Below, in pieces: positions 1 through 64,000 of a stretch of 64,000 nucleotides of DNA. The stretch's first letter is position 1; every line of letters begins with the position of its first letter. The DNA comes from Cyanobacteriota bacterium. GTDB lineage: Bacteria; Cyanobacteriota; Cyanobacteriia; Thermostichales; Thermostichaceae. The notes beneath the pieces were generated by a model. It made no database searches, was not told the origin of the DNA, and worked only from the letters and a program-made list of their open reading frames with translations. The stretch is from NCBI GenBank assembly GCA_033764955.1, contig JANRIL010000048.1, positions 73,267 through 137,266 on the forward strand, in the 5' to 3' direction. The translations under genes were made by a program, and so were the position numbers.

Positions 1-1038
1 GTAATTGGCACAGTAGTAGTGATAAGCCACTTGATAGTTTTTTATATTTAGGCTAAGAACCCGAATGGGTTTAGAGGGATGCATCATACCCCATAGTAAA
101 GCCGTCTGTTGCCAGGATATTTTTATCTTTGAAATAGAATGAACAACTAAATCATATTCTGGCTGTTGAGCAAGATATTCGGGTAAAAGGTTATGCAGAA
201 ACTTTAAGCCAACTTGCAACGATAGCAAAGTATGGGAGCAGGTTGCTATTTGGATTAACTCGTGCCAGTTAATAGATTCAGAATGAGCAAAAATCATGCA
301 AGCATCTGCAATCCATCGTAGAGGTGGAACATCATTCCATGCCAATCCATGTGAGATAACATGTAATAGCAAATCTATTTTATTGAGAGTTTGAATTTCC
401 CTCCCTTGGAAGTAAGCTGTTTTTGCTCTTTGCCAAGGATCATAACCGGGAAACAGAAACCAATGTAGATCAATCTCATAACCATATTGATTATGAAATG
501 CTATAGAACCAAACCGATATTGAATCATATCCTTAGGAGTTTCGTTTATTCGATTCATGATTTCCGGATATTTAATATGCCAGCCAGCATTTAACAAAAT
601 ATTGATAGCCAGAGTAATAGAATTAGATGGAATCAAGATATCAATATCCTGCATCGGACGAAAGCAAGGGCTAGAGTAAAAACCATCTGCCACTAGGGAA
701 AATCCCTTAAGAAACAGTATGGGTATACCTTGATGTTCCATTACGTCAATAACTTGTTGAGCAAAATAAAATAGGAGTTGATTACTAAAAGAAGCTTTAC
801 GGCGGATGCCTCTTAATTTCTGAGTTAAATCATCCCGAATGGAACAACTTTCAAGGTTATATGATAAAAGTGGAATTAATTTCAAACTACCTGCATCAAG
901 GTTGTCAATGCTTTCATATTGACGCCATGTTGTCCAGGCTGACCCTACTTGTTTGGGATCCCTTGATAGTGCTGCCGTCAAGAGAAGCTTCTGGCTAGAA
1001 TTGGGCAGGCTGTTACCTTGATAATTTCTAGTTTTCAT
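1..1038 (-). CDS. Nucleotidyltransferase family protein (NTP_transf_5-like), runs off the window edge
   Basis: Not in the ORF track. Hand translation from the ATG at 1038 gives MKTRNYQGNSLPNSSQKLLLTAAL...IPILFLKGFSL...FRPMQDIDILIP, with the LKG...R-M-DID motif. The frame is still open at position 1 and the start overlaps the GT2 stop. Confidence 0.8.
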   Translation of the reverse strand, partial: MKTRNYQGNSLPNSSQKLLLTAALSRDPKQVGSAWTTWRQYESIDNLDAGSLKLIPLLSYNLESCSIRDDLTQKLRGIRRKASFSNQLLFYFAQQVIDVMEHQGIPILFLKGFSLVADGFYSSPCFRPMQDIDILIPSNSITLAINILLNAGWHIKYPEIMNRINETPKDMIQYRFGSIAFHNQYGYEIDLHWFLFPGYDPWQRAKTAYFQGREIQTLNKIDLLLHVISHGLAWNDVPPLRWIADACMIFAHSESINWHELIQIATCSHTLLSLQVGLKFLHNLLPEYLAQQPEYDLVVHSISKIKISWQQTALLWGMMHPSKPIRVLSLNIKNYQVAYHYYCANY

Positions 1039-1726
1039 GCCAACCTCGCCGCCGATCTAAGATCTTTTTGAGGATTCCTGGAAAATATTTTGGGGCAGGA
1101 TCTCGTCGGCACAAGTTATTCTGATGCACCCGCCGCAACAGAACAGTTTGAGGCAACATCATTTCAACAAGTTTTTGGTCTTGAGCACGGGCATACCAAT
1201 CCATAAAAAATCCACTATCAAAATCACCTATCTTCTCAAAAGAACAACGGTTGATCAGCATTGCCCCTCGTAGATAGCCACAGACAGGTTGCTCGTTAAC
1301 TTTTAGTTTAGAACGCTCCTGTTCACTTAGATCTGGGCTAATAAATTGCTGTACATGACCAAAAACCATATCAACGTCTGGATTCTTCTGCATGGCATCT
1401 ATTTGTGCAGATAGCTTTCGAGGCAGCCAAATATCATCAGCATCGATAAAAGCTAAATAATTTCCCTGAGCCAGACGGATCCCTTGTTTAAGAGCTTCGG
1501 AGGCGCTATCTTTTGACTCCCAACATCCCTGCTTAACATAGTGAACAGGTTCTCCAAATGATTGAACAATAGAAGCAGATTGATCTGTAGAAAAATCATC
1601 AACAACAATAACCTCTAAAACAGGATAATCCTGATCAAGAATAGATTGTATAGCATCACGAATATAAAGCTCACCATTATACATGGGTATAACAACACTA
1701 ACTTGGAATAGGTTGGATAAGTGCAT
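1028..1726 (-). CDS. Glycosyltransferase family 2 (GT-A)
   Basis: VSVVIPMYN, VIVVDDFSTD and AFIDADDIW motifs. Confidence 0.9.
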   Translation of the reverse strand: MHLSNLFQVSVVIPMYNGELYIRDAIQSILDQDYPVLEVIVVDDFSTDQSASIVQSFGEPVHYVKQGCWESKDSASEALKQGIRLAQGNYLAFIDADDIWLPRKLSAQIDAMQKNPDVDMVFGHVQQFISPDLSEQERSKLKVNEQPVCGYLRGAMLINRCSFEKIGDFDSGFFMDWYARAQDQKLVEMMLPQTVLLRRVHQNNLCRRDPAPKYFPGILKKILDRRRGWHEN

Positions 1727-1764
1727 ATCTAAAGTTCACAACTAAGATGTGGTGAGAGGTTCAG

Positions 1765-2658
1765 TTAATTCAACCAGCTTGATAGATCAGTTTGTATCAA
1801 ATCCTGAAGATGAAGAATGTCATCACGAAAATATTCAGTAAGTTCTCCTCTCATATCCAAATCTAGGGGAGGAATGGTTTGTTTGGGTAAATAATGAGAT
1901 AGGCGGAGAGGCCATTGTACATAAGGTTCAAGTTCAGGGTTAAACATTGTTCTTCCATGAATGAATACAAAAGCTTTTCTGTATAAGAGGTTACCAAAAA
2001 GAATTTGACCTAAGAGAGGAAACTTGGGGATCCAGCCCGGATTTGAGTGAGGAAACTTTATGTCAAAAGATGAGATTGATAGAAAGGAAAAGATTTTTTC
2101 AAGAATTGCAACTTGTTTTTCTTGAACGTGTGTGGTTAAATCCTCAAATAAAATGGGCAAAACTTGGTCTTTATCAAAAAGATTGTAATATCGTTTGAGG
2201 CAACTGAAGTACATGCCTCGTGCTCTATAATTAAAAGGACCCGCCTCTGAGCTATTCTTCATCGCCAAATAGAAATCTAAACCAGACTCTCTACCTAAAC
2301 GAACTTCATGGTTAAAGTGAGCATAAGCCCGATCAACAGGATGACGAAGAGTAGCTAGAAGTTTCACCTGAGGGATGAGTTTATTAATGCGCTGGGGAGC
2401 GTTAGGGCAAGAAAGATATGCAGTTGTTGCTTCTCCACATAGCTGACCCTCTTTAGCCTCCTCAAAAAACTGACTATACTTTCTCACTTCTGGGGTAGAC
2501 ATTAGATTATGATTTTGCCAGCATGGTAAGTCTTTATTAAAAAATCGAAGCTCCTTAATTTGACTCATATAAATATCGGGATGTTGGGCAAGAAAGTGGT
2601 ATAGGGATGAACTGCCTGCTTTATGTGCACCAATAACTAACAGATTCGGCAGTTTCAT
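1765..2658 (-). CDS. PAPS-dependent sulfotransferase
   Basis: 5'-PSB loop GAHKAGSSSL, HPDI, and 3'-PB motif LRHPVDRAYAHF. Confidence 0.9.
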   Translation of the reverse strand: MKLPNLLVIGAHKAGSSSLYHFLAQHPDIYMSQIKELRFFNKDLPCWQNHNLMSTPEVRKYSQFFEEAKEGQLCGEATTAYLSCPNAPQRINKLIPQVKLLATLRHPVDRAYAHFNHEVRLGRESGLDFYLAMKNSSEAGPFNYRARGMYFSCLKRYYNLFDKDQVLPILFEDLTTHVQEKQVAILEKIFSFLSISSFDIKFPHSNPGWIPKFPLLGQILFGNLLYRKAFVFIHGRTMFNPELEPYVQWPLRLSHYLPKQTIPPLDLDMRGELTEYFRDDILHLQDLIQTDLSSWLN

Positions 2659-3800
2659 GGAAATCCTTCTCCGTCCAATTGCTGATAAATGCGGCTAAAA
2701 GTGCTAGCACAACGATCTAAACTGAATATTTCTATGGAGCGGCGACGGGCTGCTAGACCCATATTTTCTGCAATTTGTGGATGCTCAAGCAGATGAATAA
2801 CTGAGGATACTAACCCTTGCTGATCATCTCGCTCAATCAGTAAGCCCGTTTCATTGTCCACAACAATTTCTGGGATCCCACCATCTCGCGTGGCAACAAT
2901 TGGTCTTGCCATCTGAGCTGCTTGCAGAGCCACAAGACCAAAAGGTTCATTCCAACGAGAGGGCATTAAAATTATGCTAACAGAGTTTAGCAATGCGGCT
3001 ACCTTATCTTTTTCAACCCATCCTAAAAATTTAACTTGGTTGCTAATCTCTAAAGCCTCAACAAGATCAACTAAAGCAGGCATTTCTGGTCCACCGCCTG
3101 CAATGATCAGTTGACAATCTGGAATTTTTTTTAAAATTGAGGGCATAGCTTTTATTGCTAAATCAAATCCTTTATGTGGAACAATACGACCCAAACATAA
3201 TAGCTTAGGGGGACTAAAAGTAATTGTTTCGGGGATAGCATCAGGAATATAAAGACCATTATAGACAAGTTCAGCCTTATGAGAGATTTCGGGGAAAACC
3301 GCTAAAAAATCCTTCATGAGTGATTCTGATACGGCAGTTATTCGCTGAGCTTTACTTAAAACCTTTGTAATTATGGACTCCGAGTTGATTGTAATTTCAG
3401 GGTGAAAAATTGGATTAAGTGGTGAATGAAGAGAATAAAGAATAGGTATATCCTTGATTTTTGACATCCTTATTATTCTTTCAAAAAAGAATATACTTGG
3501 AGATTGAGTATTAACATGTAAGATATTAGGATTAAACTTAACGATGATCTCACAAATTATTGTAATTAGATCTTTCATTCTCTTGAGATCATGATCATCG
3601 AGGATTTTACGAAATGGGAAACGATGTACGGAAAGATTAGTATTGGTGCTGTCTGGAAGATCTGATTTACGAACTTTGTTGGAGGTAATAACGCAAAACT
3701 GATGCCCCTGTTGACAGAGGTAAGTGATCAGATCAGATGATAGGATCTCAACTCCTCCAATGTCTGGGAAAAATTGCTCGGACCAGTAAAGCACTTTCAT
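2655..3800 (-). CDS. Glycosyltransferase family 4 (GT-B)
   Basis: GGVE N-terminal motif, LGRIVPHKG, EPFGLVALQA, GGIPEIV. Confidence 0.9.
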   Translation of the reverse strand: MKVLYWSEQFFPDIGGVEILSSDLITYLCQQGHQFCVITSNKVRKSDLPDSTNTNLSVHRFPFRKILDDHDLKRMKDLITIICEIIVKFNPNILHVNTQSPSIFFFERIIRMSKIKDIPILYSLHSPLNPIFHPEITINSESIITKVLSKAQRITAVSESLMKDFLAVFPEISHKAELVYNGLYIPDAIPETITFSPPKLLCLGRIVPHKGFDLAIKAMPSILKKIPDCQLIIAGGGPEMPALVDLVEALEISNQVKFLGWVEKDKVAALLNSVSIILMPSRWNEPFGLVALQAAQMARPIVATRDGGIPEIVVDNETGLLIERDDQQGLVSSVIHLLEHPQIAENMGLAARRRSIEIFSLDRCASTFSRIYQQLDGEGFP

Positions 3801-3802
3801 AG

Positions 3803-4915
3803 CTAACTTAATAATAAATCAAAAACACACTGGTAAACTGCTTTTAGATCCTGCCCAACCTTAAACTGATAAACAGGCAACTGCTTAACTAGCTTACCTA
3901 TACTTGTGAAAGTCCAATCCCTTGATCCGGCTAAGGATGTTAGAATTCTTAAGGTGCTAGGGGCTAGGGTACGGATCCCTTGAGTCGGGCTAGCAAGTAT
4001 TAGCTGACTAGAATGACTATCCACGATTTGTGGCATCAGTATAGCTTTAATTGGTAATGAAGGCATAACTCTCTCAGGGGTATGTTGTGCAGTGAATAAC
4101 ACTGCTTTCTCGTGATCCCAAAAAGAGAAAGAAGGTAGCGGTTGATCCAATCTTTCAAAGAGTTTTTGACTGTTAAGAGAAAGTTTTCCTGTGTTGTATA
4201 AGCTAAAAACTCTTGGATCAGGTTCTAATGAAACCATACAAAAATCATCACTGATATAGTTCATACCCTGATGCCAGCAAGCTAAGGCAGTGGTTGACTT
4301 ACCAGCTCCACCATCTCCTACAATTAAAATACAGCTCTGTGAAGTGCCAACTGCCGCAGCGTGCAAAAAAAACAACTGTTTCCTTTCTAGCCACCAGAGC
4401 AGTATCCTAACAAGCGGTGCAGCTCTTTCATAACTAATATCATAATTCTCAAAATCATGGATGCTTTCCATCCAAAATATGCCCTGCTGAGAGCGGAAAT
4501 CTAAGATATTGATGACTTTAGGTTGAGTGCCAATTGTTACTTTAATGTGATCTTTACAATTGTTCGCAACTTGTCCCGCACTCCAATAGTCAGCATGAGA
4601 AATTCCCAGGCTAGGTATAGCCATATTTGTTGAGTGGGCATCCCAGATAAAAATGGTCAAGGCAGGCTGACTTGACTGGGATGAGCTTTCTTGATCCGAT
4701 GGTTTCCATGATAGATGGGCAAAAGCAGGTGTGAGGCAGTCAACCAATGATGAACCAATAAAGTTTAACTGAATATGGTAGCCAGCTATTAAGTAGTTTT
4801 TTACCGTTATGTCAGAAATGTCCCTGATTTTTTGAAATTGCTCAGTGACTGCCCAATATACTTTATGACTAGGGTCATATTCTGACATAATCAATTTTTG
4901 GTTACGATCGGCCAC
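3803..4915 (-). CDS. HPr kinase-related P-loop kinase
   Basis: LHAAAV...GDGGAGKSTT (Walker A)...YISDD signature of HprK-like kinases. Confidence 0.8.
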   Translation of the reverse strand: MADRNQKLIMSEYDPSHKVYWAVTEQFQKIRDISDITVKNYLIAGYHIQLNFIGSSLVDCLTPAFAHLSWKPSDQESSSQSSQPALTIFIWDAHSTNMAIPSLGISHADYWSAGQVANNCKDHIKVTIGTQPKVINILDFRSQQGIFWMESIHDFENYDISYERAAPLVRILLWWLERKQLFFLHAAAVGTSQSCILIVGDGGAGKSTTALACWHQGMNYISDDFCMVSLEPDPRVFSLYNTGKLSLNSQKLFERLDQPLPSFSFWDHEKAVLFTAQHTPERVMPSLPIKAILMPQIVDSHSSQLILASPTQGIRTLAPSTLRILTSLAGSRDWTFTSIGKLVKQLPVYQFKVGQDLKAVYQCVFDLLLS

Positions 4916-5328
4916 CCATCCTCGCCAACCTCATGAATGGGATCAAGGACAAGTAGATGCTGCATGTCAGCATAGCATTCTAACTTTGGAGCCTCGTAGA
5001 CGATTTTTGTAGTTTCAGTAGTGGTAAGATTAGTAGCTAGTTCATCTGAAAGGCTATCTTTCATGATAATAAGTTGATACTCGTGTAGATGATCCAAAAA
5101 TGTTTTTACATCAGAAGCAAACCCAAGTGGAGGATCCCTGAAAACCTGGGGTATTTTACTAATGAGTTCATCCAGTGATATTCCCTCTTCCAGAAATCTC
5201 CAAATTTGTGTTCCTGACTGATTCAGACTAAAATAAAGACCTGTTTCTAGATAAACAACAATAACTTCATCTCCGAAGTCTTCATAGCTGATTGCGGTGG
5301 AATTAATGAGCACAGTTTTGACATCCAT
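4891..5328 (-). CDS. PqqD/RRE-family protein with C-terminal YxxPxL...DPIH...GWP extension
   Basis: EVIVVYLETGLYFSLNQSGTQIWRFL...DVKTFLDHLHEYQLI is a typical PqqD/RRE pattern. Confidence 0.85.
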   Translation of the reverse strand: MDVKTVLINSTAISYEDFGDEVIVVYLETGLYFSLNQSGTQIWRFLEEGISLDELISKIPQVFRDPPLGFASDVKTFLDHLHEYQLIIMKDSLSDELATNLTTTETTKIVYEAPKLECYADMQHLLVLDPIHEVGEDGWPIVTKN

Positions 5329-5871
5329 ATTTCTTGAGCTTAGTAAAAACGGAGCATCATTAATCCTTTATTAGCTTCTTGCAGGCGCTAGCGTGGTGAG
5401 CAATTTCTGAATGACTTCGCTTGCTTATGGCAATGTATATTCAGTAAAACTCGGAAGAAGTCAATATCCTACAAACACTAATACCTCAGATGATCAATAG
5501 ATGCAACCGTCTTGAACCAATAAAATTTGAACAAGGTGAATATGCAGAAGCACATCGTGCCAATAGGTGAGTTTCTTTTAATCTCGATGACACCTCTGTT
5601 CAGAATCTTGAGAGGTTCCAATAGTTCTGAAGCTCCTGGTAGACTTACGTTTAAGCTTCTTGAACAGGTAGTTGAGGATGATCAAGGGTTAGTTGGTTGG
5701 CTAGGAGAAGAATGTCGAGGGCAACCTACCCTAGTAGCTCCCCCTATAATCCCCTTCCCTGGCTAGTTTTCTGGCATTCGGTCATCAAACTAGCTGACAT
5801 TCTTACCAATCTGCTCTAATCTAGCGGACAGCCCACGTTTCACAAAACGCTAGGAACAAAGGATCGGGATT

Positions 5872-7023
5872 ATGGCAGAAGGGGAGTACAAGCCGGGGTT
5901 AGAGGGGGTGCCTGCTACTAGCTCGAACATCAGTTTTGTGGATGGGCAAGTCGGATTGTTGGAATATCGCGGGATCCCGATTACCGAACTCACCACCCAT
6001 AGTACCTTTTTAGAAACGGCGCATCTGCTGATCTATGATCACCTACCCACTCAGACCGATCTGGAAGAATTTGAACAGGCTATTGTTGGGCATCGTCGCG
6101 TCAAGTACCGAATCATCGACATGATCAAATCCTTTCCTGAATCTGGTCACCCGATGGACGCCTTGCAAACCTGTGTGGCTGCCTTGGGTTTATTTTATCC
6201 GATTCAAGAATATTCCCATGATTATGTATTTGGCACCGTAACTCGCCTGCTAGCCAAAGTTCCCACTTTAGTGGCTGCCTTTCATCAAATGCGGCAAGGC
6301 AACGATCCGATTCCTCCCCGCGATGATCTGGATCATTCCGCTAATTTTCTCTATATGCTTTCGGGGCAAGTTCCGGATCCGGCACTGTCTAAAATTTTTG
6401 ATACCTGCTTGATCATGCACGCCGAACATACGGTGAATGCCTCCACCTTTGCTTTATTGGTGACGGCTTCCACATTAGCCAATCCTTATAGCGCGATTGC
6501 TTCTGCCATTGGCACCCTCTCTGGACAATTGCATGGGGGTGCCAATGAACAGGTGATGGTGATGCTGCGACAAATTGGTTCGGTAGAAAATGTTCGCCCC
6601 TTTATTGAGGAGAAACTAGCTAAAAAACAAAAGATTATGGGGATTGGCCATCGGGTCTACAAAGTTAAAGATCCGCGAGCGATCATTCTACAAAAGTTTG
6701 CGGAAGCGATGTTCACCGGCAAGGAACATAGCAAATTTTATGACATTGCTTTAGAGGTGGAAAAGGTCTGTGAGGAATTGGTGGGAGCCAAAGGCATTTA
6801 TCCCAACGTCGATTTTTATTCCGGTTTGGTCTATGCCAAGTTAGGGATCCCGGAGGATTTGTTTACCCCTGTATTTGCTATTTCGCGGGTGGCTGGATGG
6901 TTAGCCCATTGGCGGGAGCAGCTCTCCGATAACCGTCTTTTCCGCCCTACCCAGGTTTATACCGGATTGCGGGATCAATCTTATGTTCCCTTGGCAGAGC
7001 GGGTTTATCCGACTTCGGCATGA
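5872..7023 (+). CDS. gltA: Citrate synthase
   Basis: GLEGV, HAEHTVNASTF, LHGGANE, GIGHRVYK and YPNVDFYSG motifs. Confidence 0.97.
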   Translation: MAEGEYKPGLEGVPATSSNISFVDGQVGLLEYRGIPITELTTHSTFLETAHLLIYDHLPTQTDLEEFEQAIVGHRRVKYRIIDMIKSFPESGHPMDALQTCVAALGLFYPIQEYSHDYVFGTVTRLLAKVPTLVAAFHQMRQGNDPIPPRDDLDHSANFLYMLSGQVPDPALSKIFDTCLIMHAEHTVNASTFALLVTASTLANPYSAIASAIGTLSGQLHGGANEQVMVMLRQIGSVENVRPFIEEKLAKKQKIMGIGHRVYKVKDPRAIILQKFAEAMFTGKEHSKFYDIALEVEKVCEELVGAKGIYPNVDFYSGLVYAKLGIPEDLFTPVFAISRVAGWLAHWREQLSDNRLFRPTQVYTGLRDQSYVPLAERVYPTSA

Positions 7024-7772
7024 TCTGGCTGATTGGGGGAACCCAAGAAAGTAGGGCAATTGCTCATCTGCTGGATGGGGCAGCTTATCCCTGGGTTGTC
7101 ACCGTCACAACCCCCACGGCTACTCGACTTTATCAAGGGTGTAAGGGATCCCTTTGGGTGGGATGTTTGGATACCCAATCGCTGGATAAGTTTTTGCTCC
7201 AATACTCTATCCAATGGATTGTAGATGCCTCCCACCCCTTTGCTACCCAAATTTCCCAGTTGGCTATCCAAGCGGCTCAGCACCATCAGTTGCCCTATTT
7301 GCGGTTTGAACGACCCTACTTACCCGTTAACTCGCAGGTGGAGGTTGTTCCCGATTGGCCAGCCCTTTTGCAGGATGATTATTTATGTCACCGACGTATT
7401 TTATTAACCGTTGGCGTGAAGGCTTTGCCCTATTTTTTGCCCTGGTTAATCGCTAGTCAATTTTGGGCGAGAATCCTGCCTTCCTCTCTAGGGCAAGCCA
7501 TGGCGATGGGGTTCTCAAGGGAACAGTTGATTCCTTTGCGGCTACCCCTTACACTGACTCAAGAAATCGACCTCTGGCGGGACTTAGCAGTTGATACCGT
7601 TATCACAAAATCATCGGGAGAAAGTGGAGGACTTGCCATTAAACAGGCGGCAGCCACTCAACTGGGGGTGAGATTATTAGTAGTTGAACGCCCTCCCTTG
7701 CTATACCCTCAACAAACTTCCAAATTCGATACTGTTTTAGCTTTTTGTCGGGATCCCTTTTCATTCACTTAG
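7020..7772 (+). CDS. cobK: Precorrin-6A/cobalt-precorrin-6A reductase
   Basis: IWLIGGTQES, VDASHPFA, YLRFERP, ITKSSGESGG. Confidence 0.93.
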   Translation: MIWLIGGTQESRAIAHLLDGAAYPWVVTVTTPTATRLYQGCKGSLWVGCLDTQSLDKFLLQYSIQWIVDASHPFATQISQLAIQAAQHHQLPYLRFERPYLPVNSQVEVVPDWPALLQDDYLCHRRILLTVGVKALPYFLPWLIASQFWARILPSSLGQAMAMGFSREQLIPLRLPLTLTQEIDLWRDLAVDTVITKSSGESGGLAIKQAAATQLGVRLLVVERPPLLYPQQTSKFDTVLAFCRDPFSFT

Positions 7773-7854
7773 CAATTTCCCTCCACCTCGATGGATCAAG
7801 CGATACCCTGGAGGGGTAAACTTTTGTAGCTGCTGGGTGTCGAGTTTAACTGCC

Positions 7855-9249
7855 ATGAGAGAAAAACCCTTGCGAGTTGTGATCGTTCGCCACGGTGAAA
7901 GCACCTTCAATATCGAAAAACGCATCCAGGGGCGCTCCGATCAGGCGGTGCTGACGAATCACGGCCAAACCCAAGCCCAAGCGGTCGCCCAAGCTCTCGC
8001 TCCGCTGCCTATTCATCTGGCCTTCAGTAGCCCCCTGCAACGGGCGCAGCGAACCGCCCAGATCATCCTGGCGGAACGTGACGGCATCCCTTTCGTCAGC
8101 ACCGATCTCTTGCGGGAGATTGATCTGACGGCCTGGGAGGGATTGACTTTTGCCGAGGTCAAGCAAAAATTTCCAGAGGATCATCAACGCTGGCGCTACC
8201 ATCCCCATTTGCTGTCTCTCCACCAACGCTATCCGGTGGTCGATCTCTGGCAACAGGCTCAAGACTTTTGGACTTATCTTGGGCAGGAAATGGAGAAGAT
8301 CTCGCCTAATGGGGATGAAGAGTCGGATCCGTCCCCCATGACCATTTTGGTTGTCGGACACAGTGGCATCAACCGCGCCTTGATCGGGGCAAGCACGGGC
8401 ATTCATTGCCAGCACTACCACCGCTTCGGGCAGGATAACTGTGCCCTATCAATTCTGAACTTTCCCCACGGTTTAAACCATCCCGCCCAGTTAGAGTCCC
8501 TCAACCTCACCCATCATTTAGGGGATCCCTTGCCCCAATCAAAAGGGGGATTGCGTTTGCTGTTAGTGCGCCACGGGGAGACTCAGTGGAACCGTGAACA
8601 ACGCTTTCAGGGACAAAAAGATATCCCCCTCAATGCCACCGGAGAGGAGCAGGCGCAGCAAGTCGGCGCTTTTTTGGCATCCCAGTCCATTGATCTGGCT
8701 TTTTCTAGCCCTTTGTTGCGCCCTTGGGCAACCGCTATGGCCATTTGCCAGCAACATGCTAGCCAGTTGGGATCCCCCTTAGATCTGGTGCCTTTGCCCG
8801 ATTTACAAGAAATCTGTCATGGAGAGTGGGAGGGCAAACTGCAAAGGGAGATTGAAGCGGAATATCCTGGGCTACTGGAACAATGGCAGCAGGCTCCCGC
8901 GACGGTGGATATGCCCTGCGGAGAAAATCTGCAACAGGTTTGGCAACGCGCTCAACAAGCCTGGAATACCATCTTGGAAAAGTCGGCTCAAACCCTAGCC
9001 AACCCATCAGCGGAGAGTCCCCATCTGACTACGCTGGTGGTCGCCCACGATGCCATCAACAAAGCAATTCTCTGTCAGCTTTTTGATCGTTCCCCAGAAG
9101 CGTTTTGGCTATTTAAGCAAGGGAATGGGGCCGTCACAGTGATTGACTATCCTGAAGGGGCAGAAGGGTTTCCTGTCCTGCGTTGCCTGAATATCACCAG
9201 TCATCTAACGGGGGGAGTCTTAGACAGCACCGCTGCCGGAGCCTTATAA
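7855..9249 (+). CDS. Tandem histidine phosphatase (PGM-family, phosphoserine phosphatase-like)
   Basis: Two RHG domains (IVRHGES, LVRHGET); C-terminal LDSTAAGAL as in the cyanobacterial family. Confidence 0.9.
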   Translation: MREKPLRVVIVRHGESTFNIEKRIQGRSDQAVLTNHGQTQAQAVAQALAPLPIHLAFSSPLQRAQRTAQIILAERDGIPFVSTDLLREIDLTAWEGLTFAEVKQKFPEDHQRWRYHPHLLSLHQRYPVVDLWQQAQDFWTYLGQEMEKISPNGDEESDPSPMTILVVGHSGINRALIGASTGIHCQHYHRFGQDNCALSILNFPHGLNHPAQLESLNLTHHLGDPLPQSKGGLRLLLVRHGETQWNREQRFQGQKDIPLNATGEEQAQQVGAFLASQSIDLAFSSPLLRPWATAMAICQQHASQLGSPLDLVPLPDLQEICHGEWEGKLQREIEAEYPGLLEQWQQAPATVDMPCGENLQQVWQRAQQAWNTILEKSAQTLANPSAESPHLTTLVVAHDAINKAILCQLFDRSPEAFWLFKQGNGAVTVIDYPEGAEGFPVLRCLNITSHLTGGVLDSTAAGAL

Positions 9250-9282
9250 GATTTTTTCGAGGAGCGAGCAGCCAACCATCTC

Positions 9283-9968
9283 TCAATCGGATCCCAAATG
9301 ACCCAGCGCGGCGATGACTTGCTTGGGCAAATCCAATGGGGATCCCGAATTATCAATCACCCGATCCGCTTGGGGAATTTTTTGGCTGAGGGGCCACTGA
9401 CTGAGCAGACGGTTCTGAAGATCGGCTGGCGAGAGATCAGGATCCCGTTTTTGCAAGCGCTCTCGCTGTTGGGCTGCCGTACAGATAACCAACCAAATTT
9501 CGTTGACCAAATCAGTCATATTGGCTTCAAAAAGTAGTGGGATCATCAAGCAAACGGTTGGGGCGCTAGCATAATGGTTCAAAAAAAAAACAACTCCTGT
9601 CGGACAACGGGATGAATTTGCTCCTCCAACCAACGGCGCTGTTCAGGATTAGCAAAAATGGTTTGCCCCAAAGCGCGGCGATTTAGGGATCCCTGCTCAT
9701 CAAGAATCTCAGTGCCAAAATGCTGGATCACCCGTTGCTCAATCAGGGATCCGCGGGTGAGTGCCTGTCGCGCCAATTGATCCGCATCCGCCAAGGGGAT
9801 CCCTTGCTGCCGAAGCAACTGGGCGACGGTTGATTTGCCCGTAGCAATGCCTCCGGTTAACCCAATGATCCGTTGGGGAGCGGGTTGTTTCGACAACCAT
9901 TCAGAGGATTTCAAGGGGGCAGTTAAGGAGGTGCTATCCACCATCCCTTGCCAATCGACGGATTTCAT
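9283..9968 (-). CDS. coaE: Dephospho-CoA kinase, split by a frameshift at the A10 run 9581-9590
   Basis: N-half IGLTGGIATGKST...DAD...LEEQIHP and C-half IPLLFE...QWPLSQK..ADRVIDNSG lie in different frames. Confidence 0.85.
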
Positions 9969-10621
9969 TTGCTTTCTGAACCCGATAAAGCTGTCGTTAT
10001 TCCCAGACCAATATACACACCACCTGCAAAATAGCGCTGACCCTTCAAAAAACGCTGATTTTTCTGGAACCAATGGCCAACCGATCCAGCCAATAGGGCA
10101 TAGATTCCATCGCTGATCGTTGCCAACAATACAAACAAGCCCCCCAAAAATAACATCTGCAAGGTAACATTCCCTTTGGAAATATCGATAAATTGTGGGA
10201 GAAAAGCAAAAAAGAAGAAAGCGGTTTTTGGATTCAATAGATTGACAATGACACCCTGCCAGAAGATTTGCAGCAAGCTGGCTCGCCCAGCCATTTTCTC
10301 CCGCTGTGCGTCTTCACGGGACAACAGTTTATGAATGCCCAGGAAAATCAGATAAGCTGCGCCCAGGTACTTGACAATATTGAAGGCTAATGCCGATGAC
10401 AATAGCAGGGCTGAAACACCGCAGGCTGCCGCCGCCACATGAAACAGAGTACCCAACTCCAAACCCAGAACCGAAGCAAAGCCAGCCATTCTTCCTTGAT
10501 TGACGCTACGGGCAATAATATAGAGAACAGCCGGCCCAGGAGTTAAAAGAAGGACTAAAGAAGCGGCGATAAACAAGTATATTTGGGGGAGTTCCGGCAT
10601 TGAGTCTCTCCGTTCCAGCAT
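9965..10621 (-). CDS. LysE/RhtB family amino-acid exporter
   Basis: TPGPAV, GAAYLIFLG and NLLNPKTAFFF motifs. Confidence 0.92.
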   Translation of the reverse strand: MLERRDSMPELPQIYLFIAASLVLLLTPGPAVLYIIARSVNQGRMAGFASVLGLELGTLFHVAAAACGVSALLLSSALAFNIVKYLGAAYLIFLGIHKLLSREDAQREKMAGRASLLQIFWQGVIVNLLNPKTAFFFFAFLPQFIDISKGNVTLQMLFLGGLFVLLATISDGIYALLAGSVGHWFQKNQRFLKGQRYFAGGVYIGLGITTALSGSESK

Positions 10622-10716
10622 GAATAGTTATTCACTTTATCTCAAAAGACAACCATGACGAGAATCCCTCATGAATGGTATAGAAGTATGACCATTTCCA
10701 TCCTCCTCAACCCCTG

Positions 10717-11664
10717 ATGAATGCCTCCTCCTCCAGCCTGCCCGTCGGACTCTTCATCAGCCAATTTTTGCGAGAACGGGAACGGGATTTAGCCAAAGCC
10801 AGCCGACGCACCTACCAGATGGCCTTGACTCAGTTTGCCGCCACCTGTGAACTGCCACTGGATCAAATTCAACCTCTGCATATTCAGGCTTTTTTGAATA
10901 GTTTGAAAGGACGACCCTTCAAAAACAAAGCGGGATCCCTGATTTATCCTCCGGCTTCCCCTGCCACCTACAACCTGAAGCGGCTGGCTCTCCAGCAATT
11001 TTTTGAGTGGGCGCAGGCTCGCGGATATTGCCAGCCTCCCTTGCCCACCCAGGTTATTCGCGCCGCCCGCCTCCCCCCCCGCTTGCCCAAAGATCTGGAT
11101 CGGCTCTTGCTGCAACGAGTGCTAACCCGCGCCCAAAGCCATTCACTGCGTTATACCGCCTTGTTGCGGGTCATGTTGGAATGCGGTCTTCGCGCTCAGG
11201 AATTATTGGATTTAACAGTGCAGGACTTTCAGCAATCTCCCGAAGGATCAACTTTAGATATCCGTTCGGGTAAGGGCAGCAAACCTCGCTCGGTGGCCGT
11301 GGGGGATCCCTTAGCCGATCTGCTCCGCGACTATCTTCAGCAGGAACGCGGACTCTCTGCCCCTACGGATCCTTTGTTTGTCTCCCAATCTCGCTGCGCC
11401 GACTATCAGGGCAAACCCCTCACCTATGACGGGCTGCGTCACATTGTTTTGAAGCTCACCGAAGCAGAACCTGGGCAGCAAACCCCCCACCAATTCCGCC
11501 ATAGTTTTGCCACCCTGCTCTTGGATCATGGGGTTGCCCCTGAGCATATTCAACATCTGCTGGGTCATACCACCGCTGCTATGACCATGCGCTATACGCA
11601 ACGCGCCAACCTGCGGGCGGCGATTGCCCGTTCCCGTGAAGTCTTGGATCAAGGACTGATCTAG
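10717..11664 (+). CDS. Tyrosine recombinase, XerC/D-like
   Basis: Catalytic R (CGLRAQE), K (GKGSK), HQFRH, LGH and TMRY all present. Confidence 0.9.
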   Translation: MNASSSSLPVGLFISQFLRERERDLAKASRRTYQMALTQFAATCELPLDQIQPLHIQAFLNSLKGRPFKNKAGSLIYPPASPATYNLKRLALQQFFEWAQARGYCQPPLPTQVIRAARLPPRLPKDLDRLLLQRVLTRAQSHSLRYTALLRVMLECGLRAQELLDLTVQDFQQSPEGSTLDIRSGKGSKPRSVAVGDPLADLLRDYLQQERGLSAPTDPLFVSQSRCADYQGKPLTYDGLRHIVLKLTEAEPGQQTPHQFRHSFATLLLDHGVAPEHIQHLLGHTTAAMTMRYTQRANLRAAIARSREVLDQGLI

Positions 11665-11683
11665 GCAAAAAAGGGATCCCTCC

Positions 11684-12502
11684 TCAAAAAATATCTTGGT
11701 TGAGCAGTTTGGAGAGCCGCTCCAAGCCCTTCTTGACCTGGCGAGAGACGGTGACAGCACTGATGCCCATCCGCTCGGCGGTTTCTTTTTGGGTCAGATC
11801 ATACAAAAAGACAAACTCCAGGATGGTGCGGGTGCGCTGTTCCATCTTTTCGAGAGCCTGCCGCAGCCGCAACACATCCTCCTGGGCTAGCTGAAAACTG
11901 CGATACTGACTGTCGGGTACGAGATCTCCCAGAGAAACACTATCTTCATCCACCTGAATGGGGGCATCCAGGCTGAGCAGCAGGCTATTTTGTTGAGCCA
12001 GTTGCATTTCCCTCCATTCTGCTTCACTCAGATCGAGAGCCTGACGAACTTCCGCTTCCGAGGGGGGACGACCCAATTCTTGCCGAAGCTGGACAATGGT
12101 TTTTTTGACTTGACGGTGCAGAGCCGCCCAACGGCGCGGGATCCGCATGGTCGGACTCTTATCCCGCAGATAGTGTTGAATCTCCCCACGGATGTAGGGC
12201 ATGGCGAAGGAGCTAAAGGCCAGCCCGCGGGAAATATCGAATCGTTCAATCGCTTGAATCAACCCCAGGCAGCCTATTTGCAGCAAGTCATCATACCCCT
12301 CGTTGCATTGATTGCGCCAGTGATGCGCCTCTTTCCGCACTAACCCCAAATTTAACTCCACCAGGCGGTTGCGTAGGGTCGGAGAGGGCTGCTTCTGGTA
12401 AAGCCGCAGTAACTCAGCCGTTTTGGTTTTGATGTCGGCAGGGGGATCCATCACCTTTCCTGAAAGTGAGTGAGGGTCAAGTTCTCGGTCAGAAGCAAGC
12501 AT
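11684..12502 (-). CDS. sigF: RNA polymerase sigma factor SigF
   Basis: RNRLVELNLGLVRKEAHHW, FSSFAMPYIRGEIQHYLRDK, region 4 HTH TQKETAERMGISAVTVSR. Confidence 0.92.
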   Translation of the reverse strand: MLASDRELDPHSLSGKVMDPPADIKTKTAELLRLYQKQPSPTLRNRLVELNLGLVRKEAHHWRNQCNEGYDDLLQIGCLGLIQAIERFDISRGLAFSSFAMPYIRGEIQHYLRDKSPTMRIPRRWAALHRQVKKTIVQLRQELGRPPSEAEVRQALDLSEAEWREMQLAQQNSLLLSLDAPIQVDEDSVSLGDLVPDSQYRSFQLAQEDVLRLRQALEKMEQRTRTILEFVFLYDLTQKETAERMGISAVTVSRQVKKGLERLSKLLNQDIF

Positions 12503-12756
12503 AGTCTCTCAACATCAAACCTCGACAGAAGCAAGGGGCTATTGCTGGTGACCCCACCATCTTGCTTCATCATAAAGTTAGCCCTAGGGGTTTAGGAAGT
12601 TAACAAGATCACACCCGATGGGGGCAAGGCTGCCCCTGCCATCGCTGCCTTTAGTCTGGCGACTCTTTTTCCTGGTGGACAAGCGCATCCCTACGGAAAA
12701 ATTTCATCTCAACCGCGCCGATTGGGCAAAGAGGCATCCGTAAAGCTTGGGATCCC

Positions 12757-13392
12757 TTGCCAGAAGTGGCTAATCTAGAGCAAAGTCTGTCGTCTGGGTT
12801 GGCTATGTCCCTGCTGGATCGCTCCTTGTTGATGGAATCGGAGTTGTTTTATGAAGATGCCCTCTGCTGGTTGGGTCGTCCCCAGGAAGTCTATCGCCTG
12901 CTGAGTGAGGCCGTTTTCCCCAGTGTTTCCACCTGGGTGCGGGGGGATGTGGATAGCCACTCCTTTAATCATTGGCAGCCGGAGGACTTACGGACATTTC
13001 TCTATCCGGTGGTGATGCTGGGGGACAACGAAACGGCAGTTTTAAGCTGCGAAGCAATGTTGCTCTGTGGCATTGGTAATTATTACAACCCTTGCGATGT
13101 GGCGATTGTTGTGTTTGTGCAACAACCAGAGGAGTTATTCAGTCAACTGATGCAGCGAATTCGGCGAGCCGAATCGACGATTTGCCGTGGACCAGATGTA
13201 CGGATGTTGTCAGAACAGGTGAATTTAGCCAAGAAAGGGCAGGACTATATCAATACTAAATATGTGGTCTGGCCCTATGCCCTTTCCAGTGCCGCCCAAG
13301 ACACCTTGATCAAACAGGGATTATCCATTATCCAGCTTTCCCCCGCTGATACTTCCCGTCCGTTTGCCTTGACTAGCCCATTTTCCCGCTAA
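12757..13392 (+). CDS. Hypothetical protein
   Basis: 211-aa ORF filling the gap, no recognised motif. Confidence 0.6.
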   Translation: MPEVANLEQSLSSGLAMSLLDRSLLMESELFYEDALCWLGRPQEVYRLLSEAVFPSVSTWVRGDVDSHSFNHWQPEDLRTFLYPVVMLGDNETAVLSCEAMLLCGIGNYYNPCDVAIVVFVQQPEELFSQLMQRIRRAESTICRGPDVRMLSEQVNLAKKGQDYINTKYVVWPYALSSAAQDTLIKQGLSIIQLSPADTSRPFALTSPFSR

Positions 13393-13415
13393 AGCAAGCG
13401 GAGGGCTGTTTATGC

Positions 13416-13973
13416 TTAAAGCTGCCAGAGATAAATGGGATACGTGTTGATGACATCAGCCACCCCAGTCGTCCGCGTGGGGAGCCAATCTCCCAAATCA
13501 AAGGAGTGGGTGACGATTCGACTGCCAGGGCGTAATTGGGAGCGCAGTCTCTCCCGTAGGGCAAGTTGAGTTCGGGGTAACAAATAGAGGGTAACCACCG
13601 TTGCTACGCTCAGGTCAACCGTCCGCAAATCAGCCTGCCAAAAACTCACCTGCTCCGCTACCCCTGCCTGCACTGCCTCTGCCTGAGCGATCTCGATCAG
13701 CTTGGGATCCCGCTCGATCCCCACGGCCTTGGCTCCACGGCGGGCGGCGGCGATGACAATCCGACCATCTCCACAACCCAAATCATACAGGCAATCAGCG
13801 GCGGAAACCTCCGCCAGATCAAGCATGGCCTCAATCACCATTGGCAGGCTACGCACATAGGGAGCAAGGGTTTCTCCCACTAATTCCTGGTTGCTGGGGG
13901 CGGCAGCAACGGGATCCCTTCGTCGCTGGGGGGACTGCCGTTGCGGGAGATTTTTGCCAAATCCGCGACCCAT
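13416..13973 (-). CDS. Class I SAM-dependent methyltransferase
   Basis: APYV, LYDLGCGDGRIV, ATVVTLYL. Confidence 0.9.
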   Translation of the reverse strand: MGRGFGKNLPQRQSPQRRRDPVAAAPSNQELVGETLAPYVRSLPMVIEAMLDLAEVSAADCLYDLGCGDGRIVIAAARRGAKAVGIERDPKLIEIAQAEAVQAGVAEQVSFWQADLRTVDLSVATVVTLYLLPRTQLALRERLRSQLRPGSRIVTHSFDLGDWLPTRTTGVADVINTYPIYLWQL

Positions 13974-14128
13974 GAGAAGGGATCCTTGCTACAAAATGCT
14001 GGCCATTCAATCCAATTTTAAGATCCAATAGTAGGGGATCGGTTGCTCTCTCTTATTCCTGATGATTAGGCGTAGCCGTAGGCAATGGCTTCCTCTACAC
14101 TGAAGGGGAGTTATCCCTTGCGTAGCCC

Positions 14129-14773
14129 ATGGTTCAGGTTTTTCAGCAGGCCTATAGCTATGCGGCTAGCCATTCCGATAGTTTATGGTTAGCCCTCCTT
14201 CAGCATCTACAACTGGTGGCTGTGCCTTTAGGGATTGGCTTAGGACTTGGCCTGCCTTTGGGGTTATTGAGTGCCCGCTCGCAAGTCGCCTCTGCCCTTT
14301 TGATGAATGGGTTTAATACCCTACGGGTGATTCCCAGCTTAGCGATTTTATTTTTGGCGATCCCTTACTTTGGCCTCACTTTTACCTCCTCCATCCTAGC
14401 CTTGACCCTGCTGGTCATACCCCCTATTTTAATTAGCACCGATGTTGCCTTTCGCACAATTGAACCCGCGATTCGGGAGGCCGCTTTTGGCTTAGGAATG
14501 ACTTCTCAACAGGTGCTTAGGCAAGTTGAGATTCCTTTAGCGCTACCCATTGTGATTGCAGGGATTAAAACCGCCACGATTGAAGTGATTGCTAGTGCTA
14601 CGCTGGCTGCTTTTATTGGGGGAGGAGGACTGGGAACTTTTATTACCTTGGGGTTTGCCCTTTATGACAATGCCATTCTATTGGTGGGGGCAATTCCTGT
14701 AGCAATCTTAGCCATGACTGCGGAAATAGGATTATCTGCTCTGCAAAAAGCGGTGCAACCTCCGACAGCTTGA
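14129..14773 (+). CDS. Osmoprotectant-type ABC transporter permease (OpuBB/ProW-like)
   Basis: IPSLAIL, EAAFGLGMT (EAA loop), LAAFIGGGGLG. Confidence 0.88.
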   Translation: MVQVFQQAYSYAASHSDSLWLALLQHLQLVAVPLGIGLGLGLPLGLLSARSQVASALLMNGFNTLRVIPSLAILFLAIPYFGLTFTSSILALTLLVIPPILISTDVAFRTIEPAIREAAFGLGMTSQQVLRQVEIPLALPIVIAGIKTATIEVIASATLAAFIGGGGLGTFITLGFALYDNAILLVGAIPVAILAMTAEIGLSALQKAVQPPTA

Positions 14774-15051
14774 TATATCCCTATCTTGGCTTGAATTGGG
14801 GTTGGAACCCGTGGCTGCTCCCTCGGTTGTTACCAAGGCAGTTGGTTCTCCCATCACAAACAAGATCAAATGATGGTAGTGTCGTAGGGCTAGGGGTTCT
14901 CAAGAGGATCCCTATACTTAGCGTTTGAGTGGCTTGCTAAACTGTCTTGCTAGCCGTGTGGATCCCATTGGGGAGAATACTACTCTCACAAGGGATTTTT
15001 GCAAGATGTTGATGGCCAAACCCCCCTGAATATGAGAGGTTTCAGCAGATC

Positions 15052-16095
15052 ATGAGCACGAAAACCCCCACCCAAAACCCATCCGCTCAGTTGTTGAGCA
15101 TTGACTTGGGACGTACCTCCACCAAGGCTTGCATTAGCCGTCAGCCCGAAGATGTTGTATTGATTCCTGCCAATGTTGCCCACCTCTCTGTGGAAGAAGT
15201 TCGGCGGGGGGGATTTGCTTTTCGTCCCTCGGATCCGCTACTCGATATTTGGTTGGAATATCAAGGCAAAGGATATGCCATTGGTCAATTAGCCGCCGAT
15301 TTTGGTGCCAATTTGGGGGTAGGACAATCCAAAGTTGCCGATGCTCTGATCAAAGTTTTTGCCTGTATTGGCAATTTTGATCTCAAGCAAGATCTGCTGG
15401 TGGTGTTAGGGATCCCCTATCTTTCACAAGAACAGTTTGACAAAGAAAAAGAAGAAATTACTAGCCTATTACAAGGCCCCCATGTGATGGCTTTTCGTGG
15501 TCAAGATCGAGCCGTAGCTATCCAACAGGTGTGGGTGATGCCAGAGGGGTATGGCAGCCTGATTTGGTGTGAAGGACAGAAGAAAGACTATTTCAGCAAT
15601 TTATCGGTGGCCGTGATTGATATTGGACATCAAACCACAGATTTCTTAATGGTGGATCGCTTTCGTTTTGCCAGGGGAATTTCGATGAGTGAATCCTTTG
15701 GTATGAATGAATTTTATGTGCAGGTGGCCGAGAAAATTCCGGGGGCGGATAGTCAGTCCCTTTCCTTAATTGAAGGGGTGAATCGTCCTCAAGGCAAGCG
15801 CTTTTATCGTCCACGGGGAGCAACCAAACCGACTCCTTTGGATGATATCCTGCCGGAGCTGCGCAAAAAATTTGCCCGCGAACTGTCTCAACGACTGTTG
15901 GCTTGGCTGCCGGAACGAGCCACCGATGTGATTGTGACGGGGGGAGGAGGTGAATTCTTTTGGGACGATCTGCGGCCTTTGTTGGAGGAAGCTGCCCTCA
16001 CCCCGCACTTAGCGGAACACTCCCGCACCGCTAACGCCCTGGGGCAATATATCTATGGAGAAGTGCAATTATCATCGGTGGGAAATACCCCCTAA
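15052..16095 (+). CDS. parM: ParM/StbA-family actin-like ATPase (chromosomal, CorM-like)
   Basis: Actin-fold motifs: phosphate-1 SIDLGRTSTK, connect VMPEGYGS, phosphate-2 IDIGHQTTD, adenosine VTGGGG, ANALG. Confidence 0.88.
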   Translation: MSTKTPTQNPSAQLLSIDLGRTSTKACISRQPEDVVLIPANVAHLSVEEVRRGGFAFRPSDPLLDIWLEYQGKGYAIGQLAADFGANLGVGQSKVADALIKVFACIGNFDLKQDLLVVLGIPYLSQEQFDKEKEEITSLLQGPHVMAFRGQDRAVAIQQVWVMPEGYGSLIWCEGQKKDYFSNLSVAVIDIGHQTTDFLMVDRFRFARGISMSESFGMNEFYVQVAEKIPGADSQSLSLIEGVNRPQGKRFYRPRGATKPTPLDDILPELRKKFARELSQRLLAWLPERATDVIVTGGGGEFFWDDLRPLLEEAALTPHLAEHSRTANALGQYIYGEVQLSSVGNTP

Positions 16096-16149
16096 TGGAG
16101 GGAGCATGGAGCTATTCGAGCGCAGCCTATTGAGCCAGGGATAGAAGTT

Positions 16150-16617
16150 ATGGCTACCACCAAAAAAATTACGGTGTCGTTTAGCTCTGCTGATGATCTG
16201 GAGTTATTAGAACGGATTGAGTTGCAGGTGGGATCCCTATCCTCTGGCAATTTCAGTGAGTTATGCAAACAGGCTTTACGGGCTTTTTTGGCCTCTACTC
16301 CTCCAGCCACCTTGCCTGGGGAGGACTCCGCCGTTGGGAGAGCTGAGAGTGACGCGGTTGTGAATGAAGTTGTTTTGGCGGATCCGGCCATCGCCATCAT
16401 GCAACAGCAACTCATAGCTCTCGACGAACGCCTGAGAAGCTTGGAGTCTGGGCAACAACGCCTACCCAAATTAGAAAAAGAACTGAGTAAGCTTGCCCAG
16501 GCTGTGCAAGCCCTGCGAGAACCCTCGGTAGAGGCTCCCCAGCCCACTCCAGCTAAGCCTGACTACAGTCGGGATCCATTGTTATCCCGGTTAGGCCCCC
16601 TTTTGGAAAGTTTTTAG
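16150..16617 (+). CDS. ParR-like partner (N-terminal RHH-like region, coiled coil, C-terminal amphipathic helix)
   Basis: Directly downstream of parM; KITVSF...FSELCKQALRAFL, heptad LDERLRSLE, tail DPLLSRLGPLLESF. Confidence 0.7.
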   Translation: MATTKKITVSFSSADDLELLERIELQVGSLSSGNFSELCKQALRAFLASTPPATLPGEDSAVGRAESDAVVNEVVLADPAIAIMQQQLIALDERLRSLESGQQRLPKLEKELSKLAQAVQALREPSVEAPQPTPAKPDYSRDPLLSRLGPLLESF

Positions 16618-16730
16618 CCTGGGGAATGAAGCTGATAGCCACGGGATCCCCCCATCGTGGGGGACACTCTCCCTGAGGTTTCCGGGTATGTTGACAATAT
16701 AGAAAAAGCATTCTCAGGAACCCATTTTTT

Positions 16731-17033
16731 ATGAATTCCAAGCCTCGCTTGTCGGTTCAGCCTGATCAATTTTTGACTGCTCCTGCTTTAGCAAAATCTC
16801 ATGCTCATCGCTTGGCTTTGGTCTCTGGAAAAGCTTCGGGATCCCCTATTGGTTCCTTCTCCCTCTCGGTTCAAGCATGGCGGATCGGCTGGCAACAAAC
16901 TCAGCAATTCTTCCTCAAGCTTTGGCAAAAGCCTGCCCACCGCTCTCAACGGGAAAAAAATATGATCAAAGGACTGTTGGCACTCGCTGGAGCCGTCCTG
17001 ATGGTGGATGTTGTTCTAGCCAGTGTCCTATAG
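16731..17033 (+). CDS. Small hypothetical membrane protein
   Basis: ATG ORF with a C-terminal hydrophobic helix. Confidence 0.45.
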   Translation: MNSKPRLSVQPDQFLTAPALAKSHAHRLALVSGKASGSPIGSFSLSVQAWRIGWQQTQQFFLKLWQKPAHRSQREKNMIKGLLALAGAVLMVDVVLASVL

Positions 17034-17085
17034 AGCTTTCTAGATGGGTTGATAGCGGTCTGGGTTCGTCCTACAAAACGACTGG

Positions 17086-18372
17086 CTAGCGACCTTTCAC
17101 CATGTTGGCTCGGCGCACCACCGCATCCAGCGTCACCGCCATCAACAAAACCAACCCTTGTACCAGGTTTTTGACCCCTTGATCTTGGTTAAGTAGGGTA
17201 AGGCCATTCTCCAGGCTGCCGATCACGAGGGATCCCAAAATCACCGCCCAAACCGAGCCGCGCCCCCCAAACAGGCTGACCCCGCCGATCACCGCAGCGG
17301 CAATGGCATTGAGTAACAGGGTGGGATCAATCTGGGACGCAACGGCGGTAGCACGGGAGGCGGCTAAAATGCCTCCCACCGCGGCGAGGGTGGAGGCAAT
17401 GGCAAAGATGGCCAAACGGATCCCCACCACATTGATGCCGACTCGACGAGCCGCTTCAGCATTTCCTCCCACAGCATAGATGTGCCGACCAAAACTTGTG
17501 CGGGTGGTAATCAGCCAAAACAGGATGATAATGGCCATCATGATGGCAAAGGAGAGGGGAACTCCCTGATACTGAGCCAGCAGATACAGCAGGGATCCCA
17601 CCACCACTATTAAGCTTGCCAGTTGAAGAGTCAGCTCTAGGCGGCTGCGGGTTTTCAGCCCCAAGCTGTCACGACTGAGATGATTGCCAATTAAAGCTGC
17701 CGCATACAACCCCACCGCCACCACGGGAAGGCCAATGCCATAAATGGGATCCAAAAAGATGCCGGATCCCCCTAGGACACGGATAGTTTCGGCTCGAATA
17801 ATCAGAGTGGTTTGGGGAGCAAGCACCAATAGCACCAATCCGGCATAGGCAATGCTGCCCGCCAAGGTCACAATAAAAGAGGGAACTCGTAGAATCGCAA
17901 TAAAAAAGCCATTCAACAGACCCATCAGCGTGCCCGACAAAATGCCCACCCCAATCGCCAAGACAGGTGGCCACGCCAACCGTTCTGATAAAACTGCCAT
18001 AATCGCGGCACAAGCGCTGGAGACAGCCGCCAGCGATAAATCAATTTCTCCCAGTAACAAGACCATGACGGCAGCCACGGCCAAAACACCAATCCGCACA
18101 ATTTGCAGGAGCAGATTCGAGAGATTGCGTGGATCCAAAAACACCCCATCCGTAGCAATTTGAAAGTAAATCACAATGGCAATCAGGGTGAGAATAACAG
18201 GAATAAACCCTAAATCTAAGCGAATCAAATCTTTGAAGGTTAGGGGTTTAGCTTCGATAGGAACGGTACCTGCCAACCCCTGGAGAGGAGGAGTAGCAGG
18301 GGTAGGAGGAGAAGAGTCGGAAGGGGAAGGAAGCGTTTCACTCATGGCTAAATAAAGTTCTGAAACCCTCAA
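17086..18372 (-). CDS. Sugar ABC transporter permease (XylH-like)
   Basis: GEIDLS, VPSFIVTLAG, FGRHIYAVGGNAEAARRVGI, IAAAVIGGVSLFGGRG. Confidence 0.92.
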   Translation of the reverse strand: MRVSELYLAMSETLPSPSDSSPPTPATPPLQGLAGTVPIEAKPLTFKDLIRLDLGFIPVILTLIAIVIYFQIATDGVFLDPRNLSNLLLQIVRIGVLAVAAVMVLLLGEIDLSLAAVSSACAAIMAVLSERLAWPPVLAIGVGILSGTLMGLLNGFFIAILRVPSFIVTLAGSIAYAGLVLLVLAPQTTLIIRAETIRVLGGSGIFLDPIYGIGLPVVAVGLYAAALIGNHLSRDSLGLKTRSRLELTLQLASLIVVVGSLLYLLAQYQGVPLSFAIMMAIIILFWLITTRTSFGRHIYAVGGNAEAARRVGINVVGIRLAIFAIASTLAAVGGILAASRATAVASQIDPTLLLNAIAAAVIGGVSLFGGRGSVWAVILGSLVIGSLENGLTLLNQDQGVKNLVQGLVLLMAVTLDAVVRRANMVKGR

Positions 18373-18447
18373 TCACGATAAGAACTAATGCTAAAGATTT
18401 GGCAACAACGATCCGTCAATGCCTTGCCTTGGCATCGACAAGGGATC

Positions 18448-19257
18448 CTAGGCCGCTACATCCCCCACTTCCGGTTCGGGATCCCCGCCGGAGGCTCCGG
18501 TGATGGCCGCCACAATTTGTTCGGAGGTTGTGGTTTGGATATCAAAAGTGGCAACCCGCCGCCCCAAACGCATCACGGTTACTCGATCCACCACCTCAAA
18601 CACATCGTGTAAGTTGTGGGAGATCACCACCACTGCCAATCCCTGCTCTCGCAAGCGTTTGATTAGGTTCAAGACTTGGCGAGTTTGCGCGACCCCAAGG
18701 GCGGCTGTCGGTTCATCCAAGAGCACCACCTTAGGATCCCGTAGGATAGTTTTGGCAACGGCAATCGACTGTCGTTGTCCACCACTGAGAGCAGCCACCG
18801 GTAAGCGCACCGAGCGAATTTTTACGTCGAGTTTTTGCAGCACTTCTAGTGTGCGTCGCTCCATCTCGTTCTCATTGAGTGGTTCTAGCAACCACGGGAT
18901 CCAGGATCGCTTAGCTTCTCGTCCCAAATAAAGGTTGGCCACCACATCGAGGTTGTCGCAGAGAGCCAAATCTTGATAGACAGTCTCAATGCCGTGGCGA
19001 GTGGCCTCTTGGGGGGTATGAAACGTAACGGGTTTGCCCTCAATCAGGATTTGACCTTCATCCGGTTGATAGGCTCCCGACATGACCTTAATTAGAGTGG
19101 ATTTTCCAGCACCATTATCCCCCACCAGACCCACCACTTCTCCGCCAGAAACCTCAAAATCGACATTGTTGAGGGCTTGAATGGCTCCAAAGCTTTTGGA
19201 GATGCCCCGCAAAGCCAAACGGGGGGGAGGGGATCCTTGCGTGATATGACTGACCAT
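18448..19257 (-). CDS. Sugar ABC transporter ATP-binding protein
   Basis: GDNGAGKST, LSGGQRQ, LLDEPT; start moved to the MVSH ATG at 19257. Confidence 0.92.
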   Translation of the reverse strand: MVSHITQGSPPPRLALRGISKSFGAIQALNNVDFEVSGGEVVGLVGDNGAGKSTLIKVMSGAYQPDEGQILIEGKPVTFHTPQEATRHGIETVYQDLALCDNLDVVANLYLGREAKRSWIPWLLEPLNENEMERRTLEVLQKLDVKIRSVRLPVAALSGGQRQSIAVAKTILRDPKVVLLDEPTAALGVAQTRQVLNLIKRLREQGLAVVVISHNLHDVFEVVDRVTVMRLGRRVATFDIQTTTSEQIVAAITGASGGDPEPEVGDVAA

Positions 19258-19403
19258 AGCCGTGTGATGACCTACCTTGTGTTGCGCTTTTTTGGGAGCT
19301 TTGGCTAAGAGATCCCCAGCCCAGGGCTGACGAGACTGAACCAGTCGATCCCAGCCCAGTTTGCGTGAGTCGGGATCCCTCAAGCCAGTTCTGGGCAGCA
19401 CCC

Positions 19404-20510
19404 TTATGGGCACAACCCCGCCGTACCGGAGGGCAAGCCTTTGCAGACCTCCTCCAGACTGACAAATCCGTCCTTAATCACCGTATCGGCCACATTATCC
19501 TTGGTGACGGTAACAGGAGAGAGGAGTAGCGAGGGGATTTCGACTCCATTGCGGTTTTTCACCCTGGTGGTGGCAATTTTACTGGTATCTTCTCCCTTGA
19601 CCAGAGCGACCACCAGATCAACCGTAGCCTGGGCTTCGGCTGGGATCGGCTTGTAAACCGTCATGCCTTGATCGCCGGTCAAAATATTTTGGATGCCAGC
19701 CACCGTAGCGTCTTGCCCTGTCACCAAGACCTTGCCATTCAATTGCTGGGCACGCAATGCCGCAATCACACTATTGGCCATTCCATCATTAGCCACATAG
19801 GCAATCTGCACGTCATTTTTCTCTTTGGTGAGGGCACCCTCCATATTGGCTTGGGCTGTGGCATTGTTCCAGTCGGGGGTGTATTGGTCATAGACAATAT
19901 CGATTTCCCCCTGATCGGCAAGGGGTTGTAGCTTGCTGATGGCTCCTTCGCGGAAAAGAATGGCGTTGTTATCGGTTTGGGATCCGTTGATCATCACCAG
20001 CTTGTCACCTTTTTGATAGTTGCTGGCAATCCACTCCCCTTGCAACTCACCCACCTTGAAATTGTCAAACGAGACATAAAAAGCCAGATCATCTGACTGA
20101 ATCAGACGGTCATAGGAGATCACGGGTACACCACTGGCTTTGGCCTGGGAGACGATGGCTCCCGCCGCATCGGAATCTTTTGGATCCAAGATCATGATGC
20201 AGGCTCCCTTCGCCAGAGCCGCTTCTGCTTGATTTTGTTGGGTGGCGGCATTGTTGTTGGCATTGGCATAGGAAATGGTGACCTCAGGTAAAGCCGCCTT
20301 TAGTCCTGCTTCTAGCAAGGGACGGTCATAGGCTTCATAACGCGCTGAGGAATCACTTTCTGGCAACAAAATGGCAATGTTATTACAGCCTTTTGCTTTT
20401 TCAAATCCATCCAGGGTTTGACTGTAAGCCTGTGTCATCCAGCCCATCCCTATTGACATACAGGCTAGCCCGCTCATCGAAAGCAATTGCCCTACTTTTT
20501 TCACGAACAT
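19404..20510 (-). CDS. Sugar ABC substrate-binding protein (XylF/ChvE-like)
   Basis: Signal peptide, VISYDRLI, YVSFDN, ANDGMA, VTGQDA, MTVYKP. Confidence 0.9.
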   Translation of the reverse strand: MFVKKVGQLLSMSGLACMSIGMGWMTQAYSQTLDGFEKAKGCNNIAILLPESDSSARYEAYDRPLLEAGLKAALPEVTISYANANNNAATQQNQAEAALAKGACIMILDPKDSDAAGAIVSQAKASGVPVISYDRLIQSDDLAFYVSFDNFKVGELQGEWIASNYQKGDKLVMINGSQTDNNAILFREGAISKLQPLADQGEIDIVYDQYTPDWNNATAQANMEGALTKEKNDVQIAYVANDGMANSVIAALRAQQLNGKVLVTGQDATVAGIQNILTGDQGMTVYKPIPAEAQATVDLVVALVKGEDTSKIATTRVKNRNGVEIPSLLLSPVTVTKDNVADTVIKDGFVSLEEVCKGLPSGTAGLCP

Positions 20511-20852
20511 TTCTGTTCTTCCTTAAAACAAAGAATCCAACTCAACAAAAATAACAAATTGGGATCCCTTTACCCAATAAGCATTCTCAGAGTTATGTGG
20601 AAAAATTTATAGCAAAAAACAAAACTATAAGCCAACCAGATAAAAACCCAGATCAAGCAAACAAAAGTTAAACGCCCAAGGAGGGACATCTAAATATCTT
20701 CATAAAGAATTCTAAACATTTTTGGTTACCACTTATTTTTTATTCTAAGAGAATTTGATGTCCAAAATTACCAAATATTTACGTAAGTGTAGATAACCGA
20801 CTACAGCTATCCCCCTACATCCCTGATATGACCAATCCCCAGCCACCAACGC

Positions 20853-20884
20853 AAAAGGCGTAGGGATCCCTGTCCTTACGCCTT
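20853..20884 (-). terminator. Probable intrinsic terminator after tal
   Basis: 12-bp stem with one imperfect pair (aaggcgtaggga / tccttacgcctt), ending in a T-run on the minus strand. Confidence 0.55.
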
Positions 20885-20959
20885 ACTTAACGATTCTGGT
20901 GATGCTCAGACCCTCCTGAGCAGGAGCAACGGGGTCAGGGTTCTAGCCTGTTAGTGGGC

Positions 20960-22132
20960 TTAGCGTAGATAAACCGCCGCCCCCAACCCCACCAACATTT
21001 CTTCGGGCGTGATTTTGCCATCTTTGTTGACATCAAGGGCATCAAACACCAGATCCACCCCCATCCATTCCTCGCGGGTGATAAAGCCGTCGCCATCCAG
21101 GTCATAGACCCGAAAGACATCTTGAGCGGCATGGGTGATCAGATCGGATCCCTCCAGTTTGGCAAGGCGAGCCTCCAGCAAACTCTCTAAAGCCACCAAT
21201 GCTTTAGAAAAGCCGTTGATCCCCTCCTCTAGCTTGTCGCTGGCCATCCGATCCTCAGCGTGCATCCGATCAAAGGTGGCCTTGTCCATGAGCAGTTTCT
21301 CCATCTCCATCGCTTGGGCTTTGCTGGGATCCAATCGGCGAGGCAGATCTCCAGTGGCTTGTTGTAGCTCATTCAGTAGCGCAGGTGAGATGGTCAGCAG
21401 ATCACAGCCCGCCAACTCGGTAATTTCGCCCATATTGCGGAAGCTTGCCCCCATCACCTCGGTTTTGAAGCCAAATTTGCGGAAGTAGTTATAAATGCGC
21501 GTCACCGACAGTACCCCCGGATCTTCATGAGGAGGATAGCTATCCCGACCCGTCTCTTTTTTATACCAATCCAAAATTCTGCCCACAAAGGGGGAAATCA
21601 GCGTCACCCCTGCTTCGGCGCAGGCAATCGCTTGGTGCAGTCCAAACAGGAGGGTGAGATTGCAGTGGATCCCCTCTTTCTCTAGGATCTCAGCGGCACG
21701 GATCCCTTCCCAGGTAGAGGCGATTTTGATCAAGACGCGGTTGGGATCCGCTCCAGCCGCCTTGTATTGCTCAATCAGATAGTGGGCTTTGGCAACAGTA
21801 GCCTCAGTGTCGTAGGAAAGTCGGGCATCCACTTCGGTGGAAACACGCCCCGGCACAATATCCAAAATGCGTAGTCCAAAAGCAACCGCCAGTTGATCAA
21901 TTGCCCGTGAAACCACCTCCTTGCGCTCCGCCAAGGATCCCACTTCCTGTCTGGATTGCCGTAGGGTTTGATCGACAATCTCTTGGTATTGCTCCATTTG
22001 GGCGGCTGCCGTAATCAAGGAGGGATTGGTGGTGGCATCCCGTGGCTTGAAGGTTTCGATAGCCTTGATGTCTCCCGTATCAGCCACCACGACGGTCATC
22101 TCACGCAGTTGGTCGAGCAGGCTTTTGGTCAT
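20960..22132 (-). CDS. tal: Transaldolase with C-terminal EF-hands
   Basis: [26 protein letters not shown]-terminal [12 protein letters not shown] and [12 protein letters not shown]. Confidence 0.97.
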
Positions 22133-22751
22133 ATCCGGCGCTCCTTCAGAAATCCGCTTCCTCCCTACTTTGCCGTAACTCAGCTTGGGAAGGGCAAGAT
22201 CAGTTATTTGTCTTAAGGTCTAGGTTTTTAAGTCAGCGCAAGGCAAGCAGCCTCTCTCGAACCCAGGAGATTTTTTACAAATCCCTCAGAAAATACTGGC
22301 AACTTCCTCAGAAAATATCCAGAAAATAGTGGCAGGGTCAGTCCCCCGCCCATTGGGGATCCCTACCCCCTGACCCTGAAGACAACCCAAAAGAGAGATC
22401 CATTTCTCGATAAAAGTGCTATTGTGTGATTCTAGACACAAATCTCGATACAAATCTTTATAGGGTCGAGCCGGATCCGACCACTCCCCTTCTGCCTGTT
22501 GGCAACTGAATTTTGCACTTTCTTCTAGCATTTTGTCCTCTATCGGTTTCATGGTAACTATGACTCTGATTGCTCTTTTTGTGTTTTTGCTGATTTTGGT
22601 CGTTGGCAATCTCCACGCCCAAATGGACTAGCCCCTTCTTTCTCTGGATCCCTGCTGAGGCTTTTGCTCCAATCTTGCTCTGAGATTGTTGCTGTTGATT
22701 AGGTTACTAATTCTCAACCAAGCATTCCTTCCAGCCCCTTACCATCCTGAA

Positions 22752-25457
22752 TCATCCCTGGGTGGATTGTAGTTGGGAAAGGGGGAAATGGCTCTGGACG
22801 TAAGCCTCAGCATCCGACAGAGAAGTCAGTTCGCCGTCGAGAGCTTTTTTTTGCACCGCATTGAGAATAGTCTCAAAATGACGGCCAGGGCGATATCCCA
22901 TTTGCTGAAGGTGATGACCATTCAAGAGGGGTTTGCGCCGCCGCCAATCCTGCAAATAGCTCCATAGCAAGCGACGAGTTGGGGTTTGCCCGTTTACGGC
23001 TAGGAAAAGAACCTCCTCTAGGGATAGTCCATTCAGATAGGCGGTGATTTGGCTAATAGGCGTGGTGGAAGTCAACATTTCTAAAGCCGTTTTTCGTAAC
23101 TCAGGCAAACGGGCTAATCGTTCAATGCTGGAGTAAGGCAAATGGAGGCGGCTGGCAATCTCAGAGGCTGTTGGCAGGGCACTCAGCCATTGCTCCAGGC
23201 GGAGCTGCCAAATCTCCTGTCGCCCCAATTCGGGATAATGGCGGGCAAAATGATAGACCCAATAGCCAATTCGTTTAACCTGCTTGGCGGTCTCTGGCGA
23301 CCAACCCAGATCGGGATGAATACAGCGGAGCGCCGACCATGCCGCCAATTGTTCGAGAGCTAACGGCCAGTGGGTTGATCTCAAAATATAGGCCAGCTCT
23401 TGTTTGAGGCGATCTCCACCCACCGCATCATGCAGGCCGCTAGTGATGGCCAGTTGAAGGTAGCCGACGGTTTGCGGCTCCACCCGAAAGCCCAAGCGAG
23501 TGGCAAAGCGAACCGCTCGATAGATGCGGGTGGGATCCTCCACGAAACTGTTGGCATGGAGCACCCGAATCACCCCCTGCTGCAAATCTTCTAAACCCCC
23601 AAAAAAATCCAGCAGTTGACCTTGCCGCTCTCCATTCAGTTGCAGAGCCAGGGCATTGATGCTGAAATCGCGGCGGTAGAGATCCTGCTGAATGGATCCC
23701 ATCGTCACTTCGGGCGGGGAGGCGGGATAGGGGTAAAATTCGGTGCGGGCACTGGCAATATCCATTTCGATGCCCGTCGGCCAAAGCAAGGTTGTGGTTT
23801 GAAATTTGCCATAGATGTGCAGCTTGGTTTCTGGAAAATGCTGGTGTAGCGCCTTTCCCAACTTGACCCCCCAGCCCTGGAGTTGGGCTTCCCCTGGTAG
23901 TAGCGGGTAGGGGCCATCCACCACCAGATCTAAGTCATCCGTGGAGCGATTCAGCAGCAAATCCCGCACTGCCCCCCCCACCAGATAAAGATGGATCCCC
24001 ATTTGATCGGCAATTTGGGTGGCTTGCTCCACTATTTTTTGGTGCAGAGCAGACAGACGAGTTAGGGGAAGGGCAAGGGGACAGGTTTCGGAGGAGGTGG
24101 CAGCGGTGGGGGAAAATCGTGGCGGCAGAGGGGAAGGAATGGCGTGCAGGTGGCGCAGCAGATCGGTACGGGTCACGATCCCCACCAGATGCCCATGAGC
24201 TATCACAGGCAGACGACCAATATCCCACTTGACCATGAGGTTTTGGATCTCAGGCAGTGTGGTTTCCGGTTGAATGGTTTTGACCTGACTGGTCATATAG
24301 CCCTTGACTGGGGCATGACCAAAACCGTGGTGAAGGGCGATATCCAGATCGCGGCGGGAGATCACACCTACCCATTCGGCCTGCTCATTAACAACAACCA
24401 AACCCGAATGTCCGTAGCGCAACAAGACTCGTGCGGCCTCGGCCACAGTGGTTTCTGGGCGAATGGTTCGCACCGGAGCTGACATAAGATCTGCTGCCGT
24501 CAAGGGGCGTGGGATCCGCGACAGGATTGACTGCAAGAGGGTTTCCGCCCATTGGTGGGGATCCGGAAGGGCTGGGGGTGGCTTGAGGGTAGCGGCGGCA
24601 GCACGCGCATGACCCCCTCCCCCCCAAGGCTGCATGAGGGTGTGGAGTTGAGCAAACTCATGGCGAGACCGCCCAATCAGACTACTGCGTTCTCCCTGCC
24701 GTGCCACCACGATCAGCACATCCAATTGCAGCAGATCCAGCCAATGCATAACCAAACCCGCCAGCCCAGGGGTAAAGCTGGGCAAGTCGAGACCCCAACT
24801 AGCCAGCCGATACCCAGACCGCTCCTTGACCGGGATCTTTTGCAGTCCTTGTGTCAACAAATCCTGTAAAAACGGCGATAAACCCTCCTCAAGATAATGT
24901 TCCAACGCCTCCATCGGGATCCCCTGCTGCATCAGCCACGCCAACGCCTGAGCATCCCGTGCGGTACTGGTTCCGAAGGTGAGGGATCCCGTATCAGCAT
25001 GGATCCCCAAGGCCAAAGCCAAGACATGAACAGAACTGACTCCTTGACCCCCTGCTTGCAGCTTTTCGGTGATCAGGGTGCAGGTGGATCCGACAGGCTC
25101 CAGACAAACCAGATGGGGAGGCTTGCCCAGCAGGGTAGAAAGATCCCGACCTTCTGGTAACGGATGATGATCGTAAAGATGGATCTCCACATCGGGACGG
25201 GCTAACCAAGCGGCTGCCTTGCCCAGCCGCAGGGGATCATGACAATCCACCAGGATGAGGCGACGAATCAAGTTGGGATCCACTGCCCGCCACTCCAGTA
25301 GGGGATAAGCATCGCGGTGGATGGCCAAAAAATCGCTGACCGAACCGTGGGATCCACCGCTCAAGACGATCCGCGATCCGGGGTAGAGGAGAGAGGCTCC
25401 CACCGCCGCTCCGAGGGTATCGAAATCCGCCGCTAGGTGACAGAGAATAATGTCCAT
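22752..25457 (-). CDS. tRNA nucleotidyltransferase with DHH/DHHA1 and CBS domains (long, likely A-adding form)
   Basis: DHH (YDHH), GGGH, 2xCBS, LVGGAVRD..DLDL, RRDFSINA, EDPTRIYRAVRF. Confidence 0.92.
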   Translation of the reverse strand: MDIILCHLAADFDTLGAAVGASLLYPGSRIVLSGGSHGSVSDFLAIHRDAYPLLEWRAVDPNLIRRLILVDCHDPLRLGKAAAWLARPDVEIHLYDHHPLPEGRDLSTLLGKPPHLVCLEPVGSTCTLITEKLQAGGQGVSSVHVLALALGIHADTGSLTFGTSTARDAQALAWLMQQGIPMEALEHYLEEGLSPFLQDLLTQGLQKIPVKERSGYRLASWGLDLPSFTPGLAGLVMHWLDLLQLDVLIVVARQGERSSLIGRSRHEFAQLHTLMQPWGGGGHARAAAATLKPPPALPDPHQWAETLLQSILSRIPRPLTAADLMSAPVRTIRPETTVAEAARVLLRYGHSGLVVVNEQAEWVGVISRRDLDIALHHGFGHAPVKGYMTSQVKTIQPETTLPEIQNLMVKWDIGRLPVIAHGHLVGIVTRTDLLRHLHAIPSPLPPRFSPTAATSSETCPLALPLTRLSALHQKIVEQATQIADQMGIHLYLVGGAVRDLLLNRSTDDLDLVVDGPYPLLPGEAQLQGWGVKLGKALHQHFPETKLHIYGKFQTTTLLWPTGIEMDIASARTEFYPYPASPPEVTMGSIQQDLYRRDFSINALALQLNGERQGQLLDFFGGLEDLQQGVIRVLHANSFVEDPTRIYRAVRFATRLGFRVEPQTVGYLQLAITSGLHDAVGGDRLKQELAYILRSTHWPLALEQLAAWSALRCIHPDLGWSPETAKQVKRIGYWVYHFARHYPELGRQEIWQLRLEQWLSALPTASEIASRLHLPYSSIERLARLPELRKTALEMLTSTTPISQITAYLNGLSLEEVLFLAVNGQTPTRRLLWSYLQDWRRRKPLLNGHHLQQMGYRPGRHFETILNAVQKKALDGELTSLSDAEAYVQSHFPLSQLQSTQG

Positions 25458-25883
25458 AAATTGGGTGAGGCCGCTTTCCTAGCTATAACAGACATCCAGG
25501 GATCCTCATCCACATCTGCACCGCCGGATTGGGATTCTTGGCGCCAAACCTAACCAAAAGCCGATCATCCAAGCCATCAGCGCTCCTCCTCTCAGAAAAG
25601 AGCCGCACTTGCACAACAAACTTTACAATCCTTCTGGAAACAAGATAATCTGAAGGGGTAGAGAGATAAAATAGCTTAACATTCTTAAACAACCGACGAA
25701 GCAGGATACCAGCCAGCTAAAACCCAGCCCAGCCAAAGCGCAAGATTTTTCATCAAAAATCTGAACACTTTCGAGGGTTTACTGACGGATCCCAGCGGGT
25801 CAAGTTAAGATCAAAATCCTAAAGTTACCGTTTGCAGCTTGCGGGTTCCAAGTTAGCTGAAACTGAAAAACGAGGCAGAAGGC

Positions 25884-26021
25884 ATGGATTGGGTAGATCA
25901 GGTTCTAGAAAAGATTCGGGAATGGGTCGAGCGGGTAATTGACAGCCTGCTTGGGGATCCCCAGCCTCAGCCTGTGCCTATCCCCATTCCAGTCCGTGAC
26001 CACACCCATCCCAAGCGATAA
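25884..26021 (+). CDS. Small 45-aa protein MDWVDQVLEKIREWVERVIDSLLGDPQPQPVPIPIPVRDHTHPKR
   Basis: Hand-translated ATG..TAA below the track cutoff; purine-rich upstream; amphipathic helix plus PxPxPIPVR tail. Confidence 0.7.
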   Translation: MDWVDQVLEKIREWVERVIDSLLGDPQPQPVPIPIPVRDHTHPKR

Positions 26022-26133
26022 GACTCTTCCACTTTGACCTTTCTGGGGCTTATTGTTTTTTTGACTGCCTGAGCGCATACTGCTCAGCTTTTATGGTTAA
26101 TAGATACTTGTCTAGACAGGTAGACCAGACATT

Positions 26134-26601
26134 GTGGCTAGTTTACTCCCAGACGATCCGCTCCATATCTTGGTGCTGCATGGCCCCAACCTCAACCTCC
26201 TAGGGATCCGCGAGGTGGGGGTCTATGGGCGGTTTACCCTGGCAGACATCAATCAGGCTCTCTTAGAACTGGCCGAACCGTTGCAGGTCAGGCTTAAAAT
26301 TCTCCAGTCTAACCACGAAGGAGCGTTGGTGGACGCCATCCATCAAGCTCTCACCAGCCAGCAGGGAATTTTGATCAATCCGGCGGCTTATACCCACACC
26401 AGCGTAGCCCTGCGAGATGCGATTGCTGGGGTAGCACTACCAACGGTGGAGGTTCATATCAGCAATGTGTATCGCCGCGAATCCTTCCGTCACCACTCTT
26501 GGATTGCTCCGGTAGCGGTTGGGCAAATTAGTGGCTTTGGTCTAGCCAGCTATACCCTGGGATTGCGAGCTTTGGTGGAGTATTTGCGCCAACCCGCCTA
26601 A
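26134..26601 (+). CDS. aroQ: Type II 3-dehydroquinate dehydratase
   Basis: [33 protein letters not shown]. Confidence 0.97.
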
Positions 26602-26650
26602 ACAAGCCAAGGATTTTTTGCCATCCTGATAAAAATGTTGCTGGCAAGAT

Positions 26651-26962
26651 GTGCATATGCTGAGCCGATGGTTAGGGATCCTGCTGCTGGCGGGCGGAAT
26701 GCCACTGGGATCCCCTGTGTGGGCGCAACCCCCCGCTTCCCCCCTTCCTGCTCAGCCGGAGTTGACCCCGGAGCAAGTGTTGCAGGCTTGTGCCACTGAT
26801 CAAGCCGACCAACTGCCTAACCCGTTTAGCGATGTTTCTCCCCAAGATTGGGCTTATCAAGCCGTCCTAACCCTGTACTACTGTGGAGCGTACCGAGGGG
26901 CTATTCCCCCCGCCGACTATCAGCGCTTTTGGCAAGAAAAGTCTGCCGGATCCCCAGGCTAA
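26651..26962 (+). CDS. Small secreted protein with SLH-like motif
   Basis: Signal peptide (..VWA/QP) and PFSDVSPQDWAYQAV. Confidence 0.7.
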   Translation: MHMLSRWLGILLLAGGMPLGSPVWAQPPASPLPAQPELTPEQVLQACATDQADQLPNPFSDVSPQDWAYQAVLTLYYCGAYRGAIPPADYQRFWQEKSAGSPG

Positions 26963-27018
26963 GGTAGGATCTGCCCTAGCCACCCCTGCTGATCAGCAGG
27001 TTCCAGGAAAACCAAGCT

Positions 27019-27657
27019 ATGCCTGAACCACAGGATCCGTTACCGGATCTATCACCCGACGGGGAACTCCTCATCCAGCTAGGGGATCCCGCGTTGGCCG
27101 ATCCAGCCGATCACGAGGAGTCCGAACGGCTGGAAGCGGATCTAGAGGAAGATCTTACGGGAGATGTGGACGTAGCTGTGACAGATTTGGGGGGACGGCA
27201 ACGACAGATTACAGCTTCCCTTCCCATTGCTTCCCCTCCTGAGTCAATTTGGCAAGTATTGACAGACTATGAATGTTTGGCCGAATTTATTCCCAATCTG
27301 GTAGAGAGTGCAGTCGTGGGGGAAGAAGACGGCTGTAAGTTGGTTAGACAGGTGGGTCAACAGAAAGTGATGTTTGCTAAATTTTCAGCAACAGTAGTTC
27401 TTAAGTTAGAAGAAAAATATCCCAGCCAAATTGCTTTTTCTCAACACAAAGGTGATTTCAAGATTTTTGCCGGAAGTTGGGATTTAATCCCTAGTAAAAC
27501 TCTGGCTACTCCCCTGACAAAACTCTCTTACACCCTGAAAGTCTTGCCACCCCGTCATCTGCCTGTGAACTGGGTGGAGCGAAGACTACGTCGGGATCTG
27601 AGTGTAAATTTGCTTGCTATTCGTGAGCGGGTAGAAAATATTGTCAAACAACCCTAA
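27019..27657 (+). CDS. SRPBCC/START (polyketide cyclase-like) protein
   Basis: IWQVLTDYECLAEFIPNL, GDFKIFAGSW. Confidence 0.88.
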   Translation: MPEPQDPLPDLSPDGELLIQLGDPALADPADHEESERLEADLEEDLTGDVDVAVTDLGGRQRQITASLPIASPPESIWQVLTDYECLAEFIPNLVESAVVGEEDGCKLVRQVGQQKVMFAKFSATVVLKLEEKYPSQIAFSQHKGDFKIFAGSWDLIPSKTLATPLTKLSYTLKVLPPRHLPVNWVERRLRRDLSVNLLAIRERVENIVKQP

Positions 27658-27722
27658 AGAGCCAAACTCAAGCACAAGAAGAGCATCTACAGAATTATGG
27701 ATACAGCCCTACCCTTGATTGG

Positions 27723-28784
27723 TTAAGTCTGGTTCGCAAAAACCTGATATTTCACCTGATCCACAGACAGTTGGACGCGGCTACCCACCGCTAGCGATCG
27801 ACAGGAGCGAACATGTAACTCTCGACCTGTCCCGGTAGCCAAACAATAGGCATATTCTCGGCCTAAAAATTGCCGATCTCGGATCACTACCCGCCCATCG
27901 GGATCCGGCTGAAGGAGCAGATCTTCCTGGCGAATCATCACTTCCCCCGACAAAACCGTGGCTTCCCCTTGAGCCGGAAAATTTCCCACCTCCGTCTGCC
28001 AATGGGATCCCTGCCAGGTAGCGGGCAAAAAATTGGCTTGTGTGACAAACTCGGCCACAAAGCGGCTAGTGGGTTGCCAATAAATATTCTCAGGAGAATC
28101 CAACTGCTCGATCCGTCCGTCACTCATCACGGCTACCCAGTCCGAGATCGCCAGTGCCTCTTCTTGATCGTGGGTCACAAAAATTCCTGAGGTTCCGGTT
28201 TGTTTTAATACCTTGCGAATCTCTTCCCGTAGATAAAGCCGCACCTGCACATCCAAATTACTAAGAGGTTCATCTAGCAAAATAACCGCCGGATGGGGAG
28301 CGAGGGCGCGGGCTAAGGCTACCCGTTGCTGTTGTCCACCGGAAAGCTCATGGGGATAGCGCTTATCCAACCCCTGCAAAGCCACCAATTCCAGGACTTC
28401 GTGAATCCGTTTTTGCCGCCTCTTGGTCTCTGTTTGGCGAGTAGTAAGGCCAAAGCCAACATTTTCGGCTACCGTGAGATGCGGAAATAGGGCAAAATCT
28501 TGAAACACCAGCCCCACATCGCGGCGTTCCGGCGGGATCCAGATACCCACTCCCGCCACCTGCTGATCTCCCAAACAGATTCTGCCGGTTTGCGGCTGTT
28601 CAAAGCCAGCAATCAGTCGCAACAGTGTCGTCTTGCCACAGCCAGATGGCCCTAGCAAACCCAATAGATCTCCTTTAGGCAGTTGAAAAGAAACATCAGC
28701 AACAGCAGGCTTACCTTGGGACGAAAACCACTTACTCACGCCAGCTAGTTCAACAACAGCCCCCTGCAACATGCCTCTGCTCAA
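27723..28784 (-). CDS. futC: Fe(III) ABC transporter ATP-binding subunit (FutC/FbpC-like)
   Basis: GPSGCGKTT, VFQDFALFPH, LSGGQQQ, C-terminal TOBE-like region. Confidence 0.8.
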   Translation of the reverse strand: MSRGMLQGAVVELAGVSKWFSSQGKPAVADVSFQLPKGDLLGLLGPSGCGKTTLLRLIAGFEQPQTGRICLGDQQVAGVGIWIPPERRDVGLVFQDFALFPHLTVAENVGFGLTTRQTETKRRQKRIHEVLELVALQGLDKRYPHELSGGQQQRVALARALAPHPAVILLDEPLSNLDVQVRLYLREEIRKVLKQTGTSGIFVTHDQEEALAISDWVAVMSDGRIEQLDSPENIYWQPTSRFVAEFVTQANFLPATWQGSHWQTEVGNFPAQGEATVLSGEVMIRQEDLLLQPDPDGRVVIRDRQFLGREYAYCLATGTGRELHVRSCRSLAVGSRVQLSVDQVKYQVFANQT

Positions 28785-28941
28785 GTCCTTTTCCTAAGAC
28801 TAATTTGCAACTATAGGCTCACTATAGCAACCGAAGCGGATCCCTGAAAAGCCGCGATTAGGTGTTCTAGGCTACCCAACGATCTCGATGGATGGTGCTT
28901 GCCTAGCAGGAGTTGGCTGCCGACGGTTGTTGGCCTGATAA

Positions 28942-29988
<1,047 letters not shown>

Positions 29989-30113
29989 CCTTTTGTAGTG
30001 CCTCCCCCAGAAAAACCCCAGAAAAAACAGGGATCCCTCCGAGGATGGATAGGGATCCCATTGTGGATGATTGTCGTGGATGACTAAGTAACTAACCTCT
30101 CAACCAAACGTGG

Positions 30114-30569
30114 TTAAGAAAACTTAATGGGGCTAACTTCCACGGGGCGATTATCCAAAATAGAATGGGCAATTTTCCAAGTGGTAGCTTCCACTGGACG
30201 GTTTTGGAAGGTACTGGCAATCTTAAAGGGATTGGCTCCCACCGGACGATTCTCATTCATGCTGGCTATTTTGAAAACTCCAGCGGTGATGGGACGGTTA
30301 TCGGAGGTAATCTCAACAATCTTTAGGATACCTGCCCCAATTGGACGATCCCCCATCATGGCCACGACTTTGAAGCTCCCTGTGGCTAGCGGACGCTCCC
30401 CAAAACTAGCCGAAGGAGTTGGGCTGACGGCTGTTCCCTGGGATCCACTCCCTGAGGGAGTCTCGGCTGGGGTTGGCATTAGATTTAGACCACTATGGCT
30501 GATTGGCTTATCGGTGGCATTCTCCTCAACTTTTGATTGACCATTAGTACTGGTACGGCTAGCAGGCAT
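30114..30569 (-). CDS. Hypothetical protein with six ~16-aa [DNE]RP[ILV]xxxx[FLWI]K[IVF] repeats
   Basis: Repeats visible in the translation, preceded by a Ser/Pro-rich N-terminus. Confidence 0.75.
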   Translation of the reverse strand: MPASRTSTNGQSKVEENATDKPISHSGLNLMPTPAETPSGSGSQGTAVSPTPSASFGERPLATGSFKVVAMMGDRPIGAGILKIVEITSDNRPITAGVFKIASMNENRPVGANPFKIASTFQNRPVEATTWKIAHSILDNRPVEVSPIKFS

Positions 30570-30745
30570 AAGGGATCCTTCCGACAAGAAGCGGCTTCTG
30601 AACAAATCTTTAATTATAATTATAAATCCTGATCTATCAAAAACACGGATGTAAACAAAAAGCCACGAGGTGACCGGGATTAAAGGGTTGGATGGCTCAA
30701 GTTGAGCGGGAATAGGGGAAAGATTGGAACGGGTCTGTCATATCT

Positions 30746-31174
30746 CTATCCTAGCGCTTTTAGAAAAGTTTCCATCTGATCGGGGAGGAGATGCTGCCAG
30801 GGGGAAGGGTCAGTCAAGTTGTAGACCCAAAACTCCCGACAATCTTCCCGAAACAAAACAATAAAGGCGTTTACTCCTAAGGCTGCCGCCACCTGACGAG
30901 CTGCTTTTGCCTGGAGATCTCGACTTTCAAAACGGTCAATGATAGCAGCCAAATAAGCTGGGGTAACGAGTTTATCATGATCTACCCGCGTTACTTCCAT
31001 GACCCCAACTGGAATCAATTCACCCTCTCGATAACGCCACTCAATAAAATCAACATCGATCATTAACAACTTGCGATCGAGGGTGCGATGCCAATCGGAA
31101 TAAGGTTTAACTCTCCATTCACTATCATGTCGTTGATAGGCTTTGGCTCCACTTTCGGTTTGAGATTTGTTCAT
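30746..31174 (-). CDS. Hypothetical protein, possible PD-(D/E)xK-like fold
   Basis: IDVDFIE...VGVMEVT acidic pattern; fold assignment is inference only. Confidence 0.6.
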   Translation of the reverse strand: MNKSQTESGAKAYQRHDSEWRVKPYSDWHRTLDRKLLMIDVDFIEWRYREGELIPVGVMEVTRVDHDKLVTPAYLAAIIDRFESRDLQAKAARQVAAALGVNAFIVLFREDCREFWVYNLTDPSPWQHLLPDQMETFLKALG

Positions 31175-31295
31175 CCTGCTTGGGGAGAAATCTTTACTTC
31201 GTTATCCCATTCTTTATCGTAATCGATTCTTGAGCCTAGTAGATTATTGATTCTAAATGGCATGGATCCCCACACTAAACATTAGCAGGAGTCAT

Positions 31296-32066
31296 TTATC
31301 TCGCCCAGTGAATGATATAGCGCTCTAGTGTAGCAAAAAAACTATAGAGAATAACCCCCATTGCAGAAAGAACCAGCAGTCCAGAGAATGCTAAAGCTAC
31401 TTCAAACTGAGAACTAGCAGTCAGAATAACAAACCCTAATCCGCCGTTAGAAGCAACGGTTTCCGAAATCACAGATCCAATAAAAGCAGATGAAATAGCA
31501 ATTTTTAATGAGGCAAATAGATAGGGCATTGAGTGCGGCAATCCGACTTTGACAAAAATTTCCCAGGGAGAGGCTCCCAGTGACTTTAAGACATCTCGCA
31601 TTTCTGGTTCAACCGTGTCTAATCCCACCGCAACATTGACCGCAATTGGGAAGAAGGCCAACAAAAAAGCGGTGAGAATGGCTGGAACAGCCCCTACCCC
31701 AAACCAAAGCGCCATCAACGGCACGAGAGCCACTTTGGGAATCGTATTAAAACCCACCAATAGAGGGTAAAGGATAGCATAGGCAATTTTTGAGAAGCCA
31801 ATCCAAAATCCAAGCAGCAATCCCAGAGCCAAAGCTAAAACAAAACCAACTACCGTTGTCATAAGGGTTTGCAAGGCATGTTTGATTAAGATTTGACCGG
31901 AGGAAAACAAAGCCACTATCACCGCCGAGGGAGCAGGCAAAATAAAGTTAGGAATGGAAAATAATCGAACAATAATTTCCCACAAAATAAATAGAATCAA
32001 GGTAGTGATTGTCGGCAAAATGATAGCCGATTGCTTAGATTGCATCCATTTTTTAAGGGAACTCAT
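31296..32066 (-). CDS. NitT/TauT-family ABC permease
   Basis: FILPAPS, IPKVALVPL, SETVASNGGLG; start moved to MSSLKK. Confidence 0.88.
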   Translation of the reverse strand: MSSLKKWMQSKQSAIILPTITTLILFILWEIIVRLFSIPNFILPAPSAVIVALFSSGQILIKHALQTLMTTVVGFVLALALGLLLGFWIGFSKIAYAILYPLLVGFNTIPKVALVPLMALWFGVGAVPAILTAFLLAFFPIAVNVAVGLDTVEPEMRDVLKSLGASPWEIFVKVGLPHSMPYLFASLKIAISSAFIGSVISETVASNGGLGFVILTASSQFEVALAFSGLLVLSAMGVILYSFFATLERYIIHWAR

Positions 32067-32157
32067 AGCCAGTTTTTCCTGAAAGTTATGAGGGTGACCT
32101 ACACAAATTAAATTATAGATATTAACCCAAGAGAAAGACAAAAAATAATGGGTACAG

Positions 32158-32994
32158 TTAATAGCTGCGATGAATATGCTTGCGAACTTCCGCAACAAAG
32201 TGATAAAATTCATCCGTTAAGCACATTTCCAGGGTGCGTGGGCGGGGCAAATTTACCCGTAACCGGAGGACAATCTGACTAGGACGGGGACTCATCACAT
32301 AGATTGTATCGGAGAGAAAAACGGCTTCTTGCAAATCATGGGTGACCAAAATACTAGTACAGCCGGTGCGTTGCCACAATCGCTGAAGCATCACCCACAT
32401 ATCCTCCCGTGTGAAGGCATCCAAAGCTCCAAAGGGTTCATCAAGCAGGAGCAACTCCGGCTGGTGAATAAGTGCTCGACAGAGAGAAGCCCGCTGTCTC
32501 ATGCCCCCCGATAATTGCCAGGGATAATATTTTTGAAATCCATCCAGACCAACAGTAGCCAGTAATTCCTGAGCAGCCGTGATATGCTCTGGTAGTTTCT
32601 GCCGAAAGGTTTGTTTATAGGGTTGGACGATTTCTAGAGGCAATAATACATTTTGAAGGGTATTTCGCCAGGGCAATAAAACCGGATTTTGAAAGGCAAT
32701 CCCTACGCTATTCAGGGATCCTTGAATGGGCTGAGAGCGAAACAACAGTTGACCCATCTCGACAGGGGTGAGTCCAGCCACCATCCGTAGTAGAGAGGTT
32801 TTGCCACAGCCACTTGGCCCAACAATCGAAATGAATTCAGAATGACGCAGAGAAAAAGAAACCCCTTGAATAATCGATAGAGATTGCCCATTTTGTTGAA
32901 ATTGAAGAGCAACATCCCGAAATTCTAAAACTTGGTTGTCGGAAGTATTTTCAGAAGCAGTGGATGGAAAAGAATGCGCCTGAGTTTCTGTCAT
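32158..32994 (-). CDS. NitT/TauT-family ABC ATP-binding protein
   Basis: [31 protein letters not shown]. Confidence 0.9.
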   Translation of the reverse strand: MTETQAHSFPSTASENTSDNQVLEFRDVALQFQQNGQSLSIIQGVSFSLRHSEFISIVGPSGCGKTSLLRMVAGLTPVEMGQLLFRSQPIQGSLNSVGIAFQNPVLLPWRNTLQNVLLPLEIVQPYKQTFRQKLPEHITAAQELLATVGLDGFQKYYPWQLSGGMRQRASLCRALIHQPELLLLDEPFGALDAFTREDMWVMLQRLWQRTGCTSILVTHDLQEAVFLSDTIYVMSPRPSQIVLRLRVNLPRPRTLEMCLTDEFYHFVAEVRKHIHRSY

Positions 32995-33049
32995 GTCTGC
33001 CCATCAGTTGGGTGAAGAAGTTTTTGGGGAATACCCATAACCATGCTGT

Positions 33050-33092
33050 AGACTAGCGCAAGCGAATCCTGAGTCATCGTAGCCTCAGATAC
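33050..33092 (-). promoter_or_regulatory. NtcA-activated promoter: GTA-N8-TAC plus -10 TAGTCT 23 nt downstream
   Basis: GTAGCCTCAGATAC at 33079-33092; minus-strand TAGTCT at 33055-33050, facing the ABC ATPase. Confidence 0.65.
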
Positions 33093-33259
33093 ATAGAAAA
33101 TTGTTTTTTTGCGCTAATGATTGCTAACGAGAAAAGATTTCCTTAGGAACCAGTTGGTCAGGGATCCCCCACTGCATCAACCAGAGAGATTAAGGATTTC
33201 TGGAGTGGTAGGGGATCCCTGCCAGGATCTACTACTCTAGGGTCTGGATAGCATCATGA

Positions 33260-34549
<1,290 letters not shown>

Positions 34550-34615
34550 AATCCTGCAGAAATCCTCCATAAAAAACTGGCTATGGGGAGAGCAACCAGG
34601 TCAGACCGCTTCTTC

Positions 34616-35182
34616 TCAAAGCTCGATCACCGTCACCACAGGTTTAGGGATCCCACCAGGGGGCAGGATCGCCTCCTGCATGTTTGTGCCTGCCAATTCG
34701 GTGGCTTGCAGCTTAGCGGTGCTGAGATCCACCTGACTCAAATTGGCTCCGGTCAGATTGGCGCTGATTAGATCGGCTTCTGCCAAAATTGCCCCCTGCA
34801 AAAGGGCTTTGACCAAATCGGCTCGTTGTAAGTTGGCTTTGGTCAGGTTGGCCTGTTGTAAATCTGCCTCCGTCAGGGTAGCCCAACTCAGGTTGCTCAG
34901 TTCTAGGTTGGTGCCCCGCAAAGTAGCACAGTTGAGGCTGGCTCGTCGGAGATCCGCTTGGCTGAGGTTAGCTTGGGTCAAGTTGGTTTCGATGAGGATG
35001 GAGCGCCGCAGATTTGCTCCCGTTAGGTTCGCTCCCGTTAGGTTCGCTCCGGCTAAGTTGGCACGATGCAAATTGGCTCCGCTCAGATTCGCCCCTGACA
35101 AATTGGCACGCCGCAAATCCACAAGCGTAAACTCTCTCTCTCCGGCAGCATAAGCTTCTAACAGTTGAGCAGGGGTGATCAT
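34616..35182 (-). CDS. Pentapeptide repeat protein
   Basis: Tandem A(N/D)LxX repeats after YAAGEREF. Confidence 0.95.
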   Translation of the reverse strand: MITPAQLLEAYAAGEREFTLVDLRRANLSGANLSGANLHRANLAGANLTGANLTGANLRRSILIETNLTQANLSQADLRRASLNCATLRGTNLELSNLSWATLTEADLQQANLTKANLQRADLVKALLQGAILAEADLISANLTGANLSQVDLSTAKLQATELAGTNMQEAILPPGGIPKPVVTVIEL

Positions 35183-35416
35183 AAGTTAGGCTCCGTGATA
35201 GGCAGTGGCGTGGGGTACTGACGTAGTGATTTACCTTTACTTTGACCTAAAGAAGGGTTGGGATCCGAACCCCCTTAGCTTTGTTTAACAGAAACATGGC
35301 AGCACCATAAAATTCCCAGGGTTGGAGCCGGATCTGGGCAGGAGGGGAGCCAGTCACCCTCACCCTGTGATCCCTCTCAACTGCGCCTCTAGGAATCCAT
35401 GACTCAATAAGTGTAG

Positions 35417-35668
35417 ATGAGTCCCTGGAGAAAGCAAGTGACGAAAAGCCTAACTTCCCAACCCCTCCAATCCTTGGTAGAAACCATTGCCTGCACTGGA
35501 TCGTTGACCTATCAACAGGAACGGCAAATTGAATGTTTGTTGGTTACCCACCAGTTTGATGAGAGTGATTTGAGTGCCCTCGATCGCTTGATCGAGCTGC
35601 TATTTGCCGGAGAAGTGGTTTCTGAATCCGATTATCGGCAAGCCCGGCGTCAGTGGCGGGTTGCGTAG
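35417..35668 (+). CDS. Small hypothetical protein
   Basis: 83-aa helical ORF (LTYQQERQI...DLSALDRLIELL..GEV). Confidence 0.55.
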   Translation: MSPWRKQVTKSLTSQPLQSLVETIACTGSLTYQQERQIECLLVTHQFDESDLSALDRLIELLFAGEVVSESDYRQARRQWRVA

Positions 35669-35785
35669 ACCCACTTGATCCCTCAAGTTTAGCGCCCCCA
35701 TCCACAATGAGAATGGCATAATCGAGCCAAGCCCTCACCAGCCAGGGATCCTTTCCCCACATTCCCCCACGCCTGGAGTCTCCCC

Positions 35786-36232
35786 ATGACGGATCCTCAC
35801 ACCCCAACCGATACACCGCTAGATACCCAAAAAGCGGTAACCACCCTCAAGGTCGTCTTAGGGGCAGCTTGGGCAGATGGGCGCTTACAGCCGGAAGAGA
35901 TTCCCTCCCTGCGAGAGGTGATTATGGATTTGGGGCTTCAGGATCACCCCGAAATTCGCCAATGGATCCAAACCCCTGTTTCGCCCAGTGACTACCGCCG
36001 TTCTTTTCAGGAGTACCTTAATTGCCACCCGACGGTAGCAGAACGAGAGTATTTGTTGAAGGTGGTGACTCGGCTAATTTACGCCGATGATGAAGTATCG
36101 GTGGAAGAAGCCTATATTTTGGATGGTCTCCGCACCATGGTGGAGCAAGTCCAGCCCGATGCCGCCGGCGGGATCCCCTTTGCCGAATTTCAAGCCCTAT
36201 TTGGACGGCTGATAGGAGTTTTATCCCGCTAG
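35786..36232 (+). CDS. TerB-family protein
   Basis: GAAWADGRLQPEE and LIYADDEVSVEE acidic motifs. Confidence 0.82.
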   Translation: MTDPHTPTDTPLDTQKAVTTLKVVLGAAWADGRLQPEEIPSLREVIMDLGLQDHPEIRQWIQTPVSPSDYRRSFQEYLNCHPTVAEREYLLKVVTRLIYADDEVSVEEAYILDGLRTMVEQVQPDAAGGIPFAEFQALFGRLIGVLSR

Positions 36233-36302
36233 AGAGGGGATCCCCAGCTCAGGACAAGAAGATGGTAAGTTGAGGACTGTCGAAGCGCAACTTCCCAAGG
36301 TT

Positions 36303-37067
36303 ATGGCGGCACTACAAGCCCTGATTTTTGATGTGGATGGCACACTAGCCGATACCGAACGGGATGGGCATCGCTTGGCGTTTAATCAGGCGTTTGCGGA
36401 GGCGGGGTTAGACTGGCAATGGTCAATCCCTCTCTACGGTGAGTTGTTAGCGGTGACTGGAGGCAAGGAACGCATCCAATTTTTTATCGATCGCTACCAA
36501 CCCTCCTTTTCTCCCCCCGCCGATGGGAAAGCCTTTATCGCTGGGCTGCACGCCGCCAAGACACGCATCTACACAGAGTTATTGGCAACAGGCGGGATCC
36601 CCTTGCGTCCGGGGGTGCGGCGGTTCTTGCAGGAAGCCTATACCCAAGGGCTGCGGCTGGCGATTGCCACCACCACCACGCCCGCTAATGTGACGGCACT
36701 TTTGCAAAGTGTTTTGCCGGATGGGCTGACCTGGTTTGAGGTGATTGGGGCGGGAGACATTGTGCCTGCCAAAAAACCGGCTCCCGATATTTATCTTTAT
36801 GTGTTGGAGCAAATGGGCTTGCAGGCGCGAGACTGCCTAGCTTTTGAAGACTCGGCCAATGGCCTGATCTCTGCTCAGCAGGCGGGACTCACCACCATCG
36901 TTACCGTGAATGACTATACCCAAGAGCAAGACTTTGGCGGAGCCGCCTTGGTGCTCGATCATCTAGGGGATCCCCATCTGCCCTTCCGTCGTCTGGCTGG
37001 GGATCCTGGGCAAACCACTTATTTGGATGTGTCCCTAGCTCGTCAAATCCATCAGCAATTTGCCTAG
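36303..37067 (+). CDS. cbbY: HAD-family hydrolase, CbbY-like
   Basis: IFDVDGTLADTERDGHR, VTGGKER, KKPAPDIY, EDSANG. Confidence 0.9.
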   Translation: MAALQALIFDVDGTLADTERDGHRLAFNQAFAEAGLDWQWSIPLYGELLAVTGGKERIQFFIDRYQPSFSPPADGKAFIAGLHAAKTRIYTELLATGGIPLRPGVRRFLQEAYTQGLRLAIATTTTPANVTALLQSVLPDGLTWFEVIGAGDIVPAKKPAPDIYLYVLEQMGLQARDCLAFEDSANGLISAQQAGLTTIVTVNDYTQEQDFGGAALVLDHLGDPHLPFRRLAGDPGQTTYLDVSLARQIHQQFA

Positions 37068-37069
37068 GC

Positions 37070-37927
37070 ATGAGGATCCCCTTTCACCCCCTGAAAACCC
37101 GCCTCTTGGCTCACCTAGAGCAGGTGGCACGACCACGGGATCCCTATTGGTCACCTCATGAACATAAGCGGGTACAGCACTATATTCGGCAGACATGGCA
37201 GATCTATGGTCAGGTGGAGAGCCATGAGTTTCGCTATTATGATCAGACTCACCACAATCTGGTTTTGGCCTTGCCTGCCGGCAATTCCTATGGCTATCCC
37301 CCCATTGTGATTGGGGCGCACTACGATGCCGTACCCGCCTGCCCCGGAGCCGACGATAATGCCACAGGAATAGCCGCTCTGCTAGAACTAGCAGGGTTCT
37401 TTGCCACCCATCCAGCTCGCCATCCCATTTGGCTGGTGGCGTTTGATCTGGAAGAATATGGTCTGTTGGGCAGCCAAGCCTATGCTCAACACCTGAAACG
37501 ACAACAACAACCCCTGCGCCTCATGCTTTCTCTGGAAATGTTGGGGTATTGTAACCAATCCACGGGATCCCAGCACTACCCTCACCCACTTTTGCAGCGG
37601 CTCTATCCTGACCAGGGAAATTTTATTGGCTTGATTGGCAACCTGCCCACCCTGCCGGACTTGCTCCATCTGCAACGGTCACTCCAGCACGTGGGGATCC
37701 CTTGCCAGTGGTTACCGACATGGGATCGGGGACGGATACTAGCCGATATTCGAGCCAGTGATCATGCCCCTTTTTGGGACGCGGGCTATCGGGCCGTGAT
37801 GGTGACGGATACCGCCCATCTGCGTAACCCCCATTACCACCTGTCCAGCGACCGCATAGATACACTGGACATGGATTTTTTTACAGGTATTTGTCAGGGA
37901 ATTGCCCAAGGATTGCATGATCTCTAG
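37070..37927 (+). CDS. M28-family peptidase
   Basis: IGAHYD, GADDNATG, FDLEEYG, SDHAPF. Confidence 0.9.
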   Translation: MRIPFHPLKTRLLAHLEQVARPRDPYWSPHEHKRVQHYIRQTWQIYGQVESHEFRYYDQTHHNLVLALPAGNSYGYPPIVIGAHYDAVPACPGADDNATGIAALLELAGFFATHPARHPIWLVAFDLEEYGLLGSQAYAQHLKRQQQPLRLMLSLEMLGYCNQSTGSQHYPHPLLQRLYPDQGNFIGLIGNLPTLPDLLHLQRSLQHVGIPCQWLPTWDRGRILADIRASDHAPFWDAGYRAVMVTDTAHLRNPHYHLSSDRIDTLDMDFFTGICQGIAQGLHDL

Positions 37928-38146
37928 AGCTTTCCAGAATTGGTAACCCTCTCAAACCAGAATGTTCCTCTGGCAGGGAGTGGTTGCTGATCAAGGAAGG
38001 GCACGACACAATAACAAATAGATTGGTCATCCTTGGGGTCAGTCAAGGGGTTAGCACTCTTGCGGCTAGTCAGCGCAAAAAAGCAAGTCTTTCCCACTTT
38101 TTGTGCCCTGAGATCTTCCTACTCACCTCATTTGTCTGCCTTCATT

Positions 38147-38731
38147 ATGTTGAATCATTTTCGTGATCGTTATCCTATGGGCAGCATCATCAGTGATTTG
38201 CTTCGGGTTGAAGAAGGGATTTATATTGTCAAAGTGCAAATTTTGTTGAATAACAGCGTCCTGGCTTCGGGTTTAGCGGGATCTACGACGGTGGAAGAAG
38301 CCGAAGATGCTGCGTTGCAGCGTGCCCTCACCCACGCTGGGCTAAGTGCCTCGCCGGTAACGCCCCCCGAAACTAAGCCCTCTCCCCCCTTCGCTGCTCT
38401 CAATGTGGATGCTACTCCCCTCTTGCCGGATAATGGGATCCCGACCAGTTGGGCGATGCCGACAAAACCTGAGGTGGCGATACCTGCCCCTCCTGAGTTG
38501 TTAAGCCGATTACCCGAACCCCTCACAGAGCCAGAGGATCTCTCAGAAATTATTGCTCAGTCGGACGTAGAGCTACAGCGAATTGGCTGGGGACCAAAAG
38601 AAGGCCGTGAATTTTTAGAATCTCGGTTTCACAAAAAATCTCGGCATCAACTCAACGAGATGGAATTACGAGAGTTTTTACGCCATCTCAAGCAACAGCC
38701 CTCCCGACCTAAGCAAGAAACTCCTTTTTAG
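38147..38731 (+). CDS. Conserved cyanobacterial hypothetical protein
   Basis: MLNHFRDRYPMGSIISDL..., Pro-rich linker, C-terminal DVELQRIGW..GREFLE..HKKSRHQL domain. Confidence 0.7.
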   Translation: MLNHFRDRYPMGSIISDLLRVEEGIYIVKVQILLNNSVLASGLAGSTTVEEAEDAALQRALTHAGLSASPVTPPETKPSPPFAALNVDATPLLPDNGIPTSWAMPTKPEVAIPAPPELLSRLPEPLTEPEDLSEIIAQSDVELQRIGWGPKEGREFLESRFHKKSRHQLNEMELREFLRHLKQQPSRPKQETPF

Positions 38732-38752
38732 AGCAGGATAGGAGCACAGCTA

Positions 38753-39241
38753 TTACTGAAATTCAAAAGTAAGTTGATGGGTTTCTTGCAGATCAACAGT
38801 GGTGTGATCCACTAGATTGGTATCGGTTAGTTCTAAGTTATAAAAATCAATAAAAGCGGGTTCGGCAAACAGTGGCCCCGCATGCCATGTTTCGAGATGA
38901 AGCTTGACAAAGCAATCCCCAGCGATCCGAAATCCCACAATCTGATCGGGATCCAACTGAGGAGAGGGGGGAGCCACCGCCAGCAACCAAGGCTGAGCAT
39001 GTAGGGATCCCAGGCATTGGGTACAACGACGATGCTGAGTGATGCGGTCAAATCGCCGCCCTCTCGCCCCTAAACGCATCAAATAAAAACGAGGGGATCC
39101 CTTATCTAGCACGAGCTGGGCATCGTGCTGATCAAAAGCTTTGCCATCTGGCTGCGGATAGATCACCTGTCCATAGGCGGCGAAGGCAGCACTAGATAGT
39201 GATTGGGTCAGCAATGGGCGAAGGGTAAGAGCCACAAACAA
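38753..39241 (-). CDS. Ureidoglycolate lyase/hydrolase-like cupin
   Basis: FAAYGQVI, ITQHRRCTQCLG, TWHAGP. Confidence 0.8.
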   Translation of the reverse strand: MFVALTLRPLLTQSLSSAAFAAYGQVIYPQPDGKAFDQHDAQLVLDKGSPRFYLMRLGARGRRFDRITQHRRCTQCLGSLHAQPWLLAVAPPSPQLDPDQIVGFRIAGDCFVKLHLETWHAGPLFAEPAFIDFYNLELTDTNLVDHTTVDLQETHQLTFEFQ

Positions 39242-39273
39242 ATCCTATAAAATCCTCAGGTCTGTCACCAATT

Positions 39274-39359
39274 CGATAACAGCAAAACGCAGCGGCGGTA
39301 GATCACTTTTTAACCCCACCAGCAGCTCTCATCCATCGGCTGCATTTGAATGGTTAGCC
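39274..39359 (-). repeat. attC-like recombination site 1
   Basis: Minus strand GGCTAAC...AAATGCAGCCGATGG...CCGCCGCTGCGTTT...GTTATCG; imperfect palindrome, 86 bp. Confidence 0.65.
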
Positions 39360-39449
39360 TTCTGCAAGCATCTCATCGCGCAATACGTTCGAGTTTTTCA
39401 CGAACAACTCTGCGTAACGTTAACACCGATCGTGGCACACCATTCCTCA

Positions 39450-39559
39450 TTAAATAGTAATTGGCAGATCATCCAATAAAACAGACACCACATTAGCAAA
39501 GTCAATACCATGTTTACGGAGATTGGCTCCTGCCTTGTCTCAATTTTATTGGTAAACAT
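39450..39559 (-). pseudogene. BrnT (DUF497)-family toxin remnant
   Basis: Minus-strand translation DKAGANLRKHGIDFANVVSVLLDDLPITI, interrupted by stops. Confidence 0.6.
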
Positions 39560-39722
39560 CTCAATTATCGTATGCACACCTGAACATACCACCAAGAGCA
39601 AGATCTGTTAACTGCATTTGCTCTACAATTTCCCCAAAAAGCTATCTAGGAGAGGTTTGAGAGCAACTTAGCTCTGCCGCTAACAGACAATCCTCATGAA
39701 CAGCCCCAACCAAGAACTTGAG

Positions 39723-39809
39723 GGCTAACGTTGCCCATCAGCCGCCGCTAGTAACCTTGAATGCTCAACAGATAGGCTTGCGCCGATCGGGTGCATGGAC
39801 GTATTAGAC
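39723..39809 (-). repeat. attC-like recombination site 2
   Basis: Minus strand GTCTAAT...CCATGCACCCGATC...GCGGCGGCTGATGGG...GTTAGCC; 87 bp with an extra base in the first arm. Confidence 0.7.
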
Positions 39810-39824
39810 AATAGGGATACATTG

Positions 39825-39844
39825 TTATATCAGATATGATATAA
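39825..39844. promoter_or_regulatory. Palindromic operator of the TA operon
   Basis: TTATATCA-gata-TGATATAA, a perfect 8-bp IR ending 7 nt before the toxin ATG. Confidence 0.65.
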
Positions 39845-39851
39845 GCACACT

Positions 39852-40193
39852 ATGGGAGATCAAAGTAAACCTTTAGCTTGGCTGCACGGTGAGGTTAAGA
39901 CTCCACCTTTCAGTCAGGAAGCGCGGATAGAAGCAGGTTTCCTGCTTAGGCAATTACAGGAAGGTGAAGCACTTGGACTACCACATTCGCGTCCTATGCC
40001 AAGTATAGGAATTCACTGTCATGAACTGCGTATTCGAGATGGAGATAAAAATTGGAGGATCCTTTATCGGATTGATGACGATGCAATCTTGATTCTTGAG
40101 GTTTTTAACAAAACAACGAGATCAACGTCTAAAAGCATAATTGAGACTTGCAAAAAGCGTTTTGGTAAATACAATATTGACCAACAGGAGTAA
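39852..40193 (+). CDS. Type II TA toxin, RelE/ParE (HigB/Gp49-like)
   Basis: LGLPHSRPMPSIG..CHELRI..WRILYRID..ILILEVFNKTT. Confidence 0.9.
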   Translation: MGDQSKPLAWLHGEVKTPPFSQEARIEAGFLLRQLQEGEALGLPHSRPMPSIGIHCHELRIRDGDKNWRILYRIDDDAILILEVFNKTTRSTSKSIIETCKKRFGKYNIDQQE

Positions 40194-40197
40194 AATA

Positions 40198-40512
40198 ATG
40201 AAACCAGTCAAGAAAGAATATTTAGAATCTAAAGGCTGGAAAATTGGGACAGTTTCAGATTTTTTAGAGTTAACATCGGAAGAAACTATCTTTGTTGAAA
40301 TCAAGTTAGCTCTCAGCCGCAGCTTAAAGGATAGGCGGCAAAAAATGATGACTCAAGCTGAACTCGCTTCTAAGATTGGCTCCAGTCAACCTCGGATTGC
40401 CAAGGCGGAAAATGGTGATGATTCGGTGTCCATCGAACTATTAATTCGGGCAATGTTGGCAACAGGTGCAACTCCTAAAGATATTGGACAGATTATTGCT
40501 AGTGTCGGTTAG
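40198..40512 (+). CDS. Type II TA antitoxin, XRE HTH (HigA-like)
   Basis: MTQAELASKIGSSQPRIAKAE HTH, downstream of the toxin. Confidence 0.9.
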   Translation: MKPVKKEYLESKGWKIGTVSDFLELTSEETIFVEIKLALSRSLKDRRQKMMTQAELASKIGSSQPRIAKAENGDDSVSIELLIRAMLATGATPKDIGQIIASVG

Positions 40513-40731
40513 TAACATTCACACTAGATTTAGTTGATCCAGCACATGGTTCCGAAAGGCTTCTAGCCTACCATTCATTGCTTTGCCAGTGCTTGAAAAT
40601 AACGTTTTCTAAGTTTTTCATCTCTGACTCTATCATTGCTATCGGATTAAACTCCGGCGAGTATGGTGGCAGATACTCTACTCTTGCTCCCATTGATTCT
40701 ATCAATTCCTTGATTTCTGCTCGATAGCCCA

Positions 40732-43700
40732 CTATTCCGTCTGGCTGAGCTGTGTCAGGGCAACCAAATCTCGATACCGCACTTTCTTGACCATTGTCTT
40801 TAGAGAAATGGTCAGATGTTCATGCTCCCCAGGGATCCCTGCTAGCAGTTGGTTAATTTTTTTGCTGTTGAGCTTGGTGGCGGCTTCATGCAATTCCTGA
40901 ATCCAATCGCGGGGCATCACAGCTAGATCTTGAGAGGTCAGTTCACGGGCTGTAGAGGCAACAGCGCTAGGGGAAGGAGGCGCACTTTCCGTAACAAATT
41001 GTACGCCAAGATGCTGGCTTAACTTGTCAAAAATCATCGACTCTCGAAAGGGTTTTCCAACAAAATCATCACAGCCATTGGCTAAAATGGTGGCTCGATC
41101 TTGCTCAAAGGCACTCGCCGTCAGGGCAATAATTTTGGTGGAACGGGATCCCAAGTGAGCTTTGATGTAACGGGTAGCCTCATTCCCATCCATGACGGGC
41201 ATCTGAATGTCCATCCAGATCAAATGCGGATCCCAAGCTTGCCAGATATCGATGGCCTCTTGCCCATTGCTGGCGGTTTTAATCTGGTTCAATCCAACTA
41301 GTCTCAACAGTTCGGCCAAAACCTGCTGATTTTCCGGTCTATCATCCACGATTAAGAGGCGATAGGAGGGCTGCCCAGCCACTAACCCGATCACCTTGGG
41401 TTGGGATCCCGTATCTTGGATTTGAGCAGGTTCCGCTCGTCTGGCTTGAATAGGAAAGGAAAAGGTGGTGCCTTGTCCCTTTTGGCTGGTGACGTGAATA
41501 TCACCGCCCATCAATTTGACAAATTCTCGGCTAATAGCCAAGCCTAAACCTGTGCCTTCACTGACTTTTTTGCTGGTATCGGTTTGCACAAAAGCCTGGA
41601 AAAGCATCGACAATTCTTCAGGTGTCATGCCCATGCCCGTATCCACCACCGCAAATTGAATGGTACAGGGATCCCCCTTAGCCAGTTGCCGAACCTGAAG
41701 GGTAACGCCACCCGCTTTCGTAAACTTGATGGCATTACCGATCAAGTTAATCAAAACCTGTCGGAGTTTATTTTCATCAGTGATCAGTGCTGTTGGCAAT
41801 TGGGGATCGAGATCAAAGGTAAGATAGATATTTTTGGCTTTTGCCCGCACATTCAACATTTCCTGTAGAGTTTTGAGCATTGTTAACAAATCAAAAGCTG
41901 ACTCTTGCAGAACAATTTTGCCCGCTTCAATTTTGGCCATATCAAGAACACTGTTAATCAGGTTGAGCAGATGTTCTCCACTACGGTTAATAGTAGCTAC
42001 GGTATCTTTTTGTTTGTCAGTTAGATGGGGATCCCGTGAGAGCAATTGACTAAACCCAAGAATAGCGTTGAGAGGAGTTCGCAGTTCATGGCTCATGTTG
42101 GCTAAGAATGTACTCTTTGCTTTGTTGGCAGCTTCCGCCACTTCGCGTGCCTGCTGTTGAATCTGCTCAGCTTTTTTGAGTTCCGTGATGTCCGTTCCAA
42201 TGGTTAAAACACAGGCTTGATCCTCCCCAGGGATTTGCATGGGGCGCTTGATCCACTGCAAGAACCGTCCCTCTCCTTGCTGGTTAACCTGATTTTCTTC
42301 TGCAGATCTCAGTTCTTGTCCAGTTGATAAAACTTGCTGATTTTCCAGAATTACTTGCTGCCAAACTTCCGCCAGCAGATGCTCGGATTCAAGAGAATTG
42401 ATCAAGTGGTTACGATTAAGTCCATAAAATTGAGCATAGGCTAGATTAGCTAAGATAGTTCGATTTTGTCTGTCTCTAACTACAATGAGATCCGGTGATG
42501 TATCCAGAAGGGTCACCAAAAATTCTCGCTGCTGTCGAATTGATTCTTCTATTTTCTTGCGAGCAGTAATATCTTCTAGAATACCCAGACTAAGCTGAGG
42601 GGATCCCTGTTGATCGTTAATCAGTGCAACCGTCAATCGTGTCCAAATAGTTTGTTTATCTTTGCGAACACAGCGTTTTTCCAGTTGATAATAGTTTCTT
42701 TTTCCAGCGATCAAATCGTTCCACAAAACTTCTTCCGCCAAAACATCATCAGGATGAGTATAGTGATGAAAATGAATTGGCATTAACTCATCGACGGAAT
42801 AGCCTAGGAGCTGGGCTAAAAAGGGGTTGACACGCAGAGTTTTTCCATCCAGGGTATCAAGAGTAATACCCATGGGGGCATTTTCAAAGATGCCACGAAA
42901 CTGGGCTTCACTCTCCGCTAAAGCCGCTTCAGCCTGCTTGCGGCGGGTGATATCCATCCCAATCATCAACACACAGGGTTCACCCGTGGCGGGTAAGATG
43001 ATGCGCCGCTTTACCCATTGCACCCACTGTTCCTTTCCCGCCGCATCCCAATGGCATTCTTCAGGGGTTTGAACATCTTCACCCGATACAATAACTTGGC
43101 GAGTTTCCAGCAACCATTTCCGCCAATCTTCAGCACTAAACGCTTCAGAGGTATCTCCTAAAGAATCTTGCACTGTCTTGCCAAAGAAATTAGCTGCTGT
43201 TTGATTGATTAAAACAGTATGGTTATCCCAATTTTTTACAACAATTAGATCCGGCGAGGTATCAATCAATCGATTTAGAAATGTTTGCTGATCGTGAATG
43301 GATTTTTCAGTTATTTTGCGCTCGGTAACATCCGTATGGGATCCCACCAGTCGTTTTGGGTTACCCAACTCATCTCGATGGGTAATTTTGGCACGAGACA
43401 ATATCCAGCGATACGATCCATCACGATGACGCATTCTCACTTCAAAATTAAGGGCAGAACTTTCCCCCCTTAAATGAGCAAAAACTTTACTAAGTGCACC
43501 ATCAATATCTTCAGGGTGTACTAGATTTTCCCAGGAAGAAAAGAGATTAGGAATTTCTTCATCACTATACCCCAGCATTGATTTCCACTGTGGAGAAAAA
43601 TACACATCATTAGTCTCTAAGTCCCAATCCCAAATGCCTTCGTTAATGCTGGCCGTAACCAGTTGAAAACGGGCTTCACTGGCAATAAGAGCTTGTTCCG

Positions 43701-45960
43701 CAACCTTAGAAGCTGTGATGTCCAACGAGACACCTGAGAGTTGAACAGCTTTACCAAATTCATTGCGTTTATAGTCTCCTATGCTAATCAACCAATGCAC
43801 ACTTTGATCTGGCCAAACCACCCGATACTCCACACAATACTGGGATCCATTTTGCAGTGCTTGATCTTGAGCCTGACTGATTTTCTGATGATCCTCAGGG
43901 TGCACACATTGCAAAAAACTTTCAAAATTTACTTCCTTGGTAGGTGGAATTCCCAGGAGAGCCGCCATTTCTGGTGACCATGATTCTGTTCCTGTTTCTA
44001 TATCCCAGTCCCAAACCCCCATATGGGCAGCTTGTAGAGCCAAACTGAGTTTGACCTGCTGATCAATCAACGCCATTTCTGCCTGCCGACGTGCCTGACC
44101 AGAACTCATGATCTCACCAGCCGTTTTGGCAAAATCAATATCATTGTCCATCCATTCCTGGGGAGATTTTAGTCGTTCCAGAGCTAAAATACCTCTTAAT
44201 TCCCCTTGATAATGTAAGGGGATATAGAGAATCGATTGAATGCCGAGATTATGCCATTCACTATAATTAAATTGGGAAGACTGAGATGAGCTGGGTTCTG
44301 TATTATCGACACGAACAATTTGCTGTTGCTGCATTTGTCGAAGAATACGTCCGAAACTCACGAGCGATTGATTTTGAGATTGTTCCAATGAAGAAGGGAT
44401 CCCTGGCTCCGTCCATTCATAGCTTTCTCGAATTAAACCCTCTTTATTGACATAGACAAATAAGCGAGAGCGATCCGCTTGAATGAACTCAGCAATCTGC
44501 TGCAAACTCCCCTGAATAGCTAATTCTAGGTTCTGTTCTACAAATAAACGAGCGATCCGGCTCAACCGTTTGCTGGCTTCAGTTTGGCGGGTTAAAGCCC
44601 TAGTACGCCGCTGTACTCGACTCTCTAATTCGGCATTATTGGCTTCCAGTTTTACAAAAGACTGTCGAAGCTGGAGAGCCATCTCATTAAACGACATTGC
44701 CAGCAGATCAAACTCTTCAATTCGCTGAGAAGGTAAGGGTTGCTGCCACTGAGCTGCTGCCATCTTGTGAGTCATTTGACTGATTAAACGGATGGGACGG
44801 GTAATCCAATGAGAGGTGGTCATTCCTAATGCGGTAGCCAACAAGAAAGCAAAGAGACAAAGCGCAAGCGTAATATAGCTATTGCGTTGAATATGTTCAG
44901 TAAAATCGGCCTGGGGGATTAAAATCACCACTAGCCAATCAATCCCTTTGTTGTCTTGAAAGGGGCTGATATGCAAGTAATATCGCTCTTGATCAATCCA
45001 TAGTTGATGGTGTTGAGATTGACGGATTTTTTCGAGAGTGGGGTAGTTTTTTTTCAGAAATTGAGCAGCTTCACGGATCCTTAAGTTCCCACTCGATTCG
45101 GCTGTCAACCGTTCTAGGGCAAGCCCCAATTTCAAAACCACTGGATCTGGAGTAGAAATCGCCACTAATAAACCCGAAGGCTCCATGATAAATAGGCTGC
45201 CCGATCGCCCAATCGAAAGGCGGCTGAGAAATTTTTGAATACCCGATAAATGTAGATCACTGCCTGTTACGGCCAATAGTTTTCCTTGGTTGTCATATAC
45301 AGGTCGAGCTGCCGTAATAGTCAACTCCTGCTCCAGGAAACTGGGATAAATTTCACTCCAAATAGGGCTTTTTGCTTGTAGTGCTGATTGATACCAGGGG
45401 CGTTGACGAGGATCAAAAGGTTGTTCTGAAGTGAGGACAATATTTTGCCGTTTTCCCTGTGGATCCACACTCCAACGGTTGAGTCGATTATTACCATTAT
45501 CGGATCCCGCACTGGAAATAACAGGCTTTCCTTCTAAATAAGTCGCTCCCCGATGGTGACCGTTAGGTTGCCCAATAAAAATAGAATTAACCTGATTAAA
45601 ATACTGAAGCTGTGTCAGTAGATAGCGATCGGACAATGGAATATTTTGCAGATCAAGGGATCCCAATTGCAGTTGTTGAGCATTCAGGTCATTGACTAAG
45701 AGTGGATCTGCCACATAATCTTGTAACTGATCAAGGGTATATTCGGCAATTTCTTCTTGCAGTTGTTCAGCTAAATCATTGATGGCTAACTGTCCATTGC
45801 GAAAGGAAATATAGCCGACGACCCCTACCACTAGAGTAATTTGCGCCATGAAAGGAAGTACCACCACCCACGATAACGGGATCCGCCCTTTGACCATTCC
45901 AGCGATTGGCGGGGCACCGGGTAACTTTTTGGGTAAATTTTTAGGTGCAGCGCTAGCCAT
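40732..45960 (-). CDS. Hybrid sensor histidine kinase (Cache-HAMP-GAF-multiple PAS-HisKA-HATPase-REC)
   Basis: DPRQRPWY (Cache), repeated HPED/HPDD PAS-PAC units, FLANMSHELRTP, NLIGNAIKFT, GTGLGL, WMDIQMP. Confidence 0.95.
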   Translation of the reverse strand: MASAAPKNLPKKLPGAPPIAGMVKGRIPLSWVVVLPFMAQITLVVGVVGYISFRNGQLAINDLAEQLQEEIAEYTLDQLQDYVADPLLVNDLNAQQLQLGSLDLQNIPLSDRYLLTQLQYFNQVNSIFIGQPNGHHRGATYLEGKPVISSAGSDNGNNRLNRWSVDPQGKRQNIVLTSEQPFDPRQRPWYQSALQAKSPIWSEIYPSFLEQELTITAARPVYDNQGKLLAVTGSDLHLSGIQKFLSRLSIGRSGSLFIMEPSGLLVAISTPDPVVLKLGLALERLTAESSGNLRIREAAQFLKKNYPTLEKIRQSQHHQLWIDQERYYLHISPFQDNKGIDWLVVILIPQADFTEHIQRNSYITLALCLFAFLLATALGMTTSHWITRPIRLISQMTHKMAAAQWQQPLPSQRIEEFDLLAMSFNEMALQLRQSFVKLEANNAELESRVQRRTRALTRQTEASKRLSRIARLFVEQNLELAIQGSLQQIAEFIQADRSRLFVYVNKEGLIRESYEWTEPGIPSSLEQSQNQSLVSFGRILRQMQQQQIVRVDNTEPSSSQSSQFNYSEWHNLGIQSILYIPLHYQGELRGILALERLKSPQEWMDNDIDFAKTAGEIMSSGQARRQAEMALIDQQVKLSLALQAAHMGVWDWDIETGTESWSPEMAALLGIPPTKEVNFESFLQCVHPEDHQKISQAQDQALQNGSQYCVEYRVVWPDQSVHWLISIGDYKRNEFGKAVQLSGVSLDITASKVAEQALIASEARFQLVTASINEGIWDWDLETNDVYFSPQWKSMLGYSDEEIPNLFSSWENLVHPEDIDGALSKVFAHLRGESSALNFEVRMRHRDGSYRWILSRAKITHRDELGNPKRLVGSHTDVTERKITEKSIHDQQTFLNRLIDTSPDLIVVKNWDNHTVLINQTAANFFGKTVQDSLGDTSEAFSAEDWRKWLLETRQVIVSGEDVQTPEECHWDAAGKEQWVQWVKRRIILPATGEPCVLMIGMDITRRKQAEAALAESEAQFRGIFENAPMGITLDTLDGKTLRVNPFLAQLLGYSVDELMPIHFHHYTHPDDVLAEEVLWNDLIAGKRNYYQLEKRCVRKDKQTIWTRLTVALINDQQGSPQLSLGILEDITARKKIEESIRQQREFLVTLLDTSPDLIVVRDRQNRTILANLAYAQFYGLNRNHLINSLESEHLLAEVWQQVILENQQVLSTGQELRSAEENQVNQQGEGRFLQWIKRPMQIPGEDQACVLTIGTDITELKKAEQIQQQAREVAEAANKAKSTFLANMSHELRTPLNAILGFSQLLSRDPHLTDKQKDTVATINRSGEHLLNLINSVLDMAKIEAGKIVLQESAFDLLTMLKTLQEMLNVRAKAKNIYLTFDLDPQLPTALITDENKLRQVLINLIGNAIKFTKAGGVTLQVRQLAKGDPCTIQFAVVDTGMGMTPEELSMLFQAFVQTDTSKKVSEGTGLGLAISREFVKLMGGDIHVTSQKGQGTTFSFPIQARRAEPAQIQDTGSQPKVIGLVAGQPSYRLLIVDDRPENQQVLAELLRLVGLNQIKTASNGQEAIDIWQAWDPHLIWMDIQMPVMDGNEATRYIKAHLGSRSTKIIALTASAFEQDRATILANGCDDFVGKPFRESMIFDKLSQHLGVQFVTESAPPSPSAVASTARELTSQDLAVMPRDWIQELHEAATKLNSKKINQLLAGIPGEHEHLTISLKTMVKKVRYRDLVALTQLSQTE

Positions 45961-46089
45961 AATCCAGGGATCCCCAGGGGTTTGCTAGCAGTATGCCTCA
46001 GAAATCTTGAGGTTGAAATCCATCCTGGACGTTCCTAACTCAACTCGATCCTGAAGGTGATCACCATCGATAGTAGATTGGATAGTCTG

Positions 46090-47133
46090 ATGACAACAGT
46101 TACCGTTGGCCAAACCTCCCCCAACCTTTATTGGATCCCGCTTGTGACGGCTGCTTTTGATCTGGGAGCACCACGGCAGGCTCAGCTTCTTGACGGCGGG
46201 TTAATTCAACAAACCTGGCGATTACAAACCGAGCGAGGAGTTTTTATTGCTCAAAAGTTACATCCCATTTTTGATGAACGGGTCACTCAGGATGGGCAAA
46301 TCATTGCAACCTTTCTCCGCCAACAGGGTCTACCCACCCCCACCTACCTGCTGACAACCACTGGCGAACTCCATACCCACCTACAGGAGGATCCCGTCAC
46401 CTCGGTTCTCTGGCGGGTGATGAACTGTCTACCTGGAATCAGTTATCCAAAACCGCCCCACATTGGTTATCTGGAACAAGCCGGAGCCACCACCGCCCAA
46501 CTGCATCACCTACTGGCTCAACTGGACTATCAGCCACAATTTCAAATTCCTCATTTTCATGACACCCCCTATATCTGGCAACAACTCCGTCAGCAATCTA
46601 TCCCTCCAGAAATTGCCCCAGAAGCTGATTTTTTGCTCTCCAGCGTGCCTAGCCTCTTCATAGAAGGGATCCCTAGCCAACTGATTCACGGCGATCTCAA
46701 ATTTTCTAATTTCCTGTTTGATGCCGCCGGACGGGTAAGCGGGCTTTTGGATTTTGATACCGTTATGCGCCATCATCTCTATCTGGAATTGGGGGATGCC
46801 CTGCGCTCCTGGACTACCCAGCAATCCCAGATGCATCTGCCCGCCCTTGTTGCCAGCCTCAAGGGTTATCAACAGGCTGCTAGTGCCACCACTACTGGAA
46901 AAGACTTAGATCAGCAGTTGATTGTGCAGGGTCTCAAGTTGATCACCCTAGAGCTAGCCATGCGCTTTTTGCAGGATTATTTTGATGACTACTATTGGGC
47001 TTGGGATCCCGGCCAATATCCCGACCGAAAATCCCACAATTTAGCCCGTTGTCGCCAACAAATTGCCCTTTTTCAAGATATCGTCCGCCAAGAATCGAGT
47101 ATCTATCAAGCTCTGGCTCAATTAAAATATTGA
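46090..47133 (+). CDS. APH/choline-kinase-like phosphotransferase
   Basis: GGLIQQTW, IHGDLKFSNFLF, LDFDT. Confidence 0.85.
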   Translation: MTTVTVGQTSPNLYWIPLVTAAFDLGAPRQAQLLDGGLIQQTWRLQTERGVFIAQKLHPIFDERVTQDGQIIATFLRQQGLPTPTYLLTTTGELHTHLQEDPVTSVLWRVMNCLPGISYPKPPHIGYLEQAGATTAQLHHLLAQLDYQPQFQIPHFHDTPYIWQQLRQQSIPPEIAPEADFLLSSVPSLFIEGIPSQLIHGDLKFSNFLFDAAGRVSGLLDFDTVMRHHLYLELGDALRSWTTQQSQMHLPALVASLKGYQQAASATTTGKDLDQQLIVQGLKLITLELAMRFLQDYFDDYYWAWDPGQYPDRKSHNLARCRQQIALFQDIVRQESSIYQALAQLKY

Positions 47134-47270
47134 GCTGCTTCATGCGGTAGAAGTTCGTTTTTTTCATCCACGTCAAGATAAGTGGAACGAGCATTTTCAA
47201 GTGAATGTTGAATCTGGTGAAATGGCAGACAGGAGTCTTTGTGGGTGTGGTGACGGTAGAGTATCTAGAA
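47134..47270 (+). pseudogene. C-terminal fragment of an HNH-endonuclease-family gene
   Basis: Translation EVRFFHPRQDKWNEHFQV resembles the LF(N/H)PRxxxWxEHF tail of HNH proteins; no start codon. Confidence 0.5.
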
Positions 47271-47515
47271 GTCAACAACCCCACCCACAAGGGTATAGGG
47301 CTTGTGATTCAAGTTCCCATCTCTGGGTAGACCACAATAGGCACATTGACTGATGCCCTGAGCTTTAGAAAATCCTCACGAATATTCACCGCAGCGTTGT
47401 AATCTCCATGACACTCATACCCACACTTCTTACACCGAAATTCAGCCTGAGACGGGCGATTCCCTCGCTCAATATGTCCGCATTGGCTGCATTTTTGCGC
47501 TGAATTGAGGACTGC
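47271..47515 (-). mobile_element. tnpB: IS200/IS605-family remnant: TnpB Zn-ribbon/RuvC-III fragment plus right end
   Basis: SAQKCSQCGH..NRPSQAEFRCKKCGY..HGDYNAAVNI followed by CAAGCCCTATACCCTTGTGGGTGGGGTTGTTGAC. Confidence 0.8.
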
Positions 47516-47622
47516 TGCCCACCGCTGATGGGAGGGGATCCGCCAATCACAAAACCCCATTGATTATTCAATCACTAGAACGGTGAGGGATCCCTTTTCT
47601 AGGAAGGTTTACCTGATGATGT

Positions 47623-48033
47623 TTATGCTTTGTGGAGAACCTGTTTGAAAAGTTGCCCCAAGGTTTTGACCAAACCGGGAGCGGCATCCGGTCTGACCTG
47701 AATTTGTTCCAACAATTCATGAAAATCAGCCATCAGAGATTGCTCAGCGGCACTAATCTGACTGTCTGCCATGATCAAATTGTGGATTGAAGCGGAGAGT
47801 TGGGAGCGTTGATCAAGGGTAGCCCCAGCCAGATAATCGACAATCCAGCGTTCTGTCTCTGGCAAAGGCACAGGATGATTGAGCAAAGACTGTAGCTCCA
47901 GGTTGTCTGCCAAATGATTTTGTCGCAACAATCCCCGCAAATACTGTTGTTCCACAGGTGCGAGGGTGTCATCCACCCAGGCTGCCCCAATCACAATTTT
48001 CAGCAATAACAGTTGGCGATTGTGTGCATCCAT
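47623..48033 (-). CDS. TerB-family protein (second paralog)
   Basis: GAAWVDDTLAPVE, LIMADSQISAAE. Confidence 0.8.
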   Translation of the reverse strand: MDAHNRQLLLLKIVIGAAWVDDTLAPVEQQYLRGLLRQNHLADNLELQSLLNHPVPLPETERWIVDYLAGATLDQRSQLSASIHNLIMADSQISAAEQSLMADFHELLEQIQVRPDAAPGLVKTLGQLFKQVLHKA

Positions 48034-48202
48034 AGTGGGTCAGGGGGAGAGGGATCCCACAATCTCTAGCCTTGTAGGTTGGCTGAGTCGGTCGGGTTGG
48101 GATGAGAGAACCTTAGCATTGTCCCGTGGAAAGTTGATAGCGTGTTAGCAGATCCTCCGGGATTCTGGTTTTTGTCTGGCTCAGTAATAACGGCATCAGT
48201 CT

Positions 48203-49213
48203 ATGTCAGTGGCGGTTTTGGTTGAGCATTTACACAAGCGTTACGGCGAAGCGGTAGCGGTGGCGGATGTATCTTTTGCCGTAGAAACGGGGGAGATCTT
48301 TGGTTTGTTAGGGCCAAATGGAGCAGGCAAAACCACCACCCTGCACTGTCTTTGCACCCTGCAACGGGCGGACGCAGGGACAATCCTAGTGGGCGGGATC
48401 CCGGTCAATCAACAGCCGCGTGTCGTTCGCCAAAAACTGGGGTTTGTCGCTCAGGAGGTGGCTCTGGATAAAGTGTTAACGGGGCGAGAGTTGCTGCAAC
48501 TACAAGCGGATCTCTATCATCTGCCCCGTGCGGTCGCCAAGTCGCGCATTGCCGAAGTTCTGAAATTGTTGGATTTGACGGAGCGGGCGGATGATCTGAC
48601 GGGCATTTATTCGGGAGGATTACGCAAACGGTTGGATCTGGCGGCGGGCTTGCTGCATCAACCGCAGGTTTTGGTGCTGGATGAACCCACGGTGGGGCTG
48701 GATATTCAAAGCCGTCTGACCATCTGGAATTTTCTGCGGCAACTCAAGCAGATGGGCGTTACGGTGTTGATCACCAGTCACTATCTGGAAGAGATAGATA
48801 TGTTAGCGGATCGCTTGGCGATTATCGATAAAGGACGGGTGATTGCCCAGGGATCCCCAGCCCAACTCAAGGCAGAAGTCGGGGGGGATCGGTTGACGCT
48901 GAGAATTCAGGAGTTTACTCCCCTTGACCAGGCGAATCAGGCCGCCACTCTCCTCCAATCCCTGGATTTTGTGCAAAAGATTGTGATCAATCCCGCCCAG
49001 GGAAATGCTCTAAACCTTGTGGTCAAAGCGGGGGGAGGGATCCCGCAGGTGCAGGCCCACCTTGATTCCGTCGGGCTGCCCATCTTCAGCATCAGTCAGT
49101 CTCGCCCCAGCTTGGATGATGTCTATTTGGCGGCCACCGGACAAACCTTAATGGATGCCGAATTAGCCGCAGCAGAAGCCAGTGGCAAAGGCAAATCGAA
49201 AAAGTCACCCTGA
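48203..49213 (+). CDS. ABC-2 type (DrrA-like) ATP-binding protein
   Basis: GPNGAGKTT, YSGGLRKR, LDEPTVGLD, PSLDDVYL. Confidence 0.92.
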   Translation: MSVAVLVEHLHKRYGEAVAVADVSFAVETGEIFGLLGPNGAGKTTTLHCLCTLQRADAGTILVGGIPVNQQPRVVRQKLGFVAQEVALDKVLTGRELLQLQADLYHLPRAVAKSRIAEVLKLLDLTERADDLTGIYSGGLRKRLDLAAGLLHQPQVLVLDEPTVGLDIQSRLTIWNFLRQLKQMGVTVLITSHYLEEIDMLADRLAIIDKGRVIAQGSPAQLKAEVGGDRLTLRIQEFTPLDQANQAATLLQSLDFVQKIVINPAQGNALNLVVKAGGGIPQVQAHLDSVGLPIFSISQSRPSLDDVYLAATGQTLMDAELAAAEASGKGKSKKSP

Positions 49214-49258
49214 AAGATTGGCTTATAGAGAACTTGACCCGTTTGGGGATCCCTAAAA

Positions 49259-51061
49259 ATGATGAGAATGGCTAACCCGATCGGGACTTCTGACCAGCAA
49301 GCCCACCACCAGATCCCAGCCCTGTGGCGAATGTTGCACTATTTGCGACCCTATCGGCAAGAGATCCCTTGGGCCCTGACCCTGGTGGCGATGGGGGCTT
49401 TTACCCAGTCCCTTGGCCCTTTTTTAATTGGTTGGTCGGTGGATCACCTGATTGGGCAAGGGCGTCTTTGGGGCTTGCTCAGCATGATGGTGGCGCTTGC
49501 GGCCATCTATATCGCTGGGATTGTAGCGATTCGGGGGCAAATTCTGCGGGTGGGATCCCTGATGCAACGCCTGTTAACCGCGATGCGCCAAGATCTTTTT
49601 CAGAAAATCCAAAGCCTGCCCCTGAGTTATTTTGACCGGAGTGAATCGGGCGATGTGATGAGTCGTCTCCTCAACGATGTCAGTGTGGTCAACCAAACCT
49701 TTGGGCAGGGGGTGGCGCAAATGCTGGGCAACCTGTTTAGCTTGGTGGGCATTGTTATCGCCATGTTCGCCATTAACCTGCAACTGGGCATTGTCAGTAA
49801 TTTTGTTGTGCCTGTGATGATCGTCACTACGGGGCTTTTTTCTCGGTGGGCACGCAGCCGCTTTCGGGTAACCCGCCAGACCATCGGAGATCTTTCCGTC
49901 CGCATTGAAGAAGATTTGGGCAGTGTGCGGGAGGCACAAGCCTTTAACCGTGTGCAACTGAACATTGATGAATTTAAGCGACTGAATGCAGCCAACCGTG
50001 ATGCCAACGTCGAAGCCGTCAAAATTACCTCGGCGTTTTTGCCCTCCATTGACTTTCTCAATACCCTCGCCACCGGAGCTGTCTTAGCCTATGGCGGCTA
50101 TCTCACCGTATCGGGATCCGCCACCGTCGGTACCGTGACGGCTTTTTTGCTCTATGTTCAACAGTTTTTCCGCCCCATTCAAATTATCAGTCAATTTTAT
50201 ACCCAGGCTCAGTCGGCGTTGGCGGGAGCCGAGCGCATCTTTCGTCTCTTGGATGAACCTGCCGCCCTTCAGGACGATCCACAGGCGATAGAACTGCCCC
50301 CCATCACCGGAGCGGTTACGTTGGCAGGGGTCTCCTTCGGTTATCAACCGGATCAGATGATCCTCAAACAGGTCAGTCTCGAAGCAAAACCTGGGCAAAT
50401 GATCGCTCTCGTCGGGCCAACCGGAGCCGGGAAAAGCACAATTATCAGCCTGATCCTACGGTTTTATGATGTCCTGGAAGGCTCGGTTCAAGTGGATGGC
50501 TATGATGTGCGAACCGTCACCCAGGCCAGTCTACGGCGGCAAATTGGTATGGTGCTACAAGATAACCTGTTGTTCAATACCACCGTCGCCGAAAATATCG
50601 CCTTTGGCAAACCCACCGCCAGTCAAGCGGAGATCGAAGCCGCCGCCCAAGTGGCGAATGTGCATGAATTTATCACCCAGTTACCGGAGGGATATGCCAC
50701 CGTCTTGGGGGAACGGGGATCCCATCTCAGCCAGGGACAACGACAACTGATCAGCATCGCCAGAGCGGTCTTAGTGGATCCGCGCATCCTGATTTTGGAT
50801 GAAGCCACCAGCAGTCTGGACACCCGCACCGAAAGCCTTGTGCAGGAAGCCCTGGCTCGTTTGTGGGTGAACCGCACCAGTTTTGTGATTGCCCACCGCC
50901 TCAGCACTGTGGCTCGTGCCGATCAGGTTTTGGTGATTCAACAGGGGGAAATTGTGGAACGGGGATCCCATCAAGAATTGTTGGAACATCAAGGGGTTTA
51001 TGCCAATCTTTATGCCCTGCAACTGGGATCCGTTAATACCTCCACACTGGCTGTTTTATGA
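49259..51061 (+). CDS. ABC exporter, fused permease/ATPase (MdlB-like)
   Basis: N-terminal TMD, GPTGAGKST, LSQGQRQ, LDEATSSLD. Confidence 0.93.
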   Translation: MMRMANPIGTSDQQAHHQIPALWRMLHYLRPYRQEIPWALTLVAMGAFTQSLGPFLIGWSVDHLIGQGRLWGLLSMMVALAAIYIAGIVAIRGQILRVGSLMQRLLTAMRQDLFQKIQSLPLSYFDRSESGDVMSRLLNDVSVVNQTFGQGVAQMLGNLFSLVGIVIAMFAINLQLGIVSNFVVPVMIVTTGLFSRWARSRFRVTRQTIGDLSVRIEEDLGSVREAQAFNRVQLNIDEFKRLNAANRDANVEAVKITSAFLPSIDFLNTLATGAVLAYGGYLTVSGSATVGTVTAFLLYVQQFFRPIQIISQFYTQAQSALAGAERIFRLLDEPAALQDDPQAIELPPITGAVTLAGVSFGYQPDQMILKQVSLEAKPGQMIALVGPTGAGKSTIISLILRFYDVLEGSVQVDGYDVRTVTQASLRRQIGMVLQDNLLFNTTVAENIAFGKPTASQAEIEAAAQVANVHEFITQLPEGYATVLGERGSHLSQGQRQLISIARAVLVDPRILILDEATSSLDTRTESLVQEALARLWVNRTSFVIAHRLSTVARADQVLVIQQGEIVERGSHQELLEHQGVYANLYALQLGSVNTSTLAVL

Positions 51062-51148
51062 GAGAGCTATTTTGGCGAACAGACCCTCTTGTGATAAAAC
51101 CTAGGCATTAAAGCTTGTTGGTTCTTCCCCACCCCCGGAGTTGCTGCT

Positions 51149-52216
51149 ATGCAGAATCGTCTACCCAGCTATCTAGCAACCTATCTGGGGTTGATCCTGA
51201 CCTTTTGCCTGTTGGTAACGGGGTGCGGAGGATCCCCAACCGGCGTAGCCAATAGCCCCTTCTCGGACAACATTGCCCCGACAAGTCTAGAAGTGGATCC
51301 CAAAGCCAATCCCTCCGCCTACAACATTCAAGTTCGCTTCCCTGACAACAGCCTGAGTGCGGGTCAGCAACAAATTTTTACAGAAGCCGCCGCTAAATGG
51401 GAAACCATCATCACGGGCGATCTACCGGATGTGCGGTTTATTCGACGGCGGGGAGCGGGGGGCTGTGTTGCCCGCTTTACGGCTCAGGTTGTGGATGATA
51501 TTTTGATCGACGCCACAGCTCCCAGTATTGATGGCGTGGGCGGGATCCTGGGGCAAGCTGGCCCCTGTTATCTGCGTAACGACAGCCAGTTAACCATCTA
51601 CGGCATCATGGAGTTTGACAGTGCGGATTTGGCCAACCTGCAATCGACCGGATATTTAGATGCCGTGATTCTGCACGAAATGGGGCATGTGTTAGGTCTG
51701 GGCACACTGTGGGATACCTTTGGTCTCTTGGAAGGCAGTGAACCTTTTCCAGTCATTCAACCCACGCCGAATCCTTCTCCCTCCCCCGGTTACAACCCCC
51801 GCTACATTGGAGCCTCCGGTGTAGCTCAATACAAAATCCTGAGTGGGCCGGATGACGATATTCCTGTGGAAGATTGTGAAGATCTGCCGGATGCCCAAAG
51901 ATCTACCTGTGGAGCGGGGACACGGGATGGTCACTGGAAGGAATCGATTTTTGATAACGAATTGATGACCGGATATCTCAATGCCGCCAATGGGGGATCC
52001 CGTCCCCTGAGCATCATATCGGCGGGTCATTTTGCTGATATGGGCTATCAGGTGAATGTAGGAGCGGCAGATGATTATAGTTTGCCAGACGCTAAGCTGG
52101 CTCGTCGCCGCGAGTGGGGATCCTGGTTGGCGCTCCCCTCCGACATCCTGCGCTTTCCCCTCACGCTGGTGGATCGGGACGGCAATGATGTGGGGATTTT
52201 AGATAGCCGCCGTTAA
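51149..52216 (+). CDS. Lipoprotein zinc metalloprotease, leishmanolysin (M8)-like
   Basis: Lipobox LVTGC, ILGQAGP, HEMGHVLGLG, GHW.E...NELMTG. Confidence 0.8.
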   Translation: MQNRLPSYLATYLGLILTFCLLVTGCGGSPTGVANSPFSDNIAPTSLEVDPKANPSAYNIQVRFPDNSLSAGQQQIFTEAAAKWETIITGDLPDVRFIRRRGAGGCVARFTAQVVDDILIDATAPSIDGVGGILGQAGPCYLRNDSQLTIYGIMEFDSADLANLQSTGYLDAVILHEMGHVLGLGTLWDTFGLLEGSEPFPVIQPTPNPSPSPGYNPRYIGASGVAQYKILSGPDDDIPVEDCEDLPDAQRSTCGAGTRDGHWKESIFDNELMTGYLNAANGGSRPLSIISAGHFADMGYQVNVGAADDYSLPDAKLARRREWGSWLALPSDILRFPLTLVDRDGNDVGILDSRR

Positions 52217-52292
52217 GCTGCTGCGGATTCCCTTTCCCTGGCGAGTCGGTGTTTAATAGCCAATACTAAGCTGTGAAGGGATCCCTTGCCGG

Positions 52293-53240
52293 ATGCGAGA
52301 ACTCTACCCGCCCATTACGCCCTACCACCAATTCTCCCTAGCCGTCTCTGATCTACACACCCTCTATGTGGAGGAATGTGGGAATCCCCAGGGCAAGCCC
52401 GTGGTGTTTTTGCATGGAGGGCCAGGGGGGGGGATCGATCCCATCTATCGGCAATACTTTGATCCTCAACAATGGCGGGTGATCCTATTTGATCAGCGGG
52501 GCTGTGGACGCAGCACTCCCCATGCCGAACTGAGGCAGAACACTACTTGGGATTTGGTGGCGGATATCGAGCGGATTCGAGAGCATTTAGGGATCCGACA
52601 GTGGGTAGTCTTTGGGGGCAGTTGGGGGAGTACACTCGCTCTGGCCTACAGCCAAACCCATCCGGATCACTGCCGTGGGTTGATCCTGCGGGGGATCTTT
52701 TTGCTGAGACGAAAAGAGATTCAGTGGTTTTATCAGGAAGGAACCAGTTATGTCTATCCCGATGCCTGGGAAAAGTATCTGGAGCCGATTCCCCCAGAGG
52801 AACGCCAGGATCTCGTGGCAGCTTATTACCGCCGTTTGACCAGTGAGGATCCGGCTATTCGCCGCAGAGCGGCGCAGGCATGGTCAGTGTGGGAAGCCAG
52901 CACCAGCAAGCTGATCCCCAACCTTGATTTGATGGCTAAGTTTGCGGGGGAGGCATTTGCTGAAGCGTTTGCCCGCATTGAATGCCACTATTTCATGAAC
53001 CACGGCTTTTTGGATCCCGATGATCAACTGCTCCGTCATGTGGAGCGGATCCGCCATATTCCAGGGGTGATCGTGCAGGGGCGCTATGACGTGGTTTGTC
53101 CGCCCGTTTCCGCCTGGGAACTGCATCGGGCATGGCCGGAGGCTGAGTTTCATCTGATCCCTGATGCCGGCCATTCTATGACCGAACCGGGCATTCGCAG
53201 TGCTTTGATCGAGGCCACCGATGCATTTATCAATTTATAG
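52293..53240 (+). CDS. pip: Proline iminopeptidase
   Basis: LHGGPGGG, FDQRGCG, FGGSWG, QGRYDVVCP. Confidence 0.95.
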   Translation: MRELYPPITPYHQFSLAVSDLHTLYVEECGNPQGKPVVFLHGGPGGGIDPIYRQYFDPQQWRVILFDQRGCGRSTPHAELRQNTTWDLVADIERIREHLGIRQWVVFGGSWGSTLALAYSQTHPDHCRGLILRGIFLLRRKEIQWFYQEGTSYVYPDAWEKYLEPIPPEERQDLVAAYYRRLTSEDPAIRRRAAQAWSVWEASTSKLIPNLDLMAKFAGEAFAEAFARIECHYFMNHGFLDPDDQLLRHVERIRHIPGVIVQGRYDVVCPPVSAWELHRAWPEAEFHLIPDAGHSMTEPGIRSALIEATDAFINL

Positions 53241-53271
53241 AGGTTATGAAGGGGCTTGCAAAAAGCTCAGC

Positions 53272-53496
53272 TTAGGATCCCGTCTGGATCGCTCCATCCT
53301 GCACCCGAATGAGGCGAGAAGCCTGTTTGGCAACATCTGCATCGTGGGTCACCAAAGCCAGGGTGATGCCTTGCTGATTGAGATCGGCAAGCAGTTGCAT
53401 AACATCCGCCGAAGTCTGGCTATCCAGGGGTTTCATACTCCTCTGATCCTGAGGATTGTCTGCCAAAGACCGGATAACTCCAGTTAAGATGAGCAA
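53272..53496 (-). pseudogene. C-terminal fragment of a LolD/MacB-type ABC ATPase
   Basis: LDSQTS..VMQLL.DLNQQGIT..LVTHD; no Walker A or signature motif. Confidence 0.6.
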
Positions 53497-53523
53497 AAGT
53501 ATTAGTTTTCGGGTATTGCTACT

Positions 53524-53760
53524 ATGGTTGCCTTCTTTGAATTTCTCTGGTCTGCTTCAGCGGTTTTGTTGATTGTCTTGGTCTTGTTACATAGCCCAAA
53601 AGGGGATGGACTGGCGGGCATTGGCGGGCAAGCCCAGCTATTTTCCAGTGTCAAAAGTGCGGAGCAGAACCTCAACCGTTTCACCTGGACAGTAGCGACC
53701 CTATTTTTGGGGATCAGTGTTTTGCTGGGAGCAGGCTGGCTGACGAAAGCCGTCGGATAA
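53524..53760 (+). CDS. secG: Preprotein translocase subunit SecG
   Basis: LVLLHSPKGDGLAGIGGQAQLFSS.KSAE.NLNR.TW. Confidence 0.95.
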   Translation: MVAFFEFLWSASAVLLIVLVLLHSPKGDGLAGIGGQAQLFSSVKSAEQNLNRFTWTVATLFLGISVLLGAGWLTKAVG

Positions 53761-53811
53761 CGTGCACGCTCAAAGCTGCCTAAATACAACCGAGTAAACC
53801 AGTAAGACAGG

Positions 53812-54330
53812 TTGGGGGAAATGGATATAACAGCTCTCCTAGCTCAGGTATGGCGTTGGCTGCATAGTGGCTCTAGGGATCCCTTATCTACCCAATCCTC
53901 TATCCACCATTTGCCCCCTCATCTACGCCGTCATTATCGAGAGCTAAAAGCCTACCAACGCACCTATCTAGCGGAACTCAACCAGTTGGAGAACAAAGTT
54001 CAGCGTAATCGAGCCTTGATGCAGGAGGCGGTTCGGCTGCGGGTACAATTTGCCCAGTCTGCTTCATTTGCCCAAAAAGCCGAGATGTTTGACCGCATTG
54101 TGGTTTTGCTTAACCAACAAGTGAAGGATATTCACCAGTTAGCCGATCTCTACCGCAAAGTTTTATCCGATGTGGAGGCTCAACTGGGGTTGCTGACTTC
54201 CCCTCTTTTTGCCACGCTTGACCAAATCACTCTCAACTGGATCCCAGAGATTGAACAGATTCGTCACCAAATTCAGGCCATCGAAGCTGAGTTGGAAGAG
54301 CGGCAGGTGTTGATGGAACTTAACCCCTAG
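53812..54330 (+). CDS. Hypothetical coiled-coil protein
   Basis: 172-aa helical ORF with heptad pattern. Confidence 0.55.
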   Translation: MGEMDITALLAQVWRWLHSGSRDPLSTQSSIHHLPPHLRRHYRELKAYQRTYLAELNQLENKVQRNRALMQEAVRLRVQFAQSASFAQKAEMFDRIVVLLNQQVKDIHQLADLYRKVLSDVEAQLGLLTSPLFATLDQITLNWIPEIEQIRHQIQAIEAELEERQVLMELNP

Positions 54331-54636
54331 CGACAATACCCCAACATCCAAGGAAGTAGCCAAAACCATACCCTGAAAAGGATTTATCGTATCCACTCAC
54401 GGTGGAAACTGCTGTATTTAGTATTTACCAGAGATAGATTAAATAACATGGTTACAAAATGGATGAGAAGGCTAGTAAAAAAACTTTATCCTTAGCCATA
54501 ACCGGAATTGTGGAGGTTTTTGCCGTGATATCCAGTTCCATACTGTCCGTTTCAGTCAACTTGTCTGCTTATACGAGAAGTCCTTTGAGCCTCTTCTCAC
54601 AAGGGAAATAGACGTAACGAATGAGTTAGTCATACA

Positions 54637-54708
54637 AGCTGGTGAAGGGATTTGAACCCCCGACCGGCTGATTACAAATCAGCTGCTCTACCCCTGAGCT
54701 ACACCAGC
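54637..54708 (-). tRNA. tRNA-Thr(UGU), CCA not encoded
   Basis: GCTGGTG acceptor stem, D-arm TAGCTCAGGGGTAGAGC, anticodon arm CTGAT-TTGTAA-TCAG, T-arm GGTTCAAATCC. Confidence 0.95.
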
Positions 54709-54822
54709 AGAAGCATGAATGTAGGATAACAGTACAAATGGACATACACGCTAGCTTATTTTTAGGCAAATGACCAGATCGTTTTCTGGATCATCATCCT
54801 CTACCCGTGAGAGTGGTAGCCC

Positions 54823-55467
54823 CTAGGCCATACGTTGTTTTTTGCCAATTCCACTCTCCATAGCCCAGCGCGCCAACTCAGTGCGGTTATGTAGACCTGT
54901 TTTGCCCAGCATATTGCTGACGTGGCTCTCGATGGTGCGTTGACTTACATTCAGAGCCTCAGCAATTTCTCGGTTCGACATGCCTTTTGCCACATATTGA
55001 ATGACACGAGTTTCAGTCGGGGTCAACTCAATCTTGGGATCCAACTGCATGATGGGCTGTAAGCCGATATTCTGCATCTGGAGAAGTCGATCGGTGTGTT
55101 TGAGGGAAGATTCGACCTGAGCGACCAATTCTTCTGGCTCAAACGGCTTGACCATATAGACATCTGCCCCGGTGGTTAGGCCGCGCACACGGTCAGCCGT
55201 CTGGCCTCGCGCCGAGAGAAAAATAACAGGTACCCAATCCGTAGCCAAGTTGGAGCGAATCGTCTCTACAAAGGCATAGCCATCCATCTCTGGCATCATG
55301 ACATCACAGATAATCAAGTCTGGAGTAAAGTCACTCATGACCTCAAGAGCTTCTCGGCCATTGCCCGCCGGAATCACCTCGTAGCCGCGAAACTCCAGAT
55401 AGTCCTTGACCAGCAAAATTAAGTTGGGGTCGTCATCAATCAGCAACAACTTCTTTTGAATATCCAC
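54823..55467 (-). CDS. NarL/LuxR-family response regulator
   Basis: REC (IDDD, CDVMMP) plus LTPTE...SNREIAEAL HTH. Confidence 0.93.
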   Translation of the reverse strand: MDIQKKLLLIDDDPNLILLVKDYLEFRGYEVIPAGNGREALEVMSDFTPDLIICDVMMPEMDGYAFVETIRSNLATDWVPVIFLSARGQTADRVRGLTTGADVYMVKPFEPEELVAQVESSLKHTDRLLQMQNIGLQPIMQLDPKIELTPTETRVIQYVAKGMSNREIAEALNVSQRTIESHVSNMLGKTGLHNRTELARWAMESGIGKKQRMA

Positions 55468-55718
55468 TTGTCACCCTCTGGCTGGCTTATCCGTAATATT
55501 ATCATCATACCTAGTTCCTAGAGATTCTCTCACACGGATACGTAAAATTTAGCAACTATCAGGCCAGCATTTTGGACAAGCTTTTGGAGGGGGAAGGGGA
55601 TCCCTTCTTGGGGGCTCCGCTTAATGCTCTACAGGCGGAGAGTTGGGAAGAAACCTCAGCCCTTAAGATCGTATGAAGGAAGAAGATAAGTAGGTCATTC
55701 GGTTATAGGAGAAGCAGT

Positions 55719-56687
55719 GTGGTAGATCCGCTTCCTCAAACGGGGGTATCCGTGCGAAGAGGAGTTCAGCGAACACAATTCGTAGTAAAAGTAGTGATCA
55801 CAATCACATTAATGGGTGGGTTATTGTATCAGGTCGATTGGTGGGAATTGTTGTATAAAATACAAACATTTTCGTTAAGCACGTTGGGATTAGGAATAGG
55901 TTTGCTAGGGCTTTCCCAAACCTTGACGGCTCGGCGCTGGCAAGTGGTATCACGCCCGTTTTTCCCGCATATTAAATTTGGGCGATTTTGGCAATTGTAT
56001 ATGGCAGGACTTTGTTTGGGGTTGGTCTTGCCAACGGCTGTCGGGGGAGATGTCGGCAAAGCCTATGGGCTGGGGGGATCCCCTCAGGAAAAGGGGTTGG
56101 CAGCCTGGACTGTGTTAGTGGATCGCTACAGTGGCTTGATGGTGCAGTTGGCGCTGGCTATTCTGGGCTGGGTAGCGCTGGCAACCCCCGCCTTGCGAGA
56201 ACTCACGGGTGGATTGGTGACGGTTTTGGCAGCAGGAATTTATGGTAGTTGGGCAATTTTGCCCCTGGTTTTGCATCGTTTGGAGGATCGTTGGCCTCAG
56301 ATTCAGCAGTTGCGGCAATATTGGGATCCCCGATTGATTAGTGAAGTAGGGGGCTATGCCCTAGCTATTCACGTGATTAACTGTGGAATTCATGTGTTGA
56401 TTGGTCACAGCTTGGGTATAACCTTATCACCAGGTAGCTATATGTTGATCTATTGTTTAGCGGCAATAGCAAGTGTTTTGCCGATTAGCCTGGGTGGCCT
56501 AGGGGTGCGGGAAGGAACCTATGTTTATTTGCTGGGAAAAACCGGAATCGATGCCACTACCTCGACCACTTTTGCTGGACTATGGTTTGTCACATTATTA
56601 TTGGTCAGTCTCTCCGGATCCCTAGCCATCTGGAGTCTCTGGCAGTCCAAATCCAATCATTCCACCCCGCCACCTGCTAAAGATTGA
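55719..56687 (+). CDS. Lysylphosphatidylglycerol-synthase TM / flippase-like membrane protein
   Basis: LPTAVGGDVGKA, VLVDR, PISLGGLGVRE. Confidence 0.85.
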   Translation: MVDPLPQTGVSVRRGVQRTQFVVKVVITITLMGGLLYQVDWWELLYKIQTFSLSTLGLGIGLLGLSQTLTARRWQVVSRPFFPHIKFGRFWQLYMAGLCLGLVLPTAVGGDVGKAYGLGGSPQEKGLAAWTVLVDRYSGLMVQLALAILGWVALATPALRELTGGLVTVLAAGIYGSWAILPLVLHRLEDRWPQIQQLRQYWDPRLISEVGGYALAIHVINCGIHVLIGHSLGITLSPGSYMLIYCLAAIASVLPISLGGLGVREGTYVYLLGKTGIDATTSTTFAGLWFVTLLLVSLSGSLAIWSLWQSKSNHSTPPPAKD

Positions 56688-56747
56688 CGACATTCTTGCT
56701 GTGAGTCCTTTTGGCGAACCTCCACAAGACCTCAATTTCTAAAATAC

Positions 56748-56844
56748 GGTAATGCCCCTAGAGTAATGATACTATTTCCATTTCTTATTTGAGCTATGTT
56801 TATCTGCCCGAACTGTCATTCTTCCAATTTTTTAAATATAGCAA
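56748..56844 (+). mobile_element. IS1-family left end with truncated InsA-like start
   Basis: GGTAATGCCCCTAGAGTAATG end, then ATG at 56796 giving MFICPNCHSSNFFKYSKT (CxxC Zn-finger start). Confidence 0.5.
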
Positions 56845-57133
56845 AACTCCACCAGTGTTGAACGACAACTTAATAGCGGACAAAAGAAGCGAGAATATAA
56901 TATTTTGGCTCCACAAAAGTATTATATTGGAATGACCATATATAGTTATGATGGTGTATTTAATCCTGCAATGGGTGGAGATTCCAAGGATTTACGGAAA
57001 AAACTGTTAGATAAATTTATGTATATCTAAATTGTAATACGCCAAACTAGGAATTTTATCCATTGGATGAATCTGACTGTCTCAGATTCTCAATTGTAAA
57101 GTTTTATCATTAGCGTTCAACACTGGTGGAGTT
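56845..57133. mobile_element. Internally deleted IS4-like element (MITE-like) with 20-bp perfect terminal IRs
   Basis: AACTCCACCAGTGTTGAACG (56845-56864) and CGTTCAACACTGGTGGAGTT (57114-57133); interior encodes MVYLILQWVEIPRIYGK/LLDKF, resembling an IS4 transposase C-terminus. Confidence 0.7.
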
Positions 57134-57171
57134 AAGGATTTGCTGTCAAAATTACATATTGAGAGAAAACC

Positions 57172-58455
57172 TTAACCGAATGGGGAGCCGTATGTGAGTG
57201 GCAAAGTAATTGTAAAAGTTGTTCCTATATTCAGATTACTATCCACCTTGATTTTTCCATGATGTAAGTCTACGAAGCGCTTGACTATATTCAATCCCAA
57301 TCCCGTCCCAGGAATATTGCTGACATTTTTGCCGCGATGAAAAGGCTCAAACAGATGGGGTAAATCTTCGGGTGGGATACCAATGCCTTGATCACTAATC
57401 TGAAAGATAACTTGGCCACTACGCTTCGATAATTTCAGACTAATCGGACTTTGATTGGGAGAATAGCGGATTGAGTTAGAAAGAATATTTGTCAAAATCG
57501 ATCGCAACAATTTTTCATCTAACTCTGCAATTATATGTCGATGGCGACTAATGATGGATAGTGAATTTTTGTTGGTTGGAATCTGCATTTCTACAACTAA
57601 TGCCTGACAAAACTGCACTAATTCAATCGAGGCGGGTTGAATCATCAGTCTATGCGCTTCAATTTTACCAATCACTAAAATGTCATTAATCATCTGAGTC
57701 ATGCGTTCTACATCAGTTTTGACTCCCTGAATATAGCTTCGGCGCTGCTCAGGAGATAGATGTGCATCATAGCGATCGAGGGATGACGCCGACAGCAAGA
57801 TGTTGTTGAGGGGATTGCGGAACTCATGACACACCATTGAGACAAAGCGTGATTTGAGTTCACTGAGTTCCTGTAGCTCTTCATTGGCGCGATGGAGTTC
57901 TGCCGTGCGATTGCGAACCTTCAACTCTAGCTCTTCATTGGTTCGTTGTAACAGCGTTTCTGCCCACTTGCGTTGGGTGATGTCCTGAAAGGTGACCACC
58001 GTTCCGATCACTTCGCCATGCTGATTCTGCATGGGCGTGCTGATATATTCCACAGGAAACTTGGAGCCATCTTTGCGCCAGAACACTTCTGTATTGGCGC
58101 GGTGAATTCTTCCGTCTCGAAATGCCTGATAAATCGGGCATTCCTGTATTGAGTAAGGTCGGCCATCTGGTTTGGAGTGATGCAGAACCGAATGCATGGA
58201 CTGACCAATCAGCTCCTTAATGTCCCAGCCAATCATGTTCGCTGCCGCCGGATTCACAAAGGTTACCTTCCCTTCTAGATCCAACCCATAGACTCCTTCT
58301 CCCACCGAGTTCAAAATCAATTCGTGTTGGCGGCGTAGAGTTTCTAGATCCGTTTCCGGTGGTGAGGGAGAAGCAGAGATACAAGAATCGATCAGATAGG
58401 ATGTCTGATTTAATGCCTGGTTTGAGGAAGACTGTATCCAATAATGTTTTGGCAT
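57172..58455 (-). CDS. PAS-domain sensor histidine kinase (soluble)
   Basis: PAS with LHHSKPDG..ECPIY, H-box CHEFRNP, NILSNSIRYS, GTGLGL. Confidence 0.92.
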   Translation of the reverse strand: MPKHYWIQSSSNQALNQTSYLIDSCISASPSPPETDLETLRRQHELILNSVGEGVYGLDLEGKVTFVNPAAANMIGWDIKELIGQSMHSVLHHSKPDGRPYSIQECPIYQAFRDGRIHRANTEVFWRKDGSKFPVEYISTPMQNQHGEVIGTVVTFQDITQRKWAETLLQRTNEELELKVRNRTAELHRANEELQELSELKSRFVSMVCHEFRNPLNNILLSASSLDRYDAHLSPEQRRSYIQGVKTDVERMTQMINDILVIGKIEAHRLMIQPASIELVQFCQALVVEMQIPTNKNSLSIISRHRHIIAELDEKLLRSILTNILSNSIRYSPNQSPISLKLSKRSGQVIFQISDQGIGIPPEDLPHLFEPFHRGKNVSNIPGTGLGLNIVKRFVDLHHGKIKVDSNLNIGTTFTITLPLTYGSPFG

Positions 58456-58594
58456 GATCACTAAGGCTACTAACCAATCAAGCAATGGGTGTGGCTATGT
58501 ATTCTCTTACACTAAATGGATCATTGAATACCGCTACAACCTAAAGATTAAACCTTATGCTACATCACACAGGCCACCCTGTGCCCAAGAAATT

Positions 58595-59359
58595 ATGACA
58601 AAAATTCTGGTGATCGAAGATGAGAAACAGACTCGACATATCTTCATCAGATGTTTAACATTTGAGGGATTTTGTGCAATCGAGGCTGAGAGTGGAACGA
58701 TCGGGATTAAGCTGGCTCAGATACACTCCCCTGATCTGATTATCTGCGACATTATGATGCCTGATCTAGATGGCTATGATGTCCTATCAACAATTCGTTG
58801 CCATCCAGCTACAACAGCCATTCCCTTCATCTTTTTGACTGCCAAAGCAACCATGGCTGATCTCCGCCAGGGTATGGAAATGGGAGCAGATGACTATCTA
58901 ACCAAACCCTGTAGTGTGGATCAATTTCTGGCAGCTATTACCACCCGTTTAGAACGGCAAGCTCAATTGCAATCTTGTTTCCGTGAGCCTCTATTGCACA
59001 GTAAAGCAGAGACTAGATTTTTCCCAGAGTGTTCCCGTCTATCACAGGTGTTTGCCTTCATTGAAGCCAATTATCAACAACCTATCAGCCTGGGTGATGT
59101 TGCCAAAAGAGTGGGCTATTCTCCTGCTTATTTGACTAACCTGGCTCAAGAGCTAACGGGCTATAGCATCAAGCGCTGGATTATAGAACGTCGGATGTCT
59201 CAGGCACGGATGTTGCTGTGCGAAACGGATCGATCAGTACGGCAAATTGCCCTAGAGGTTGGGTATGCAGATGTTGCTTATTTTACTCGCCAATTTCGAC
59301 ACCTGCATGGCGACCCGCCCCAGTCTTGGCGTAATTCTGTACGGTTGCGATTGGCCTAG
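58595..59359 (+). CDS. Response regulator with AraC-type DNA-binding domain
   Basis: REC (IEDE, CDIMMP) plus ISLGDVAKRVGYSPAYL...IALEVGY..YFTRQFR. Confidence 0.9.
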   Translation: MTKILVIEDEKQTRHIFIRCLTFEGFCAIEAESGTIGIKLAQIHSPDLIICDIMMPDLDGYDVLSTIRCHPATTAIPFIFLTAKATMADLRQGMEMGADDYLTKPCSVDQFLAAITTRLERQAQLQSCFREPLLHSKAETRFFPECSRLSQVFAFIEANYQQPISLGDVAKRVGYSPAYLTNLAQELTGYSIKRWIIERRMSQARMLLCETDRSVRQIALEVGYADVAYFTRQFRHLHGDPPQSWRNSVRLRLA

Positions 59360-59481
59360 CACCCTTAAAACCGAAAGAAAGTCCTACTCTTGCCAAAAGA
59401 GTTGCAATGCTATCCCAGAGGCTCCCCTGATATCTTGCAAGGCAACAGACCCAATGCTATTCTCACCGACCGGAGCCATTT

Positions 59482-61053
59482 ATGCTACCTCTCCAAGCCC
59501 GATCTCAGGTTCAAGTCAAGCTCAGTCTTTGTCCCTGTGGGGGATCCCATCTTCCTCAGGATCACTGGCAAGCGGCTGAGGGGATGCCCCATGACCCGGC
59601 AGAGTTGATGGATGATTTGGTCCGGATGGGCTTATATCAGCCTGAGGTGCTAGCCCTAGCAAAAACCTTGACAGAAGTAGAAATGAAAGAAGCCTTGTTG
59701 TTACGTCAAATTGGCGGTGGCAACCCAGAGCGTGAGCGTTTCTATCAGTCATTAATTCGGGAAGCAGGCGGTCTTGATCAGGTCTTTGCCGCGGCGTTTG
59801 GGGTTCAGGCCACCGAGTTTTTTAACAATACGATTCGCAACAGTGATTTTAGCCGTCGGGAGTTCTTAAAGCGAGTTGTGGTGGCCGCAGCCCTGATTGG
59901 TACGGCTACCTACGGTCAGCAACAGATGGCAGATCATCCGTCTCATGCTGCTGAGGTTCCGACAAATTTAGAGAAAAAGGATTTAACCATCGGGTTTATT
60001 CCGATTACCTGCGCGACACCAATTGTCATGTCTGAGCCTTTAGGGTTTTACAGCAAGTATGGCTTAAATGTTCAGGTGAAAAAAATGCCCAATTGGGCTG
60101 CTGTCCGCGATTCGGCAATTGCTGGAGAACTAGATGCCTATCACATGTTGTCCCCTATGCCGATTGCCATCACTTTGGGATTAGGGTCGGCGGCATTTCC
60201 CATCAAGCTGGCCAGTATTGAAAATATTAACGGACAGGCCATAACTATTGCCTTGAAACACAAAGATACCGTCAAAGAGGCCAAAGATTTCAAAGGTTTC
60301 AGGATTGGTGTGCCCTTTCCTTTTTCGATGCACAATATGCTGATCCGCTATTATTTGGCAGCGGGCGGGTTAGATCCTGATAAAGATGTACAGATCTCCC
60401 CCGTGCCTCCGCCCGATAGCGTCGCCAAAATGGCAGCCGGGGAAATTGATGCCATGCTCATGCCGGATCCCTTCAATCAGCGCGCCGTATTTGAGAAGAT
60501 TGGCTTCATCCACCTACTCACCAAAGATCTTTGGGATGGTCATCCCTGCTGTGCCTTTGCCGCTAGCCAGCAGTGGATTGATGCCAACCCCAACACCTTC
60601 CGAGCAGTCAATAAGTCGATTATTGATGCTGCCGCCTACGCCAATACGCCAGCCAACCGACCGGAAATCGCTAAAGCGTTGATTGAGCGCAAATATCTCA
60701 ACCAGCCATTGCCCGTCGTTGAGGCTGTGCTCACGGGTAAGTTTGAGGATGGGTTAGGCAACACCCAAAATGTTCCAGATCGGATTGGGTTTGATCCCTA
60801 TCCCTGGAAGAGTTTTGCCAAATGGATTACCGCGCAGTTGGTACGGTGGGAGTTCATGCCCCTAGAGCAGGCAGACTACACCAAAATTGCTCAAGATATC
60901 TTTCTAACCGATTTGTCGGCGGAACTCCAAAAGGAATTGGGTCAAACGCCCCCAACCGTTGCCGAGCGTTCGGAAACCCTAAAATACGATACGTTTGACC
61001 CCCAGGATCCCTCTGCCTATGTAAACCAACAGATCGAAAAATTCAAGGTTTAG
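59482..61053 (+). CDS. cynA: Cyanate ABC transporter substrate-binding protein (NrtA/CmpA family)
   Basis: GFIPITCATP, ENINGQAIT, SMHNML, HPCC; context upstream of cynS. Confidence 0.85.
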   Translation: MLPLQARSQVQVKLSLCPCGGSHLPQDHWQAAEGMPHDPAELMDDLVRMGLYQPEVLALAKTLTEVEMKEALLLRQIGGGNPERERFYQSLIREAGGLDQVFAAAFGVQATEFFNNTIRNSDFSRREFLKRVVVAAALIGTATYGQQQMADHPSHAAEVPTNLEKKDLTIGFIPITCATPIVMSEPLGFYSKYGLNVQVKKMPNWAAVRDSAIAGELDAYHMLSPMPIAITLGLGSAAFPIKLASIENINGQAITIALKHKDTVKEAKDFKGFRIGVPFPFSMHNMLIRYYLAAGGLDPDKDVQISPVPPPDSVAKMAAGEIDAMLMPDPFNQRAVFEKIGFIHLLTKDLWDGHPCCAFAASQQWIDANPNTFRAVNKSIIDAAAYANTPANRPEIAKALIERKYLNQPLPVVEAVLTGKFEDGLGNTQNVPDRIGFDPYPWKSFAKWITAQLVRWEFMPLEQADYTKIAQDIFLTDLSAELQKELGQTPPTVAERSETLKYDTFDPQDPSAYVNQQIEKFKV

Positions 61054-61067
61054 CGAGGTTTTCAGCC

Positions 61068-61898
61068 ATGACGCATCAGGTACTGCCACTTACCTTAGCT
61101 AGGGCAAAGTTATCCAAACTCAATACCGATCAACAGGCTTTTCTGCTGTTTATTGTGATTTTGCTGGTGTTCTTGGGACTGTGGGAGTTAGGCGTAACCT
61201 TAAAGTTATTTCTGCCGATTATGCCCTCCGCCAGTCAGACGATTGCTGATTTCTGGTTCTGGATCTCGAATCCTTTTTTTGACAATGGCCCCAATGATCA
61301 GGGGGTTGGACTGCTGTTGCTGACGAGTTTGCGGCGGGTGTTAGGCGGATTTTTGATTGGATCGGCGATCGCCATTCCCTTAGGTATTCTGATTGGGTTA
61401 TCTCCAGTCGTATCGAGAGCTGTTGATCCATTTATTCAAATTCTGCGTCCGGTTTCTCCCTTGGCGTGGTTGCCGTTGGGTCTGGCGTTGATGCGAGACT
61501 CCGAAAAAACGGCTCTATTTGTGATTGCGATTACTAGCATTTGGCCCACCTTGATCAATACCAAATTTGGGGTGAGCAATGTGGATTCAGCTTATCTGAA
61601 TGTAGCTCGCACCCTAGGGGCTTCTCGTTGGCGCACCATTACCAAAGTGATTTTACCGGCGGCGGCACCGAATATTGTGTCAGGGTTGCGGATTAGTCTC
61701 GGTATTGCTTGGTTGGTGATTGTGGCAGCAGAAATTTTGCTCAGCGGCGGGATTGGCTACTTTGTCTGGAATGAATGGAATAACCTGAAAATTACTAGCA
61801 TTATCACGGCCATTCTGATTGTGGGATTGGTGGGATTATTGATGGATCGATTGTTTGGTTTGCTGCAACATTGGGTCTCATTTGGGCAAAAGTCTTAG
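61068..61898 (+). CDS. cynB: Cyanate ABC transporter permease (NrtB family)
   Basis: [30 protein letters not shown]. Confidence 0.85.
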
Positions 61899-61912
61899 TA
61901 GAGGTTTTAGTT

Positions 61913-62788
61913 ATGCACTCCTCGAATTCTAAATTGATGCTTCCTTCACCTGAAACCACAGCACATTTGTCCTTACACAATGTCTCTAAAGTCTTTCCAG
62001 GACGAACGAGTCTAGTAGATAGAGGGCTGGGTCGCGCCTCAAAGGCATTTCTGGCGATCGCTAATATTGACCTAGAAGTTTTGCCAAACACGTTTGTTTC
62101 AATCATTGGGCCATCTGGTTGTGGCAAATCTACCTTGTTGAGTATTATTGCTGGATTGTCTCAACCCACCACGGGGCAACTCAGCATCAATGGTCGAGCG
62201 ATTTCTGCCCCAGGTCCCGATCGGGGTGTAGTCTTTCAAAATTACGCGCTGATGCCCTGGATGACGGTTGCCGAAAACATTCGGTTTGCTGTGGAAACCG
62301 TTTATCCGGCGATGGGGATCCCTGAACAACAGTCGATTGTGCAGAACTATATTGGCTTGGTGGGGCTGCGAGGAGCGGAAGCCAAACATCCCCATGAACT
62401 CTCTGGCGGCATGAAACAGCGGGTGGGCATTGCTAGGGCACTAGCGATTAATCCACAAATTTTGTTGATGGATGAGCCGTTTGGGGCATTGGATGCTCTC
62501 ACCCGTGGCTTCCTGCAAGATGAAATTGAACGGATTTGGGAGCAAGAACGCAAAACCGTAATTCTGATTACCCACAGCATTGAAGAAGCACTGCTCTTGT
62601 CTGATCAAATTGTCATGATGACGCGGGGGCCGGCGGCGCGCATTGCTCAAGTGCTGGATGTACCCTTTCCCCGCCCGCGCCGCCGGGAGGAATTGGATCA
62701 ATATCCGGGTTATCACGGACTGAAAGCAGCAATGGAACAACATCTTTCCCATGAAACCCGTACTGTAGAAGAGTCCCGTATTCAGTAG
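61913..62788 (+). CDS. cynD: Cyanate ABC transporter ATP-binding protein
   Basis: [39 protein letters not shown]. Confidence 0.85.
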
Positions 62789-62852
62789 CGACTTCACTGA
62801 TGCGGGCATACAACCTGCCGAAAGACCTATCTAAGTGATGAAGGAGAAAACT

Positions 62853-63302
62853 ATGTCAAACACGGAAATTTCTGTAATTACCGCAACACTCTTGGCAGCC
62901 AAAAAAGCCAAAGGGATTACATTCACTGATCTGGAGCAAGTGATCGGTCGGGATGAAGTCTGGATTGCCGCTGTGATCTATCGACAAGCAACTGCCTCAG
63001 TTGAGGAAGCAAGTAAGTTACTCTATGCCTTGGGATTGAGCGAAGATCTTGTGCCGGAACTGACTGACTCTTCGGTGAAGGGGTTAGGGCCACTGGTTCC
63101 TACCGATCCCCTGATTTATCGATTTTACGAGATCATGCAGGTGTATGGAATGCCAATGAAGGCGGTGATCCATGAGAAGTTTGGGGATGGCATCATGAGC
63201 GCGATTGACTTCACTTTGGACATTGAAAAAGAAGAAGATCCAAAGGGGGATCGGGTCAAAGTGACGATGAATGGTAAGTTTTTGCCTTACAAGAAATGGT
63301 AG
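62853..63302 (+). CDS. cynS: Cyanase (cyanate hydratase)
   Basis: [30 protein letters not shown]. Confidence 0.97.
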
Positions 63303-63409
63303 TCAGGATCGTTTCGGGATCATTAACAATAAAACAACCCAATGGGAACATCAAGCTAATGGCAAGAACTGATTGGGTTAGCAAGCAAACGATAGGATGA
63401 CAAACAGCG

Positions 63410-63835
63410 ATGGAAACAAAACCTCCCCTACCACCTTTTACTTTAGAAACCGCCAAAACCAAGGTGAAATCCGCAGAAAATGCCTGGAACACATGCGATC
63501 CTGAAAAAGTTGCTCTCGCTTACACAGAGGATTCCGAGTGGCGCAATAGGGCTGAATTTCTGCGTGGGCGTGAAGAAATTAGAGCTTTCTTAAAACGTAA
63601 GTGGGCAAAAGAACTGGACTATCGTCTTAAGAAAGAGCTTTGGTGCTTTATGGATAATCGAATTGCTGTGCGATTTGAGTATGAGTGGCATGATGATTCA
63701 GGTTTCTGGTATCGATCCTATGGCAACGAAAACTGGGAGTTTGCGGACAACGGCTTGATGATGCGTCGATTTGCTAGCATCAACGACCTGCCCATCCAAG
63801 AGTCTGAACGAAAATTTCGCGGGGAACACACCTGA
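63410..63835 (+). CDS. DUF1348 / SnoaL (NTF2-like) family protein
   Basis: [42 protein letters not shown]. Confidence 0.9.
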
Positions 63836-63846
63836 AACGATCGGTC

Positions 63847-63865
63847 TTACCTTTAGAGCATTACA
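63847..63865 (-). repeat. Candidate IS1-like right end
   Basis: Reverse complement TGTAATGCTCTAAAGGTAA matches the 56748 end at 13 of 19 positions. Confidence 0.35.
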
Positions 63866-64000
63866 GCCTATTCGACGATTAGCTAGTACAGTAACAGCAC
63901 TTGGTAAACCAGTTTCTGAATGATGCCTTCTCTACCAAATATAGTGCGATCTCTATCAGCTTTTCTATGCTTTCCATCCCCCTAGAAGGAAACAGTCGGA

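Follow-up and report, generated by a model that had tools for sequence, protein, structure and literature searches.

A CorMR-type (FcmB/FcmC) gene pair in a cyanobacterium of the Thermostichus family

In plasmid ParMRC systems of the R1 type, the gene for an actin-fold ATPase precedes that for a small ribbon-helix-helix (RHH) adaptor, which binds the filament protein through its C-terminal helix. A gene pair of apparently the same build lies in the window analysed here, a stretch of 64,000 nucleotides from a 137-kb cyanobacterial contig, and the question it raises is whether such a pair still segregates DNA or has become a cell-shape cytoskeleton and, in the latter case, what it says about when this repurposing took place. 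The closest known systems are CorM/CorR from Anabaena sp. PCC 7120 (Springstein et al., bioRxiv 10.1101/2025.06.27.661541; structure PDB 9rmi) and FcmB/FcmC from Nostoc punctiforme (Nguyen et al., mSphere 2025, PMC12645912), which are the same system under two names. Both 2025 papers tie this system to filamentous multicellular cyanobacteria, with an origin in the ancestor of Nostocales and Oscillatoriales, and a survey of 126 genomes reported FcmB only in filamentous strains and in no unicellular ones (PMC12645912). The host of the window, contrary to those of the published system, falls outside these two orders. Our reading, to which we assign a probability of about 0.75, is that the pair is a CorMR orthologue and a long-standing chromosomal resident in a member of the Thermostichus family. 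What is new here is the distribution of corMR, and not the kind of system.

The corM-corR pair and its setting

The first-pass annotation had proposed two open reading frames encoding an actin-fold ATPase and a small RHH-like/coiled-coil partner, which it took for a CorMR-like system derived from ParMR and located on the chromosome. Both frames were found as claimed (Table 1), and the assignment is borne out by the matches of the first of them. This protein, CorM, matches Pfam ALP_N and MreB-like_C, and reaches 598.4 bits with the NCBIfam equivalog model FcmB (NF052678, cut-off 300), built on the Nostoc system, a match that was repeated in the profile search of the whole genome, where a single corM was found. 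Its sole significant match in the PDB is the solved CorM (9rmi, E 2.4e-147), to which the core is aligned end to end (query 5-342 against chain 35-377). In an alignment of 11 CorM sequences (A1), identity ranges from 69 to 71% with distant orders and from 61 to 74% inside the family, and the protein retains all the actin-fold nucleotide motifs (SIDLGRTSTK, DIGHQTTD, and GGGG), each aligned with its counterpart in solved CorM; the second of them recovered 315 relatives when used as a search pattern. ParM, on the contrary, is matched only weakly (NF010498, 56 bits, far under the cut-off of 417), and identity to most cyanobacterial plasmid ParM proteins is 23-27%. MreB is likewise an actin-fold protein tied to cell shape, and mutants of both corM and mreB give rounded cells in Anabaena and Nostoc; however, CorM constitutes a separate family, and the host MreB (494 bits) is encoded elsewhere, on contig C5.

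Table 1. Features of the corM-corR locus, with positions in the window. A1 is the alignment of 11 CorM sequences.
Feature	Position	Strand	Description
Intergenic region 5' of corM	14774..15051	n/a	No parC-like iteron array
corM / fcmB	15052..16095	+	347 aa; actin-like (ParM-derived) filament-forming ATPase, predicted from Pfam, NCBIfam, and PDB matches
Phosphate-1 motif SIDLGRTSTK	15097..15126	+	Residues 16-25; S16, D18-S23, and K25 invariant in A1; aligned to solved CorM
Host palindrome GGGATCCC in corM	15409..15416	n/a	
Phosphate-2 motif DIGHQTTD	15619..15642	+	Residues 190-197; invariant in A1
Adenosine-binding loop GGGG	15940..15951	+	Residues 297-300; invariant in A1
corR / fcmC	16150..16617	+	155 aa adaptor protein; directly 3' of corM
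CorR N-terminal RHH-like module	16150..16296	+	Basic start MATTKK, strand ITVSF, helices 14-29 and 35-49 with FSELCKQAL
Host palindrome GGGATCCC in corR	16230..16237	n/a	
CorR long helix 79-123	16384..16518	+	Probable coiled coil, H5a in the scheme published for CorR; AlphaFold2 model
C-terminal peptide DPLLSRLGPLLESF	16573..16614	+	Predicted CorM-docking helix (H5b), not membrane anchor; conservation, complex model, Anabaena homologue

The second gene, corR, follows in the same orientation after a gap of 54 nt, and a corR-like frame also follows corM in the related loci examined. CorR stays under the cut-off of the FcmC model (NF052682, 56.4 bits against 90), with a match that runs over residues 8-155 and covers profile positions 7-159 of 159. 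L19, F35, C39, K40, D142, P143, and F155 are invariant in an alignment of 39 CorR sequences (A2). The AlphaFold2 model (mean pLDDT 78.2) leaves residues 1-13 unstructured and places helices at 14-29, 35-49, 79-123, and 143-153, the first two in the pattern of an RHH fold. CorR has no sequence relative among the solved structures; a Foldseek search of the PDB with the model gave MetJ as its best row, at a non-significant E of 3.8, and a wide VIA-align search returned only coiled coils (Z of at most 4.8), since the long helix dominates the search. As far as its sequence allows us to tell, CorR is made of the three modules of the published CorR, namely an RHH-like domain with FSxLCKQAL, a long helix of coiled-coil type, and a disordered linker with the conserved peptide DPLLxRLxxLLExF at its end, which it shares with the Anabaena protein. 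Gene order, chromosomal location, and the lack of parC repeats are also those of Anabaena, and the orientation and location agree with those of fcmB-fcmC. We regard the pair as almost certainly orthologous to cyanobacterial CorM/CorR (FcmB/FcmC), which makes it a known system under published names.

The setting of the pair is also as first described. Its neighbours encode housekeeping proteins (citrate synthase, CobK, SigF, transaldolase, enolase, HemB, AroQ, and cyanase), and a scan of 56 proteins of the window gave no match to plasmid replication or transfer families. No iterated centromere was found upstream of corM: positions 14600-15150 contain only two-copy repeats of 8-18 nt, such as TGGCTTGCTA / TGTCTTGCTA at 14930-14952, and Tandem Repeats Finder reported nothing in the intergenic region. 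A promoter scan found no sigma-70-like site 5' of corM. The host palindrome GGGATCCC, said to be carried by the pair, occurs once in each gene and 82 times in the window, where shuffled sequences would give 2.06; over the whole contig its density is 1.33 per kb, similar to most of the other 47 contigs. When nine flanking proteins were compared with 98 other loci, many of them with flanks of only 1.5-4 kb, the sole match was an unrelated ABC ATPase, so that no gene neighbourhood shared with other corMR loci emerged. With the chromosomal call resting on a contig that is not a closed replicon, we consider it highly probable that the pair has been resident on the chromosome for a long time.

Cell shape or DNA segregation

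Experiments in Anabaena and Nostoc suggest how such a pair would work in the host. CorM would form dynamic filaments with ATP, CorR would dimerise through its N-terminal part and dock its C-terminal peptide in a hydrophobic pocket of CorM, corresponding to the residues modelled below, and the complex would shape the cell from its cortex instead of segregating DNA. By this analogy, a cortical cell-shape role may be somewhat favoured for the host.

The window system departs from the Anabaena one in three features. First, around 13 residues precede the CorM core (LLSIDLG), against around 43 in Anabaena (43 in the chain of 9rmi) and 45-56 in representatives of four other families; an extended N-terminal disordered region of approximately 40 aa has been reported as restricted to the chromosomal CorM clade. 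Second, the host MinC is short, with an open frame of 249 aa compared with more than 300 aa in the 'long MinC' class. Third, CorR starts with MATTKK and not with the MFxWSKK type of start found in Nostocales loci. In Anabaena CorR the membrane helix comprises residues 1-10, whose deletion abolishes lipid binding (bioRxiv 10.1101/2025.06.27.661541). The window start, MATTKKITVSF, has no aromatic residue and a hydrophobic moment of 0.33, whereas MFxW-type starts score 0.38-0.54, and a start of this type is present in 11 of 58 distinct CorR sequences overall. The published N-terminal anchor has, on this comparison, no visible counterpart in the window CorR, and a cortical location is the less probable for it. 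Without the MFxW helix, the long CorM N-terminus, and the long MinC, membrane tethering and control by Min, if present, must work differently.

These same differences bear on the possibility that the pair has kept the DNA-segregating role of ParMR, or represents an intermediate state, with the RHH domain binding DNA through a short basic arm and a centromere located elsewhere. The short basic N-terminus does resemble the arms of DNA-binding RHH proteins, the relatives within the family have tails rich in Ser, Thr, Lys, and Arg, none of the 8 distinct CorR sequences of the family has the MFxW helix, and the family sequences branch outside all others. However, the region upstream of corM lacks iterons, and the second helix of the RHH module has the motif FSxLCKQAL in common with the membrane-binding proteins. 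Moreover, the CorR from Anabaena bound neither its own promoter nor the parC of R1 (bioRxiv 10.1101/2025.06.27.661541), and deletion mutants of Anabaena and Nostoc showed no defect in DNA distribution. We therefore deem a role in segregation unlikely, and keep to CorMR as the preferred reading.

The C-terminal tail of CorR

The C-terminal peptide DPLLSRLGPLLESF had been proposed to act as a membrane-targeting sequence in the style of MinD or FtsA, tethering the filaments to the membrane. Its position and its amphipathic character were confirmed (hydrophobic moment 0.55-0.59, mean hydrophobicity 0.66-0.69), and the window CorR has no other obvious membrane anchor, both of which would agree with that role. 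Contrary to it, the tail is acidic, with a net charge of -1 here and of 0 to -3 across all 58 distinct CorR sequences, a Gly-Pro is located in the middle of the helix, and the HeliQuest-type discriminant of its last 11 residues is 0.56, values of at least 0.68 being taken as possibly lipid-binding. The motif is kept in 83 of 91 related loci, and 4 of the 8 loci without it are cut by the end of a contig; it is equally conserved in those CorR proteins of Nostocales that have a separate N-terminal anchor.

The modelled complex places the tail on CorM instead. The ipSAE of the CorM-CorR model was 0.69 (0.69, 0.68, and 0.70 in the separate runs), compared with 0.03 for the best control, with contacts at CorR residues 139-155. 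Of the solved complexes, 116 of 157 pass the mark used for these models, as do 2 of 215 mismatched pairs; since like complexes have already been solved (ParM with the ParR peptide, and CorM itself), passing it may reflect this likeness only. The runs share at least 80% of their contacts, with a pLDDT of 55-62 for the partner. The pocket would be formed by CorM residues 129, 133, 161-164, 171-175, 182, 204-206, and 334-342, and many of the modelled contacts are invariant in A1 (F129, K133, V162, P164, E174, F204-F206, Y335, and G336).

The homologous segment of Anabaena CorR, as aligned in A2 and the related loci, is its C-terminal helix 150-162, which is the CorM-binding peptide: its deletion keeps lipid binding and loses the recruitment of CorM (bioRxiv 10.1101/2025.06.27.661541). 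Given this homologue, the acidic charge, and the modelled docking, the proposal of a membrane-targeting tail is not supported; we find it quite improbable, whereas the tail of the window CorR is very probably a CorM-binding peptide.

Host, distribution, and age of the system

The claim of an early-branching host was upheld. The host is in the family of Synechococcus JA-3-3Ab and JA-2-3B'a (Thermostichus), as the GGGATCCC densities had implied, sharing its GTDB family with genomes whose counts of this palindrome (4099 and 3401) give the same densities as those published for Synechococcus OS-B' and OS-A. The enolase gene of the same contig groups inside this family as well (SH-aLRT 95); no 16S rRNA was found in the host assembly, which is 89% complete. 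Among the other genera sampled of the family, 5 of 7 have corMR, or 6 of 8 when the genus of the host is counted.

In the CorM tree, 12 rows from the family are set against 81 other rows by a single bipartition (UFBoot 98 / SH-aLRT 93), and this split holds in a tree of 112 rows (SH-aLRT 94). The family side consists of the window and 7 other family genomes, with 8 distinct sequences, a broken copy (genome G010) having been left out. The window CorM groups with all chromosomal CorM proteins against distant ParM-like paralogues (support 99). A root taken from these paralogues fell among the family sequences, where long branches meet, and was not relied on. If the pair had been acquired recently, be it from a plasmid or from a filamentous cyanobacterium, or if the contig were mis-binned, it would have no bearing on early cyanobacteria. 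Such an origin would be in keeping with the plasmid-borne corM-like genes of Nostocales (53-56% identity), with a gene for a tyrosine recombinase 3.4 kb upstream (10717-11664), with an identity to distant orders as high as that inside the family, and with the insecure root of the CorM tree. It is most improbable, however, for the host palindrome is found at genome density in the contig and in both genes, the enolase of the same contig is of the family type, the family forms its own side of the tree, and the plasmid-borne copies branch from within the Nostocales clade (support 99).

The case does bear, as had been anticipated, on the timing of the repurposing, given that the CorM trees set the family apart. 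The presence of corMR in an early-branching host suggests that the system predates the filamentous groups in which it was described, and the separate branch of the family fits an origin before or near the split of Thermostichales, earlier than published. A tentative scenario would be that the chromosome captured a ParMR no later than the divergence of Thermostichales from all other thylakoid-bearing cyanobacteria, in a plain form to which the membrane helix of CorR, the long tail of CorM, and the long MinC were later added in the clade allied to Nostocales, with losses in the thermophiles of small genome size (the genus Thermostichus, g2, and g7), and with a system not tied to multicellularity in a host that is perhaps a unicellular rod. 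The single-gene tree of enolase does not resolve the order in which the genera of the family branch, so that the CorM-less g2 may or may not be nested among carriers. The CorM tree mirrors the deepest split among thylakoid-bearing cyanobacteria, and the early origin, if true, would move CorMR back a large step from the ancestor of Nostocales and Oscillatoriales. A form that lacks all three Nostocales innovations would also be a possible natural stand-in for the ancestral state between a DNA-segregation adaptor and a membrane adaptor.

Two markers typical of filamentous cyanobacteria, HetR and HpsE, were searched for in regard to the morphology of the host, which the first-pass annotation had taken to be probably unicellular. 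HetR (PF03574) was found in none of the 22 other family genomes, in none of 7 from the sister family, and not in the window genome, whereas 5 of 11 other genomes of the class have it; HpsE (NF038302) exceeded its cut-off in none of the 22 family genomes nor in the window genome, and in 3 of 41 genomes overall. The carriers of HetR do not coincide with those of CorM and, as neither marker tracks CorM in other families, they give no information on the morphology of the host. The only cultured members found for the family are described as unicellular (PMC11750575). Two outcomes are open to the Thermostichales with corMR: should they be filamentous, the earliest order with thylakoids would already include filamentous forms, and should they be unicells in which CorMR is at work, its link with multicellularity would be broken. 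All 10 genomes sampled from another family, apparently Gloeomargaritaceae, also have the system, and the cultured members of that family are unicellular rods; if this holds, CorMR is not tied to multicellularity.

A chromosomal CorMR pair and its setting

The pair is an orthologue of the CorM/CorR system of Anabaena, known as FcmB/FcmC in Nostoc punctiforme. CorM, with the Pfam domains ALP_N and MreB-like_C, scores 598.4 bits against the NCBIfam equivalog "filament morphology actin-like protein FcmB" (cut-off 300), and its sole significant match among solved structures is 9rmi, named CorM (E 2.4e-147; query residues 5-342 aligned with chain residues 35-377). The first-pass annotation had rightly recognised the CorMR-like nature of the system. 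Across 11 aligned relatives, the phosphate-1, phosphate-2 and GGGG motifs of CorM do not vary. CorR reaches 56.4 bits against the FcmC model, under the cut-off of 90, yet matches it over its full length. The system was reported twice in 2025, as FcmB/FcmC in Nostoc punctiforme (PMC12645912) and as CorM/CorR in Anabaena (bioRxiv 10.1101/2025.06.27.661541). Each account describes a chromosome-captured ParMR pair that forms membrane-bound actin-like filaments and that cells require for their normal shape but not to distribute DNA. The pair in the window is genuine and intact, an ordinary representative of this published system. The mechanism is not new, and the interest of the case lies in its host position and its missing features.

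The claimed setting, with housekeeping neighbours, host palindromes, no plasmid genes and no iterated centromere, holds in every part. Among the 56 other window proteins scanned are citrate synthase, CobK, SigF, transaldolase, tRNA nucleotidyltransferase, AroQ, HemB, enolase, cyanase and several ABC transporters, with 0 matches to plasmid replication, partition or transfer families. The window contains 82 copies of the host's HIP-variant palindrome, GGGATCCC, vs 2.06 expected, including one inside corM and one inside corR; the canonical HIP1 octamer is present twice. On most of the 48 contigs of the genome, GGGATCCC density is about 1-2 sites per kb (1.33 per kb on the window's 137-kb contig). 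The 278-nt region 5' of corM contains short two-copy repeats only, and no tandem array.

Features of the window with their coordinates
Feature	Position	Strand	Description
corM	15052-16095	+	ORF, 347 aa
corR	16150-16617	+	ORF, 155 aa, co-oriented with corM
corM-corR junction	16093-16152		TAA stop + 54 nt (18 sense codons)
CorR tail	16573-16614		DPLLSRLGPLLESF, at the position first claimed
Low-GC region	1-6000		GC 0.39-0.41 vs ~0.52 elsewhere; glycosyltransferase genes
Split coaE	9283-10070	-	dephospho-CoA kinase in two overlapping ORFs
coaE piece	9579-10070	-	profile positions 1-94
coaE piece	9283-9630	-	profile positions 106-186
Tyrosine recombinase	10717-11664	+	phage-integrase family, 3.4 kb 5' of corM
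Hybrid histidine kinase	40732-45957	-	multi-PAS, 1741 aa, GC 0.44-0.45 (lower-GC stretch)

Both ORFs of the pair lie in one reading frame, separated by a single stop, and read-through would yield a fusion; the shared frame is probably due to chance. The split coaE reflects either a frameshift or an error of assembly. The low-GC region has just 3 GGGATCCC sites in its 6 kb, which suggests a polysaccharide island acquired more recently. The recombinase, scoring far under the cut-offs of the XerC/XerD model, is no mark of a recent island, because host palindromes occur at normal density from its gene to corR.

The C-terminal tail of CorR

The AlphaFold2 model of CorR (mean pLDDT 78.2, 39 aligned sequences) predicts an unstructured start (residues 1-13) and two helices (14-29 and 35-49), then a low-confidence linker leading into a long helix (79-123) and, after another linker, a short helix (143-153). 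Directly after corM, an ORF with a terminal motif of the type DP[LV]LxRLxxLL[ED]xF is present in 83 of the 91 collected loci, and four of the eight others end at a contig edge. D142, P143 and F155 are invariant across the 39 aligned CorR proteins. The membrane anchors of MinD and FtsA are basic and amphipathic; unlike them, the CorR tail has a net charge of -1 in the window and is never positive in the 58 distinct homologues (58/58).

The tail had been taken for a membrane-targeting helix, a role that is not supported. It is the homologue of the C-terminal helix of Anabaena CorR, residues 150-162, whose removal leaves vesicle binding intact and abolishes CorM recruitment, whereas vesicle binding is lost upon removal of residues 1-10 (10.1101/2025.06.27.661541). 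CorM modelled in complex with CorR 120-155 scores 0.69 (runs 0.69, 0.68 and 0.70) vs 0.03 for the best control. Among solved complexes 116 of 157 attain this mark, and among mismatched pairs 2 of 215 do. The runs share at least 80% of contacts, with a partner pLDDT of 55-62, and place CorR 139-155 against CorM 129, 133, 161-164, 171, 174-175, 182, 204-206 and 334-342; a number of the contacted CorM positions do not vary in the 11-relative alignment. Because like complexes have already been solved, the pass is a sign of likeness and falls short of proof.

Host lineage and history of corM

No 16S gene was found in the window's genome, and the host is placed by other means. Within its GTDB family, among 40 relatives, genus g2 comprises 12 species, whose genomes span 2.2-3.7 Mb; two closed ones contain 4099 and 3401 GGGATCCC sites. 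In the sources consulted, this variant palindrome is on record for no cyanobacteria other than Synechococcus OS-B' and OS-A, at 1345 and 1160 sites per Mb, respectively (PMC4390886, PMC5861425). We read g2 as Thermostichus, the genus of these two strains, because its counts equal the published densities, and place the window's genome in a different genus of that family. This placement is supported by the enolase of the window's contig, 81-86% identical to g2 and inside the family clade (SH-aLRT 95). The order has been described as the first lineage to branch off among thylakoid-bearing cyanobacteria, and its mesophilic members with larger genomes are known from MAGs only (PMC10156173); together with the palindrome counts and enolase, this bears out the "early-branching" host first proposed. 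Cultured members of the family are described as unicellular (PMC11750575), and fall in a genus without corM.

FcmB exceeds the cut-off in all sampled genomes of g3 (2/2), g4 (2/2), g5 (1/1), g6 (3/3) and g8 (1/1), and in none of g2 (0/12), g7 (0/1) or the sister family (0/7). GGGATCCC density is 1.2-1.5 per kb in g1 (the genus of the window's genome), g2, g6 and g7 (compared genomes G000, G001, G005, G006 and G019) vs 0.04-0.13 in g3, g4, g5 and g8 (G002, G003, G004, G007 and G009), a low level still 4-14 times the control count. The FcmB-less genera, g2 and g7, combine small genomes with high palindrome density, which g1 and g6 have as well. Expansion of the HIP variant seems to have taken place inside the family.

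Across a class-wide sample, FcmB is carried by 98 of 401 genomes and 55 of 169 genera, and in a scan of species genomes 315 had a relative. A maximum-likelihood tree of 93 CorM rows (86 different), excluding a shortened copy (L012, genome G010) and five distant paralogues, separates the 12 family rows from the 81 others by one bipartition (UFBoot 98 / SH-aLRT 93). This split is kept in a wider tree built by a quick method with 19 representatives of other families (112 rows; SH-aLRT 94). When distant ParM-like paralogues serve as outgroup, non-family CorM forms a clade (support 89) and the family rows are basal, a position to be read with a warning of long-branch attraction. The pattern is consistent with vertical inheritance from about the time when the host's order parted from the other thylakoid-bearing cyanobacteria, with losses afterwards, and also with a single ancient transfer between stem lineages. 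A recent import into the host is argued against by the same trees, in which the family's CorM stands apart from all others.

Plasmid-borne corM-like genes are found in Nostoc, Trichormus and Dolichospermum (L097-L099; 53-56% identity to the window's CorM). They fall within a chromosomal Nostocales clade (support 99), with no corR annotated next to them, and look like secondary mobilisations of chromosomal corM rather than ancestors.

Missing features and other lineages

The innovations named in the Anabaena preprint, an N-terminal CorR helix, an extended CorM N-terminus and a long MinC, appear absent or reduced here. A CorR start MF(Q/P)WSKK, found in Nostocales loci and an allied clade, fits the published N-terminal amphipathic helix; MFxW-type starts occur in 11 of 58 distinct CorR, also in representatives of three further families, and in none of the eight distinct sequences of the host's family. 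The window's CorR begins instead with MATTKKITVSF (hydrophobic moment 0.33, no aromatic residue), with no upstream in-frame ATG, GTG or TTG. Only 13 residues precede the CorM core, vs 43 in 9rmi and 45-56 in MFxW-type lineages, and the genome's MinC frame of 249 aa is under the 300-aa threshold for a "long MinC" (10.1101/2025.06.27.661541). MreB is encoded separately in the genome.

In published accounts the system is restricted to Nostocales and Oscillatoriales, or to filamentous strains (PMC12645912; 10.1101/2025.06.27.661541). The main text of the latter makes no mention of Thermostichales or Gloeomargaritales, which its supplementary data may include, and a literature search linking Thermostichales with ParM returned no relevant report, judged by title. 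In another family, f21, FcmB exceeds the cut-off in 10 of 10 sampled genomes, which measure 1.8-3.2 Mb and include three closed ones. In genus g30 of this family, four loci (L133-L136; G071, G108, G048 and G091) have corM followed by corR, all with the conserved tail; their CorR starts with MTERLGKRVSRSITFYP and ends in TDPLIAELGAFLLDDF. This family appears to be Gloeomargaritaceae, through locus L033, which agrees with its genome G123 in contig, coordinates and score. In culture, Gloeomargarita grows as unicellular rods (10.1101/2022.11.03.515036). If g30 is Gloeomargarita, CorMR would extend beyond filamentous forms, contradicting its being "absent from unicellular strains".

Other loci depart from the usual arrangement. 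In family f19, where corM occurs in 1 of 39 genomes (G391, locus L141), an ORF for a ParA-type ATPase (KGGCGKST Walker box) follows corM in the place of corR. In the closed genome of Cyanobacteria bacterium LVE1205-1 (L003 / L037), the ORF after corM encodes 452 aa and lacks the conserved C-terminal motif, and no corR was recognised at the locus. A full corM-corR pair on a 24.7-kb contig of a gammaproteobacterial Thiomargarita sp. MAG (L080) most likely represents a mis-binned cyanobacterial contig.
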